Assembly: GCA_002269645.1 (NCBI GenBank)
Contig: NIVC01000023.1
Span: 248,001-312,000 of the forward strand
Direction: 5' to 3'
From: Macrostomum lignano
Lineage: Eukaryota
Length of the DNA: 64,000 nucleotides
Below, piece after piece: positions 1 through 64,000 of the stretch (the first letter of the stretch is position 1; each line of letters begins with the position of its first letter). The notes under the pieces are model-generated. The model saw nothing but the letters and a program-made list of their open reading frames with translations, was not told the DNA's origin and did no database searches. The position numbers and the translations under genes are program-made.

Positions 1-35
1 TAGCTAGCCATCAACTTCAACTCTCTGCATTCCAG

Positions 36-10031
<9,996 letters not shown>

Positions 10032-11204
10032 GCCCGGAAAATTGTCAAAATTGTTATAACAAAAATTCAGCGCCTATTTGTACTGTTCGATATCGTGAAA
10101 TAACTTATAAATATTTATTATAATTTTTATGTATTTTACAACACTGCTTTAATGTCATTTTTGTGTTAATTGTCTTTTGCGATATTTATCAAATTATATT
10201 CCTTTATCTTAGCTTTAGCGAGGGCCGATCGTAGATCTCCGAAGCTAGTATATACCAAAACAGATGCAGCTAAGAGATTACAATTCCATAACAAGATCAG
10301 TCATTTAGGGTTAGTTTTTTATAATTTATTGCTCTCTCTGTGACGGAAAGGGGGATTTAAAATTACGTTAAATTTATTCGGTATTTTTATCAGAGCACCG
10401 ACACCGATAAGCTTTTTTAGTGCTTATTATTGTTTGTTTTGTTTAACTGTTTTTTTCCCGTTGTGTCTTTATTGGGACTTCCCGTCTTTATCGTGACTAA
10501 GTGTTGTTATACTTGTACTGTATAGTAGTTTAGCGCTTATTCTAACCATATTTTTATTCGGCGTTGTTTTAAACGCCTGCCTGAATGCTACATTTTCTGT
10601 GTCATGCTACGAGCTATAAAAACTACAAGCAATGATTTTTCCTATTCATGTCTAGTTTCTCCAAGAAAAGAAATGCTTCAAATCCAGTTTTTAATATCTG
10701 TTTTTAATCGTTTATACTATTAATATAATTTAATACCGACTCACCCATCAATTATTTATAATTTATTAGTTATTACAAGTTTACCCTCGCTAATAAAATC
10801 TGATGAGCAAAGTTTGATTAAAAGTACATCATACAGCATATATACATAATTTATTACTTTCCTCAGCAGTAACAGTGTAGGCATCAATGGTTTTTATCTG
10901 TTTACTGTCTTCAATCTTTAATGTCAGACAAATTTTTTTTTCAAATCCAGTAAAATTATAATTTTTTTCCTTTCACGAAAAACGAAAATAGACAAACTAA
11001 AACAGACTGCGATTAAAAAAAACCCGAACGATTAATTTCATATTTCCTTAGATTTGGATAAAAGTTATATATTATCCTGCATAGCCTTGTCTGACAAGTA
11101 AACTACTGACTGTGAATCTGTTTAACCTTATTTTTTACAAAGTGGGTGTGAGTCTTACACATTTTAGTAGCATATTTTTAATAGTATTAATGATTCTCGG
11201 TGGG

Positions 11205-11430
11205 CTGTGGGAACCCTGGCGCAAACGCCTTCGGCGACGTCGTCTTAACAGCCCAGCGCTGAGGCAATTCTGCCCATTCCGCTGACTCCTGAGAGCACAT
11301 ACAAGCGCGCCAATACTGTGCACAGGCATGCACTCATGCACACGCACGCTCACACGGGGTGTGAGCGGCCCCGACTTTCTAATCGTCGAGCCAAAGGACT
11401 TCTCAAGTAGCGGGACTGTTCTGTTGCACA
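11205..11430 (-). mobile_element. SINE copy, same family as 7997-8285
   Basis: Reverse complement matches the SINE body (gtgctctcaggagtcagcggaatgggcagaattgcctcagcgctgg). Confidence 0.65.
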
Positions 11431-11474
11431 TTTTGTTACACAGTCGGCTAAGAATGATATAATAAATTCATAAA

Positions 11475-11712
11475 CTTTCATAATATTCAATTCATAATAT
11501 TCATAATATTCATAATATTCATAATATTCATAATATTAATAATATTAATAATATTCATAATATTCATAATATTCATAATATTCATAATATTCATAATATT
11601 CATAATATTCATAATATTCATAATATTCATAATATTCATAATATTCATAATATTCATAATATTCATAATATTCATCATAATATTCATAATATTCATAATA
11701 TTCATAATATTT
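11475..11712. repeat. 9-bp minisatellite (ttcataata)n
   Basis: About 26 copies; explains the NIM-repeat ORF. Confidence 0.95.
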
Positions 11713-12627
11713 TCATTAAACGTAGTTTCCCGTCCTTCTATAGTGTGTAGTTGAGTAGTCATTGGCCCGATGATTAGAAAGTCCGGGCTGCATTAGACCA
11801 ATGGGTCGATCTGTGCCATTTTTATTATTTTTAGGCACAGAACATATAATTAACATAGAATCCTATTTTTTTAAACAAAAAGATATATAAATATCACCAA
11901 TAGAGCAGGTAATACATATCGAAAGATGACCATTGGGTCTGTCTACTATCAAAATCAATAAAAAAGTAACAACCTGTGGTTTCCCGTCTTTCTGCTTGAG
12001 TAGTCCTTGAGTCGGGCATGTACGCTCTCGCTCTCGATCTGTGCCTTAGGAGCTAGCCCTCATGGTGTTAATCGCATGACAACCCACCTGGCCAATTTTC
12101 GAGCACAAGCACCAAATGAATGTGGCCACGTGCACGCAATCAAAACAGGTGTCGCTTCACCGCACACTGTTTACTCAGAGTTGACCATCGGAGTGAATTG
12201 TGCTCAACCGAAAATTTTCTATCTTCTCTACCTACCATAGGAGGCTCTTCAGGGATTAGCAGAATGTGTGATGCCGACAGAAGAGTACATGTGCGAGTCA
12301 AATCAAGTCAGGATGTGTGGTAACTGATTCAAAGTCATATATTATCAAAGAAGTACATGCAGTCTTCTGAATACGCTCTCGTAAGCTGACAAGCTGTTTT
12401 CTTTACGGGCGTACCACTCAAGGATGATATATACGAGCAACAACTGGAGTGTCAAACTACTCCACCTAAAAGGTGTTACTTTGTGATGGTTCACAAAGGA
12501 AACCGGTTAAGTTGTGCAGCATTTAGTTACGAATTGAAGTGCTCCAGTTGAGCTGCTCTCTCCACTCACGCCTTGCGGCTCTGCTCACTTCAACGAAAAG
12601 AGTACCGCTTAACAGTTTCGGCCATAG

Positions 12628-14261
12628 CAGGGACAACTTAAACTACCGGGACGCGAAACAATCATGGCGAAAAAAGTTGGGGGCTCGTTTGAATCCACTG
12701 TTCTATGGTAATTCCAACTGCAACTCTTAAGTCTAAAGAGGTGTGAGGCCAAATAAAAAGCCCTCAACTCTTGTGTGAGTGTGAAAAATGTCGATAAAGT
12801 GCAGCGTCTTTAACTGCAGATCAAACTATAATTCTCAGAAGAAAGCCGAACCAAGATATTTGCTTTTCCTTGAGATGCACAAGAACGGGAGCGTTGGAGA
12901 CAAACTCTACCAAGTATTTTTGAGGTAAGAAAGATGTTGACATTCTAAGCGATCATACACACGCTCGTATGCGTGAATGAATTTGTTACAAACTAATTGT
13001 TAAAAATAATTACTGGCACTGCGATAAAATTTACCATTCTAGAAAGTGACTGAACACATGGACATATGTAAAAAGCACTGCTGGCCAAGTGATACCCCAT
13101 GTGGAGAAATAGTCGACAAGAAAGACCGAAAGATCCTCTTCTCTGGCTTTCGCTCCGAGCTTCATACAGACGGACAGACAGACAGTTTTTATTGTCCTAA
13201 ACGTCTCCGTTAGCGCATTCATTATGCATACGCCAGTTTTGATTCGAGCCTTGCAACAATTGGCAAACTGAATCCAATGGAACCTTGACTATTCAACCGC
13301 CAGGTGCAGAGTTATATCGGCTAAATGGATGGACGTGATCCGACTGTACAAATCAGAAGATCACGTTGTCAAACGAACGGAAGTAACCCACAAAGCTTGC
13401 TATCCTTCAAGCATACAGAAAAACGACGTAACACTCGCTCCCCAAGTCTTCAATGAAAAGCTTGTTGAGGCATTGAAGTGCGACGCCTCCATAGACACGG
13501 CAGTATAAGTCGTCGGCTTACGAATGTTTATTTTAAAGGCCTGGTAAAGTGCTCATCGAAGGTTGCACCTGCGCCGACTATATCGCACGACAGAAAGCTA
13601 CGCAAACTGGGAGGCCAGTGAATTAGTTTTTAGTATTCTGTCTTTGGAGTGTCAAATTTTCCAATCCGAAATCTTTCATATCTAGCTGCTCCTCATCTGG
13701 GTTCCTCCTAAAATTCGTTCTGTTTAGTCTCGATTTTCTGTGTTCTATTCTACGAGTACAAGGCAACTTGTACTCTTGTACATACACCATTTCATGCTTT
13801 TAAACTTTTTTCCTCTTGTACTTATCTCAGATGCTTGAATATATGTAATTTTCGCTTAGTACCCAGTTTTTTCTATAAAGTATGCAGGTCCCCGTTTGTC
13901 CTCCTCAAATTAGCTATGTTCAGTTCCGTTCCACGATATATACACCAGCTATGCTTAAACCGTTTCTTCATGAATATCTCACATGTCTAATTGTATGTCA
14001 TTGTGCTCTGTACGACCGTTTTTCTACTACTCAAATAAAACGAAAAAAACATTTAAAAATGATTAAAAATAAATCTTTTAGACAACCTACTGAACCATTT
14101 CAAGCAAAAATAATAATGTGGCCTTAGTCTTTTCAGCAGCTACGCTGATCATAATGCATTTAATACATAAAAAACTGGGCGCCCATAGACTCAAACGAGC
14201 CCCCAACTTTTTTCGCCATGATATGGCTTGTTTCGCGTCCCGGTAGTTTAAGTTGTCCCTG
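12628..14261 (+). mobile_element. Internally deleted P-element-type (THAP9-like) DNA transposon
   Basis: About 65-70-bp TIRs starting cagggacaacttaaactaccgggacgcgaaaca; exact 8-bp TSD GGCCATAG (12620-27, 14262-69); broken THAP domain from 12788 (MSIKCSVFNCRSNY...FAFP*DAQERERWRQTLP); transposase fragment at ~13320-13510 (KWMDVIRLY...HKACYPSSIQ...QVFNEKLVEAL). Confidence 0.85.
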
Positions 14262-14333
14262 GGCCATAGAGTATGCACCGTGGTAATAACTAACATAAGA
14301 GATTTTCTATAATCTCGGCCTAAGCATCTAACA

Positions 14334-15940
14334 CTCTTCCCCAATAGTCTTTGCACCGGTCACGGTTCAAAATTCAGTTCAAGTACCATCCGGTCTTCCA
14401 AGAGTAGAGTAATGCAATCTATCGGGCGCCTTTCGGTTGCGCTGACTGCGGTTGTTCCTCTCGGTCTGCTTTGGCTCCGTTGCATTTCTCTCCGTAGTAT
14501 CGGCAGTATCTTTATGTGCGTCCATCGGAGTATCTCCTGTTACAGGTAGAATCCTCGGCTTGGTCTTCTCCAGATGGTATCGACCATATTTACCATCGGC
14601 CAGTTGCACTCCTACAATAGCCTTGCCTTCATTCGCAACAACATCACCCGGTTTCCATTTCTTCGTCTCATGCCTGTAGGTCTTAACCCACACCGGTTCC
14701 TTAGCCAAAGAGAGTGTCACCGTGCGCAGTAGATGTTCACGCATCAACTCGGCGGGTGCCTTTCCTGTTGTGGAGTGACAGGAGTTCCGTCTCACAAACC
14801 TTTCAGCAAGACCGTTAGATCTATAGGGTGATACGGAGGCGTGAGTACATTTCTGCAACCTATTCCTTTAAGCCATCCTTCCATCTCCACAGAGGTGAAC
14901 TGAGGACCGTTGTCCGTGACTAACGTCGCTGGGACTCCCTCTTGCGAAAATGTTTTACGGAAACGCCGAATAGTTTCTGCCGATGTAGTTGACTGCACAA
15001 CGTGTACCTCAGCCCATTTACTGTCACTAAGGTACTTGTCACCCTTAAAAGGTCCGGCATAGTCTGCGTGCACTCGGCACCACTTCTCGCTTTCCATGAG
15101 GCCATGAGGTCCACTGAATCGATGATCCGTGGTCCTTGTTCGCCTGGCAGGCAGCACATCGCTTTTCATGCAGTGTGACATCCGAGTCAATGCCTGGCCA
15201 CCAGACGCACTGTCTGGCAATGGACTTCATTTTGTCCGCACCAACGTGGCCTTCGTGAAGTCCTAGCACCATTTGACGCTCCTTCTTCGGAATCGAAGAA
15301 GAATAGTCGCAAACCTCGGTATAAGACACCATGTTCGATCGCCAGCTCATCTCGAAATCGTGCGAATTTTTTCGATTTCCTTGAGCTGTCCAACCATCCT
15401 TAACAAAACAATAGAGTTGCCGCAACGCTTTGTCCACCCGAGACTTGCACCTAAGGTGATCCTTGTTTATCGGAATGTCGAGCAGACTATCGTGAATGGA
15501 GTTAATATCAAACTGCTCGCACTCCGCGACGCTGTTGTTCAATCGTGATAGGGCATCAGCAACCGGAATTTCTTCTGATCGTTTGCACTCGATGACATAG
15601 TCGTACTCCATGAGAGTGATCGCCTAACGTTGTAGCCTAGCAGCAGCAACCGTAGACAAGGCCTTTCCCGGGTTGAACAAGAATTTCAGTGGGTGATGAT
15701 CCGTCCTTAGCACGAGCTTGCGTCCTAGCTGATATTTGTGGAGACGTTTAACCGCCCAGACTATGGCTAGCGCCTCTCTTTCGATCTGTGCATAGTTTCT
15801 CTCAGCCTGTGTCAGTGTCTTGGAGATAAATAGAACAGGACTGGGCGACTGCTCTAACACGGCTCCCAGACCCACCGGCGATGCATCAGTCGTAAGTATA
15901 ATATTGTCAGCTGGATCGAATGACTTTAGAAGCCCGGCCG
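14334..15940 (-). mobile_element. Decayed Ty3/gypsy pol remnant (RNase H and integrase)
   Basis: Frameshifted fragments TDASPVGLGAVL...YAQIEREALAIVWAV, LHEGHVGADKMK...WWPGID, VHADYAGP, VTDNGPQF; PPT-like ggggaagag (rc of 14334-14342) precedes TGTTAG. Confidence 0.88.
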
Positions 15941-16186
15941 TAGTGGAGAGATAAATGTGGGTGTGTTTGCTATATATGTTTGTTTGTTATTATCATCCTG
16001 GTGTATTTGAAACCTTCCAGCCAATTAGAATGAAGGAGAGATTTGCGGGTCAAAATTTAAGCATGCTATAGCACCAGTCTGACAATCCAGCTGTTACATA
16101 TCATCCTTGGTAGCTATAGCTGCAATTAAATTAAGATGAAACAATTAAAAATTTCTTGCGCTTTCGAAACATTTTTATCAGCCTAG

Positions 16187-16629
16187 TGTTGTGATCCCCG
16201 TCCTCCGGAGCAACGCCTACAGCTTTAACCTGTCGGGAAGCTGCGACCCCCAGGTCCCCAGTCAGAGCTCCCGTCCCGCGCCCTAGGGAGAAGCAGAAAA
16301 AAGGACAGTAACTCACGAACACGAACTTACACACCGTAGCCGATGCAGTTCGCCGTGCACTCTTTATGGTAGATCGACGAGTCGTTATTAGCCAACGGAG
16401 GCGGACCAACGCGCGCAAGGGAGGAGTCTGCCCTCCAGACAGCGACTATATATTTTTCATTGGTCCTACGCGTACATGAATATAACTTAAGAACAAATGT
16501 ACGGTACAGCAGGGGAGGTGGGGCGGGGTGGCGTGATCGGCGTACGCATTGATTATTGATTGGAGGGGTGGGGCAGACTGGAGGGTTGGGGCGGGGCAGG
16601 AGGGCGAGAAAGGGCACGATTGCACAACA
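16187..16629 (-). repeat. 3' LTR of Gypsy-A
   Basis: Direct repeat of 22820-23262, preceded by the PPT on the minus strand. Confidence 0.97.
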
Positions 16630-17899
16630 TCCTCCCCTCCTTAAAAAAGGCGAGTCACAAGAACAAAGACTGAATGGAGACAAAGACAGGATTCGATGAG
16701 TTGGACAGATACGACGGCGCAATGAGGATAAACGCGAATAATTTATAGCACGACAACGACATTTATGACGAACAGTCTTAGCGAATAATGAATTCATTCA
16801 TTAATTCATTCATTCATTCATTCATACATTCGAATAATGAAAACACGAGTTTGACGCATATGAAAAATGTATTAGTGTTGAGGAAACGCATTTTGGACGA
16901 TAAATGTTAGAGAAATAAACGCGAAAAATAAAAAAGCAAGAACTTCAGTGTGACAACCGCAACGAAACGAAAAAATTGCACCACTGTCTACCGATGTTAC
17001 TTTAACGTTGAAAACTTTCTTGCGACATGAACGTAAAGCAACAGTTTAATAATGTCAAATTGTCAATTGAAAAAAAATATGAACCAAAAAGCATGATGAA
17101 AAATACACTAAAATGAAGTAAATCAGGCCGAATGGGCTGCGCCGGACTCCTGCTCGACTCCAACACGACGGACACCCGACGATTTGCGAGCCGACTCGAC
17201 GATTGGCACTCTGGCACCCGAAGTCGCTTGCTGACGCCGAAAACTGGTGATGTCGCTAGGCCCTGGTCATCGCTGTCTGTCACAGTGGCTGCTGAACCTC
17301 CTTCGTCGGGCTGCACAAGCCTCGCCAGCAGAAGTCCTTGTACCGCGACTCTCGGTCGTACTGGCGATGTCCTGAGCGTTGTCACTGGCGCCGCTGATGC
17401 CTGCTGGAGCTTGCCTGACACCACCGCGATCCCGTCGACTTGTGCCATCCAGCCTCCGGCCGACTTGCTGACGCCGCATCCGCATCTCCCGCGCCGGTTC
17501 ACTGTTCTCACGCTGGACGGATCCGTGGGTGCAGTCAGCTGCGCAGTGCCGCCTCCTGCCGGTACTTGATGCTCGACTCCTTGCCCTGGGTGTCCTTTGA
17601 GCCTGGCCTTCCCCACAACTCCCGAGGAACGAGCCGAGAAACCCCAACATGGGAACAGGGAGTGCAGCTTCCCGAGCAGGTGCCACCCACCGCTAAGCTC
17701 TCCAGCAAAGGCAAACCGATCTAGCCCGACTACTTTTGAACTAAACTAATACTAACTATAAAAAGCGTACTGTAATTGAACTGCTTGCTTACTGTAAGCA
17801 TGTACTTTTTTAGCAAATGTTGTTTTTTCGTTGTTTTTTGTGCTGTTTTGTAATTTTTTTGGATTTTAACAATTTTATTGATAGTTTGAATGCATGGAA

Positions 17900-20800
17900 C
17901 TAGTACAGTACTGGGTCGCCGTAGCGAGCAGGCGGATTGTTTCTCCTAGGCCGAAGCCTGCGTGACGAAGCCGGAGGTGCTGCAGCGTGAACCGGTTGGT
18001 CCTGCGGCGCTTGGATGTCTTGATGCACCGCCGCTGGCACATAGACAAACTGTGAGCCATCTCCATCCGAGTCGGGCTCCGACTCTTGCGGCTCTTCGCT
18101 CACAACAACAACAGCACGTTGCCCCTTCCGTTTTCTGCGCCTTTGCTTCGGCGGTCTTGAAGCCTGCAGCTCAACGGGACGTTGAGGCACTTTGCGAAGG
18201 TTGTTATAGTGCACCACCCTGCTTTTCCTACTGTTCTGATGGAGAATTCTGAAGTTAATGTCTGACAGCTTTTCTACCACCTCGGCTGGGCCCTTCCAAT
18301 AATTGTGAAATTTTGCCGCTTCGTTCGGCCGCAGGGCCGGCGAATATTCGAGTACCGAATCTCCTACTTCTATCGTCGGACCTCTAACCCTTGAGTCGTA
18401 TATGATTTTCTGTTTTCGCTGGTAATGTTGCAGATTCTGCCTTACATGTGAATGTGCCTCCGCGAGCCTGTGCCCCAGAGACAACAGGTACTCCGGTGCA
18501 TCAGCCGGTACTGCTTCCGGCAGGTTCCCAATATCGACTGGAAGGCGCATTTCTTTTGCGTACAACATGTAGTACGGAGTGTACCCAGTGCCACGATGGA
18601 CACTACAGCGGTAGGCGAGAAGTGATGGAGCGATCAGCTCCTCCCAATCACTCTCAGCCTCACTCTGCCGGCATTTTATCATATTTTTTAGCGTTTTGTT
18701 AAAGCTTTCTGCCTGGCCATCGGCCATGGGATGATAGGCCGTTGTTCGGCATTTTTTAACAGCCATCAGCTGACACAGCTGCTTTACCAGCAATGACTCA
18801 AAGTTGGTGCCTTTGTCCGTCACAAGGAACTCGGGGCAACCAAACTGCGCTATCCAATTGTCGAAGATGGCCTTTGCCACCGTGCTCGCACGCTGATTTA
18901 AAAGTGCCACGGCAACTGGCCACTTAGTGAACGAGTCCTGAATGGTCAGAATGAATCTGGACCCATTCCTAGATCGCGGCAATGGTCCGACGATGTCGCA
19001 CATTATTCGCTGAAACGGAGCTTCTGACACAATCGGGTGCAGCGGAGCTCGATTTACCTGGCCTGGTTTTGACCGGGCACAGTTTACACAGCTCTTGCAG
19101 TACTCCTCGATCTTTCTTGAAATTCCAGGCCACCAAAATCTAGCCTTCACCTTCTCCTGGGTCTTTTTGATCCCTAGGTGACCACCTGCGACTCCGTCAT
19201 GTAACTCACTGAAGACCTTCTGAAACAACCTCGGCGGCAAGATAATTTTCGGAACCTCAGACCCAGGACCTTGAAAAACCAGAACCTGCGCATCAAGCCT
19301 GATCAGCTGACGCTGAGACCACAGACACCTCTCCTCCCAGCACATCACCTGCGGTGGAGTTGACGCGTCGACATGATCTGTCAAGAAATTATTGATGATC
19401 TTCAGCTTTGGCTCTGCTTCTTGAGCTGACTGTATATCTTCCTTCTGCAGCACACTCCGAAATATTGCATTGACACCATTGCTGCGCTGAGCCGGTGCGC
19501 AACTAGGACAAGTCTCATGCCCTGTGTGCCTTCGGTATTTCCGAGACAAAGAGTCTGCGTTGCCATGATGTTTCCCGGCCCGGTGTTCTATAACAAAGTC
19601 ATAGTTCTGCAGTGTCTCCAGCCATCGAGCACATTGACCCTCAACATCACGGATGCTGGCGAGCCACTGCAGGGCTTTGTGATCAGATCTCACAGTGAAT
19701 TTTTTCCCGAGTAGATAGTACCGGTACTTTTTGATAAAGTGCACAATTGCCAACAGCTCGAGACGGGTGGTGCAGTAGTTTTTCTCGCTTGCCTGGATCA
19801 TTCGAGATCCATAAGCTATCACCTTCTCAGACCCGTCCGACTGGCGCTGCGACAGCACCGCACCAAGCCCAATTCGAGAGCTGGCATCCGTGTCAAGAAT
19901 AAACTCACCAGCGTTTGGCGAGAAGTCTGGAAAAGCCATAACGCTTGGCGAACACAGAGCCGCTTTCAGACTGTTGAACGACTGCTCTTGGGCTTGACCC
20001 CATTTGAACTCGGCATCGTTCGCTATAAGTCTGTAGAGCGGAGCGGCAATCTCGGAAAAATTTGGAATGAAAGCTTTGTAGTAGACGCACAGTCCGAGAA
20101 ACGATTGGACTTTGGCCACACTGCAAGGCCTGGGCCAGTCCTGGATTTCGGCACACTTTTCTGGGTTCGTTGCTATTCCATCCTTGGAGATCACGTGACC
20201 TAAGAAGCTAATCTTTTCGGCCAGAAAGACACATTTTGCTGGCTTCAGCTTGATGTTAGCTCTTCTGAGACATTGAAACACATGCTCAAGGCGCTCGAAG
20301 TGCTGCTGCACAGTCGTGGAGAAGACAACTATGTCGTCGAAGTAGACGAGGCATTCCTTCCAGTTGACTTCTGACAGTGCCATGGACATGAGTCTCGTAA
20401 AGGTTGACGGGGCGTTTTTGAGCCCGAAACTCATGCACTTCCACGCAAACTGTCCCCGATTCGGCACCACGAAAGCGGTCTTTAACTGGTCTTTCGACTC
20501 CAGTGGGCACTGATGGTACCCGGATGCCAGGTCCATCGTGGAAAAGATGCAGTTTCCACCGAGCGCATCAAGAGTCTCATCCATCCTGGGCGGAGGCAGA
20601 GGATCAGGCACGGTCACGCTGTTCAGACGCCTGTAATCCAGACACATTCTGAGACTGCCATCCGACTTTCTAACCGGAACCACTGGGCTCGACCAGGGTG
20701 ACTGACAGGGATAGATGCGGCCTTCAGCCAGCAGTTGATCAACCTGTTTATCAACCTCACTTCTCCAGTGCGGCGGGATTCTGCGCAAGGGTTCAGTCAC

Positions 20801-21790
20801 GGGCTTCGCGTTACCCGTGTCGATTTCGTGCGCCATCAGATTCGTGAGCCAGAGTTCAGAGCTGTCTTTGGCAAAGACGTCACGATTTTTGGCAACCAGG
20901 GAAACAAACTCTCTTGCCTCTGCGTCAGATAGGCCGCAGGCACCCCACTCTTTGACTTCGCTAAGGGGATTCCACAGCTCTCCTTCTGACTGGACGGCAT
21001 TCAGCTGCAGCTCTGCTGGCTGCTGCGCAGAGACCGGCGAAAACCAGCCAACTCGGGTGCCCCGCCTCATCGACAAACTGCACTCCGACGTGTTCAGCAT
21101 CCTGACAGACAACCGACCCTCTTGATCAGGCAACTGCACCGATCTGGCCAGCAAATGATCACCTGCTGCCCGACGCTCGGACTCCACCATTCCAGGAAAC
21201 TGAAATCCCCTCACCCCGCGTCTCTGAAGGCGGACTGGGACCAGCTTCTCCTCACCGGCATCCATCCGGACAGCCTGGCGCAGCACGATGCGGCACACAA
21301 GAGGTCTGTCAGCACACAAACGGAAAGGAAAAACACAAGATTCTGTCATCAGGCAGTGTCTAGCGAAATCAATTATCATGCAATGTCTAATGAAAAAATC
21401 GGTTCCTAAAATGCATGGCTGTGAAATTTCATCGACAACTAAAAATTCGTGCTCGAATTTCGTCTCACCAATCGAAAAAGTCAGATTAATTCGGCCTAAA
21501 ATTTGAATCGGCTCACCACTCGCTGTGTAAATTGAAAAATCAGTACTACAATTCTGAATTTTGTTCTTAATTTTGGCGGATTCTAAGAAACGACTACTAA
21601 GTAATGACACTGTGGACCCGCTGTCCAGCAAACAAGCAACCAAGGGCCCAGATTCAAACTTTGCGTCAATATAACCCAGTCCAGTTCCACCCAGCACACT
21701 CTGGATCTGGGTTGTGGGCCCTGGCGCTTCTTCAATCACTGCAGACGGGGCCCGGGACGCTGGCCTGGCCGGGCCCCCATCCCGTTTCCC
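17900..21790 (-). CDS. pol: Pol polyprotein (protease-RT-RNase H-integrase) of Gypsy-A, expressed by -1 frameshift
   Basis: Uninterrupted 1319-aa ORF: LLDSGS, YFDD, DTDAS, HHCC zinc finger, CDIVGP, VTDKG, DGQAESFN. Confidence 0.95.
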   Translation of the reverse strand, partial: GKRDGGPARPASRAPSAVIEEAPGPTTQIQSVLGGTGLGYIDAKFESGPLVACLLDSGSTVSLLSSRFLESAKIKNKIQNCSTDFSIYTASGEPIQILGRINLTFSIGETKFEHEFLVVDEISQPCILGTDFFIRHCMIIDFARHCLMTESCVFPFRLCADRPLVCRIVLRQAVRMDAGEEKLVPVRLQRRGVRGFQFPGMVESERRAAGDHLLARSVQLPDQEGRLSVRMLNTSECSLSMRRGTRVGWFSPVSAQQPAELQLNAVQSEGELWNPLSEVKEWGACGLSDAEAREFVSLVAKNRDVFAKDSSELWLTNLMAHEIDTGNAKPVTEPLRRIPPHWRSEVDKQVDQLLAEGRIYPCQSPWSSPVVPVRKSDGSLRMCLDYRRLNSVTVPDPLPPPRMDETLDALGGNCIFSTMDLASGYHQCPLESKDQLKTAFVVPNRGQFAWKCMSFGLKNAPSTFTRLMSMALSEVNWKECLVYFDDIVVFSTTVQQHFERLEHVFQCLRRANIKLKPAKCVFLAEKISFLGHVISKDGIATNPEKCAEIQDWPRPCSVAKVQSFLGLCVYYKAFIPNFSEIAAPLYRLIANDAEFKWGQAQEQSFNSLKAALCSPSVMAFPDFSPNAGEFILDTDASSRIGLGAVLSQRQSDGSEKVIAYGSRMIQASEKNYCTTRLELLAIVHFIKKYRYYLLGKKFTVRSDHKALQWLASIRDVEGQCARWLETLQNYDFVIEHRAGKHHGNADSLSRKYRRHTGHETCPSCAPAQRSNGVNAIFRSVLQKEDIQSAQEAEPKLKIINNFLTDHVDASTPPQVMCWEERCLWSQRQLIRLDAQVLVFQGPGSEVPKIILPPRLFQKVFSELHDGVAGGHLGIKKTQEKVKARFWWPGISRKIEEYCKSCVNCARSKPGQVNRAPLHPIVSEAPFQRIMCDIVGPLPRSRNGSRFILTIQDSFTKWPVAVALLNQRASTVAKAIFDNWIAQFGCPEFLVTDKGTNFESLLVKQLCQLMAVKKCRTTAYHPMADGQAESFNKTLKNMIKCRQSEAESDWEELIAPSLLAYRCSVHRGTGYTPYYMLYAKEMRLPVDIGNLPEAVPADAPEYLLSLGHRLAEAHSHVRQNLQHYQRKQKIIYDSRVRGPTIEVGDSVLEYSPALRPNEAAKFHNYWKGPAEVVEKLSDINFRILHQNSRKSRVVHYNNLRKVPQRPVELQASRPPKQRRRKRKGQRAVVVVSEEPQESEPDSDGDGSQFVYVPAAVHQDIQAPQDQPVHAAAPPASSRRLRPRRNNPPARYGDPVLY

Positions 21791-22683
21791 TGACTCTGAG
21801 TAGCCTGCTGACTCTGGCACCTGGAACGAGTGTGGCCCTGCTGGCCGCAGGCAAGGCAAACTACTCGATTCCTACAGTCCGCCGTTGAGTGCCCCATCTG
21901 AAGACACCTCCCACAGGTTCTGCCCGCCTGAGGCGCGGCTGCCGGCTGCTGCGGATTCGGCTGCACCGCCGAGGCCGACGCCCCTCTTTGCTTCAGCTGC
22001 GCGATCTCTGCCTTCAAGCTGGCGATCTCCGCAGCAATGCGAGCTGTCTGACTGTCCGCTGCAGCAGCTGCCGCCTGACTGTTCACCACGTGGACTGATC
22101 GCTTTCCCTCCAGCAGCTTCATCGATGCGAGAGTCTGGCGCACTCGCTGGATCGCGGCCTGCAGCGTGTCAGGGTCTTGCAGCAAGACATTCTCAAGCAC
22201 CCTGTCCGGAACTCGAATCCCCTTTAAGAATCAGTCTTTTGCTAGCTCATCCCTTTGCTCCCCTGGCAGAGCCGGATATGCCTTTCGCATGAGCTCTCTG
22301 AGAGCGTCAGCGTAATCCTCTAGTGCTTCCCCCTCTCTCTGACTCCTGTTTTGAAATTCTGTCTTGTAGTCCTGGGGTGTGCGATTCTGACTGAAGCGAG
22401 CCTCCAGCTGCTCCACAAACTCTGCGTAGTCCAAGTCATCATCCAGCTCGAGATTGGCCACTGCTTTAAAAGCCGTGCCAAAGTCCAACAGACACAGCAA
22501 ATTCTGCTTCCGCTGATCCTCAGGGATCTGAGCAGCCTCGCAGTACGTGGTAAACTGTTGCAACCACAAAGCAAAATCTTGAGTCGGCACATACTTATTA
22601 GGACGTGGAACGCGCTGACCCACGTTCAACTGCTCCTGGATTCTCGCTGTCAAAGCACCGATAAGATCGTCTAAATTGGCCAT
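21736..22683 (-). CDS. gag: Gag of Gypsy-A, interrupted by one in-frame TGA (22231-22233); two CCHC knuckles
   Basis: ORFs 22231-22695 and 21736-22200 are in the same frame; CGRCLQMGHSTADC and CLACGQQGHTRSRC. Confidence 0.9.
21747..21790 (-). other. -1 programmed ribosomal frameshift signal (G GGA AAC plus GC stem-loop)
   Basis: Gag frame CAG GGA AAC shifts to pol frame GGG AAA CGG (GKRDGGPA, matching the pol ORF); 6-nt spacer, then a 9-bp stem GGGGCCCGG/CCGGGCCCC. Confidence 0.85.
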
Positions 22684-22819
22684 GATCGCTTGCACAAAAC
22701 TAATTCTAACGCAAAACTAACTCCAACGCACTAAAGCACTAATTCAATAATGCACTACCCCAGACAACAGACAGAAATCTAACGGAAACCTTAACTGGAA
22801 TCCTGGTCACGGCACCAGT

Positions 22820-23262
22820 TGTTGTGAGCCCCGTCCTCCGGAGCAACGCCTACAGCTTTAACCTGTCGGGAAGCTGCGACCCCCAGGTCCCCAGTCAGAG
22901 CTCCCGTCCCGCGCCCTAGGGAGAAGCAGAAAAAAGGACAGTAACTCGCGAACACGAACTTACACACCGTAGCCGATGCAGTTCGCCGTGCACTTTTTAT
23001 GGTAGATCGACGAGTCGTTAATAGCCAACGGAGGCGGACCAACGCGCGCAAGGGAGGAGTCTGCCCTCCAGACAGCGACTATATATATTTCATTGGTCCT
23101 ACGCGTACATGAATATAACTTAAGAACAAATGTACGGTACAGCAGGGGAGGTGGGGCGGGGTGGCGTGATCGGCGTACGCATTGATTATTGATTGGAGGG
23201 GTGGGGCAGACTGGAGGGTTGGGGCGGGGCAGGAGGGCGAGAAAGGGCACGATTGCACAACA
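22820..23262 (-). repeat. 5' LTR of Gypsy-A
   Basis: Direct repeat of 16187-16629, followed by the PBS. Confidence 0.97.
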
Positions 23263-25370
23263 CTAGCTATCAGGGTTGCCAAGCGATCGCATTATGAGTA
23301 AAAACTACTTAAAAATTTGCAAAAAGTCAATTGCGAGTCGTATTAGTTGTAATACTCTTTGCTTTGCGACTACTACATCTATTAGTAGAAAGCCGAGGTG
23401 AAGTCAATTCAAAGCCGCTCTGTGCTGAGTACAAAAGTTTACACTTCAATAGGATTTTTGGCAAGTAGGATTCATAGGAATCGAATATATATGTACCAAG
23501 GTACAAGGTATTGATATGATTGTGCATCATCAGGTGCTCTTACCGCGAGTATACATGTTTACAGAAACTGCTGGCGATGGCATAGCGACTCATAATTTCT
23601 TGAGTCGCATCCCAACTACCCAATAAAATATGTTGTGTCTAATAATATGAGCTACTGCCGGCCTAATATTTCCACCAGTGAACGAGCCGAGAGCGAGAGA
23701 ACCCGAGGCCCCGCCAGGGGCCGAGGGCGAGTGAATAATTTCTACCCATGGCGGCCGAAGGCCGACATGGGCTAGAAAGTATTTACGAGTAAATAAGTTA
23801 GACTCTAATGCATTTTGAAATTTCACGTTTTTTCGCCAAAAAATGCTCCTGTTTTGCAACCACTGCACCGATTGAGTTGAGTGAGGTGTCGATCGATAGA
23901 AAACTTTTAGATCTATCGAATGAATATACCTTTGAATGCAAAGATTTTTTAAATGAGCCGTAAATTAACTGGAAAGACGATTTTTTCAAAAGTGCTTCTA
24001 GGAGATCTCAAAATTCTGGTACACCTTACGAGATACAGCTTCGACATCTAAGGATCAAAGTTGTAAAACTAAATTTCCTACAAAATGGTATATGGCGCTT
24101 TGATTTATTTTGGTATCTTTATGTAGTTTTGGTGGGTTTTTTGGGTAAAAAAATGACCCTCATTTTATTATTTCCCCACTTTTTCCTACGAAGCTTTTTG
24201 AGTTTCGGCTTCAAAGCAGTGCAGTTGGATGCGCAATGCAAATATCTACAAGTGTCTAAAGTTTTGTTTTCCTACGCTTCTGCAGTGCTGAGAAAATTGA
24301 CAAAAATCGATTTTTCAAAAAATTACATGACTTTCGCATTATTGCTCATTATAATTTTGAGAACATGGTGCGAATAATCCGACTTCGAATTTCTATAGCA
24401 TAGTTGCTGTACTATATTGGTTTAAATTGCCGCCGTCTGATTTCGCTGCTTTCGGGTTAAAAAATCGATCAGAAATCGATAATTTGTGATTTTTGGCTGA
24501 TTGGGTGCCAGAAAAATGGGTGATTAAATTTTTAAAAGAATGGTAAATCAAATGCGGACACTGCAATTAGTTGTACTAATGTCTGGCTAAAATTTACCAA
24601 GTTTTTGAGTGTCTGCAACAAGTGCTCATGTGTCAAAAGTGATTGGAAATCGATCAGAGTAGTGATTTTTTAATATTTTGCTTGAAATCAGGCAAAATAA
24701 CGCAATAGGACGACAATATTTTTATGAAATCTGATTTCCCACATAACGAGGCATATTTGTGTGCAATTTCTAGAGATTCGGTTCATTGGGTAAAAAATTA
24801 TCGATAAAAAACTGAAAACTTGACTTTTTACTTTTATATTAGTTTCGGGGCTATTTAAACTGGAAATGGTAAGAATTTTGCACTGAAACCAATGCACAGT
24901 ATTCCATACAGCTAATTTAACAGATTTCTTGAGTTTCATAACCATTCGATGTTCTTTTAAGGTAAAAAATGCATTTTTTGCACCAAAATCCATCAGATTA
25001 AGCCGCATACCGCTTTGCATAATTTGCATTTGCATGCGATTGCTTGCATGGCTTTGGCGTTGGGCTGAGTTAAGCTGGTTAGAAAGGAAAGGAAGGAATA
25101 ATCGTACATACAATGTACACTCCCGTCCCTTCTAAGTGGGGGGCTGTGACGACGTGAGGGCTTGGGCCGGAGGGGCGTCAATAGAGCTTCATTTGCTTCG
25201 CGCACAGACCAAGGAAAATTAGATCGATAAACGGGGGTCACGTGATTAGAATTTCGTATTAAATTTAGCTCTTTAACTGAACATTTGAATTGCAAGCCCA
25301 GTACAAAGTTTGGCCGGTGGCAAGCTCCAATTCACTACGTGTACAATCCTCCCCCAGACTAAAAGGCTTG

Positions 25371-26014
25371 TGTGACGAATAAAGCGGAAGACTTTGTGTA
25401 GCAGATAATTGGGATTAATCTACGATCCAGCAGATCAGCAGCCGATTTTATCCTTAGCGTGAATTTGCAGATTTAGTATATTTGGATCGGTACTTAATTT
25501 GATGCGCCTAGCAAGGGCCGGTCAGGATTCAGTTGATTGGTGGGCTGAGGCAGGCGGTAGAGGGTTAAGGTAAAGAGGCCAGACAGCTAAGGGACCCGCA
25601 AGCTTAGAGCGAGAAGCGAAGCGACGAAGCAAGAGGAGAGAGCGGCCGCTGACTGCAAGTGTATTTTTATAATTGGTGAGTAAACAAGATAACAACAAGC
25701 TTAATCCAAAAACCAGACAAACCCCACTCAGGCGAAATGTACATGTACAAATTAATCGATAAATATATCATACAAGAATAACATACGTCAGTACATGTAC
25801 ATAGGTAGGACTACTTTACGATAAATAATAACGATATGAATGAAATACAAATAATAGAATAAATACATAAGAGGCTACAAAAACAAAGCAATTAACAGTA
25901 AAAATAGCTCGATAATAATACGTACGAATGTTGTTAAAATAAATGAAAGAATACGGTATGCATATGAAAATAAAGAAATACGATACACGCGATTCTACGA
26001 ATCACACTGTCACA
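25371..26014 (-). repeat. 3' LTR of Gypsy-B
   Basis: TGTGAC...GTCACA; direct repeat of 32634-33263. Confidence 0.95.
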
Positions 26015-26904
26015 CCCGCCCCTCTACTAAAAAATACTGAAAAACGAAAAACAGAAAATACGAATATATCGAACAGCGATGAAGAATTATTAACAAAAAA
26101 CTTATTTCAAAAATACCGAACAAAATAATTTACATGCGAGTTCAATTACTGGTATTGTTGGCATCAGTTATTCGGATGAAAATATTGAAAAATACACAAA
26201 GCATTGGAACGAACAGGAATTAAAACAGATATTTGTCAAAGAAATGCTTCTCGCATTTCAAAATATTGAACGATATTTGGTGCAACGAGTTAGAGCCGAA
26301 TTAAAGTACTCACAATGATTAATTATAGGAAATATCAAAGGTGTCGCAAACCAACTCAAAACACTACAAAGCAAATCACGAGACGCAAAACCGGCACAGG
26401 CACACCCTATGACTAAGAGAACACACCAAAGCGAGACGAAACAGGGCGCACCTAGCAACCTAGAAACACCAAGCAAACGGAGCACGAGAGAAACGGGAAA
26501 AGAATTCGAGCAAGCCCGGAGGCGAGCTCAGGTCCGCGCACAAACACGAACCCAGCCGAGGACCGATCAAGAACGACCGCAAGGGCACGCCGATCAACGG
26601 CGCCGGAACCGACCTCGGAACCAGACGAACAGAGACCCTATGGTGCTCTGCACAGCCACACAGGCTTGACAACGGCGGCAGAAAACGCGCTAAAGACCGA
26701 CAAGCGCTACTTAAGTACAGACGACACGCGATTGAATGACGATGCAAATTAACTAAACTCTAGGACCGTAAACTACATGTATGAACCGATGATGTATGAA
26801 CTCTGTACTTTGTTATCTTGGAACAACCCTGTTTATTTTATTTTTTTGTGACAATTATATTAGTTTTTATGCGTTTTTAAAGGAATATTTTCTGAATATT
26901 AATT

Positions 26905-29860
26905 TTACCCGGTCCGAGCATTACCGGTCCGGTTCGAGATCTTTGCGGGAGAAAATCCAGTGGATTCGGCGACTGTTGCCCGAATCGAGAGAGCTGCTAG
27001 CCGGGCTGCAAGAGGCCAATCGAACTGCCGATCCAAGCAAATAGCACGAATCTGACCTTTAACTGTCTGTATCATTCGCTCAACCTTCCCGTTCGCTTGT
27101 GGACGTCGTGCTGTGACACGCGCCATGTCCACCTCGAGAAGTCGAGTGAGCTCAGATACGGTGTTGTTGACAAAGGCTGTACCGTTGTCCGAGACTATCT
27201 GTTCCATGCACCCGTATCTCGCGATCCATTCGGTCAGGATATTGACTGCAGTCGTTTCCGCTGAGACATCGGCTACGGGAATGACCTCTACAAAACCCGA
27301 AAATCGGTCAACCATCACGAGCAAGTACCTATATCCTGCTTGCTCGGGAAACGGACCAGCGTGATCAACGTGGACTACCTGGCCCGGGTAGCCCGAGAGT
27401 TCGGGCTGCAGCGGGGCTTTATGCTTCAGTTTTGACTTTTTTGTTCTGACGCAGACGTCACACTCAGCTATGATTCCCTTGACATAAGTTTCTAGGTCGG
27501 CGATGGCGAAACGAGATCGAATAGCTGTCAGGGTTTTTGTGATGCCGCAGTGATTGAGCTGTCGGTGGTATTTTGACACCAACTCGACAACATCTGCGGT
27601 CTCTGGAATCACTAACAGCTTATTGACTGATTTTTTGTTCTTTTTCGGCTTAAGGTGATATAAGAGCCCATTTTCGACTTTCAGTTCATCGAACAGCGAC
27701 CACAAGATTCTAACTTCACGACTGCAACTCTGCAGGCTAGCCTTAGGAGGCTTTTCTGTACGGCCCTGCACGCAATCGATCAGCTGAGCGATGTCAACGC
27801 AAGTCTCTTGTGATTCACGTGCCCATTCTAGTTCCGGGTCAACTGACTCGACTGAGGATTTGCTGGATGCCGATTGTTCGACTTCAGCTACCCTGACTGC
27901 TAGTCGAGACGTTTCGATTGGCATTGTCGCTTCGACAGCGGCCTCTGTGACCGGAACTGTAGTGAAAAATGTGCACTGTGTTGATGTGTTGCTTGTGAAT
28001 TTCTCGGTTTGACAGGCTGATGTTACTACTGTTTCGATATTGTGACAGCTCGTGACAGGCGAGTCTGTCTGGCAACATACGTCCGCTACAGAGCATTGCA
28101 CTGCGGCGTCAACTTGTTGCCTTCTGATGTTAACTGATGCTGACTTTTTAGCTTTCTCGCTTTTAAATTTCTCTTGAAATTCAGGTACCATGCTGCATGA
28201 CGGACAGTCGAAGTGATCGGCACGAAAGCGAGGATTTCGGCTCAGCATATCTGCCGCCACATGGTCTTTCCCTGGCCGGTACTGGACCTCAAAGTCGTAT
28301 TCTCCGACTCTTTCAAGAGCTGACTGTTCGATCTTGAATTCGTACAAATCTATGGTCGCGAGCCACTGCGCGAGCATGCCTGTGGCATGTTTCTTAGAAT
28401 GAAGCCACTGCAGGGCTGCGGCATCCACTCTGACTGTGAAAGGTCGATCTAACAGATATGTACGAAAGTGTTCTAGCATGAGTACTAACCCTAGTAACTC
28501 GCGCATGGTTGCACAATAGTTCGACTGACTCTGTGAAAATTTCTTAGATGCGTACGCAACGACTTGTTCTGACCCATCTGGGCCTATCTGAGATAGCACG
28601 CCGCCAACTCCTTCAAGTGAACTGTCGCAGTCGAGCACGAACCCACGACTGTCGGGAGACAAGTCCGGATACGCTAATACCGGTGGGTTGCACAAACAGC
28701 GCTTGAGTTCTTGGAATGCGCGTTCGTGGCGTTCTAACCACACGAACTTTTCCGAACCTTTAGCCAGCGCGTACAGCGGCGTGGCAATAACTGAGAATCG
28801 TTGTACGAATTTCCTATAATAGTTGGCAAAGCCAAGAAACGCCATTAACTGTTTCTTGTCTTTCGGTCTACACCACTCTTGGACCGCTCGAGTCTTGGCT
28901 GGGTCGGCTTCGATACCGTTAGACGAGACTATGAACCCTAAGAACTTAACTCTATCTTTAAATAGCTCACACTTCGCAGGTTTAATCTTCAGATTGGCCT
29001 TGCGAAGTTGCCAAAGCACCAGCGCTAGGTGCGCGATCATTTGGTCATTATTCTGTGCTTTTATTATTATATCATCGAGGTAAATTAGGCTAACTTTCAT
29101 AAGCAATGGTTGAAATACCTTGTGCATTAATTTAGCGAAATTCGCTGGGGCTGTTTTGATTCCGAATGGTATTACTTTCCAACGAAACGTGCCCTGTGGA
29201 CAAGAGAAAGCTGTAAAATCTCTGTCTTCTTCTTTGATTCCCACCTGCCAATAGGCAGAGGTTAAATCAAGGCTGCTGAACACCGAAGAACCAGCCAGGC
29301 TGTCAAACGACTCTTCAATTAATGGCAATGGAAAACTACACGGTCTAATTAACTTGTTTACAGCTCGGTAGTCAATACATAGTCTCTGAGACCCATCTTT
29401 CTTCTTAACTAACACTATCGGTGATACCCAGTCTGAATCACACTCTTCAATTACATCCTGCTTAAGCAATTGACTAATATGTTGATCTAAAAACTCCTTT
29501 TGAGCTGGAGTTGTTCTCCTCGAAGCGAGCAGAACCGGACGACTGTCCTTGTCAATCAGATCGATTGACATTTCATGTAGCTTTGTTCGACCGAGATCAC
29601 TATCATCCTGCGAGATCTGGCTTAAAAAGTAATTAAGCATGCGCAAAGTTAGGGCTAATTGATTTGGAGTCAGACTGGACTGGTCGAGTCGGAACTGTTT
29701 CACAAGCCATTCTGCTGTACCTTTTTCTGGTGGTGGTAATCTTGAAAGCTTACTATTGAGGAGATTGCAGTTGTCTATGGAAAAATCCCTCTCAGACAGA
29801 GCTGAGCAGTTGGTACTACAACTTCTCCATGACCGAGCTCTTGAAAAGATGCAATCTCTT
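26905..29860 (-). CDS. pol: RT-RNase H-integrase of Gypsy-B, -1 frame relative to ORF1, integrase C-terminus truncated
   Basis: LCIDYR, YLDD, CDSS, HHCC, DHAG/SDNG/ANGKVER; the frame is open upstream of the listed GTG into the ORF1 overlap; ends abruptly at SPAKISNRTGNARTG*. Confidence 0.88.
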
Positions 29861-31904
29861 GGTCACGCTCAATCCTAGCTGGTTGATCGCTACTATTTAG
29901 CAATCGGACTAACACGTGATTCGTCGGGCTGACTCTATCCACTGACCTAGCTACAAAAAATTCTGAGTCTGTATTGAAAAGTTTAGAGGAGACTGTGCCA
30001 CTCAGGTTTGGCACAGTGTCAATCACTCGACTCGGCACTAGGGTTTCCGAGTGAGGTGGTAGCTCAGAGGTACAAGCAGCCAATACACGGCGTATGCGAA
30101 ACACCCCCTTATCGCCCTCGATCACAGGCACTGCTCCACCGGCCACGAGTACCTGGCCACAGGTGAAATCCAGCAGCACCTGGAAACCACGGAGGAAATC
30201 AATACCTAAGAGCGATTCAGCAGTGGATTCTTCGGTCACAAGGAAAACGTGATGTTTTTTAATCTTGCCTAGTTCCACTTCGCAACGTAAAGAGCCTAAA
30301 ATCTGGGTGGTGGACCCGTTGAAAGCCGTTGCCTTTGCGTCTTTGTGCGCTGGCGAAAAGGTGTTGTTGATCGGATCGGCTTCAACCAGTCTCTCCATGG
30401 CTTGCTTCCCCATCACGCTGGCGTTTGCCCCCGAGTCAAGGCAAGCCATGACTTGGTTGTCCCCGATTCGCAACTGGACAAAGAAGCTGGAATCCACCGC
30501 AGGCTCATCGGAACTAGTTTGGCCTAAATGCGTCTGATTGATCGATGGAATTGGCCTTACCCCACAAGCCTGATCGCGCTTCTTGCCCGAGTCGATTTTC
30601 CGATGGAATTGGACTCTTGTGCCCACGAGTTGGTGCTGGTCAGCCGAACGGTTCAAGGATTCAGACAGCTCACCACGGTGAAAGAAGAGCTGGTCGGGAA
30701 GTTGTTCTGATTGAATGAACCCGAAGTTCCCCTTCCAGGAAACAATTGAACCAACCTCCGACATTTGCTGGGCCTGATTATTTGGAGGATGACTCTTAGC
30801 AGCGGTCTGGTGGGCTATTGGAGGTGATGGTGTGATGGGACAGTCGGCAATGAAATGGTCCTCACCACCGCACCTGTAGCATTTCCTTGATCTGGACACC
30901 GCTGTACCAAATTGCTGAGTTGCCCCGTGATTTGGCGGTTGTTTATTCTTGTGCTTGTTATGTGGCTTGTGTTGGTTTGAATTTTGGATTGACTTGTTAG
31001 ATGATTGTGGTTGGTTGACAGCAACAGGCTTGGAAACTCCAGCCTGGTTCTGGAGTCGAAGGAGTCTCTCTAGCTCTTCTACTCTTGCCTCCAGAGACGC
31101 CTTCTCGGTTTCAAGGACACGGATATTCGCAGAGGAGTTTGGAGCGGGTTGCAGAAGTTGCTGAATACCAACGATCTCCTTGGCCTTCCTAACCAACTCG
31201 GCAGACGGGACAGTCTTAGCCTTTGCCCCACTAGACTCATCACTCACCCCTGCATCACTGCTCCAAAGCAAGAGTTTTTCTGCGAGCACCTTATCCCGAA
31301 TGCCATGGCACAGCCTCGCTCGTAATAAAGGTTCAGCTTCGGTTGATGAGAGGTCTGCTAACCGGGCATAAGATGCTAGCCTATCGTAAAACTCGGCAAT
31401 CGATTCGGTGCTGTTCTGGTGAGCGGCAATTAGTTCCATATAACTTTTCTCCCTAACGTTAGAGTCAGTGTAACGCGCTCTCATAGACTTCAGTGCCTCT
31501 TCACAGGTCTGATCCGTGAGATTGTTATTTAGAAAGTACTCCTGGCATTCTGGTGCCAGAAGGGACAGCAGGACTGCAGTCTGTTGAAAGTAAGGAACCC
31601 TATGAGCTTCAATGTACGCATTGAACTGAGCTTCCCAGGCATCAAACTTCGTGGTGCAAGTGAACAACGGTGGCGGCCGAAGCTTAATGCCTGAAGCTGT
31701 TTCCTTCTGTTGACTCTGGTAGAACGATTGAGAACGGGACTCTCTTGAGAATTGATTTTCTAACAACCGGTGCAGTGCGGCAATGGTACTAGCAAGAAGT
31801 GGCTCTGAGTCTGTAGTGTTGGTTGCCACAAACTTTCTTTCCTGAGCAGAAGCGTCTGGATTTGGAGAGCCAGCAGTGGCACTCCTGTCCTCGCGGTCAC
31901 TCAT
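29775..31904 (-). CDS. gag: Gag-CCHC-cold shock domain-aspartic protease polyprotein of Gypsy-B
   Basis: Likely ATG at 31904 (MSDRED); CYRCGGEDHFIADC (30840-30881); CSD WKGNFGFIQ...LFFH...VGTRVQF (30549-30758); CLDSGANAS and LLGIDFL protease motifs. Confidence 0.9.
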   Translation of the reverse strand: MSDREDRSATAGSPNPDASAQERKFVATNTTDSEPLLASTIAALHRLLENQFSRESRSQSFYQSQQKETASGIKLRPPPLFTCTTKFDAWEAQFNAYIEAHRVPYFQQTAVLLSLLAPECQEYFLNNNLTDQTCEEALKSMRARYTDSNVREKSYMELIAAHQNSTESIAEFYDRLASYARLADLSSTEAEPLLRARLCHGIRDKVLAEKLLLWSSDAGVSDESSGAKAKTVPSAELVRKAKEIVGIQQLLQPAPNSSANIRVLETEKASLEARVEELERLLRLQNQAGVSKPVAVNQPQSSNKSIQNSNQHKPHNKHKNKQPPNHGATQQFGTAVSRSRKCYRCGGEDHFIADCPITPSPPIAHQTAAKSHPPNNQAQQMSEVGSIVSWKGNFGFIQSEQLPDQLFFHRGELSESLNRSADQHQLVGTRVQFHRKIDSGKKRDQACGVRPIPSINQTHLGQTSSDEPAVDSSFFVQLRIGDNQVMACLDSGANASVMGKQAMERLVEADPINNTFSPAHKDAKATAFNGSTTQILGSLRCEVELGKIKKHHVFLVTEESTAESLLGIDFLRGFQVLLDFTCGQVLVAGGAVPVIEGDKGVFRIRRVLAACTSELPPHSETLVPSRVIDTVPNLSGTVSSKLFNTDSEFFVARSVDRVSPTNHVLVRLLNSSDQPARIERDQEIASFQELGHGEVVVPTAQLCLRGIFP

Positions 31905-32249
31905 GATCGGCTCGGCAACGAAGAGAAGGCAGCAAGAAAGAGAGAGAAAGCGGAAAACGAGAGAAGAACAAAAGCAAAAGCACACAGTGTCTGGCAGGAC
32001 CTAATGCCCAACCTAAAGAATCTAAACTAAAATCACGCAAACCAAATGCTAACCTGCCAGACAAGAGCCCTAAAAGACACACACAGAGGGATTCATACCG
32101 GTTTACGAAACGTGATTGCGGGCTTAGCTGGTATCGTCGCTCGGACAGTCGTAGATGGCCTCTGGCGGATGCAGACTGCGTCTCGGCCGATGTGCAGATC
32201 GCTCCGGCCGATGTAGATCGTCTTTGGGCCACTTGCAGATAGCAGATCG

Positions 32250-32540
32250 CCTCAGCTCACCGCGGATCGCCAGAAATCGTCGCAGGTCGCTGCAGATCGC
32301 CGCAGATCGTCTCAGATCGCCGCAGATCGTCGCAGATCGCCGCCGAACGTCGCAGATCGCCACAGATCGTCGCAGATCGTCGCAGATCGCCGCAGAACGT
32401 CGCAGATCGCCACAGATCGTCGCAGATCGCCGCAGATCGTCGCAGATCGCCACAGATCGCCGCAGATCGTCGCAGATCGCCGCAGATCGCCACAGATCGC
32501 CGCAGATCGTCGCAGATCGTCACAGAACGTTGCAGATCGC
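32250..32540. repeat. 10-bp tandem array ((t/c)cgcagatcg) in the Gypsy-B 5' leader
   Basis: About 28 imperfect units between the PBS and gag. Confidence 0.9.
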
Positions 32541-32633
32541 CACAAATAACAACGCAAATAGGCAGATGGGTGATCTAAGACCTCCGAGGAGCCGTGCGGG
32601 TCGAGTTGAGTCTCTGTGGGACTTCCAAATTTA

Positions 32634-33263
32634 TGTGACGAATAAAGCGGAAGACTTTGTGTAGCGGATAATTGGGATTAATCTACGATCCAGCAGATCA
32701 GCAGCCGATTTTATCCTTAGCGTGAATTTGCAGATTTAGTATATTTGGATCGGTACTTAATTTGATGCGCCTAGCAAGGGCCGGTCAGGATTCAGTTGAT
32801 TGGTGGGCTGAGGCAGGCGGTAGAGGGTTAAGGTAAAGAGGCCAGACAGCTAAGGGACCCGCAAGCTTAGAGCGAGAAGCGAAGCGACGAAGCAAGAGGA
32901 GAGAGCGGCCGCTGACTGCAAGTGTATTTTTATAATTGGTGAGTAAACAAGATAACAACAAGCTTAATCCAAAAACGAAAGCGAAATGTACATGTACAAA
33001 TTAATCGATAAATATATCATACAAGAATAACATACGTCAGTACATGTACATAGGTAGGACTACTTTACGATAAATAATAACGATATGAATGAAATACAAA
33101 TAATAGAATAAATACATAAGAGGCTACAAAAACAAAGCAATTAACAGTAAAAATAGCTCGATAATAATACGTACGAATATTGTTAAAATAAATGAAAGAA
33201 TACGGTGTGCATATGAAAATAAAGAAATACGATACACGCGATTCTACGAATCACACTGTCACA
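32634..33263 (-). repeat. 5' LTR of Gypsy-B
   Basis: Direct repeat of 25371-26014; PBS adjacent. Confidence 0.95.
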
Positions 33264-34306
33264 CTTGTGTCCCTTATGAAGTAGCTATGTACAGTGTTTT
33301 GGAATGACTTTATTTATAGCTTTCTTTGCAACCACGTTGGAGAAGAAGCTTTGGCGTTAGGGTATCTTCCATATATACTGTATCTCTAATATTTGTTTGT
33401 TTGTCCATAATAGTGTACTATCTGTTTCAGGGTACGAGTTTAATGTCGCACAAAACTGGCCTGACTTTCCAAGCACTTAAGGGTTAAGGCTCTTAAGCTG
33501 ATGCTAAGAGCCGAAACAACCAGAACCAGCTTAATGGGGTGGTATATCCATGCTACGCTCTGGAGACTTTAGACAATTTTTTAGATCGAGGCCTTCGATG
33601 GCCTATTATAGAAGATTCCAGCTCATGGCTGCGGGTCAGATGAGAGGAGAGAGAAAATGAAAGAGAATAGAGGGAGAAAGGAGGAGATAAGAAATAAGAC
33701 GAGAGAGAAGAGGGGGAGACTAGAGAGAGATTAGAGAGGAGAGAAACAGAACAGACAAAGAATTTTTCTTGAGCTTCTCAAAGTTCTTTTTCATCGGTAC
33801 AAAACAAGGTTTATCAAGCAGTATGAAGACCCACGTCTAAAAAGAAGCCCGTTCACTGGTGGCAAAAAGACGTGTAAAAAGACGTGTAGACGTGTTACCC
33901 AATAAAATATGTTGTGTCTAATAATATGAGCTACTGCCGGCCTAATATTAATTATAAATAATTTTCATGTCTTAAGACTTCACTTGTGACTTTTTAGAAC
34001 GTTAGAAGGGCTATGTACTCAAAGGAAGCTACGTACTTTGTAATTTTAAAACATTTGTTTCAGGGGAACTTCTGCTTACATGTATTTATAAATTATTTCT
34101 TAGAATTATTTATAAATTCACTTAGAATTATAAGTGATTTTAGACTCTTTCTTAGAAAATTCTAAATTCACTCGATTTCTTAGAAATCTCGTGGTAGCGA
34201 CGATAAGTGCCCGAGCGGTAAGACACTGTCTAACTTCCTAAAATAAGTCCGAAAGTACTGCGTTATACGGGGATCAAGGGTTTCCAGCAGGGTTTCCAGT
34301 TTCCAC

Positions 34307-34548
34307 GACCTCAGTTCTCCCTATTCCAGACTCCAATTCTGGGTCTCTAAGACCTCAGTTCTCCCTATTCCAGACTCCTATTCTGGGTCTCTAAGACCTC
34401 AGTTCTCCCTATTCCAGACTCCTATTCTGGGTCTCTAAGACCTCAGTTCTCCCTATTCCAGACTCCTATTCTGGGTCTCTAAGACCTCAGTTCTCCCTAT
34501 TCCAGACTCCTATTCTGGGTCTCTAAGACCTCAGTTCTCCCTATTCTA
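34307..34548. repeat. 44-bp minisatellite, about 5.5 copies
   Basis: gacctcagttctccctattccagactcctattctgggtctctaa; period 44 (34351, 34395...). Confidence 0.92.
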
Positions 34549-36258
34549 GAAAAGAACTGACAATGTAAGTCTCATTAGTAGAGATTTCGTTTAGGCTAGA
34601 AGACTATAGCTAAGAAAGCATGCAGGTCGGTACTGAAAGTAAAGGTTGAGTTTATTTTGGGCTTAGTGGCGCTGTATATATAGAAATTTGGGAGGGGTAA
34701 AGTGCGCTGCTATTGGATAGTGCTCGTTACAACAAAGATTCGCAAAGATTTAAGCAAGCAAGAATTAAAACAAATGATAATATTCAAACAAAAACCTAGA
34801 AATTAGCTGATTGGTTAAGGTGGATAAAATATATACGAATCTAACTACTAATAGTAATATAGTTAGAAAAGACCCTGCCTCACATTGTAAAATCAATTCG
34901 AACACCCTAGATTTAAACTATGTTTGCAATAGTCTTCCAGTTCACTGCTGCGAGCAGTCAGAATCACAAAAAATAATTAACGCCACTATAAATTACAGCG
35001 TATATTTTCTTTAAAATATTTCTGATGAAAATACAAAAACTGAATAACCATTTTTGCGTTTCGTTAACACATAAACGCGATAACGCTTTCCTTAAGCAAC
35101 GTTCAAAGCGTTGTAAAGCGAACAGTTCAGAAGCGACAGTGTCACTAATAATTTTAATTTAATATAATAAGCCAAAAAATATATTGAATAAGAGACAAGT
35201 AAATATACATTTAAAATCAATCACGACCCTAAGTGTAAAATAACATTATATATAAAGCTTCCGCACTTTCCAAGAAATTGTGACAAATTGTGTAAACTGA
35301 ATCAAAATTCTCTGCTTCGAACCGAAAGAAACTAAACTTTCGGCTGGAGTCGACAGTAAAAAATCGATATTAAATAACACTCGGCGAAGAAAACTGGATA
35401 AATATAGGGATAAAAACGTTTTTAATGTTTTCAGTGGAACAATTATAGCATTAACATCAAGTTGCATTTTAGAATATTACGAGTACATGGAGAGTACTCA
35501 GAGTACTCTCCATATAATAGCTCTCAGGGAAATAACGAGCCCAAAAGTGTACAAAAAACGTCAAAAAACGTGAGCACTTTCTAATAAATTGTAACACTGA
35601 ATAAAAACTTGCTGATCATATTCCAATTAAATCTAACCGACGGTTTGAGTCAAGAGTAAAAAATTGTTATTAAATAAAATTCCATCACAGAAACTGGATA
35701 AATATAGCTCATATATAAATAAAAAGCGCTTGAAAAAATATCAACGTAAAAAAGTGATAGCATTATCGTCAATTTACGGTAGAATATTAATTACATCAAA
35801 AGTAATCAGAGCTCTCCAGTTAATAGCTCTCAGATAAACTACGATAGCCCTACAATCTATAAAAATGGTCACAGAATGATTTCATCGTCTTCTCCTGTTT
35901 CTGATGTTTTGTGATAATGTTTTTTTTTAAATTACCCAATAAAATTATCTGAGTCATTTAATAATTTAATAAACTTTAGCAAGACTACAAAGTTTACTTA
36001 CATGCTTAATTCGTGCGGGTTGCTGGCCTATCTACGAGTATAAGTGTAGGATTATAGAGTTGAGTGACGGTAAATGTTTAGGCAACGCTAGACTCTTTTT
36101 CTCAGACACATTCAATTTAATGGCCATAGCTAGTTCCAATTGGCGTTTTTCAATTTACCAATCTTACTTCTAACCAATAATTAGAAAACAAATTATGTGT
36201 AAAATTAAGGTCAGTTAGGCGTAAACACTTGGTACGAATTTGCTCTTGTTGTCCTTGT

Positions 36259-36621
36259 TTAGTTTTTCCTTTCGAAACGTCGCAGTCGAGCATTTCTGGC
36301 TTGCGTTGCTTGGAACCGAAGCTTGGCTTCTTTCCACAGCTTCTGCCTCTCGTCCTGCAGCTCACAGAAATCCTTCGCGTGCTTCGCTCCCCATCTGAAT
36401 GCGAAATTCAATTCAAGAAGTGAGGCGACCTTGTCGGTGTCGCTGTTGCTCTCCAGGAAGAGGAGCAGCCGTGCAATCTGCTCCTCGGAGAATCCGACTC
36501 GCTCATCGGCCACCTGTCTCTTGTGCCAGTAGAGTTTCACATTCCTGACGTCGGATAGGCTGCCAATGTTTTGGCCGAGATGCTTCCGCTTGGCGTCGAT
36601 CAGGGAGAGGCCGGATGTTTC
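36259..36621 (-). CDS. Exon 2 (terminal) of the same gene
   Basis: attccag|GAAACA after a 117-bp intron; 121 codons in frame with ORF 36259-36540; the same intron is present in the paralogue (52557-52674). Confidence 0.8.
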   Translation of the reverse strand, partial: ETSGLSLIDAKRKHLGQNIGSLSDVRNVKLYWHKRQVADERVGFSEEQIARLLLFLESNSDTDKVASLLELNFAFRWGAKHAKDFCELQDERQKLWKEAKLRFQATQARNARLRRFERKN

Positions 36622-36738
36622 CTGGAATCGTAGTTTACGTCAGTTGAAGCGTCATTCACTATATCAGAATAAAAATATTCAGCAAAGATAATCGCTACTT
36701 CACTTTAACAAGTTAATAATTGGTTTATCCAACCTTAC

Positions 36739-39700
36739 CTGCAGATTCCATAGGAAAATCAGAGTTTGGAACTTCAGCTCAGCACCGTCTTGATCCTTGA
36801 ACCTGTTAAGGTCAAGAACCAGTTTCACTGCCGTCTCGACAGCTTCCGAGCTGATGGCTGCTTTTGCATACTCGGTCTTGTCCTCAGTCCTCAGCTTCTT
36901 GTAGAACAGCCGCAGAAACTCGAGCGACAAATCGCCGTCGCTGTCGCAGCACCGGAAGTAGACAGCGCTGAGCTTGTTGTACAGCATGAGAGCGGCAGAC
37001 GCGCTGCGGTAGCATCCGGCAAAGGGTTCCTTGGTCTCCGTTTTGCTCGGCAAGCAGCGGGACAGCTGATCAATAGCGTGAGCGCGAACTCCTCCGATTT
37101 GCTGAGCAAAAATCGCGAGAGACAATTTTTTATATTCTTCCTCTTCACTGCTCAGCAGCAGCTCGGTAAGAACATGGGAGAATATGGTTGTTGGAGTGTC
37201 GCTGTCCTTGATGGCGCGTTTCAGCAAAGTGTCCAGAATCGGCTGAAGACAGTCGTTGCGCAGAAGGAGAAGCTGAAGCTCTCCGAACTGTTGCTTCTCA
37301 AGCAGTCGCTGCTCTTGTCGGCGCATTGTGTTCATGTCCTGAACTTTCTCTTCTTGTTGCTGCTGTTGTTTTTCACCTTCATTTCTCATCCGGTGTTCCT
37401 CATGCATTGCCTGAGCCGCCAGTCCAAGGACAGCTCGGTATGAGAGTAGGTCAAGAAAGTTGCGCAACTGGTAGACAATGAAGTCTCGGAGCTCCGGAAT
37501 ATTAATAATAATTTTTGACAGGTTCGTCTCCTTGAGTTGCAGCATGCAGTGAATTATGTGAGCCTGCTCCCCAAGACAGTCAGGGTCCGGGTCATTGCGA
37601 CACAATTTCTCCCTGAAGATCTGATAGGTATCTGGTGATTCGTCATTCCGAAGCTCCAGTATCTGTCGCGCCGTTCGCGTTCCAATCTCGTAGAAAAGGC
37701 GGTTGAAAAAGGCTTCTGTGATTCGCTGCCACCTCTTCTGAGTCTCCGTGCCCTTCATCCCGACAGCTTGCATTGTTAGGTGGTCCGGGTCGCATCGATT
37801 TTTTTTCTGAATCACTTCCTTATATTTTGTGATGAATGCATCTTCAGATACAGTTTCACCAGCGCGTTCAAATGCATTGAGCGCCAGCTTCTCCGCAAGC
37901 TCCTTGGCGTCGAAGGACACCTCGCACAAGAGTTTCTCAAAATTAACCTCGCTCTGAGGAAGTTGATATTTTCCAGTAAAGTCGTTGGCGTATGTGCTCA
38001 TGGGAAATCTAACATCATTCTCAACCATATTCCTCAGTGTGAGCAGTATGTAGCGGCGCATCGTGCTGGACTCTGGGAAAAATCGATTGGATGCCAGACA
38101 GCGGATCGCGATGCCCACCACACCGTGTCGCGCCAGAGACAGCTTGTAGCCAAAGTCGGCGGCTCGGGCTAAAAACATCCAAGCACCATCAAACATTGTG
38201 CAGACGGCTTCGTCAGTGAGGAGGCTCAGAGCAGAGGATTCATTGATCGCTAATCTGACAAAGAGGAACTCCAGCATCGGATCCTCGCACCAGATAAGAA
38301 CGGTGTAGCCTCTTAGACTGGTTTCCAAGCAGCGATTTTTCAGTTCCACCTCACTGGGATTAGAGATGCTGAGTCCCGTCCTGAGAATGACTTCCGCGAA
38401 TTTGAGGATGCATTGGAACGGAGTAGTCGGATCTCGCATGTCCTCGGCAGACTGCTGAAACTCTTCTGTCTTCGCGTGGCACCAATCCTGCGCTTCTTTT
38501 AACCTGCTGTGTAGGTCGTGATGCGGATTTTTTTTTGCAGAATACTTCTGGAGCTCCGTTACAAGTTTGTGGAATTGCGCTAAACGCTCTTCTACAGGAC
38601 TTTGTGGTTTTTGTTTCACATTGCGCTCGTTGGCGTGCTTGAGTAGCGTAGCTTGCAGCTCTTCGTTCTCACTCAGCTCGCTCCAGACCTGCGGCCAGTG
38701 GACAGTAAGTTCTGGCAGATATTCGTTGGGAAATGACGCCAAGTGAGCTTTCGATTGCTGAATGGCCTCCTTGATTGCCTCTCGCTGCTTTGAAAGTTTC
38801 TCATTTGTTTTGACTGAGATCCCACCTTGATCGGGATAATACTTCAGCGGGTGGAACTTTCTGACGGGAAAGAGCTGCATCAGCTTCTTGTCTTCTCCGA
38901 CATCATCCTGGCTAGAGTCCGATTCCACCGTAGTGGATTTGAGCAGAATGGTTTCATCCCAAGCGTCTGCGTAGAGCGCTATGAGTTTACTCTTCTTCGC
39001 GCGGAGCACCACGCTGAGCTGTGCTGGACCTCCACGTTGGAGAAACTTGTCAACATTGCAGGCGAGAAATTTCATCTTGGCGTAAATGAACTGCTTTGTG
39101 ATACTCTGCGAGTCCACTTCCAAAAGGCCTGGATCAATCGAGCAGTGCAGGATGAAGTGGGTGGATGCAGCAAAGCCGAAGAGGTCCAACAAGAAGTTTC
39201 CAGCTGGACAGAAGCCTTGCTCGAGTTTTTCCTCTTCTGTGCAGTCGCTGCTGTCCAGAGCACCGCTGATGTTGTCGATATTGTCACAAATGTCCAGAAA
39301 CACGACTTTCTCCTTCTCCAATACGTACATGACCACTCCGACCTTGAACAGGGTTGCAGCAATCTGGTTCTCCGTGAACTGATAGCCGAAGCCCATGATC
39401 TGGTCGTGGATAAATGTGGTGGTTCCACTCCGCATGGACCCACTGACCGCAATCACCTTGAGCCCTTGGGGCAGCTGCCACTCAGCTGGATCTCCCATTT
39501 TGTACTTTTGATCCTTTTCGTCCCACAGAATCAGAGGGACCACTCTGCACAGATTCAACGAAGTGGCGGAGTCGGCAGGTTTCTGAACTGAGAAATTTTC
39601 AACTGACGCCTCTTTGTGCGGATGAAATTTTTCGTCTGGATCGTTTTGAAACTGCTTAGGTGTGTCCTTTTCGTCCTTTTCTGTCTCTTGGTTATCAGAG

Positions 39701-42700
39701 TCAGCAGTGTTCATTCCAGAGGGTTGCAAGTCAGCATTTCGTGATTCTCCCCCGATGGCTCCAGAGCTCCGTTTGGCAGCATCACTTGCTGTCCTCGAAG
39801 TGGCAGTCTCGAATGTTTTAGGCGACGGCATGTGCGCCAACTGCTTGGCTTCGTCCGCTTCTCGTTTACGTTGCGCTTTGTACTGTAAGAGCTCCATGAT
39901 GGAGCTGAATATGCGAGGCGCCGTCTCTTTCTTGATAGGTTTCTGAGATTGCTTGCTTCTTACATGCACATTTAGAGCAGCTGGTGGTGGTGGAGGAGGC
40001 GGCGGTGCGAACGTGTCACAAGTTACTCCTTCGGGAATACGAGAGCGATCTGTATTTAAAGTGCCACTTTTGCTTGTGGCAAAAGATGCTGAGGCATGCA
40101 ATGAGGTGTCTGTGCCCAAAATGTAGGCGTTAAAACTTTCAGGATGCACATCACTACCAGTTTCCGACATTGGTACTGTTGATTGATGTTTCGGATCGCC
40201 GGTTTCTTTGAGCGATCCTCTATGCGGCTCGCCGGTTTCTTTAGATGAATCTGGATTTTCAGCACGACCAGTCTCCGGCATTGATAGCGGATTTAGTTTA
40301 GGTAGGGGTTGCAGTGGCGCATTTTCTTGCGTTGCGGGTTGCAGTGCTTGATGTCCTGAGAATGTGGGTTGCAGAGCTGGATGTCCTGAGGGTGTGGGTT
40401 GCAGAGCTGGATGTCCTGAGGGTGTGGGTTGCAGAGCTGGATGTCCTGAGGGTGTGGGTTGCAGTGCTGGATGTCCTGAGGGTGTGGGTTGCAGTGCTGG
40501 ATGTCCTGAGAATGTGGGTTGCAGAGCTGGATGTCCTGAGGGTGTGGGTTGCAGTGCTGGATGTCCTGAGGGTGTGGGTTGCAGAGCTGGATGTCCTGAG
40601 GGTGTGGGTTGCAGAGCTGGATGTCCTGAGGGTGTGGGTTGCAGAGCTGGATGTCCTGAGGGTGTGGGTTGCAGTGCTGGATGTCCTGAGAATGTGGGTT
40701 GCAGAGCTGGATGTCCTGAGGGTGTGGGTTGCAGAGCTGGATGTCCTGAGGGTGTGGGTTGCAGTGCTGGATGTCCTGAGGGTGTGGGTTGCAGTGCTGG
40801 ATGTCCTAAGGGTGTGGGTTGCAGTGCTGGATGTCCTGAGGGTGTGGGTTGCAGTGCTGGATGTCCTGAGAATGTGGGTTGCAGAGCTGGATGTCCTGAG
40901 GGTGTGGGTTGCAGTGCTGGATGTCCTGAGGGTGTGGGTTGCAGTGCTGGATGTCCTGAGGGTGTTGGTTGCAGTGCTGGATGTCCTGAGGGTGTTGGTT
41001 GCAGTGCTGGATGTCCTGAGGGTGTGGGTTGCAGTGCTGGATGTCCTGAGGGTGTGGGTTGCAGAGCTGGATGTCCTGAGGGTGTGGGTTGCAGTGCTGG
41101 ATGCCCTGAGGGTGTGGGTTGCAGTGCTGGATGTCCTGAGAATGTGGGTTGCAGAGCTGGATGTCCTGAGGGTGTGGGTTGCAGAGCTGGATGTCCTGAG
41201 GGTGTGGGTTGCAGTGCTGGATGTCCTGAGGGTGTGGGTTGCAGTGCTGGATGTCCTGAGGGTGTGGGTTGCAGTGCTGGATGTCCTAAGGGTGTGGGTT
41301 GCAGTGCTGGATGTCCTGAGGGTGTGGGTTGCAGTGCTGGATGTCCTGAGAATGTGGGTTGCAGAGCTGGATGTCTTGAGGGTGTGGGTTGCAGTGCTGG
41401 ATGTCCTGAGGGTGTGGGTTGCAGTGCTGGATGTCCTGAGGGTGTTGGTTGCAGTGCTGGATGTCCTGAGGGTGTGGGTTGCAGTGCTGGATGTCCTGAG
41501 GGTGTGGGTTGCAGTGCTGGATGTCCTGAGGGTGTGGGTTGCAGTGCTGGATGTCCTAAGGGTGTGGGTTGCAGTGCTGGATGTCCTGAGGGTGTGGGTT
41601 GCAGTGCTGGATGTCCTAAGGGTGTGGGTTGCAGTGCTGGATGTCCTGAGGGTGTGGGTTGCAGTGCTGGATGTCCTGAGAATGTGGGTTGCAGAGCTGG
41701 ATGTCCTGAGGGTGTGGGTTGCAGTGCTGGATGTCCTGAGGGTGTGGGTTGCAGTGCTGGATGTCCTGAGGGTGTTGGTTGCAGTGCTGGATGTCCTGAG
41801 GGTGTGGGTTGCAGTGCTGGATGTCCTGAGGGTGTGGGTTGCAGAGCTGGATGTCCTGAGGGTGTGGGTTGCAGTGCTGGATGTCCTAAGGGTGTGGGTT
41901 GCAGTGCTGGATGTCCTGAGGGTGTGGGTTGCAGAGCTGGATGTCCTGAGGGTGTGGGTTGCAGTGCTGGATGTCCTGAGGGTGTGGGTTGCAGTGCTGG
42001 ATGTCCTGAGGGTGTGGGTTGCAGTGCTGGATGTCCTGAGGGTGTGGGTTGCAGTGCTGGATGTCCTGAGAATGTGGGTTGCAGTGCTGGATGTCCTAAG
42101 GGTGTGGGTTGCAGTGCTGGATGTCCTGAGGGTGTGGGTTGCAGTGCTGGATGTCCTGAGGGTGTGGGTTGTAGTGGCGGATATTTTGGCGTTGGGGGTG
42201 TCGGTGGCGGATTTCCTGGTGGCGATGAAGTGTCTGTTGCAAGAAATTTTGAACGGAGAAGGTGATCAGTGTGAATATTTTGTTGTTGCCGTGCTGCTGA
42301 AGTGGTACCCTCCCCAGCCATATCCGTCTGTTTGATTGCATCCGCTTTGCCATTGTTGGCATCTTTCGGTACTGCTTCTTTATTATCCAGTTGTTTATTT
42401 TCTTGAGTCGCTTTCGCCGTTGCCGATCTGGACTGTTTGTTTGACTTTTGTGTGCTTTCTTGTTTCTGGGTTGATGTTTCTCGTTTATTTTCTGGAGCAG
42501 TCTTTGCCGTTGCCGATCTGGACTGTTTGTTTGACTTTTGTGTGCTTTCTTGTTTCTGGGTTGATGTTTCTCGTTTATTTTCTGGAGCAGTCTTTGCCGT
42601 TGCCGATCTGGACTGTTTGTTTGACTTTTGTGTGCTTTCTTGTTTCTGGGTTGATGTTTCTCGTTTATTTTCTGGAGTCTTCTCTGCTGCTACATCCTGC

Positions 42701-43485
42701 TTTTTTCCATCGGTGGTGTGGTTATCTTTTGAGGCTTCCGGATTACCCTCTTTGACCAACTCACAGGGCTGTTGCTGCTGTCTACTGGCCCGCAAATACC
42801 GGGCTCCAGTGATGGCCAGATCGCCTGCCATTGAGCAAAGAAGAAGAGATTGATCTATTTCACCGGTGAACGCCAACTGTCCAACGATATTTGATGCAGC
42901 GTGAGAAAAGAGTTCCGGGACGCTTGAGCTTAACCATCGGATTGCAGCAGCTGTGCCGCCCATTTGATTCAGCACAATGCTTTCAAGACGATCAGTGATA
43001 AATCGCTGGATTTGCGGTCCAATTTCTGGATGTTCGAGAGCGACAGGAACGATAGAAGCGAGGGCAGACGAGAAGACAGCGCGAAGAAGGTTTTCGTGCC
43101 AGGCCATGCCTCGCGCGAGATTTATAACAGCGTTAGCAATGGCACCTGTGATAGCACCTGCTGCACCCCGTATCAATACATTCGTAGCAAAGGCGCTGAT
43201 ACCCCATGCTTCCAACGCAGGAGTCAAACTGACAGTCGCAGCAGAGGCAGCAATAGAAAAAAGACCACTGACTAAACCGATCGCGGCACCTACGCCAACC
43301 TCCTTCCAGAACTGTTTCCAATCCAGATTCCTCCAAGCGCCGTAGAGAGCAGTTACGCCCGCACTGGTCAGTCCAGAGATGATGACGCTGACAGGTAATA
43401 TAACGGGCACAAAAATTGTCAATGCAGCCGCCGCCAGAAGACAGGCTGCGCCGAACAGAAATTTAAAAAATCGTCCCCAGCTCAT
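36739..43485 (-). CDS. Exon 1 (6.75 kb) of a large orphan-like protein: hydrophobic Gly/Ala N-terminus, Q/K/S repeat, Pro-rich repeat, degenerate GBP/atlastin-like domain, helical region
   Basis: 2301-aa ORF; likely start MSWGRFF (ATG at 43485); donor CTGCAG|gtaagg at 36739; conserved in the paralogue. Confidence 0.85.
40335..42172 (-). repeat. Coding 30-bp tandem repeat, about 61 x HPALQPTPSG
   Basis: ggatgtcctgagggtgtgggttgcagtgct on the + strand; variants TFSG, TPLG. Confidence 0.97.
42400..42690 (-). repeat. Coding 90-bp repeat x about 3 (TAPENKRETSTQKQESTQKSNKQSRSATAK)
   Basis: Period 90 (42421, 42511, 42601). Confidence 0.95.
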
Positions 43486-43802
43486 CTTTAGTTTTATGCT
43501 CTGCAATGTTTTGTGTAAAATTGTTCTCTTCGTTACGTGGCTACGAAATTTGGTTGGGTGCAAGGTGCACGAGATAATAGTAGATTGTGTATATGGTTTT
43601 GTCATAAAAATGATTCATTTTTGTCAACCGTAGTAAAAAAATTTTATGTCTTCCTCCAAAACGATATACGTAAGTACACGAGTGCTTCACGAATTTAAAA
43701 TATTTTTCGTAGTCGTACGCAATATTTTCGAAGCGTTAAATAATAAGCATAAGAGCGTCAGACAAGATGACGCAGTAGCTAGGCTATTGCTGTGAACTTT
43801 TT

Positions 43803-45622
43803 ATCAAAATATCTAAGTAGTAGGCAAGACAGGACTTCTGGTGCAAAATTGTCAAAAAATGGCCTTTCCCCCTTAGATCAACATCTACTAAAATCTATTG
43901 ACACACAATGCGCTTACATCTAAAATCAGCTATCACAATACAATACCTACTGTTGTGTAGCCAAGGCTTGAAGTTTCCAGTTGAGTTGAACAGTAAAGTG
44001 CTAGGTGCGCACAGTTGCTTTATTTATATTTTTGTTATTCAAGAAAAACTAAATGATCGATATTTTAACTACACTAGAAAAACTGCACGATCGATAAATT
44101 AAAGAGCTAGAGACATCACGTGATTAATAATACATTAGACAGATAATTTATCAACTACTCTAATTAAAGTGGCAGTATAAGTAAAAGACAATAGCAATAT
44201 AGTTAGCATTTACGTTATAGTAGAAATATTAGCGTAACAGTTTTCAATCATAAGTTTGAACACAACACCTACAACTGTTCATCTGAGGGGAGAAGGTGCA
44301 AAACAACGGCCTCTTTTAAAAATTATATAGCTTAAAACATTCGCATCTCAAGACCAACTCTCAAGACCAACTGGTCATTCCAACTGGTCTGGTCGCATTG
44401 CTGGTCTCGGCTACAGAGAAAAATCTCTGTCCCTCCCTATGCACACTGGTTGCCTTTCTGCGCACCATGCTTCTGTCACTAGACTATTTTTAACACAGGA
44501 CAGAGTTCAGCATCACATTCTCTCGATCACAATTGATAACGCGAACTCTTCACTATTAAAATCCAATCCATCTTCATCTTCTGTTTGACAGTTAAAATAC
44601 TTGTTTATGAAGAAAAAATACTTATTAATTGTTAACAAGAGATTCGAGAGATTGTCTCGAGCTTCTTCTGTTGCTTCTTGCTGAAGGAGCTCATCATAGA
44701 ATGCGTCAAGCAGCTTCACGCACTCTTCGTGTGCTGCAGTGGCTGCATCGCACGCTTGCTGGATCGTTCCATGATCGGTGTCACTTTGTAGCAACAGTAC
44801 AAGACGCTTTCGACCGGAATATTCAGCCTTCTCGTGGTTTCTTCTGTTGTTACACGAAATTTTGATTTGTAGGTTGCGAGTGCCCCGCCTGTTTTTTTCT
44901 TCGCCAGACTCCCCAGAGCTTTTATATCGGCGATGAAAAAATTCAGCGTTTCAAATTGGTGGTGCATACCCACCTCGTCATCTTCCACATCGGCCGTGCA
45001 CAACACTCTGGCTATTTTTTTAACTACTTTTTTTAAACAGTCAGTTTTTTAGCTGACCGTTAAGCTTTGGAGGCCAATATCATATCTATTAGCGCGAGAA
45101 TTAGAGCGAGGTGAGGTGAGGCGAGGCTAGATTGGTTGTGTATACGCTCGTATATCTTTGGTCTCTCTCTGCCTGGCAAGTCCACGATATTTCCACGGCA
45201 ATCCTGTGGAATTTTACCGGTTGAACATGGAACTTCTCTTTGATAGGCAAACCCATGGAATTGCCGTGGAAATATCGTGAATTAACCTTCTGAATATGGA
45301 ACTTCTCTAGGCAAACCCATGGACTTCCAGTGGAAATAACGTGAATTAACCGTCTGAATATGGAGCTCTCTCTGCTAGGCAAACCCATGGAATAGTCGTG
45401 GAAATATCGTGAATTAACCGTCAAACAGCGTACCTAAAACTGTAAACGTTACACCTCTTAGATGAACAGTTGTAGGTATTGCATTGTGATAGCTGATTTT
45501 AGATGTAAGCACATTGTGTGTCAATAGATTTTAATAGATGTTAATCTAAGGGGAAAGGCTATTTTTTGACATTTTTGCACCAGAACTCCTCTCTTGCCTA
45601 GCTACTACTTATATCTTTGATC
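43803..45622. mobile_element. Foldback/MITE-like element with about 150-bp imperfect terminal inverted repeats
   Basis: 43803-43950 is the reverse complement of ~45472-45622 (roughly 90% by eye); acctacaactgttcatct at 44267 is also inverted at ~45460; internal ~63-bp sub-repeats at 45240-45420. Confidence 0.65.
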
Positions 45623-46682
45623 ATATATAATTTTAACAAAATTTTTAACTGGCTCTTTCTAATCAGACTTTGCGGTCGAGGGTAACTGTAATTTACGATC
45701 AATTGCAATATTACCATCATCATAAAACCAATGAATGGTGTCTAAGACTAATACAGAAAATTATGTAATTACCTTGATAAATTATTCCAAAATGGAGTAA
45801 CTGTTGTCTCTCGCTTAAAAATTGGTTAGAGGCACCAAGCACCATATAGAGTTCATAATTAGTAAGTAAGCTTCAACTTAAATTTATTCACTTTGTTTTT
45901 ATAGATACAAGCAAATTGCGTCTTTATAGACAGAATGAAATGGAGCTCCAAACAGAAGTTTTAATCATGAAGGAGGCAGGAATAAAGTTGCTGCCTAGCT
46001 TTTTATAGATGATGACACTTTTCTGTCCTTCTGTCGAATGGTGTACACTGGCTTTCTAAATTCGGTTTCTGTAGCTGCAGCAGGCTGTTATGATGAGTAG
46101 ACATTTTATGCGTTTAACTTGGGGGTTAGAAAATATATCAAGTACAACAGAGAGCCGTCTGGTAAAAAGCATATTATTTAATTTTCGTTTCTGGCCACCT
46201 CTAACTCCTTTTTTGCACTCATCGGATGAGGTATGAATTTGAATTTGAATTGAAATCAAATCAAATTCAAATTCAAAGGATGAGCAGGCTAACGAGTACC
46301 CGAGCACCAAAGAGCATGCGTCACCCTCGCGTTTGGTTGAAGTCTATATTCTGTGGTTGAAGTAGAGAAGTTCTATTTTTCAGTTTGTTCTGTTAGGTTT
46401 GGCTTGAAATAAGATACCATGCAAGTCAAAAGCTCCGATATAAAATAAGGATTGGAAGTGCGTGTTAGATTTTTAAATAAACTAAGTTTTGTCCTGTTCA
46501 TTAACTATTCTATTGTGAGCTATTAGTGTTTTAACCTCAATATTTCGCAGTGGCTCACATTTTTCAGCAGCCTTAAGCATAATGACTACAGTCGTCCGCT
46601 GATGCAGATTTTAAGTATACCTGCAAAAGATTTTCAAAGACAAGCATATGCTTACTAGCTGGCACCTGGTACGAGTTAATTC

Positions 46683-47902
46683 CACAGAATACACCAGAAT
46701 GCTCAATCAAGTTCCCTGCGAAAAAGTTTTGAGGCAAAAACTAGCTAGCTAGGCTACTTCTAAGGTGAAGTGATTTGTGAGTAGTGCTGGCTTTTTTCAT
46801 CAACCCGAGTGTATTGAGATCGATTTTGCCATAGACGATGTTTTTCGCTTGTCTTTCCGTCCATCTATCCTATCTATTTGATGCCCTAGTGTATAATATT
46901 TAACTCAGCTTAGTTGCCGATTACTGTGCCCTTACCCAAGCCTACCGGTCGAAGAGTTGCGACCATGCAGCAGCTAAGGCAGAAACTCAAGGTCGAGAGA
47001 GCACGACTGAGATGCCAAAATGATACTCTAAAACGGCGATGCGCCACTTCAAGTTTGACTGCTACCAGGCTTAGAAATCTGGCCCAAGCAGAAGTCTGTG
47101 CTCAGATCGCAAGCATGAGTGAAACGGTTCGTGGTGTGATTCAGGATCAGATCTCAAATGCGAAACGCCGGAGACCTGTTCTCTACGTTTTGCCACAGGG
47201 CTGCTTCACTACAGCCCCAGATGCCACCGATACTTGCGTAGCATTGGCTTACGGCTTCCATCAAGAATGACGATTAGGCGAAAAATCGGCACTTGCATGC
47301 GCCAGCCTGGAATCTACACAACAGTGAGCACACAAAGGAATGGCTTTCATCTCTCTCATCTTTGTACACACGCCTGCGTTTAAATCACTGGTGCAAAGCT
47401 CAACAGGTATTACTTCGAGCTGCCAGGAAGCGCGGAGCTCACAGTACGAGTGCAGCTTCAGCAGAACAACGAAAGCTGCGACGCCTGTTATCTGCTAAAT
47501 TATAGGTTGCCTGTTGTTTGAGGCTTAAACTGCTGCTCATACTGCTGTCTTTAAACTGTTCTAGTTTGCAATTTTCATGCTAAATTTTCATGTACGGCTA
47601 TATCACGTACCCCAATTGCTTAAACTGCTGCTCATACTGCTGCTTTTAAACTGTTCTAGTTTGCGCTGAATGTTCACAATTAATGTCTACATTTTTGTGT
47701 CGCTACAGCTGCAAATATACTATCGGGACTTTCTGTCCATAAAATGTTCCCCCTCGAATGGACGTACAAAAAGGTGACTACTTCTCACATTTCAGTACTC
47801 TGAATTTCAGATTATCTCTTCTTCACCTCAGGAGTAGTGTCTATGGTTTTATATTTCGGCTTTCGATTTGGAAGCTGATTGAGCATTCTGGTGTATTCTG
47901 TG
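46683..47902 (+). mobile_element. Internally deleted P-element-type DNA transposon
   Basis: 27-bp TIR cacagaatacaccagaatgctcaatca; 8-bp TSD GTTAATTC (46675-82, 47903-10); frameshifted QISNAKRR...FATGLLHYSPRCHRYLRSIGLRLPSRMTIRR, typical of the P-transposase N-terminal region; absent from the paralogous segment (~57250). Confidence 0.82.
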
Positions 47903-50900
47903 GTTAATTCGTATAAATATACGAAAATGTTTAGTGGGACTTCTTTAAATGACACAGAACGGGTGTAATACTGAATCAAGTTTAAACTAACCGGTCTATA
48001 ATACCCGAGCGCGGTGCATTTTACTCTTGCTTGGCAATACGAAACTGATGGTGAATTTCAGAAATAGATTAAAGATTCATGGATGACATGAGATTTTTAT
48101 AATGGGGAGTCTATCCCAAAGTGGCTGCCAAACCACCAGAGGATCGAGAGACGGTTGTCGAAAGCGCCCCGTAGTGCGTCGGTGTCGTTGACGTAGTTAG
48201 GGTGGTAGCTAGATCGTCCGTGAATTAAGTCACTTAAGAGTCCACTTGAACAACTGAACTTGTGAAACATTCATACCCGGAATTTCGAAGCACACTTGGT
48301 GGATTCACTTTATTTGGCTTATCTGATGATATGATGAGTGATAGTGATTTTCGTTTCTATGGACTTTTCTTTATAGCCAGTCGCTCGTAATTCGACAGGA
48401 AAGGGTAATAAACCATGCTGATCTGAAAGCTGCTCAATAGTCTGTCTATACTCGTTAAATTAATCACTAAATGCATATATTTGGTTGCACGTATTACACT
48501 GCACAAGCGTAAAACATGTAGTTTTAGCCCGTAACCTTACAATGAGCAAAGAAGCTGGAGCTGTCGTTTAGGCAGCCGCAACTGGCAAAACAGTTGGGAG
48601 TTGTCAAAGCAAATCAATCAAGTGTTATTTCCAAATTAAATTATTACAGTAAAGAGATCAGTGTATATACTGTTTGCTGTGAGGCAGAAAAATTAGTAAT
48701 AGAATGGGCAAGACAGGCTGGGCTGCTGAAGTAAGAGAGCTACGAGGTAGCTACTTCAGAAGTAGAACTGACAAATCGGTGGGGACACGCAAAAAAGAAA
48801 AGGTACATTGTAGAGTGGACCAAACCGGTTCTGGGGAGGGCCATATAAGTCTGAAGAAGACGGTGCAGACAAGAGTTGGAAAGGTTGGAGTCGAACCACC
48901 CCACCCACCTCGAGGGGTCTGAGCCATGGCAACAAAAAAGCAAATACTGGCACAACTCTCCTGGGGCAGAAAATAAAACTACAATCGTACGCGTAAACAT
49001 TTAGCCTAGTCTTCGTCTCTTGTGCCTTGTAGCAGCACCCACCCTACGGAAAATAGGCCAAATAGACTAGGCTGGCACTAGCGAGACACAGACTTCGGTA
49101 AAATAGGCGTACTGCTTTTTAGTCGTAAATTATAGCAGGTATATTTCCTAGCCCCTCTTTTCGCGCATTTAATAATAATTAATATTTCGAGCATTGCTAC
49201 TCTTTATGATGATTGCATGCATAGCAAATTATTTCAATCTTTACGAGTCAAACTCTGTCCTTAAAACGATTTTAAAGGCGCTGAAACGTCAGCGAACAGG
49301 CTGCTGCTGATCTTGACTAGATGTCACTTTGAAGAGTTCGCTTTAGCACACTAGAGAGAGAGGGAAAGAGAGAGAGAGAAAGAGAAGAGAGAGAGAAATT
49401 AATCTAGTGTCTAAACGCACGAGCTCCCACTTCCAGACCTCAAGCCTGGGAACAAGGTTCAGTGTTCACTTACTGATGCGGGCTCCTCTTCTTTGTCGGG
49501 CAGGTTCTCCGAGCTCGTCTCTTCAAATATTCTTCCTCCGGAGTAGTCTTGAATTATAGAATCGGCCGAATATGAGAGCTTAATAACTTAGTCCGTCGAT
49601 GTCAGTATATTCCTAGAGTGCAGAAATCGATATATTCCTCGAGTGCAGAAATCAATATATTCCTCGAGTGCAGAGATGCGCCCTAATAACAAAGTCAACT
49701 CTATAACAATAACGAGGTCCTCCGAAAGGGCGTCTTCTTCTAGAAATAACGGAATCGGAGTCGTTTGCTCCTATCGGTTACTCTAGGGTACCAAAATCAA
49801 TCAGTCAGTAATCAACTAAGAGTATCGGAATCGGTCCGCAGATCCTATCCAATCCCTTAGGAATAGGGAGGCCTCAAATTCAATAACTCAATAAATCGAC
49901 TTATCAGTAACGGCCGGCAATATGACACAGCTCTCAATAATCGAACAACAAAGACTTCAAATAACAAAGACTCGAACAAAGGTTTACCAATTGGTGTTTG
50001 TCTCTCTCAGAGATATAGCCTTGCTTAGTAACTCTGGCTAAGCCTAAGATCTCTTAAGGCTGCTCCGAGTCTGAGGTTTCAGCTCGGATTTTTGCTTGTA
50101 TTTATACACGATTTCATTCAACCTTGAGCTTCAAACTGGTTTTATTGATAAGAATCAAAAGATGGACTTTGTCTCTTGACCGGTGGGGTTTTACATAGGA
50201 AAGGGGTGAAGCCTAGATCGCATTTAACTTGACCTTTACCATATTTGGAAATTTAGGTTGAAAACCGGTTTTTTGGACTATGTAACAATCACTCGCTGTT
50301 ACGTGATATTGCATGCATTACTGAAAATAGAGTATGACGCATGTTAGTTTTAAATGGTATTCATGTTTTTATCTTGCTACTTTTAGTAGGCTACTATGCT
50401 TGGAGATCTCTACAACTTGAGCTGCTGGTGATGATGTCTTCTCTACCTACCCTAGAAGGTTCTTAGGGGATTAACAGAATGTCCGACGCCGAAAGCAGAA
50501 GTACTTGTGCGACTCAAGTCAAGCCACTCAGCCAGGATGTGTGGTTACTGACTCATATTATCAAAGAAGCAGTCTTCTGATACACCGAGTCAGCCATTCT
50601 CTTCACTAGCATACCAAATTTAGCTGTATTCAAAGATTGCTGAACAAAAATTTCTTTTCTCGCGTTTTCAAAACATTTTTATCAGTCTATCCATCAAAGT
50701 TGCCAAGCGATAGCGTTTTCGTGGGTAAAAACTACATAAAATTCGAAAAAGTCCATTGCGAGTTGTATAGTTATAATGCCCTATTCGACTACTATTCAGT
50801 AGTAAGCCCACAGGTGAAGTCACACTTCTGACATTTTTTCAATGCCGCTCTGTGCTGTGTTCAAAGTCTACATTTCAATATGATTTTCGGCAAGTGGATA

Positions 50901-52109
50901 GGGCATCGAGATTCATGTACTAAGTTTACAAGGTACTGATGATCACATCATCAAGGTACGCTTGATTTACACTTGTCACTAGTACATGTTTACAGCAAAC
51001 TTTTCGAAAACTGTTGGCGACTGCTCACTCACAATTTCTTGAGTCACATATCCCGAAAGCATATAATGCATATAAAATCAATTCAAAAGCCCTACTAGTG
51101 ACGCTCAAGATTTCCAGCGATGCCTGCAATAGACAATCACAAAAATAATGAACGCCACTATAATACTAGGTACACTTTCTTTAAAATATTTCTGATGAAA
51201 AAATATAGAATCTCAATAACCATTTTTGCGTTTTATTAAGACATAAACGGTAAAGTTACGCTTTCGTGTAGTAGCGTTTAAACGAAATTTTTCTCTTAAA
51301 AATCTGTTCCTTTAAGCGATAGTGTCACTAATAGTTCTAATTTAATATAACAAGCCAAGAAATACTGAATAAGAGGGAATTAAATATACATAGAATTAAT
51401 TACACGTACCTTATCACACAAATTGCAAAATAATGTAATATATGACCTCCGTCATAGGGAAAGCTAGGTTAGCACTTTCCAAGAAATGGTAACAAAGAGA
51501 CTTAATTCTAGCACTAAATCAAAATATTGTAGAGTAAAAAAATTGTTATTGAAAAAATTCGGCAAGGAAAACTTCATAAAAATAGAGAAAAAACATTTGA
51601 TGAAGGTTCACAGTAAAACTATAGCAATAACAACAATTAAGTTATAATAAAATATTTCGAGTAAATAAAGAGTAATCAGAGCTCTCAATATAATAGCTCT
51701 CAGAGAAGTTACGAGCCTGAAAATGTAACAGCGTATATAAAACGTCAAAAAGAAACGCGAGCACTTCCAACTTTGTAACACTATAATTAAAAATTTGCTG
51801 ATCATATTCTCTAATAAAATCAAACTGTCGGCATGAATCGTGAGTATATAATTGTTACTAAGTAAAATTCGTTCACGAAAGCTGAATAAATACATACTCG
51901 TAGATAAAAAGTGCTTTAAAAAGTTTACAGTAGCGAATTCATAGCATTATCGTCAAGTTACATTATAATAATAAATGGAGAGTAATCACAGCTCTCCATG
52001 TATACATTCAACAGCTCTGAGAGAACTTACCAAGGAACACTGTATATAGCTACATGGGAGGAAATTACGAGCCTGTCAGTCTATTAAAAACGTCGAAAAA
52101 TGATTGCGT

Positions 52110-52405
52110 CGTCGGCTAATAATATGTATAATATTTTAAATATTATACATAATATATATATATAATATATATATTAAATATATTTATAATATAATATTAT
52201 TATTAATATTATTATAATATATATATATATATTATATATTATATATATAATATATATATATATATATTAAATATAATATAAATATAATTAAATATATATT
52301 AAATATTAAATATATAATATACATAATATATATATTAAATATTATACATAATATATTATACATAAATATTTTAAATAATTAAAATATTTAATATTTTAAT
52401 AATAC
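52110..52405. repeat. AT-only low-complexity run
   Basis: Almost purely A/T (TA/TAA/TATT). Confidence 0.9.
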
Positions 52406-55400
52406 GTGCAATCTGCTCATCGGAGAATCCGACTCGCTCATCGGCCACCTGTCTCTTGTGCCAGTAGAGCTTCACATTCCTGACGTCGGATAGGCTGCCA
52501 ATGTTTTGGCCGAGATGCTTCCGCTTGGCGTCGATCAGGGAGAGGCCGGATGTTTCCTGGAATCGTAGCTTACGTCAGTTGAAGCGTCATTCACTAAATC
52601 AGAATAAAAATATTCAGCAGAACTAATCGCTACTTCACTTTAACAAGTTTAATAATTGGTTTATCCAACCTTACCTGCAGATTCCATAGGAAAATCAGAG
52701 TTTGGAACTTCAGCTCAGCACCGTCTTGATCCGTGAACCTGTTAATGTCGAGAACCAGTTTCACTGCTGTCTCGACAGCTTCCGAGCTGATGGCTGCTTT
52801 TGCGTACTCGGTCTTGCCCTCGGTGCTCAGCTTCTTGTAGAACAGCCGCAGAAACTCGAGTGACAAATCGCCGTCGCTGTCGCAGCACCGGAAGTAGACA
52901 GCGCTGAGCTTGTTGTACAGCATGAGAGCGGCAGACGCGCTGCGGTAGCATCCGGCAAAGGGTTCCTTGGTCTCTGTTTCGCTCGGCAAGCAGCGGGACA
53001 GCTGATCAATAGCGTGAGCGCGAACTCCTCCAATTTGCTGAGCAAATATCGCGAGAGACAACTTTTTATATTCTTCCTCTTCACTGCTCAGCAGCAGCTC
53101 CGTAAGAACATGGGAGAATATGGTTGTTGGAGTGTCGCTGTCCTTGATGGCGCGTTTCAGCAAAGTGTCCAGAATCGGCTGAAGACAGTCGTTGCGCAGA
53201 AGGAGAAGCTGAAGCTCTCCGAACTGTTGCTTCTCAAGCAGTCGCTGCTCTTGTCGGCGCATTGTGTTCATGTCTTGAACTTTCTCTTCTGGTTGCTGCT
53301 GTTGTTTTTCACCTTCATTTCTAATCCGGTGTTCCTCATGCATCGCCCGAGCCGCCAGTCCAAGGACAGCTCGGTATGAGGGTAGGTCAACAAAGTTGCG
53401 CAACTGGTAGACAACGAAGTCTCGGAGCTTCTGAATATTAATAATAATTTTTGACAGGTTCGTCTCCTCGAGTTGCAGCATGCAGTGAATTATGCAAGCC
53501 TGTTGCCGAAGACAGTCAGGGTCCGGGTCATTGCGACACAATTTCTCCCTGAAGATCTGATAGGCATTTGGTGATTCGTCATTTCGAAGCTCCAGTATCT
53601 GTCGCGCCGTTCGCGTTCCAATCTCGAAGAAGAGGCGATTGAAAAAGGCTTCCGTGATTCGCTGCCACCTCTTTTGAGTGTCAGCATCCGTGTTCTTCAT
53701 TCTGACTGCTTGCGTCGTTAGGTGGTCCGGGTCGCATCGAAGTTTTTTCTGAATCACTTCTTTATATTTTTTGATGAATTCATCTTCAGATACAGTTTCA
53801 CCAGCGCGTTCAAAGGCATTGAGCGCCAGCTTCTCAGCAAGCTCCTTGGCGTCGAAGGACACCTCGCACAAGAGTTTCTCAAAATTAACCTCGCTCTGAG
53901 GAAGTTGATATTTTCCAGTAAAGTCGTTGGCGTATGTGCTCATGGGAAATCTAACATCATTCTCAACCATATTCCTCAGTGTGAGCAGTATGTAGCGGCG
54001 CATCGTGCTGGACTCTGGGAAAAATCGATTGGATGCCAGACAGCGGATCGCGATGCCCACCACACCGTGTCGCGCCAGAGACAGCTTGTAGCCAAAGTCG
54101 GCGGCTCGGGCTAAAAACATCCAAGCACCATCAAACATTGTGCAGACGGCTTCGTCAGTGAGGAGGCTCAGAGCAGAGGATTCATTGATCGCTAATCTGA
54201 CAAAGAGGAACTCCAGCATCGGATCCTCGCACCAGATAAGAACGGTGTAGCCTCTTAGACTGGCTTCCAAGCAGCGATTTTTCAGTTCCACCTCTCTGGG
54301 ATTAGAAATGCTGAGTCCCGTCCTGAGGATGACTTCCGCGAATTTGAGGATGCATTGGAACGGAGTGGTTGGATCTCGCATGTCCTCGGCAGACTGCTGA
54401 AACTCTTCTGTCTTCGCGTGGCACCAATCCTGCGCTTCTTTTAACCTGCTGTGTAGGTCGTGATGCGGATTTTTTTTTTGCAGAATACTTCTGGAGCTCC
54501 GTTACAAGTTCGTAGAATCGCGCTAAACGCTCTTCGACAGGACTTTGTGGTTTTTGTTTCACATTGCACTCGTTGGCGTACTTGAGTAGCGCAGCTTGCA
54601 GCTCTTCGTTCTCACTCAGCTCGCGCCAGACCTGCGGCCAGTGGACGGTGAGTTCTGGCAGATATTCATTGTGAAATGACGCTAAGTGAGCTTTAGATTG
54701 CTGAATGGCCTCCTTGATTGTCTCTCGCTGCTTTGAGAGTTTCTCATTTATGTGGATTGAGATCCCACCTTGATCAGGATAATACTTCAGCGGGTAGAAC
54801 CTTCTGACGGGAAAGAGCTGCATCAGCTTCTTGTCTTCTCCGACATCATCCTGGCTAGAGTCCGATTCCACCGTAGTGGATTTGAGCAGAATGGTTTCAT
54901 CCCAAACGTCTGCGTAGAGCGCTATGAGTTTACTCTTCTTCGCGCGGAGCACCACGCTGAGCTGTGCTGGACCTCCGCGTTGGAGAAACTTGTCAACATT
55001 GCACGCGAGAAATTTCATCTTGGCGTAAATGAACTGCTTTGTGATACTCTGAGAGTCCACTTCCAAAAGCTCTGGATCAATCGAGCAGTGCAGAATAAAG
55101 TGGGTGGATGCAGCAAAGCCAAAGAGGTCCAACAAGAAGTTTCCAGCTGGACAGAAGCCTTGCTCGAGTTTTTCCTCTTCTGTGCAGTCGCTGCTGTCCA
55201 GAGCACCGCTGATGTTGTCGATATTGTCACAAATGTCCAGAAACACGACTTTCTCCTTCTCCAATACGTACATGACCACTCCGACCTTAAACAGGGTGGC
55301 AGCGATCTGGTTCTCCGTGAACTGATAGCCGAAGCCTATGATCTGATCGTGAATAAATGTGGTGGCTCCACTCCGCATGGACCCACTGACCGCAATCACC

Positions 55401-56438
55401 TTGAGCCCTTGGGGCAGCTGCCACTCAGCTGGATCTCCCATTTTGTACTTTTGATCCTTTTCGTCCCACAGAATCAGAGGGACCACTCTGCACAGATTCA
55501 ATGAAGGGGCGGAGTCGGTAGGTTTCTGAACTGAGAAATTTTCAACTAACGCCTCTTTGTGCGGATGAAATTTTTCGTCTGGATCGTTTTGAAACTGCTT
55601 AGGTGTGTCCTTTTCGTCCTTTTCTGTCTCTTGGTTATCAGAGTCAGCAGTGTTCATTCCAGAGGGTTGCAAGTCAGCATTTCGTGATTCTCCCCCGATG
55701 GCTCCAGAGCTCCGGTTGGCAGCATCACTTGCTGTCCTCGAAGTGGCTGTCTCGAATGTTTTAGGCGACGGCATGTGCGCCAGCTGCTTGGCTTCGTCCG
55801 CTTCTCGTTTGCGTTGGGCCTTGTACTGTAAGAGCTCCATGGTGGAACTGAATATACAAGGCGCCCTCTCTTTCTTGGTAGTTTGCTGAGCTTGCTGGTT
55901 TCTTACATGCACAGCGGCTGGTGGCGGTGGAGGAGGCGGCGGTGAGAACGTATCACAAATCACTCCTTCGGGCATTCGAGAACGATTCTTATTCGAAGTG
56001 CCACTTTTGCTTGTAAAAGATGCTGAGAGATGCAATGAGGCGTCTGAGCCCAAAACGTTGGTGCTTAAACTTTCAGGATCTTCATGCTGAGCAGTCTCCG
56101 ACATTGGTGCCGTTGGTTGATTTTCCGGATCACCGGTCTCTTTGAGCAATTCTCTGAATAGGTCACCGCTCTGTTTAGGTGGCTCACCGATCTTTTTGGG
56201 TGGTTCTTTTGGTGGGTCATCGGTCTCTTCTGATGGCTCTTTTTGTGGATCATCAGTCTCTTTGAGCGGTTCTTCTGGTGTCTCACCGATCTCTCTAGGT
56301 GGTTCTTGGGGTTGCTCTCCAGTCTCTTTGGGTGGCCCACCAGACTCTTTAGGTGGCTCACCGGTCTTTTTGGGTGGCTCACCGGTCTCTTTGGGTGGCT
56401 CACCGGTCTCTTTGGGTCGCGTATCTCTTCGATCATGT
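52370..56438 (-). pseudogene. Truncated paralogue of the 36259-43485 gene (lacks N-terminus, frameshift at an A10 run, C-terminus lost)
   Basis: ORFs 54302-56149 and 52630-54381 align closely with copy 1; T10 at 54470-54479 versus T9 at 38528-38536; exon 2 homology stops at ~52405. Confidence 0.75.
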
Positions 56439-57899
56439 CTAAATTCAACAAAATTTTCTATCAGGCTCTTTCAGTCAGAATTTTGTAAGACTTGATACGT
56501 TTGCTACGAGCGTACTGTATATTACCATCATCATAAAACAAATTAATGGCGTCCATGCTTCGGACTAATGAAAAAATAGGTAAATACCTTGATAAACTGT
56601 TCCAAAATGGAGTAACTGTTCAATTCCCTCTCGCTTACATTAAAATTAGGTTAGAGGCACCAAGCACCTAATGTAGCTCAGAATTAGTAAGTAAGCTTCA
56701 ATTTCAATTAATCACTTTGTTTTTATAGCTACAAGGTATAAGCTAATTGCGTCTTTATAGACAGAATAAAATTGGGCTCCAAACAGAAACTTTAACCATG
56801 AAGGAGGCAGGACTTTAAGTTTCTGCTTTGTAGTTTATAGATGATGACACTTGTCTTTCCTTCTGTCGAATGGGGTACACTCGCTTTCTGCATTCTGTTT
56901 CTGTAGCTGCAGGCTGTCATGATGCCTAGACACTTAACGCGTATAACTGGGGCTTAGAAAATATATAAGTTATACAATAGGGGGCCTGGTAAGCCTATTT
57001 TTTAATTGTCTTGATTCTGGGCATCTCCAACTCCTTCATTGCACTCATCGCATAATGCGTCGCCCTCGCTTTGTCTTAGCCTCGCTTCGGTTCGGAGCAT
57101 TTAGCTAGTTTTTTTAACCAGAGTATTTTGTAGTGGCTCTTGTTTTTTCAGCAGCCCTATAAAGCATATTGAATACAGCCTTTAAGTAGATCCACAAAAG
57201 GCTTTCAAAGAGAAGCTTTCACAGTGCTTACTAGCTGGCACCTGGTTTGAATTCAAGACAGATGCGAAAAAAATATAATAAGACTTCTTAAATAACACAG
57301 AAAGGCAAAATAACCGAATCAAATTTATGACCAACCGGACTGTAATATCTGAGCGCTGTGCATTTTACTATTGCTTGCCAATACGAAACTGATCGTGAAT
57401 TCCGGAAATGGATGAGAGATTCATGAATGACATGAGATTATTATAATGGGGAGTCTACTCGAAAGTGGCTGCCAGACCACCAGAAGATCGAGGCGGTTGT
57501 TGAAAGAGCCCCGTTGACGTCAAAGTTGGAGCGGCTGCTTAATTCAGTGCACTCGCCAGGATGCTTCAAGCATGTTGAATAGTAATGGTGTCTGTACTGA
57601 GGCTCTGCAGCTAGACAGAGGGTCCAGCTTCAACCATCCTGCTTCATTGGCACCTTCATCTGGCGGGCTGAGCTATCCGAACGGGGGACTGCTTACTATA
57701 TGACGTTGATTGATGTGTGGCTGAGAACTCGAGTCTTCTTTAATAAATTCGATCCTGCATTTACTGTTGAAGGCCGATGGTTTGCATGTATTCTTTATTT
57801 GACTTTCTGATGCAACGACAAAAATCTCTGAAAAAAGAGATTTTTTTATTAAAACACCTTAAAAACACAACAAAACTGCTAAACATCAAAGAAGCGCAA

Positions 57900-60700
57900 T
57901 TTCAACCATAGAAGAGCCAACATATCGAACATAAGAGTTACCATGTCAAACATAGAAGAGCCACCATGTCAAACATAAAAGAGCCACCATGTCGAACATA
58001 AAAGAGCCACCATGTCGAACATAAAAGAGCCACCATTTCGAACATTAAAGAGCCACCATGTCGAACATTAAGGAGCCGCCATGTCAAACATTTAAGAGCC
58101 ACCATGTCGAACATAAAAGAGCCACCATTTCGAACATTAAAGAGCCGCCATGTCGAACATTAAAGAGCCGCCATGTCAAACATTTAAGAGCCACCATGTC
58201 GAAAATTAAAGAGCCACCATTTCGAACATTAAAGAGCCACCATGTCGAACATTAAAGAGCCGCCATGTCAAACATTTAGGAGCCACCATTTCGAACATTA
58301 AAGAGCCACCATGCGAACATTAAAAAGCCGCCATGTCAAACATTTAAGAGCCACCATGTCGAACATAAAAGAGCCACCATTTCGAAAATTAAAGAGCCAC
58401 CATGTCGAACATTAAAGAGCCGCCATGTCAAACATTTAGGAGCCACCATGTCAAACATAAAAGAGCCACCATGTCGAACCTTTAAGAGCCACCATGTCGA
58501 ACATAAAAGAGCCACAATTTCGAACATTAAAGAGCCACCATGTCGAACATTAAAGAGCCGCCATGACAAACATTTAGGAGCCACCATGTCAAACATTAAA
58601 GAGCCACTTTGTCGAACATTAAAGAGCCACCATGTCAAACATAAAAAGCCAACATGTCAGACATTAAAAAGCCACCGTATCAAACATAAAAGAGTCACCA
58701 TGTAGAACAAAAAAGATCCACCATGTCGAACATTAAAGAGCCACCATGTCAAACATAAAGAGCGACCATGTCGAACATAAAGAGCCACCATGTCAAACAT
58801 AACGAGCCACCATGTCAAAAATTTAGGAGCCACCATGTCAAACATTTAAGAGCCACCATGTAGAGTATTAAAGAGCCACCATGTCGAACATAAAAGAGCC
58901 ACCATGTAGAACATTAAAGAGCCACCATGTCAAACATTTAAGAGCCACCATGTCAAACATATATGTGACTTTATGTTAAACATTAAAGAGCCACCATGTC
59001 GAACATTAAAGAGCCACCATGTCAAACATTAAAGAGCCACCATGTCGAACATTAAAGAGCCACCATGTCCAACATATATGTGACTCCATGTCAAAAATTA
59101 GGGAGCCATCATGTCAAACATAAAAGAGCCGCCATGTCAAACATAAAAGGACCACCATGTCAAACATTAAAGAGCCACCATGTCGAACATTAAAGAGCCA
59201 CCATGTCGAACATTAAAGAGCCACCATGTCAAACATTAAAGAGCCACCATGTCAAACATTAAAGAACCACCATGTCAAACATTAAAGAGCCACCATGTCC
59301 AACATATATGTGACTCCATGTCAAAAATTAAGGAGCCATCATGTCAAACATAAAAGAGCCGCCATGTCAAACATAAAAGGACCACCATGTCAAACATTAA
59401 AGAGCCACCATGTCGAACATTAAAGAGCCACCATGTCGAACATTAAAGAGCCACCATGTCGAACATTAAAGAGCCACCATGTGAAACATTAAAGAACCAC
59501 CATGTCAAACATTAAAGAGCCACCATGTCCAACATATACGTGACTCCATGTCAGACATTAAAGAGCCATCAAGTCAAACATTAAAGAGCCATCATTGCAG
59601 ACAGTAAAGTGCCACCAGGTCAACATTAAAGAGCCACAATGTCAAAAATTAAAGAGCCACCATGTCTAACATTACAGAGCCACCATTTCGAACATTAAAG
59701 AGCCACCATGTCTAACTTTAAGAGCCACCATGTCAGACATTAAAAAGCCACCGTATCAAACATAAAAGAGTTACCATGTAGAACATTAAAGAGCCACCAT
59801 TTCAAACAGTAAAGAGCCACCATGTCAAACATAAAAGAGCCACCATGTCAAACATTAAAAAGCCACTTTGTCTAACATTAAAGAGCCACCATGTCAAACA
59901 TTAAAAAGCCACCATGTCAAACATAAAAGAGCCACCATGTCAAACATAAAATAGCCACCATGTCAGACATTAAAAAGCCACCGTATCAAACATAAAAGAG
60001 TTACCATGTAGAACAAAAAAGCCACCATGTCGAACATAAAAGAGCCACCATGTAGAATATTAAAGAGCCACCATGAAGAACATTAAAGAGCCACCGTGTC
60101 AAACATTTAAGAGCCACCATGTTAAACATAGAAGAGCCATCATGTCAAACATTTAAGAGCCACCATGTCAGACATTAAAAAGCCACCGTATCAAACATAA
60201 AAGAGTTACCATTTCGAACATTAAAGAGCCACCATTTCAAACATAAAAGAGCCACCATGTCAACATTAAAAAGCCACCATGTCGAAAATAAAAGAGCCAC
60301 CATGTAGAATATTAAAGAGCCACCATGAAGAACATTAAAGAGCCACCATGTAAAATATTTAAGAGCCACCATGTCAAACATTTAAGAGCCACCATCTCAA
60401 ACATATTTGTGACTTTATGTCAAACTTTAAAGAGCCACCATTTCGAACATTAAATAGCCACTATGTCAAACATTAGAGAGCCGCCGTGTGAAACATAAGG
60501 AGCCACCAGGTTAAACATTAAAGAGCCACCATGTCAAACAATAAAGAGCCACCATGTAAAACATAAAAGAGCCACCATGTCAGACAATAAAAGCCACCGT
60601 GTCAAACATTAAAGAGCCACCATGTCAACATAAAAGAGCCACCATGTCAAACATCAAAGAGCCACTATGTCAAACATAAAAGATACACAATTTCAAACGT
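57900..60700. repeat. 23-bp satellite (gagccaccatgtc[ag]aacattaaa), about 120 copies
   Basis: Period 23 (58988, 59011, 59034); variant blocks recur. Confidence 0.97.
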
Positions 60701-60772
60701 AAAAGTAAGCGAATTTTAAAGGAGCCACTATAATGCTAAGGAAATTGTCGCACTAGCTACTTATTGTCCGGT

Positions 60773-60880
60773 GGATGCTTGCTATCTGGGGGATGCTTAC
60801 TATTTGGGGGACGCTTGCTATCTGGGGATGCTTGCAATCTGGGGAATGCTTGCTATCTGGGGGATGCTTGCTGTCTTGGG
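60773..60880. repeat. About 18-bp minisatellite (ggatgcttgctatctggg)
   Basis: About 6 imperfect copies. Confidence 0.8.
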
Positions 60881-61094
60881 ATGATTTCTTTTTGCATTGC
60901 ACTTCATTTGAGTATTTTGTGTTTTCTTTGTGAAGGCTTTATTTGGCTATCTTTTTGTTACTTGTAGAGAACAGAGATTCTATACAGATGTCCCCCAACG
61001 GGGGGCGAAGATTGCTAGTAGGAGCTAAGAACGATCTTATCTTATGATGGCTTTATAGAACTAGCCCAATTTCTCTACGGCCTGTGGTGCAGGC

Positions 61095-63466
61095 TGTTGT
61101 AAAGTGAGTTTACTCACTGGTTTGTTTTGCTAGTCGGTGTTTGGGGGTCAAGGGATCCGATGTACATGCGCGCTCTGTTTGTATATGTACATGCGTTCTC
61201 GAGTAAATATAAGAATAGCTCCACCCTTCGGGTGAGGGTTTGAATTTTGTTTGTTGGACTAAACCTGACTGGCTTGTCTCTCGCTCACTACATTTTGGTG
61301 TCGCGCGGAGAAATACATTTATTTGGGCCAGCGTGATTCAGCACAAGTGCGAACTCTAAAATCTGCCAAGTCATGAGCAGCACAGAAGGTGCAAATGCAA
61401 GTGCAATTGGCGACCCACAGCGAGGGTCCCAACAAGCAGCAGCCCAACAGTCAAGCAGAGATACAGCCAACAGAATGAGTGTCAACATTTCGCCACCGCA
61501 GCCGTTTCTGCCAGCCGCTGGAGCACCGCCGATTGAATGGAACCGATGGAAAGCAATGTTCAGCAACTACCTGCTAGCATCGGGAGCCATCGATCTGCCG
61601 GAGCAAAGAAAACAAGCGTTGCTCATCCACTGTTTGGGTGCAGAGGGACAAAACATCTGCATGTCTCTACAGGCCAGCAGCAATCAGGAGGAAGGAGAGC
61701 ATCCGCCATCAACAGTTAATGACACGCTGAAGCTCTTGGACATGCACTTCGGACCCAAGGTCAACGTAGTTGCTGAGAGGCACAGATTCCGACAGAGAGC
61801 TCAGCGACCGGGCGAAAAGATCAGCGACTTCGTTGCCGCGCTGCGAAACCTGGCTTCGAACTGCGACTTCAAGACCTTCCAGGAGGAGATGCTGTGTGAC
61901 CAGCTCGTCGAGAAAGTGCTCAGCAACCACATCAGGGAGCGACTGCTTGTGGAGCCGGAGCTGACCTTGGCGACAGCTGTGCAGTTGGCGGAGCGACTGG
62001 AAACTGGACTGCTGGAGGCCCAGGCCATCAAGGGAGGCAGCCACGCAGACCCAAGCAGCTCGTGTGGAGTCCAGCAGATCAGCAAGGCCAAGAACAGTGG
62101 AGCCGCGGCAAGACAGCACGAGGCACTGAAGCCGACAGCCGACGGCCGGAGCTGCGGCTACTGTGGCTCAGCGGCGCATTTCGGTGGACAGACCTGCCCA
62201 GCAAAGGGGCAGAAGTGCAAGTCCTGCGGTAAGCGTGGGCACTTTGCCAGAGTCTGCAGGAGCGGAAACCGAGTGCGACAGCTTCAGGATGAGTACTCAA
62301 TCTGCGCTGTGGCGACAGCTGCGGCAGCAAGCAAGCACTGCGAAGTGCTGCTGAACGGGAGGCCTGTCAAGCTGCTCGTTGACTCCGGTTCGCGAGTCTC
62401 CATCATCACCTAGAGGACGTACAACAGACTTCTGTCCAACTTGCCCCTGCAGGCGTCATCACGGAAGCTGGTCGCTTTCAACGGCAGCAAGATCTGCGTG
62501 CTTGGTGACATCCTGACCTCGGTGCAACTCAAGGACAAGGTAGTGCCTTACGTCAACCTTAGCGTGGTCAATACCGGATCTGACATCCTGGGGTGCGACC
62601 TCATGGATCAGCTGGGACTGCGGATCGTCACTGCAGACGGTGAGCGAGTGCAGACAGTCGGCACCAGAGCCCTGCCTGACTGGATCCCAGGCCGGTTCGA
62701 CCAGTTGACTCAGGGACTCGGACACATCAAGGGATTTCAGCACAGGCCGCGAGTCAACCCCGCGGTGCAACCGACTGCTCAACCGTTGCGCAGAGTGCCG
62801 CTCAGCTTAAGAGAGTCGGTTCAAAAGAAGTTCAAGTGGCTCAAAAGAACCCGACCGCCCCAATTCCGGGTCGGCGACCTGGTGCAAGTGCGATCTCCGC
62901 GGATGCGAGGCAAGCTGCAGAGCCACGAGTCACCACCTCTATGGGTCAGCGACATCATCAGCCCGACGATCGTCAGGTTAGAGGACGGCTCAAGGTGGCA
63001 CACCAGCCTCTGTATGCCTCATGCGGAGCCCGAGGGTGCCAGCACGACTTCGGCAACGGCAATGCCGCCACAGCCGCCAGTGGCTGCAAAGCCGGCAGAG
63101 CCAGAAGGCCCGACGGACCCGCCGCCGGCGACCGCTGAGGCCGACGTGGAGCTGCGGCGCAGTACGCGACTGCGGGCACCACCGTTGTGGTACGGCTAGG
63201 TCGTGACGCATTGATTGCCAGCTGTGAAGGGAATTTGTTACTGTTAAGGACAATGTCGTGAGGGTGAATGTTGTAGAGTGAGTTTACTCACTGGTTTGTT
63301 TTGCTAGTCGGTGTTTGGGGGTCAAGGGATCCGATGTACATGCGCGCTCTGTTTGTATATGTACATGCGTTCTCGAGTAAATATAAGAATAGCTCCACCC
63401 TTTGGGTGAGGGTTTGAATTTTGTTTGTTGGACTAAACCTGACTGGCTTGTCTCTCGCTCACTACA
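61095..63466 (+). mobile_element. Non-autonomous, internally deleted Ty3/gypsy element (Gypsy-C)
   Basis: 198-bp LTRs at 61095-61292 and 63269-63466 (2 substitutions seen); 5-bp TSD CAGGC; PBS-like TGGTGTCGCG at 61296. Confidence 0.93.
61373..63199 (+). pseudogene. gag: gag-protease-(deleted RT/RH/IN) of Gypsy-C with an in-frame TAG at 62411-62413
   Basis: CGYCGSAAHFGGQTC and CKSCGKRGHFARVC knuckles, VDSGS protease; the RT start (LRRVPLSLRESVQKK) is fused directly to an integrase tail (FRVGDLVQVR). Confidence 0.85.
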
Positions 63467-64000
63467 CAGGCCACCCTTTCGGAATTAAGATGACTTATTT
63501 TCAAGTAGCCAGGAAGAGGTAATTTAAACTATTTCGATCTGAGAGCTTCTCGAGAGTCTGAAAAGTTTTCTACACCTCGTTGAATGAATCGCTAAATGCA
63601 TGTAGCTGAATACCAGCACTGTATGAGCGTACGAGTACAACATGTACTTTCAGTCCGTATCCTTAAAGTAATCAAATTTAATCATTCTGTAACCCTCATC
63701 GTGATCTCCCAGCGCAGCCTACGTGCACCTGAAGCTGTCGTTTAGGCAACCGCAACTGGCAAAGCAGTTAAGAGTTATCAAAGCCAATCAATCAATTGTT
63801 ATTTCTTAATTAAATTAATGCAATAAAGAGATCACCGTATGTACTGTTATCTTTGAGGCAGAAAAATTAGAAATAGCATGGGCAAGACAGGCTAGGCTGC
63901 AGAAGTATGAGAGCTATGTAAAATTAAGAAAGCGTTGACGACAGAGATAAAGAATTGAAGATAGCACGAAAAGGGACCGAAATATGAGGCCAATTGAAAA

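Follow-up and report, generated by a model that had tools for sequence, protein, structure and literature searches.

A two-exon gene of Macrostomum lignano for a 2,369-residue protein with a hydrophobic head, a repeat-rich spacer, a putative degenerate G domain and a predicted ARM/HEAT-like solenoid

A 64,000-nt stretch of the Macrostomum lignano genome (contig NIVC01000023.1), here called the window, carries on its minus strand a giant gene for which an initial annotation, made from the sequence alone, proposed an immunity, allorecognition or toxin/secretory function and possibly a retroposed or horizontal origin. This locus raises the question whether the reading frame is a real gene, to which proteins its product is related and what such a product might do. 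The positions of all features are collected in Table 1.

Table 1. Features of the gene, its predicted protein and its second copy in the window
Feature	Position	Strand	Residues (aa)	Remarks
Coding exon 1	43485..36739	-	1-2249	6,747 nt; from Met (MSWGRFF) to donor CAG/GTAAGG; 94.9% of CDS
Intron	36738..36622	-		117 nt, GT..AG
Coding exon 2	36621..36259	-	2250-2369	plus stop codon
Hydrophobic Gly/Ala helical head	42766..43485	-	1-240	conserved; likely membrane domain by hydropathy
30-aa Q/K/S-rich repeat	42393..42677	-	271-358	three identical peptide copies at these residues; TRF: 3.2 copies of 90 bp, 97% matches
PTPSGHPALQ decapeptide array	40339..42168	-	440-1049	61 units; TRF: period 30, 61.4 copies, 95% matches
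Pro8 tract	39982..40005	-	1161-1168	in non-repetitive part of spacer
Alpha/beta P-loop-like domain	38686..39585	-	1301-1600	atlastin/GBP/RNF112-like fold, degenerate G motifs
Degenerate Walker-A/G1 motif GSMRSGTTT	39415..39441	-	1349-1357	alignment A4
Alpha-helical solenoid, ARM/HEAT-like	36739..38685	-	1601-2249	all-helical in AlphaFold2 model
Copy B, partial	52405..56470	-	equivalent to 999-2261	ORF aa 1039-2301; no head, no repeat arrays

The minus-strand open reading frame at 36700..43605 comprises 2,301 codons, and the start was placed at the Met codon at 43485, a choice that brings the invariant Trp-3 into line with the MGW start of the Plectus protein P0007. The spliced two-exon gene has an intact coding sequence of 7.1 kb and a predicted product of 2,369 aa; the earlier estimate of about 2,370 aa, 95% of them in one 6.75-kb exon, was borne out, and every segment then listed was found in the protein. 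The splice junction is identical to that of the NCBI model P0001 (BOX15_Mlig012994g1, 1,301 aa), which equals exactly the last 1,301 aa of the product. This public model spans the C-terminal 55% only and begins at aa 1069 (window position 40281), just downstream of the repeat arrays. The annotation of M. lignano was built from RNA-seq-guided transcripts (PMC5730564). Moreover, homology to nematode proteins runs over the splice junction (WNLQ/ETSGLSLID versus NVASTSGIDYGD and similar). A chance origin was excluded because the frame is open for about 2,300 codons at 46-57% GC, and since three relatives share the order of head, spacer, P-loop domain and helical region, the frame was taken as one gene with an old architecture. 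The 2,369-residue reading frame is a genuine protein-coding gene of M. lignano.

The gene had been described as tandemly duplicated. A second copy does exist in the window, with 95% nucleotide identity over 36470..40221 (blastn, 3,760 nt) and 80-95% identity in tblastn, and its product corresponds to the UniProt model P0003, but this copy is partial. It has no counterpart of 40491..45610, where the head, the two arrays and some 2 kb of upstream DNA lie in the complete gene; a 1-bp insertion (54479) shifts its frame, and an AT-rich repeat at 52128-52404 breaks off its exon 2. Between the gene and copy B a Ks of 0.096 and an overall Ka/Ks of 0.36 were obtained (range 0.19-0.52; G domain 0.19, solenoid 0.34-0.44). 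Judged from the sequence, the gene is under purifying selection. The duplication and turnover to which the initial annotation had pointed are true of this locus but weak evidence, duplication being the norm in the M. lignano genome (PMC5730564). LTR-retrotransposon pol and gag ORFs surround the 2,369-aa gene.

For none of the parts of the 2,369-aa protein was a sequence match found in Pfam, NCBIfam or the PDB, and its architecture remained unassignable as originally stated, no characterised family matching the whole length. An exhaustive HMMER search of 1.84 billion representatives, prokaryotic and metagenomic proteins included, gave 10 matches at E up to 0.001, among them P0006 (1e-25), P0007 (2e-24), P0008 (2e-18), P0011 (3e-12) and P0012 (6e-8). 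They come from the nematodes Plectus, Mesorhabditis and Pristionchus, the glomeromycotan fungus Gigaspora and metagenome fragments, with identities of 21-30% (41-42% for two short fragments). P0006, P0007 and P0011 have an alignable head, a spacer rich in Pro, Gln, Ala and Thr, and P-loop and helical regions that correspond to those of the M. lignano protein. By these similarities the protein is a member of an unnamed, sparsely distributed eukaryotic family.

The suggested retroposed or horizontal origin found no support. A processed retrogene was rejected by the canonical 117-nt intron inside the coding sequence, and the nematode loci are exon-split, spanning about 9 kb for 1,202-1,650 aa with tblastn pieces of exon size. 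Bacterial, archaeal or viral sequence relatives were absent from the HMMER results, in which the named relatives are all eukaryotic and the rest unassigned fragments, and a degenerate DNA pattern had 0 matches in 185,579 prokaryote genomes (GTDB). For the head, relatives were searched for with a word-indexed tool only.

The head is rich in Ala (17%), Leu (12%) and Gly (9%) and contains four stretches with a mean Kyte-Doolittle hydropathy above 1.5. It shares 22-23% identity and 16 invariant columns with the heads of Mesorhabditis and Plectus proteins (alignment A1), and the P0006 head matched the window at 43320-43033 (tblastn, E 3e-5). AlphaFold2 modelled nine helices (pLDDT 71, pTM 0.65). 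Significant matches were found neither in Pfam, NCBIfam and PDB sequences nor among PDB folds (best Foldseek E 0.35), and no pore-forming fold was matched by Foldseek. The membrane-inserting head of the initial annotation is thus supported as a conserved, hydrophobic domain predicted to be all-helical; from its hydrophobicity alone it is likely a membrane anchor.

The long spacer likewise proved to be a real low-complexity linker. Its decapeptide array is made of 61 units, which fall into 5 variants as peptide and 8 as DNA, and in its 1,060 aa only 2 N-x-S/T sequons occur; the C-terminal 1,069 aa contain 23 Cys. The Pro8 tract is also present in the related proteins P0002-P0004. Repeat arrays are missing from the related M. 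lignano protein P0002, and the spacers of the nematode relatives are non-repetitive.

Foldseek searches of two independent structure libraries matched the P-loop domain best with G domains of the atlastin/GBP/RNF112 type (PDB 9jjx and 9jjv for RNF112, 1dg3 for GBP1, 3q5d for ATL1), in agreement with the dynamin-superfamily-like fold noted initially. Rank 1 was RNF112 in the PDB (Foldseek E 4.5e-4, probability 1.0) and an 'Atlastin-2-like' protein in BFVD (E 9.8e-5); the viral matches, giant-virus atlastin-like proteins in BFVD, are at fold level only. RNF112 is a member of the dynamin superfamily that resembles atlastins and GBP1 (PMC12012479). No other P-loop class and no STAND protein was named among the best 50 Foldseek matches. 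The underlying AlphaFold2 model, based on a 13-sequence alignment, has a mean pLDDT of 60 and a pTM of 0.49, with about 70-87 in the domain core. The elements in register with GBP1 are, in this order, an N-terminal beta-hairpin, the P-loop strand, the G-V-x-M-Y strand (GIWMW in GBP1) and the h-h-L-D strand (LLDTEG in GBP1). At the sequence level significant similarity to these proteins was lacking: hhalign placed GBP1 in register at E 0.009 and a probability of only 4% (E 0.012 against GBP1 plus ATL1), Pfam had no match for the window protein even at E up to 10, and PDB sequence and profile searches found no GBP, atlastin or RNF112, the profile search yielding only generic Walker-A matches at E >0.2. 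With moderate confidence, the domain is predicted from its modelled fold to be a dynamin-superfamily G domain of the atlastin/GBP/RNF112 branch.

Unlike atlastins, GBPs and RNF112, the M. lignano protein lacks the Lys of G1, the Gly of G3 and the Asp of G4. The position of the P-loop Lys is taken by Thr in M. lignano (GSMRSGTT) and by Arg in four nematode proteins and both fungal-type fragments of alignment A4 (G-x3-S-G-R-T-T). The G3 DxxG lacks its Gly, the strand ending in L-D-I-C-D (family consensus L-D-C-C-D), and for G4, (T/R)(L/V)RD, which could be assigned by position only, the conserved L-R after the fifth strand is not followed by Asp (VLRA, VLRY, LLRG, VLRP). As far as can be read from these motifs, the catalytic residues of the G domain are lost throughout the family.

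The C-terminal 750 aa or so are predicted to be almost wholly helical. In the AlphaFold2 model, residues 320-520 (model numbering), within the solenoid, reach a pLDDT of 80-91, and large parts of the model stay below 50. Foldseek matched it over 500-1,000 columns with transportin, a condensin HEAT subunit, beta-catenin, importin-alpha, Vac8 and SPAG6-type proteins (E 6e-4 to 3e-2), in line with the ARM-like region of the initial annotation. The likeness to ARM/HEAT proteins such as importins, beta-catenin, Vac8 and condensin subunits is at fold level, with no ARM or HEAT repeats detected by Pfam and low model confidence over much of the region. The solenoid is homologous to the Gigaspora protein P0012. 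Exon 2 encodes a helical tail (pLDDT <50), for which Pfam UBA_6 appeared below its cut-off at E 0.085. A UBX domain (PF00789) forms the C-terminus of Plectus P0011 (E 3.5e-5; 24.4 bits, with the cut-off at 21); among the relatives it was detected in this protein only, and neither the M. lignano protein nor the window DNA downstream of its gene contains one.

In comparison with known systems, the protein resembles atlastin and RNF112 in that it has hydrophobic, putatively membrane-embedded segments and a G domain followed by a helical region. It differs from atlastin, GBP and RNF112 in that its putative membrane domain lies at the N-terminus, is much larger and is kept apart from the G domain by 500-1,060 disordered residues, and in that a predicted ARM/HEAT solenoid of 700-1,000 aa takes the place of a 3-helix bundle or the GBP helical domain. 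In SMG8-SMG9 a dynamin-like G fold serves as a scaffold whose nucleotide binding is non-canonical or degenerate. This G-fold heterodimer (5nkm) had the best target-normalised TM-score in the list (0.54; Foldseek probability 1.0), but no sequence similarity was detected, and SMG8/9 are without a membrane head, spacer or solenoid of the M. lignano type. FAF2/UBXD8 is a membrane-anchored UBX-domain adaptor of p97/VCP, and with P0011, which ends in UBX, such adaptors share the logic of a membrane anchor joined to a cytosolic adaptor; the M. lignano protein is without UBX, and no other part of its architecture recurs in them. From STAND/NLR NTPases it differs in lacking NACHT, NB-ARC or any other STAND domain in Pfam.

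The best reading, held tentatively at somewhat less than an even chance, is that of a membrane-tethered pseudo-GTPase scaffold with a floppy spacer and an ARM/HEAT solenoid. The family plan would comprise, from the N-terminus, a hydrophobic helical domain (about 240 aa), a long, disordered, fast-evolving spacer, the degenerate G domain and the ARM/HEAT-type solenoid. The head would be embedded in an intracellular membrane and the spacer would act as a flexible tether, probably lengthened recently in M. lignano by the 61-unit decapeptide and the 3-unit 30-aa arrays. Pseudo-GTPase and solenoid presumably lie on the cytosolic side, a placement favoured by the UBX terminus of P0011, the 23 Cys of the C-terminal part and the scarcity of sequons in the spacer. 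There they may capture partner proteins as a scaffold that is non-catalytic and at most binds nucleotide. One Plectus paralogue or more would recruit p97/VCP through a C-terminal UBX; the M. lignano protein has a short helical tail instead of this module.

It is possible, though rather unlikely, that the protein is an NLR- or GBP-like immune or conflict effector, with the solenoid as sensor of non-self or danger, the G-like domain as oligomerisation switch and the head as membrane-permeabilising executioner. In fungal and animal NLR-type proteins a membrane-active head, an NTPase-like domain and helical repeats follow each other, an order that the modules described here appear to parallel, and the nearest fold relatives, the GBPs, are immune effectors acting on membranes. 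The patchy phyletic spread (10 matches in 1.84 billion representatives), the fast-evolving spacer and the local variation in copy number and truncation are consistent with this function. Two further hints, an nSTAND_NTPase5 match at the P-loop of P0011 (E 0.022; 15 bits, with the cut-off at 34) and a CAE...PCxxC motif at aa 418-465 of the Mesorhabditis member, between head and P-loop, which by eye recalls toxin-type deaminases, are weak: the first is below threshold, and the second has no Pfam support and may be a gene-model artefact. Against an immune effector stand the missing STAND, NACHT or NB-ARC signature in Pfam and Foldseek, the head without likeness to a pore-forming fold, Ka/Ks values that are everywhere below 1 and give no hint of diversifying selection on the solenoid, and the commonness of duplication in this genome (PMC5730564); the Plectus UBX terminus points to housekeeping p97 biology. 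It is unlikely that the family forms a hitherto unrecognised system of conflict or immunity in eukaryotes, with a membrane-permeabilising head of a new kind under the control of a solenoid sensor and a pseudo-GTPase derived from atlastin/GBP. If it were true, the scattered soil and sediment hosts (a flatworm, a few nematodes, arbuscular-mycorrhizal fungi) would mean rapid birth-and-death or transfer between eukaryotes, and the deaminase-like insert of Mesorhabditis would be a swappable effector module.

Compared with the pseudo-GTPase scaffold, an active dynamin-like membrane-remodelling GTPase, an atlastin or mitofusin analogue of reversed topology that tethers or fuses membranes, would fit the atlastin-type fold matches, the hydrophobic domain and the long tether. 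Furthermore, M. lignano has kept an Arg (G-S-M-R-S-G) at the position of the internal arginine finger of GBP, atlastin and RNF112, the role of which has been described for RNF112 (PMC12012479). It is improbable, however, given that the P-loop Lys is replaced in every member, D-x-C-D stands in place of DxxG, the RD motif is without a conserved Asp and Pfam finds no GBP or dynamin match.

The 610-aa PT(P)S-rich tandem array could be read as a mucin-like extracellular stalk. Together with the hydrophobic N-terminus it suggests a secreted or surface product (toxin, adhesive or mucin-like) with the head as signal-anchor and the array O-glycosylated, and flatworm glands commonly produce secreted proteins with tandem repeats. 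Such a product is very improbable: with about 240 aa and several helices, the conserved hydrophobic domain is not a short signal peptide, the G-domain, ARM/HEAT and UBX folds are of intracellular type, and the arrays are dispensable in the family. Because the Plectus paralogue P0011 ends in UBX, a p97/VCP-binding module, a cytosolic protein is favoured over a secreted toxin, and the toxin/secretory part of the original functional idea is disfavoured by this terminus and by the cytosolic-type C-terminal folds.

A decaying ORF or by-product of the surrounding retrotransposons, to which the neighbouring pol and gag ORFs, the frameshifted and truncated copy B and the partial public model might point, is close to refuted by the intact coding sequence, the conservation of the architecture between phyla, the Ka/Ks values and the lack of similarity to transposon proteins. 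The other host gene of the window, which was contrasted initially for its many small exons, lies on the plus strand at about 900-9000 and was recognised by eye from ORF translations as an IP3-receptor/ryanodine-receptor-like channel gene.

The giant two-exon gene proposed in the initial annotation (gene A, minus strand) was confirmed, with the open reading frame, the GT/AG splice and the identity to the NCBI model in agreement (see table). The C-terminal part of the ORF is 100% identical to the Macrostomum lignano protein NCBI BOX15_Mlig012994g1 (contig NIVC01000023.1, GCA_002269645.1), and the final 1,301 residues of the spliced 2,369-aa product match this model exactly. The splice junction (WNLQ/ETSGLSLID) is further confirmed by homology, the corresponding stretches in the nematode proteins being NLALTSDITNGD, NVASTSGIDYGD and NASSTCGISFGT. 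The start was set at Met 43485, from which the protein numbering is counted, and not at the upstream ATG 43605, because Trp-3, which is invariant, lines up with the N-terminal ends of the related proteins; the Plectus protein P0007 begins with MGW. The NCBI model starts at 40281, directly downstream of the 1.8-kb decapeptide array, and thus lacks the first 1,068 codons, which encode the hydrophobic head, the two repeat arrays and some of the low-complexity spacer. By inference, the decapeptide array is a place where a transcript assembly from short reads can be expected to break. The Mlig_3_7 annotation was built on RNA-seq-guided transcript assemblies (PMC5730564), and the existence of a spliced NCBI model in it implies that at least the 3′ 4 kb of gene A is transcribed. 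The literature searched, supplementary files of the genome publication included, does not mention Mlig012994, and no record in public assemblies was obtained for the related M. lignano protein P0002 or for the full unspliced gene A ORF.

Features of gene A, of its partial copy and of their surroundings (positions in the window or, where marked aa, in the gene A protein)
Feature	Position	Strand	Remark
Gene A, ORF	36700..43605	-	2,301 codons
Gene A, exon 1	43485..36739	-	ends at donor CAG/GTAAGG, 36739/36738
Gene A, exon 2	36621..36259	-	begins after acceptor TTCCAG/G, 36622/36621
Hydrophobic head	aa 1-240	-	
30-aa Q/K/S units		-	three units
PTPSGHPALQ units	aa 440-1049	-	61 units
Pro8 tract	aa 1161-1168	-	
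P-loop-like GSMRSGTTT	aa 1349-1357	-	
Largely helical region		-	C-terminal part, about 750 residues (AlphaFold2)
Copy B, partial	52405..56470	-	95% DNA identity to gene A over 36470..40221
Integrase-like fragments	14379-15611	-	by eye
pol, 1,319 aa	17900-21859	-	protease, RT, RNase H, integrase
gag-protease ORF	29775-31985	-	followed by RT-RNase H-integrase ORF, 26905-29703
PNMA/gag-like ORF	61373-62413	+	zinc knuckle
Satellite-like arrays	4077-4418; 9477-9888; 34307-34550; 52128-52404; 57912-60705		

Every protein segment that had been listed from the sequence was present. The expansion of the PTPSGHPALQ array is recent, because only eight DNA variants occur among its units. By eye, a charged short helix upstream of the G domain (the P-loop domain) was seen at aa 1192-1215 (window about 39840-39912, IFSSIMELLQYKAQRKREADEAKQL); with counterparts in four nematode proteins (e.g. 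IDEIRFINEEKQRADRERERQ), it appears as a conserved island within an otherwise unalignable spacer.

Word-indexed protein searches matched only the M. lignano proteins P0001-P0005 (P0001 being the NCBI model), a family-alignment query again retrieved only M. lignano proteins, and the head as query gave zero matches. An exhaustive HMMER search with ORF aa 1340-2301 against 1.84 billion representatives yielded ten proteins at E ≤ 0.001, two of them M. lignano representatives. The others came from Mesorhabditis belari (P0006, E 1e-25), Plectus sambesii (P0007, E 2e-24; P0011, E 3e-12), Pristionchus entomophagus (P0008, E 2e-18) and Gigaspora margarita (P0012, E 6e-8), together with three metagenome fragments (P0009, P0010, P0013). 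The Gly/Ala-rich hydrophobic N-termini of P0006, P0007 and P0011 could be aligned with the M. lignano head at 22-23% identity, with 16 invariant columns (among them W3, G43, W56, F59, G66, G70, N122, G126 and T207-G208), and tblastn, independently of this alignment, gave E 3e-5 for the head similarity. In these three proteins the head is followed by a spacer of 400-650 residues, mostly low-complexity and rich in Pro/Gln/Ala/Thr, and then by the same P-loop and helical regions. As the order of head, spacer, P-loop domain and ARM/HEAT-like solenoid is common to them and gene A, it is regarded as ancestral, and its preservation in the relatives argues most strongly for a single protein encoded by the giant ORF. 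The gene A model and the conserved architecture, taken jointly, are very probably correct. The nematode family genes are ordinary interrupted genes.

At the Gigaspora locus, the annotated protein (753 aa) consists of the helical part only and seems truncated. A segment of P-loop-domain sequence (GV.MYVL...LDCCD) was seen on the same strand (L003 4641-5345 and 10001-12853), 4.8 kb upstream of the gene as annotated and separated from it by runs of N (assembly gaps). The metagenome fragments are probably glomeromycotan, because the motif IYTTRNAIETFRSQSE of P0009 recurs at this locus; a pre-P-loop motif is common to P0009, P0010 and the locus. In Mesorhabditis, the gene called next (L002 19187-23551) looks like a continuation of the P0006 gene, as judged by tblastn with P0008 aa 998-1098. 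Additionally, aa 418-465 of P0006, between head and P-loop, contain G-C-A-E ... P-P-C-D-S-C about 40 residues apart, which by eye resembles the zinc-binding motif typical of enzymes with a cytidine-deaminase fold. As Pfam gave no match for it, this insert may be either an artefact of the gene model or a divergent deaminase of the toxin type.

The failure of the initial annotation to assign the protein to a known family was borne out for every part of it, as none was matched to a characterised family by Pfam, NCBIfam or PDB sequences. Pfam gave no match at E up to 10 for the whole protein and each segment, NCBIfam none for the heads, and PDB searches with single sequences and with head and G-domain profiles returned only noise or generic Walker-A matches. 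CAP-Gly, ANK_REP_REGION and TPR_REGION, the names that UniProt gives to related models of M. lignano, are without Pfam backing on the gene A protein. AlphaFold2 modelled the head from a four-sequence alignment as a nine-helix bundle (pLDDT 71, pTM 0.65), for which Foldseek against PDB found generic helical membrane bundles only (best E 0.35). The model of the C-terminal 1,060 aa from a 13-sequence alignment was mediocre (pLDDT 60); its alpha/beta core was predicted with reasonable confidence and its first helical block confidently. In the Foldseek search of PDB, RNF112 occupied rank 1 (9jjx_B, E 4.5e-4, probability 1.0) and rank 6, the SMG8-SMG9 G-fold had the best target-normalised TM-score among the matches listed (0.54), and the other recognised top matches among those listed were all ARM/HEAT solenoids. 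RNF112 belongs to the GTPases of the dynamin superfamily and has a G domain similar to those of atlastins and GBP1 (PMC12012479). In BFVD, rank 1 was a giant-virus 'atlastin-2-like' protein (E 9.8e-5), a viral similarity at fold level only. These matches support the structural half of the earlier interpretation, a dynamin-superfamily-like fold followed by an ARM-like region.

At the sequence level, the profile of the family G-domain alignment was compared with GBP1 and atlastin-1, whose sequences were 100% identical to the PDB chains. The beta-hairpin, the P-loop, GIWMW versus GVVMY and LLDTEG versus FLDICD were in register, at E about 0.01 and a probability of about 4%. For this reason, an atlastin/GBP-like fold is rated as moderately supported and membership in the family as not established. 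A GBP-like P-loop (GxxRxGKS) was rejected as a family feature, because it holds for M. lignano alone; the consensus of the family, G-x3-SGRTT, is closer to the generic GSGKT Walker A. The four nematode proteins and both fungal-type fragments have Arg in place of the Walker-A Lys, M. lignano has Thr, the Gly of DxxG is missing (D-x-C-D), and no Asp follows the conserved L-R at the G4 position. Due to these losses the family G domain is at best a nucleotide binder, and in M. lignano even nucleotide binding may be absent. The unannotated family is best described as a variant related to the atlastin/GBP branch of the dynamin superfamily.

UBX domains are cytosolic or nuclear p97-binding modules, and G domains and ARM/HEAT solenoids are intracellular. 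The C-terminus of Plectus P0011 is a UBX domain above the Pfam cut-off, and the C-termini of P0007 and P0008 can be aligned with it. Moreover, the C-terminal half of the gene A protein contains 23 cysteines and the 1,060-aa spacer only two N-glycosylation sequons. Taken together, these features favour a head-anchored protein with its bulk in the cytosol and argue against a secreted toxin or mucin-like surface protein; the toxin/secretory effector suggested initially is accordingly disfavoured by the P0011 UBX and the intracellular folds. A UBX-containing extension of the M. lignano gene was looked for and is missing; exon 2 gave a weak UBA-like match (E 0.085). Upstream of the UBX in the nematode proteins, a UAS or PUB module was suspected by eye but was without tool support.

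We tentatively propose that the head would tether a pseudo-GTPase/solenoid scaffold to a membrane. The scaffold would be carried by a long flexible spacer, whose length appears free to vary because P0002 lacks repeat arrays and the nematode spacers are non-repetitive, and in some lineages the family protein would be a p97 adaptor. In the main rival reading, the protein would be an effector of immunity or conflict similar to NLRs or GBPs, with a head that permeabilises membranes. The module order, the patchy distribution of the family, the local turnover and the CAE...PCxxC insert in Mesorhabditis (by eye, without Pfam support) speak for it; however, a STAND signature and a pore-former fold are absent, Ka/Ks is below 1 and the UBX terminus stands against it. 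An active fusogenic GTPase is unlikely, the catalytic residues being missing.

The tandem duplication noted initially holds in that a second copy exists, but this copy B (matched by P0003, UniProt A0A1I8GXE0) is only partial. It has nothing equivalent to gene A 40491..45610 and begins with degenerate PKETGEPP-type octapeptide repeats (56100-56470, minus strand) at the site where the decapeptide array of gene A ends; beyond 56422 it shows 77% identity to 45610-45994, far upstream of gene A. This arrangement suggests a 5.1-kb deletion or another recombination history. A 1-bp insertion at 54479 shifts the frame and could be a long-read assembly error, and the last exon runs into an AT-rich repeat. 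Between gene A and copy B, Ks is 0.096; Ka/Ks amounts to 0.36 for the whole comparison and to 0.19 within the P-loop domain, and purifying selection has therefore acted on the sequence.

Retroposed origin is unsupported, as gene A keeps an intron, and so is bacterial or viral acquisition. No prokaryotic sequence relatives were found in the exhaustive HMMER search or in a pattern search of prokaryote genomes, where the degenerate DNA pattern for SGRT..H..GY..G..MYV had zero matches; zero matches in the metagenome collection were uninformative, since JGI fragment P0009 was missed too. The flatworm-nematode-Glomeromycotina distribution (ten sequences) may reflect either massive loss or eukaryote-to-eukaryote transfer.

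The family is unannotated, without a Pfam model and with every member labelled hypothetical or uncharacterised. It combines a presumed membrane domain, new and conserved, with an atlastin/GBP-type G domain whose catalytic site is degenerate and with a large predicted solenoid. The dynamin superfamily would thereby gain a divergent, probably non-enzymatic branch. The presumed membrane domain is among the 1,068 N-terminal residues missing from the public model of M. lignano; weaker evidence suggests that the models of Gigaspora and Mesorhabditis are truncated or split as well. The family is accessible to experiment through M. lignano transgenesis and RNAi and Pristionchus genetics, and a conflict system, if true, would represent a new immune architecture of animals and fungi.

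In the neighbourhood, many small exons at 900-9000 (plus strand) include ORF fragments that by eye resemble the C-terminal channel region of an IP3-receptor/ryanodine-receptor-type calcium channel (e.g. FFIMITTIGLNIIFGIIVDTFSQLRDKK...CFICS...FEHHVRSEHNMWAYIFF at 8490-8906); this is probably the other host gene of the initial annotation. Retrotransposon genes lie on either side of gene A (14379-22695 and 26905-31985, minus strand; 61373-63199, plus strand). Among the satellite-like arrays, the one directly upstream of copy B (57912-60705) has 122 copies of a 23-bp unit, a 65-bp AT-rich array (52128-52404) cuts off the last exon of copy B, and further units are 21 bp (16 copies), TTAG (about 100 copies) and 44 bp (5.5 copies).
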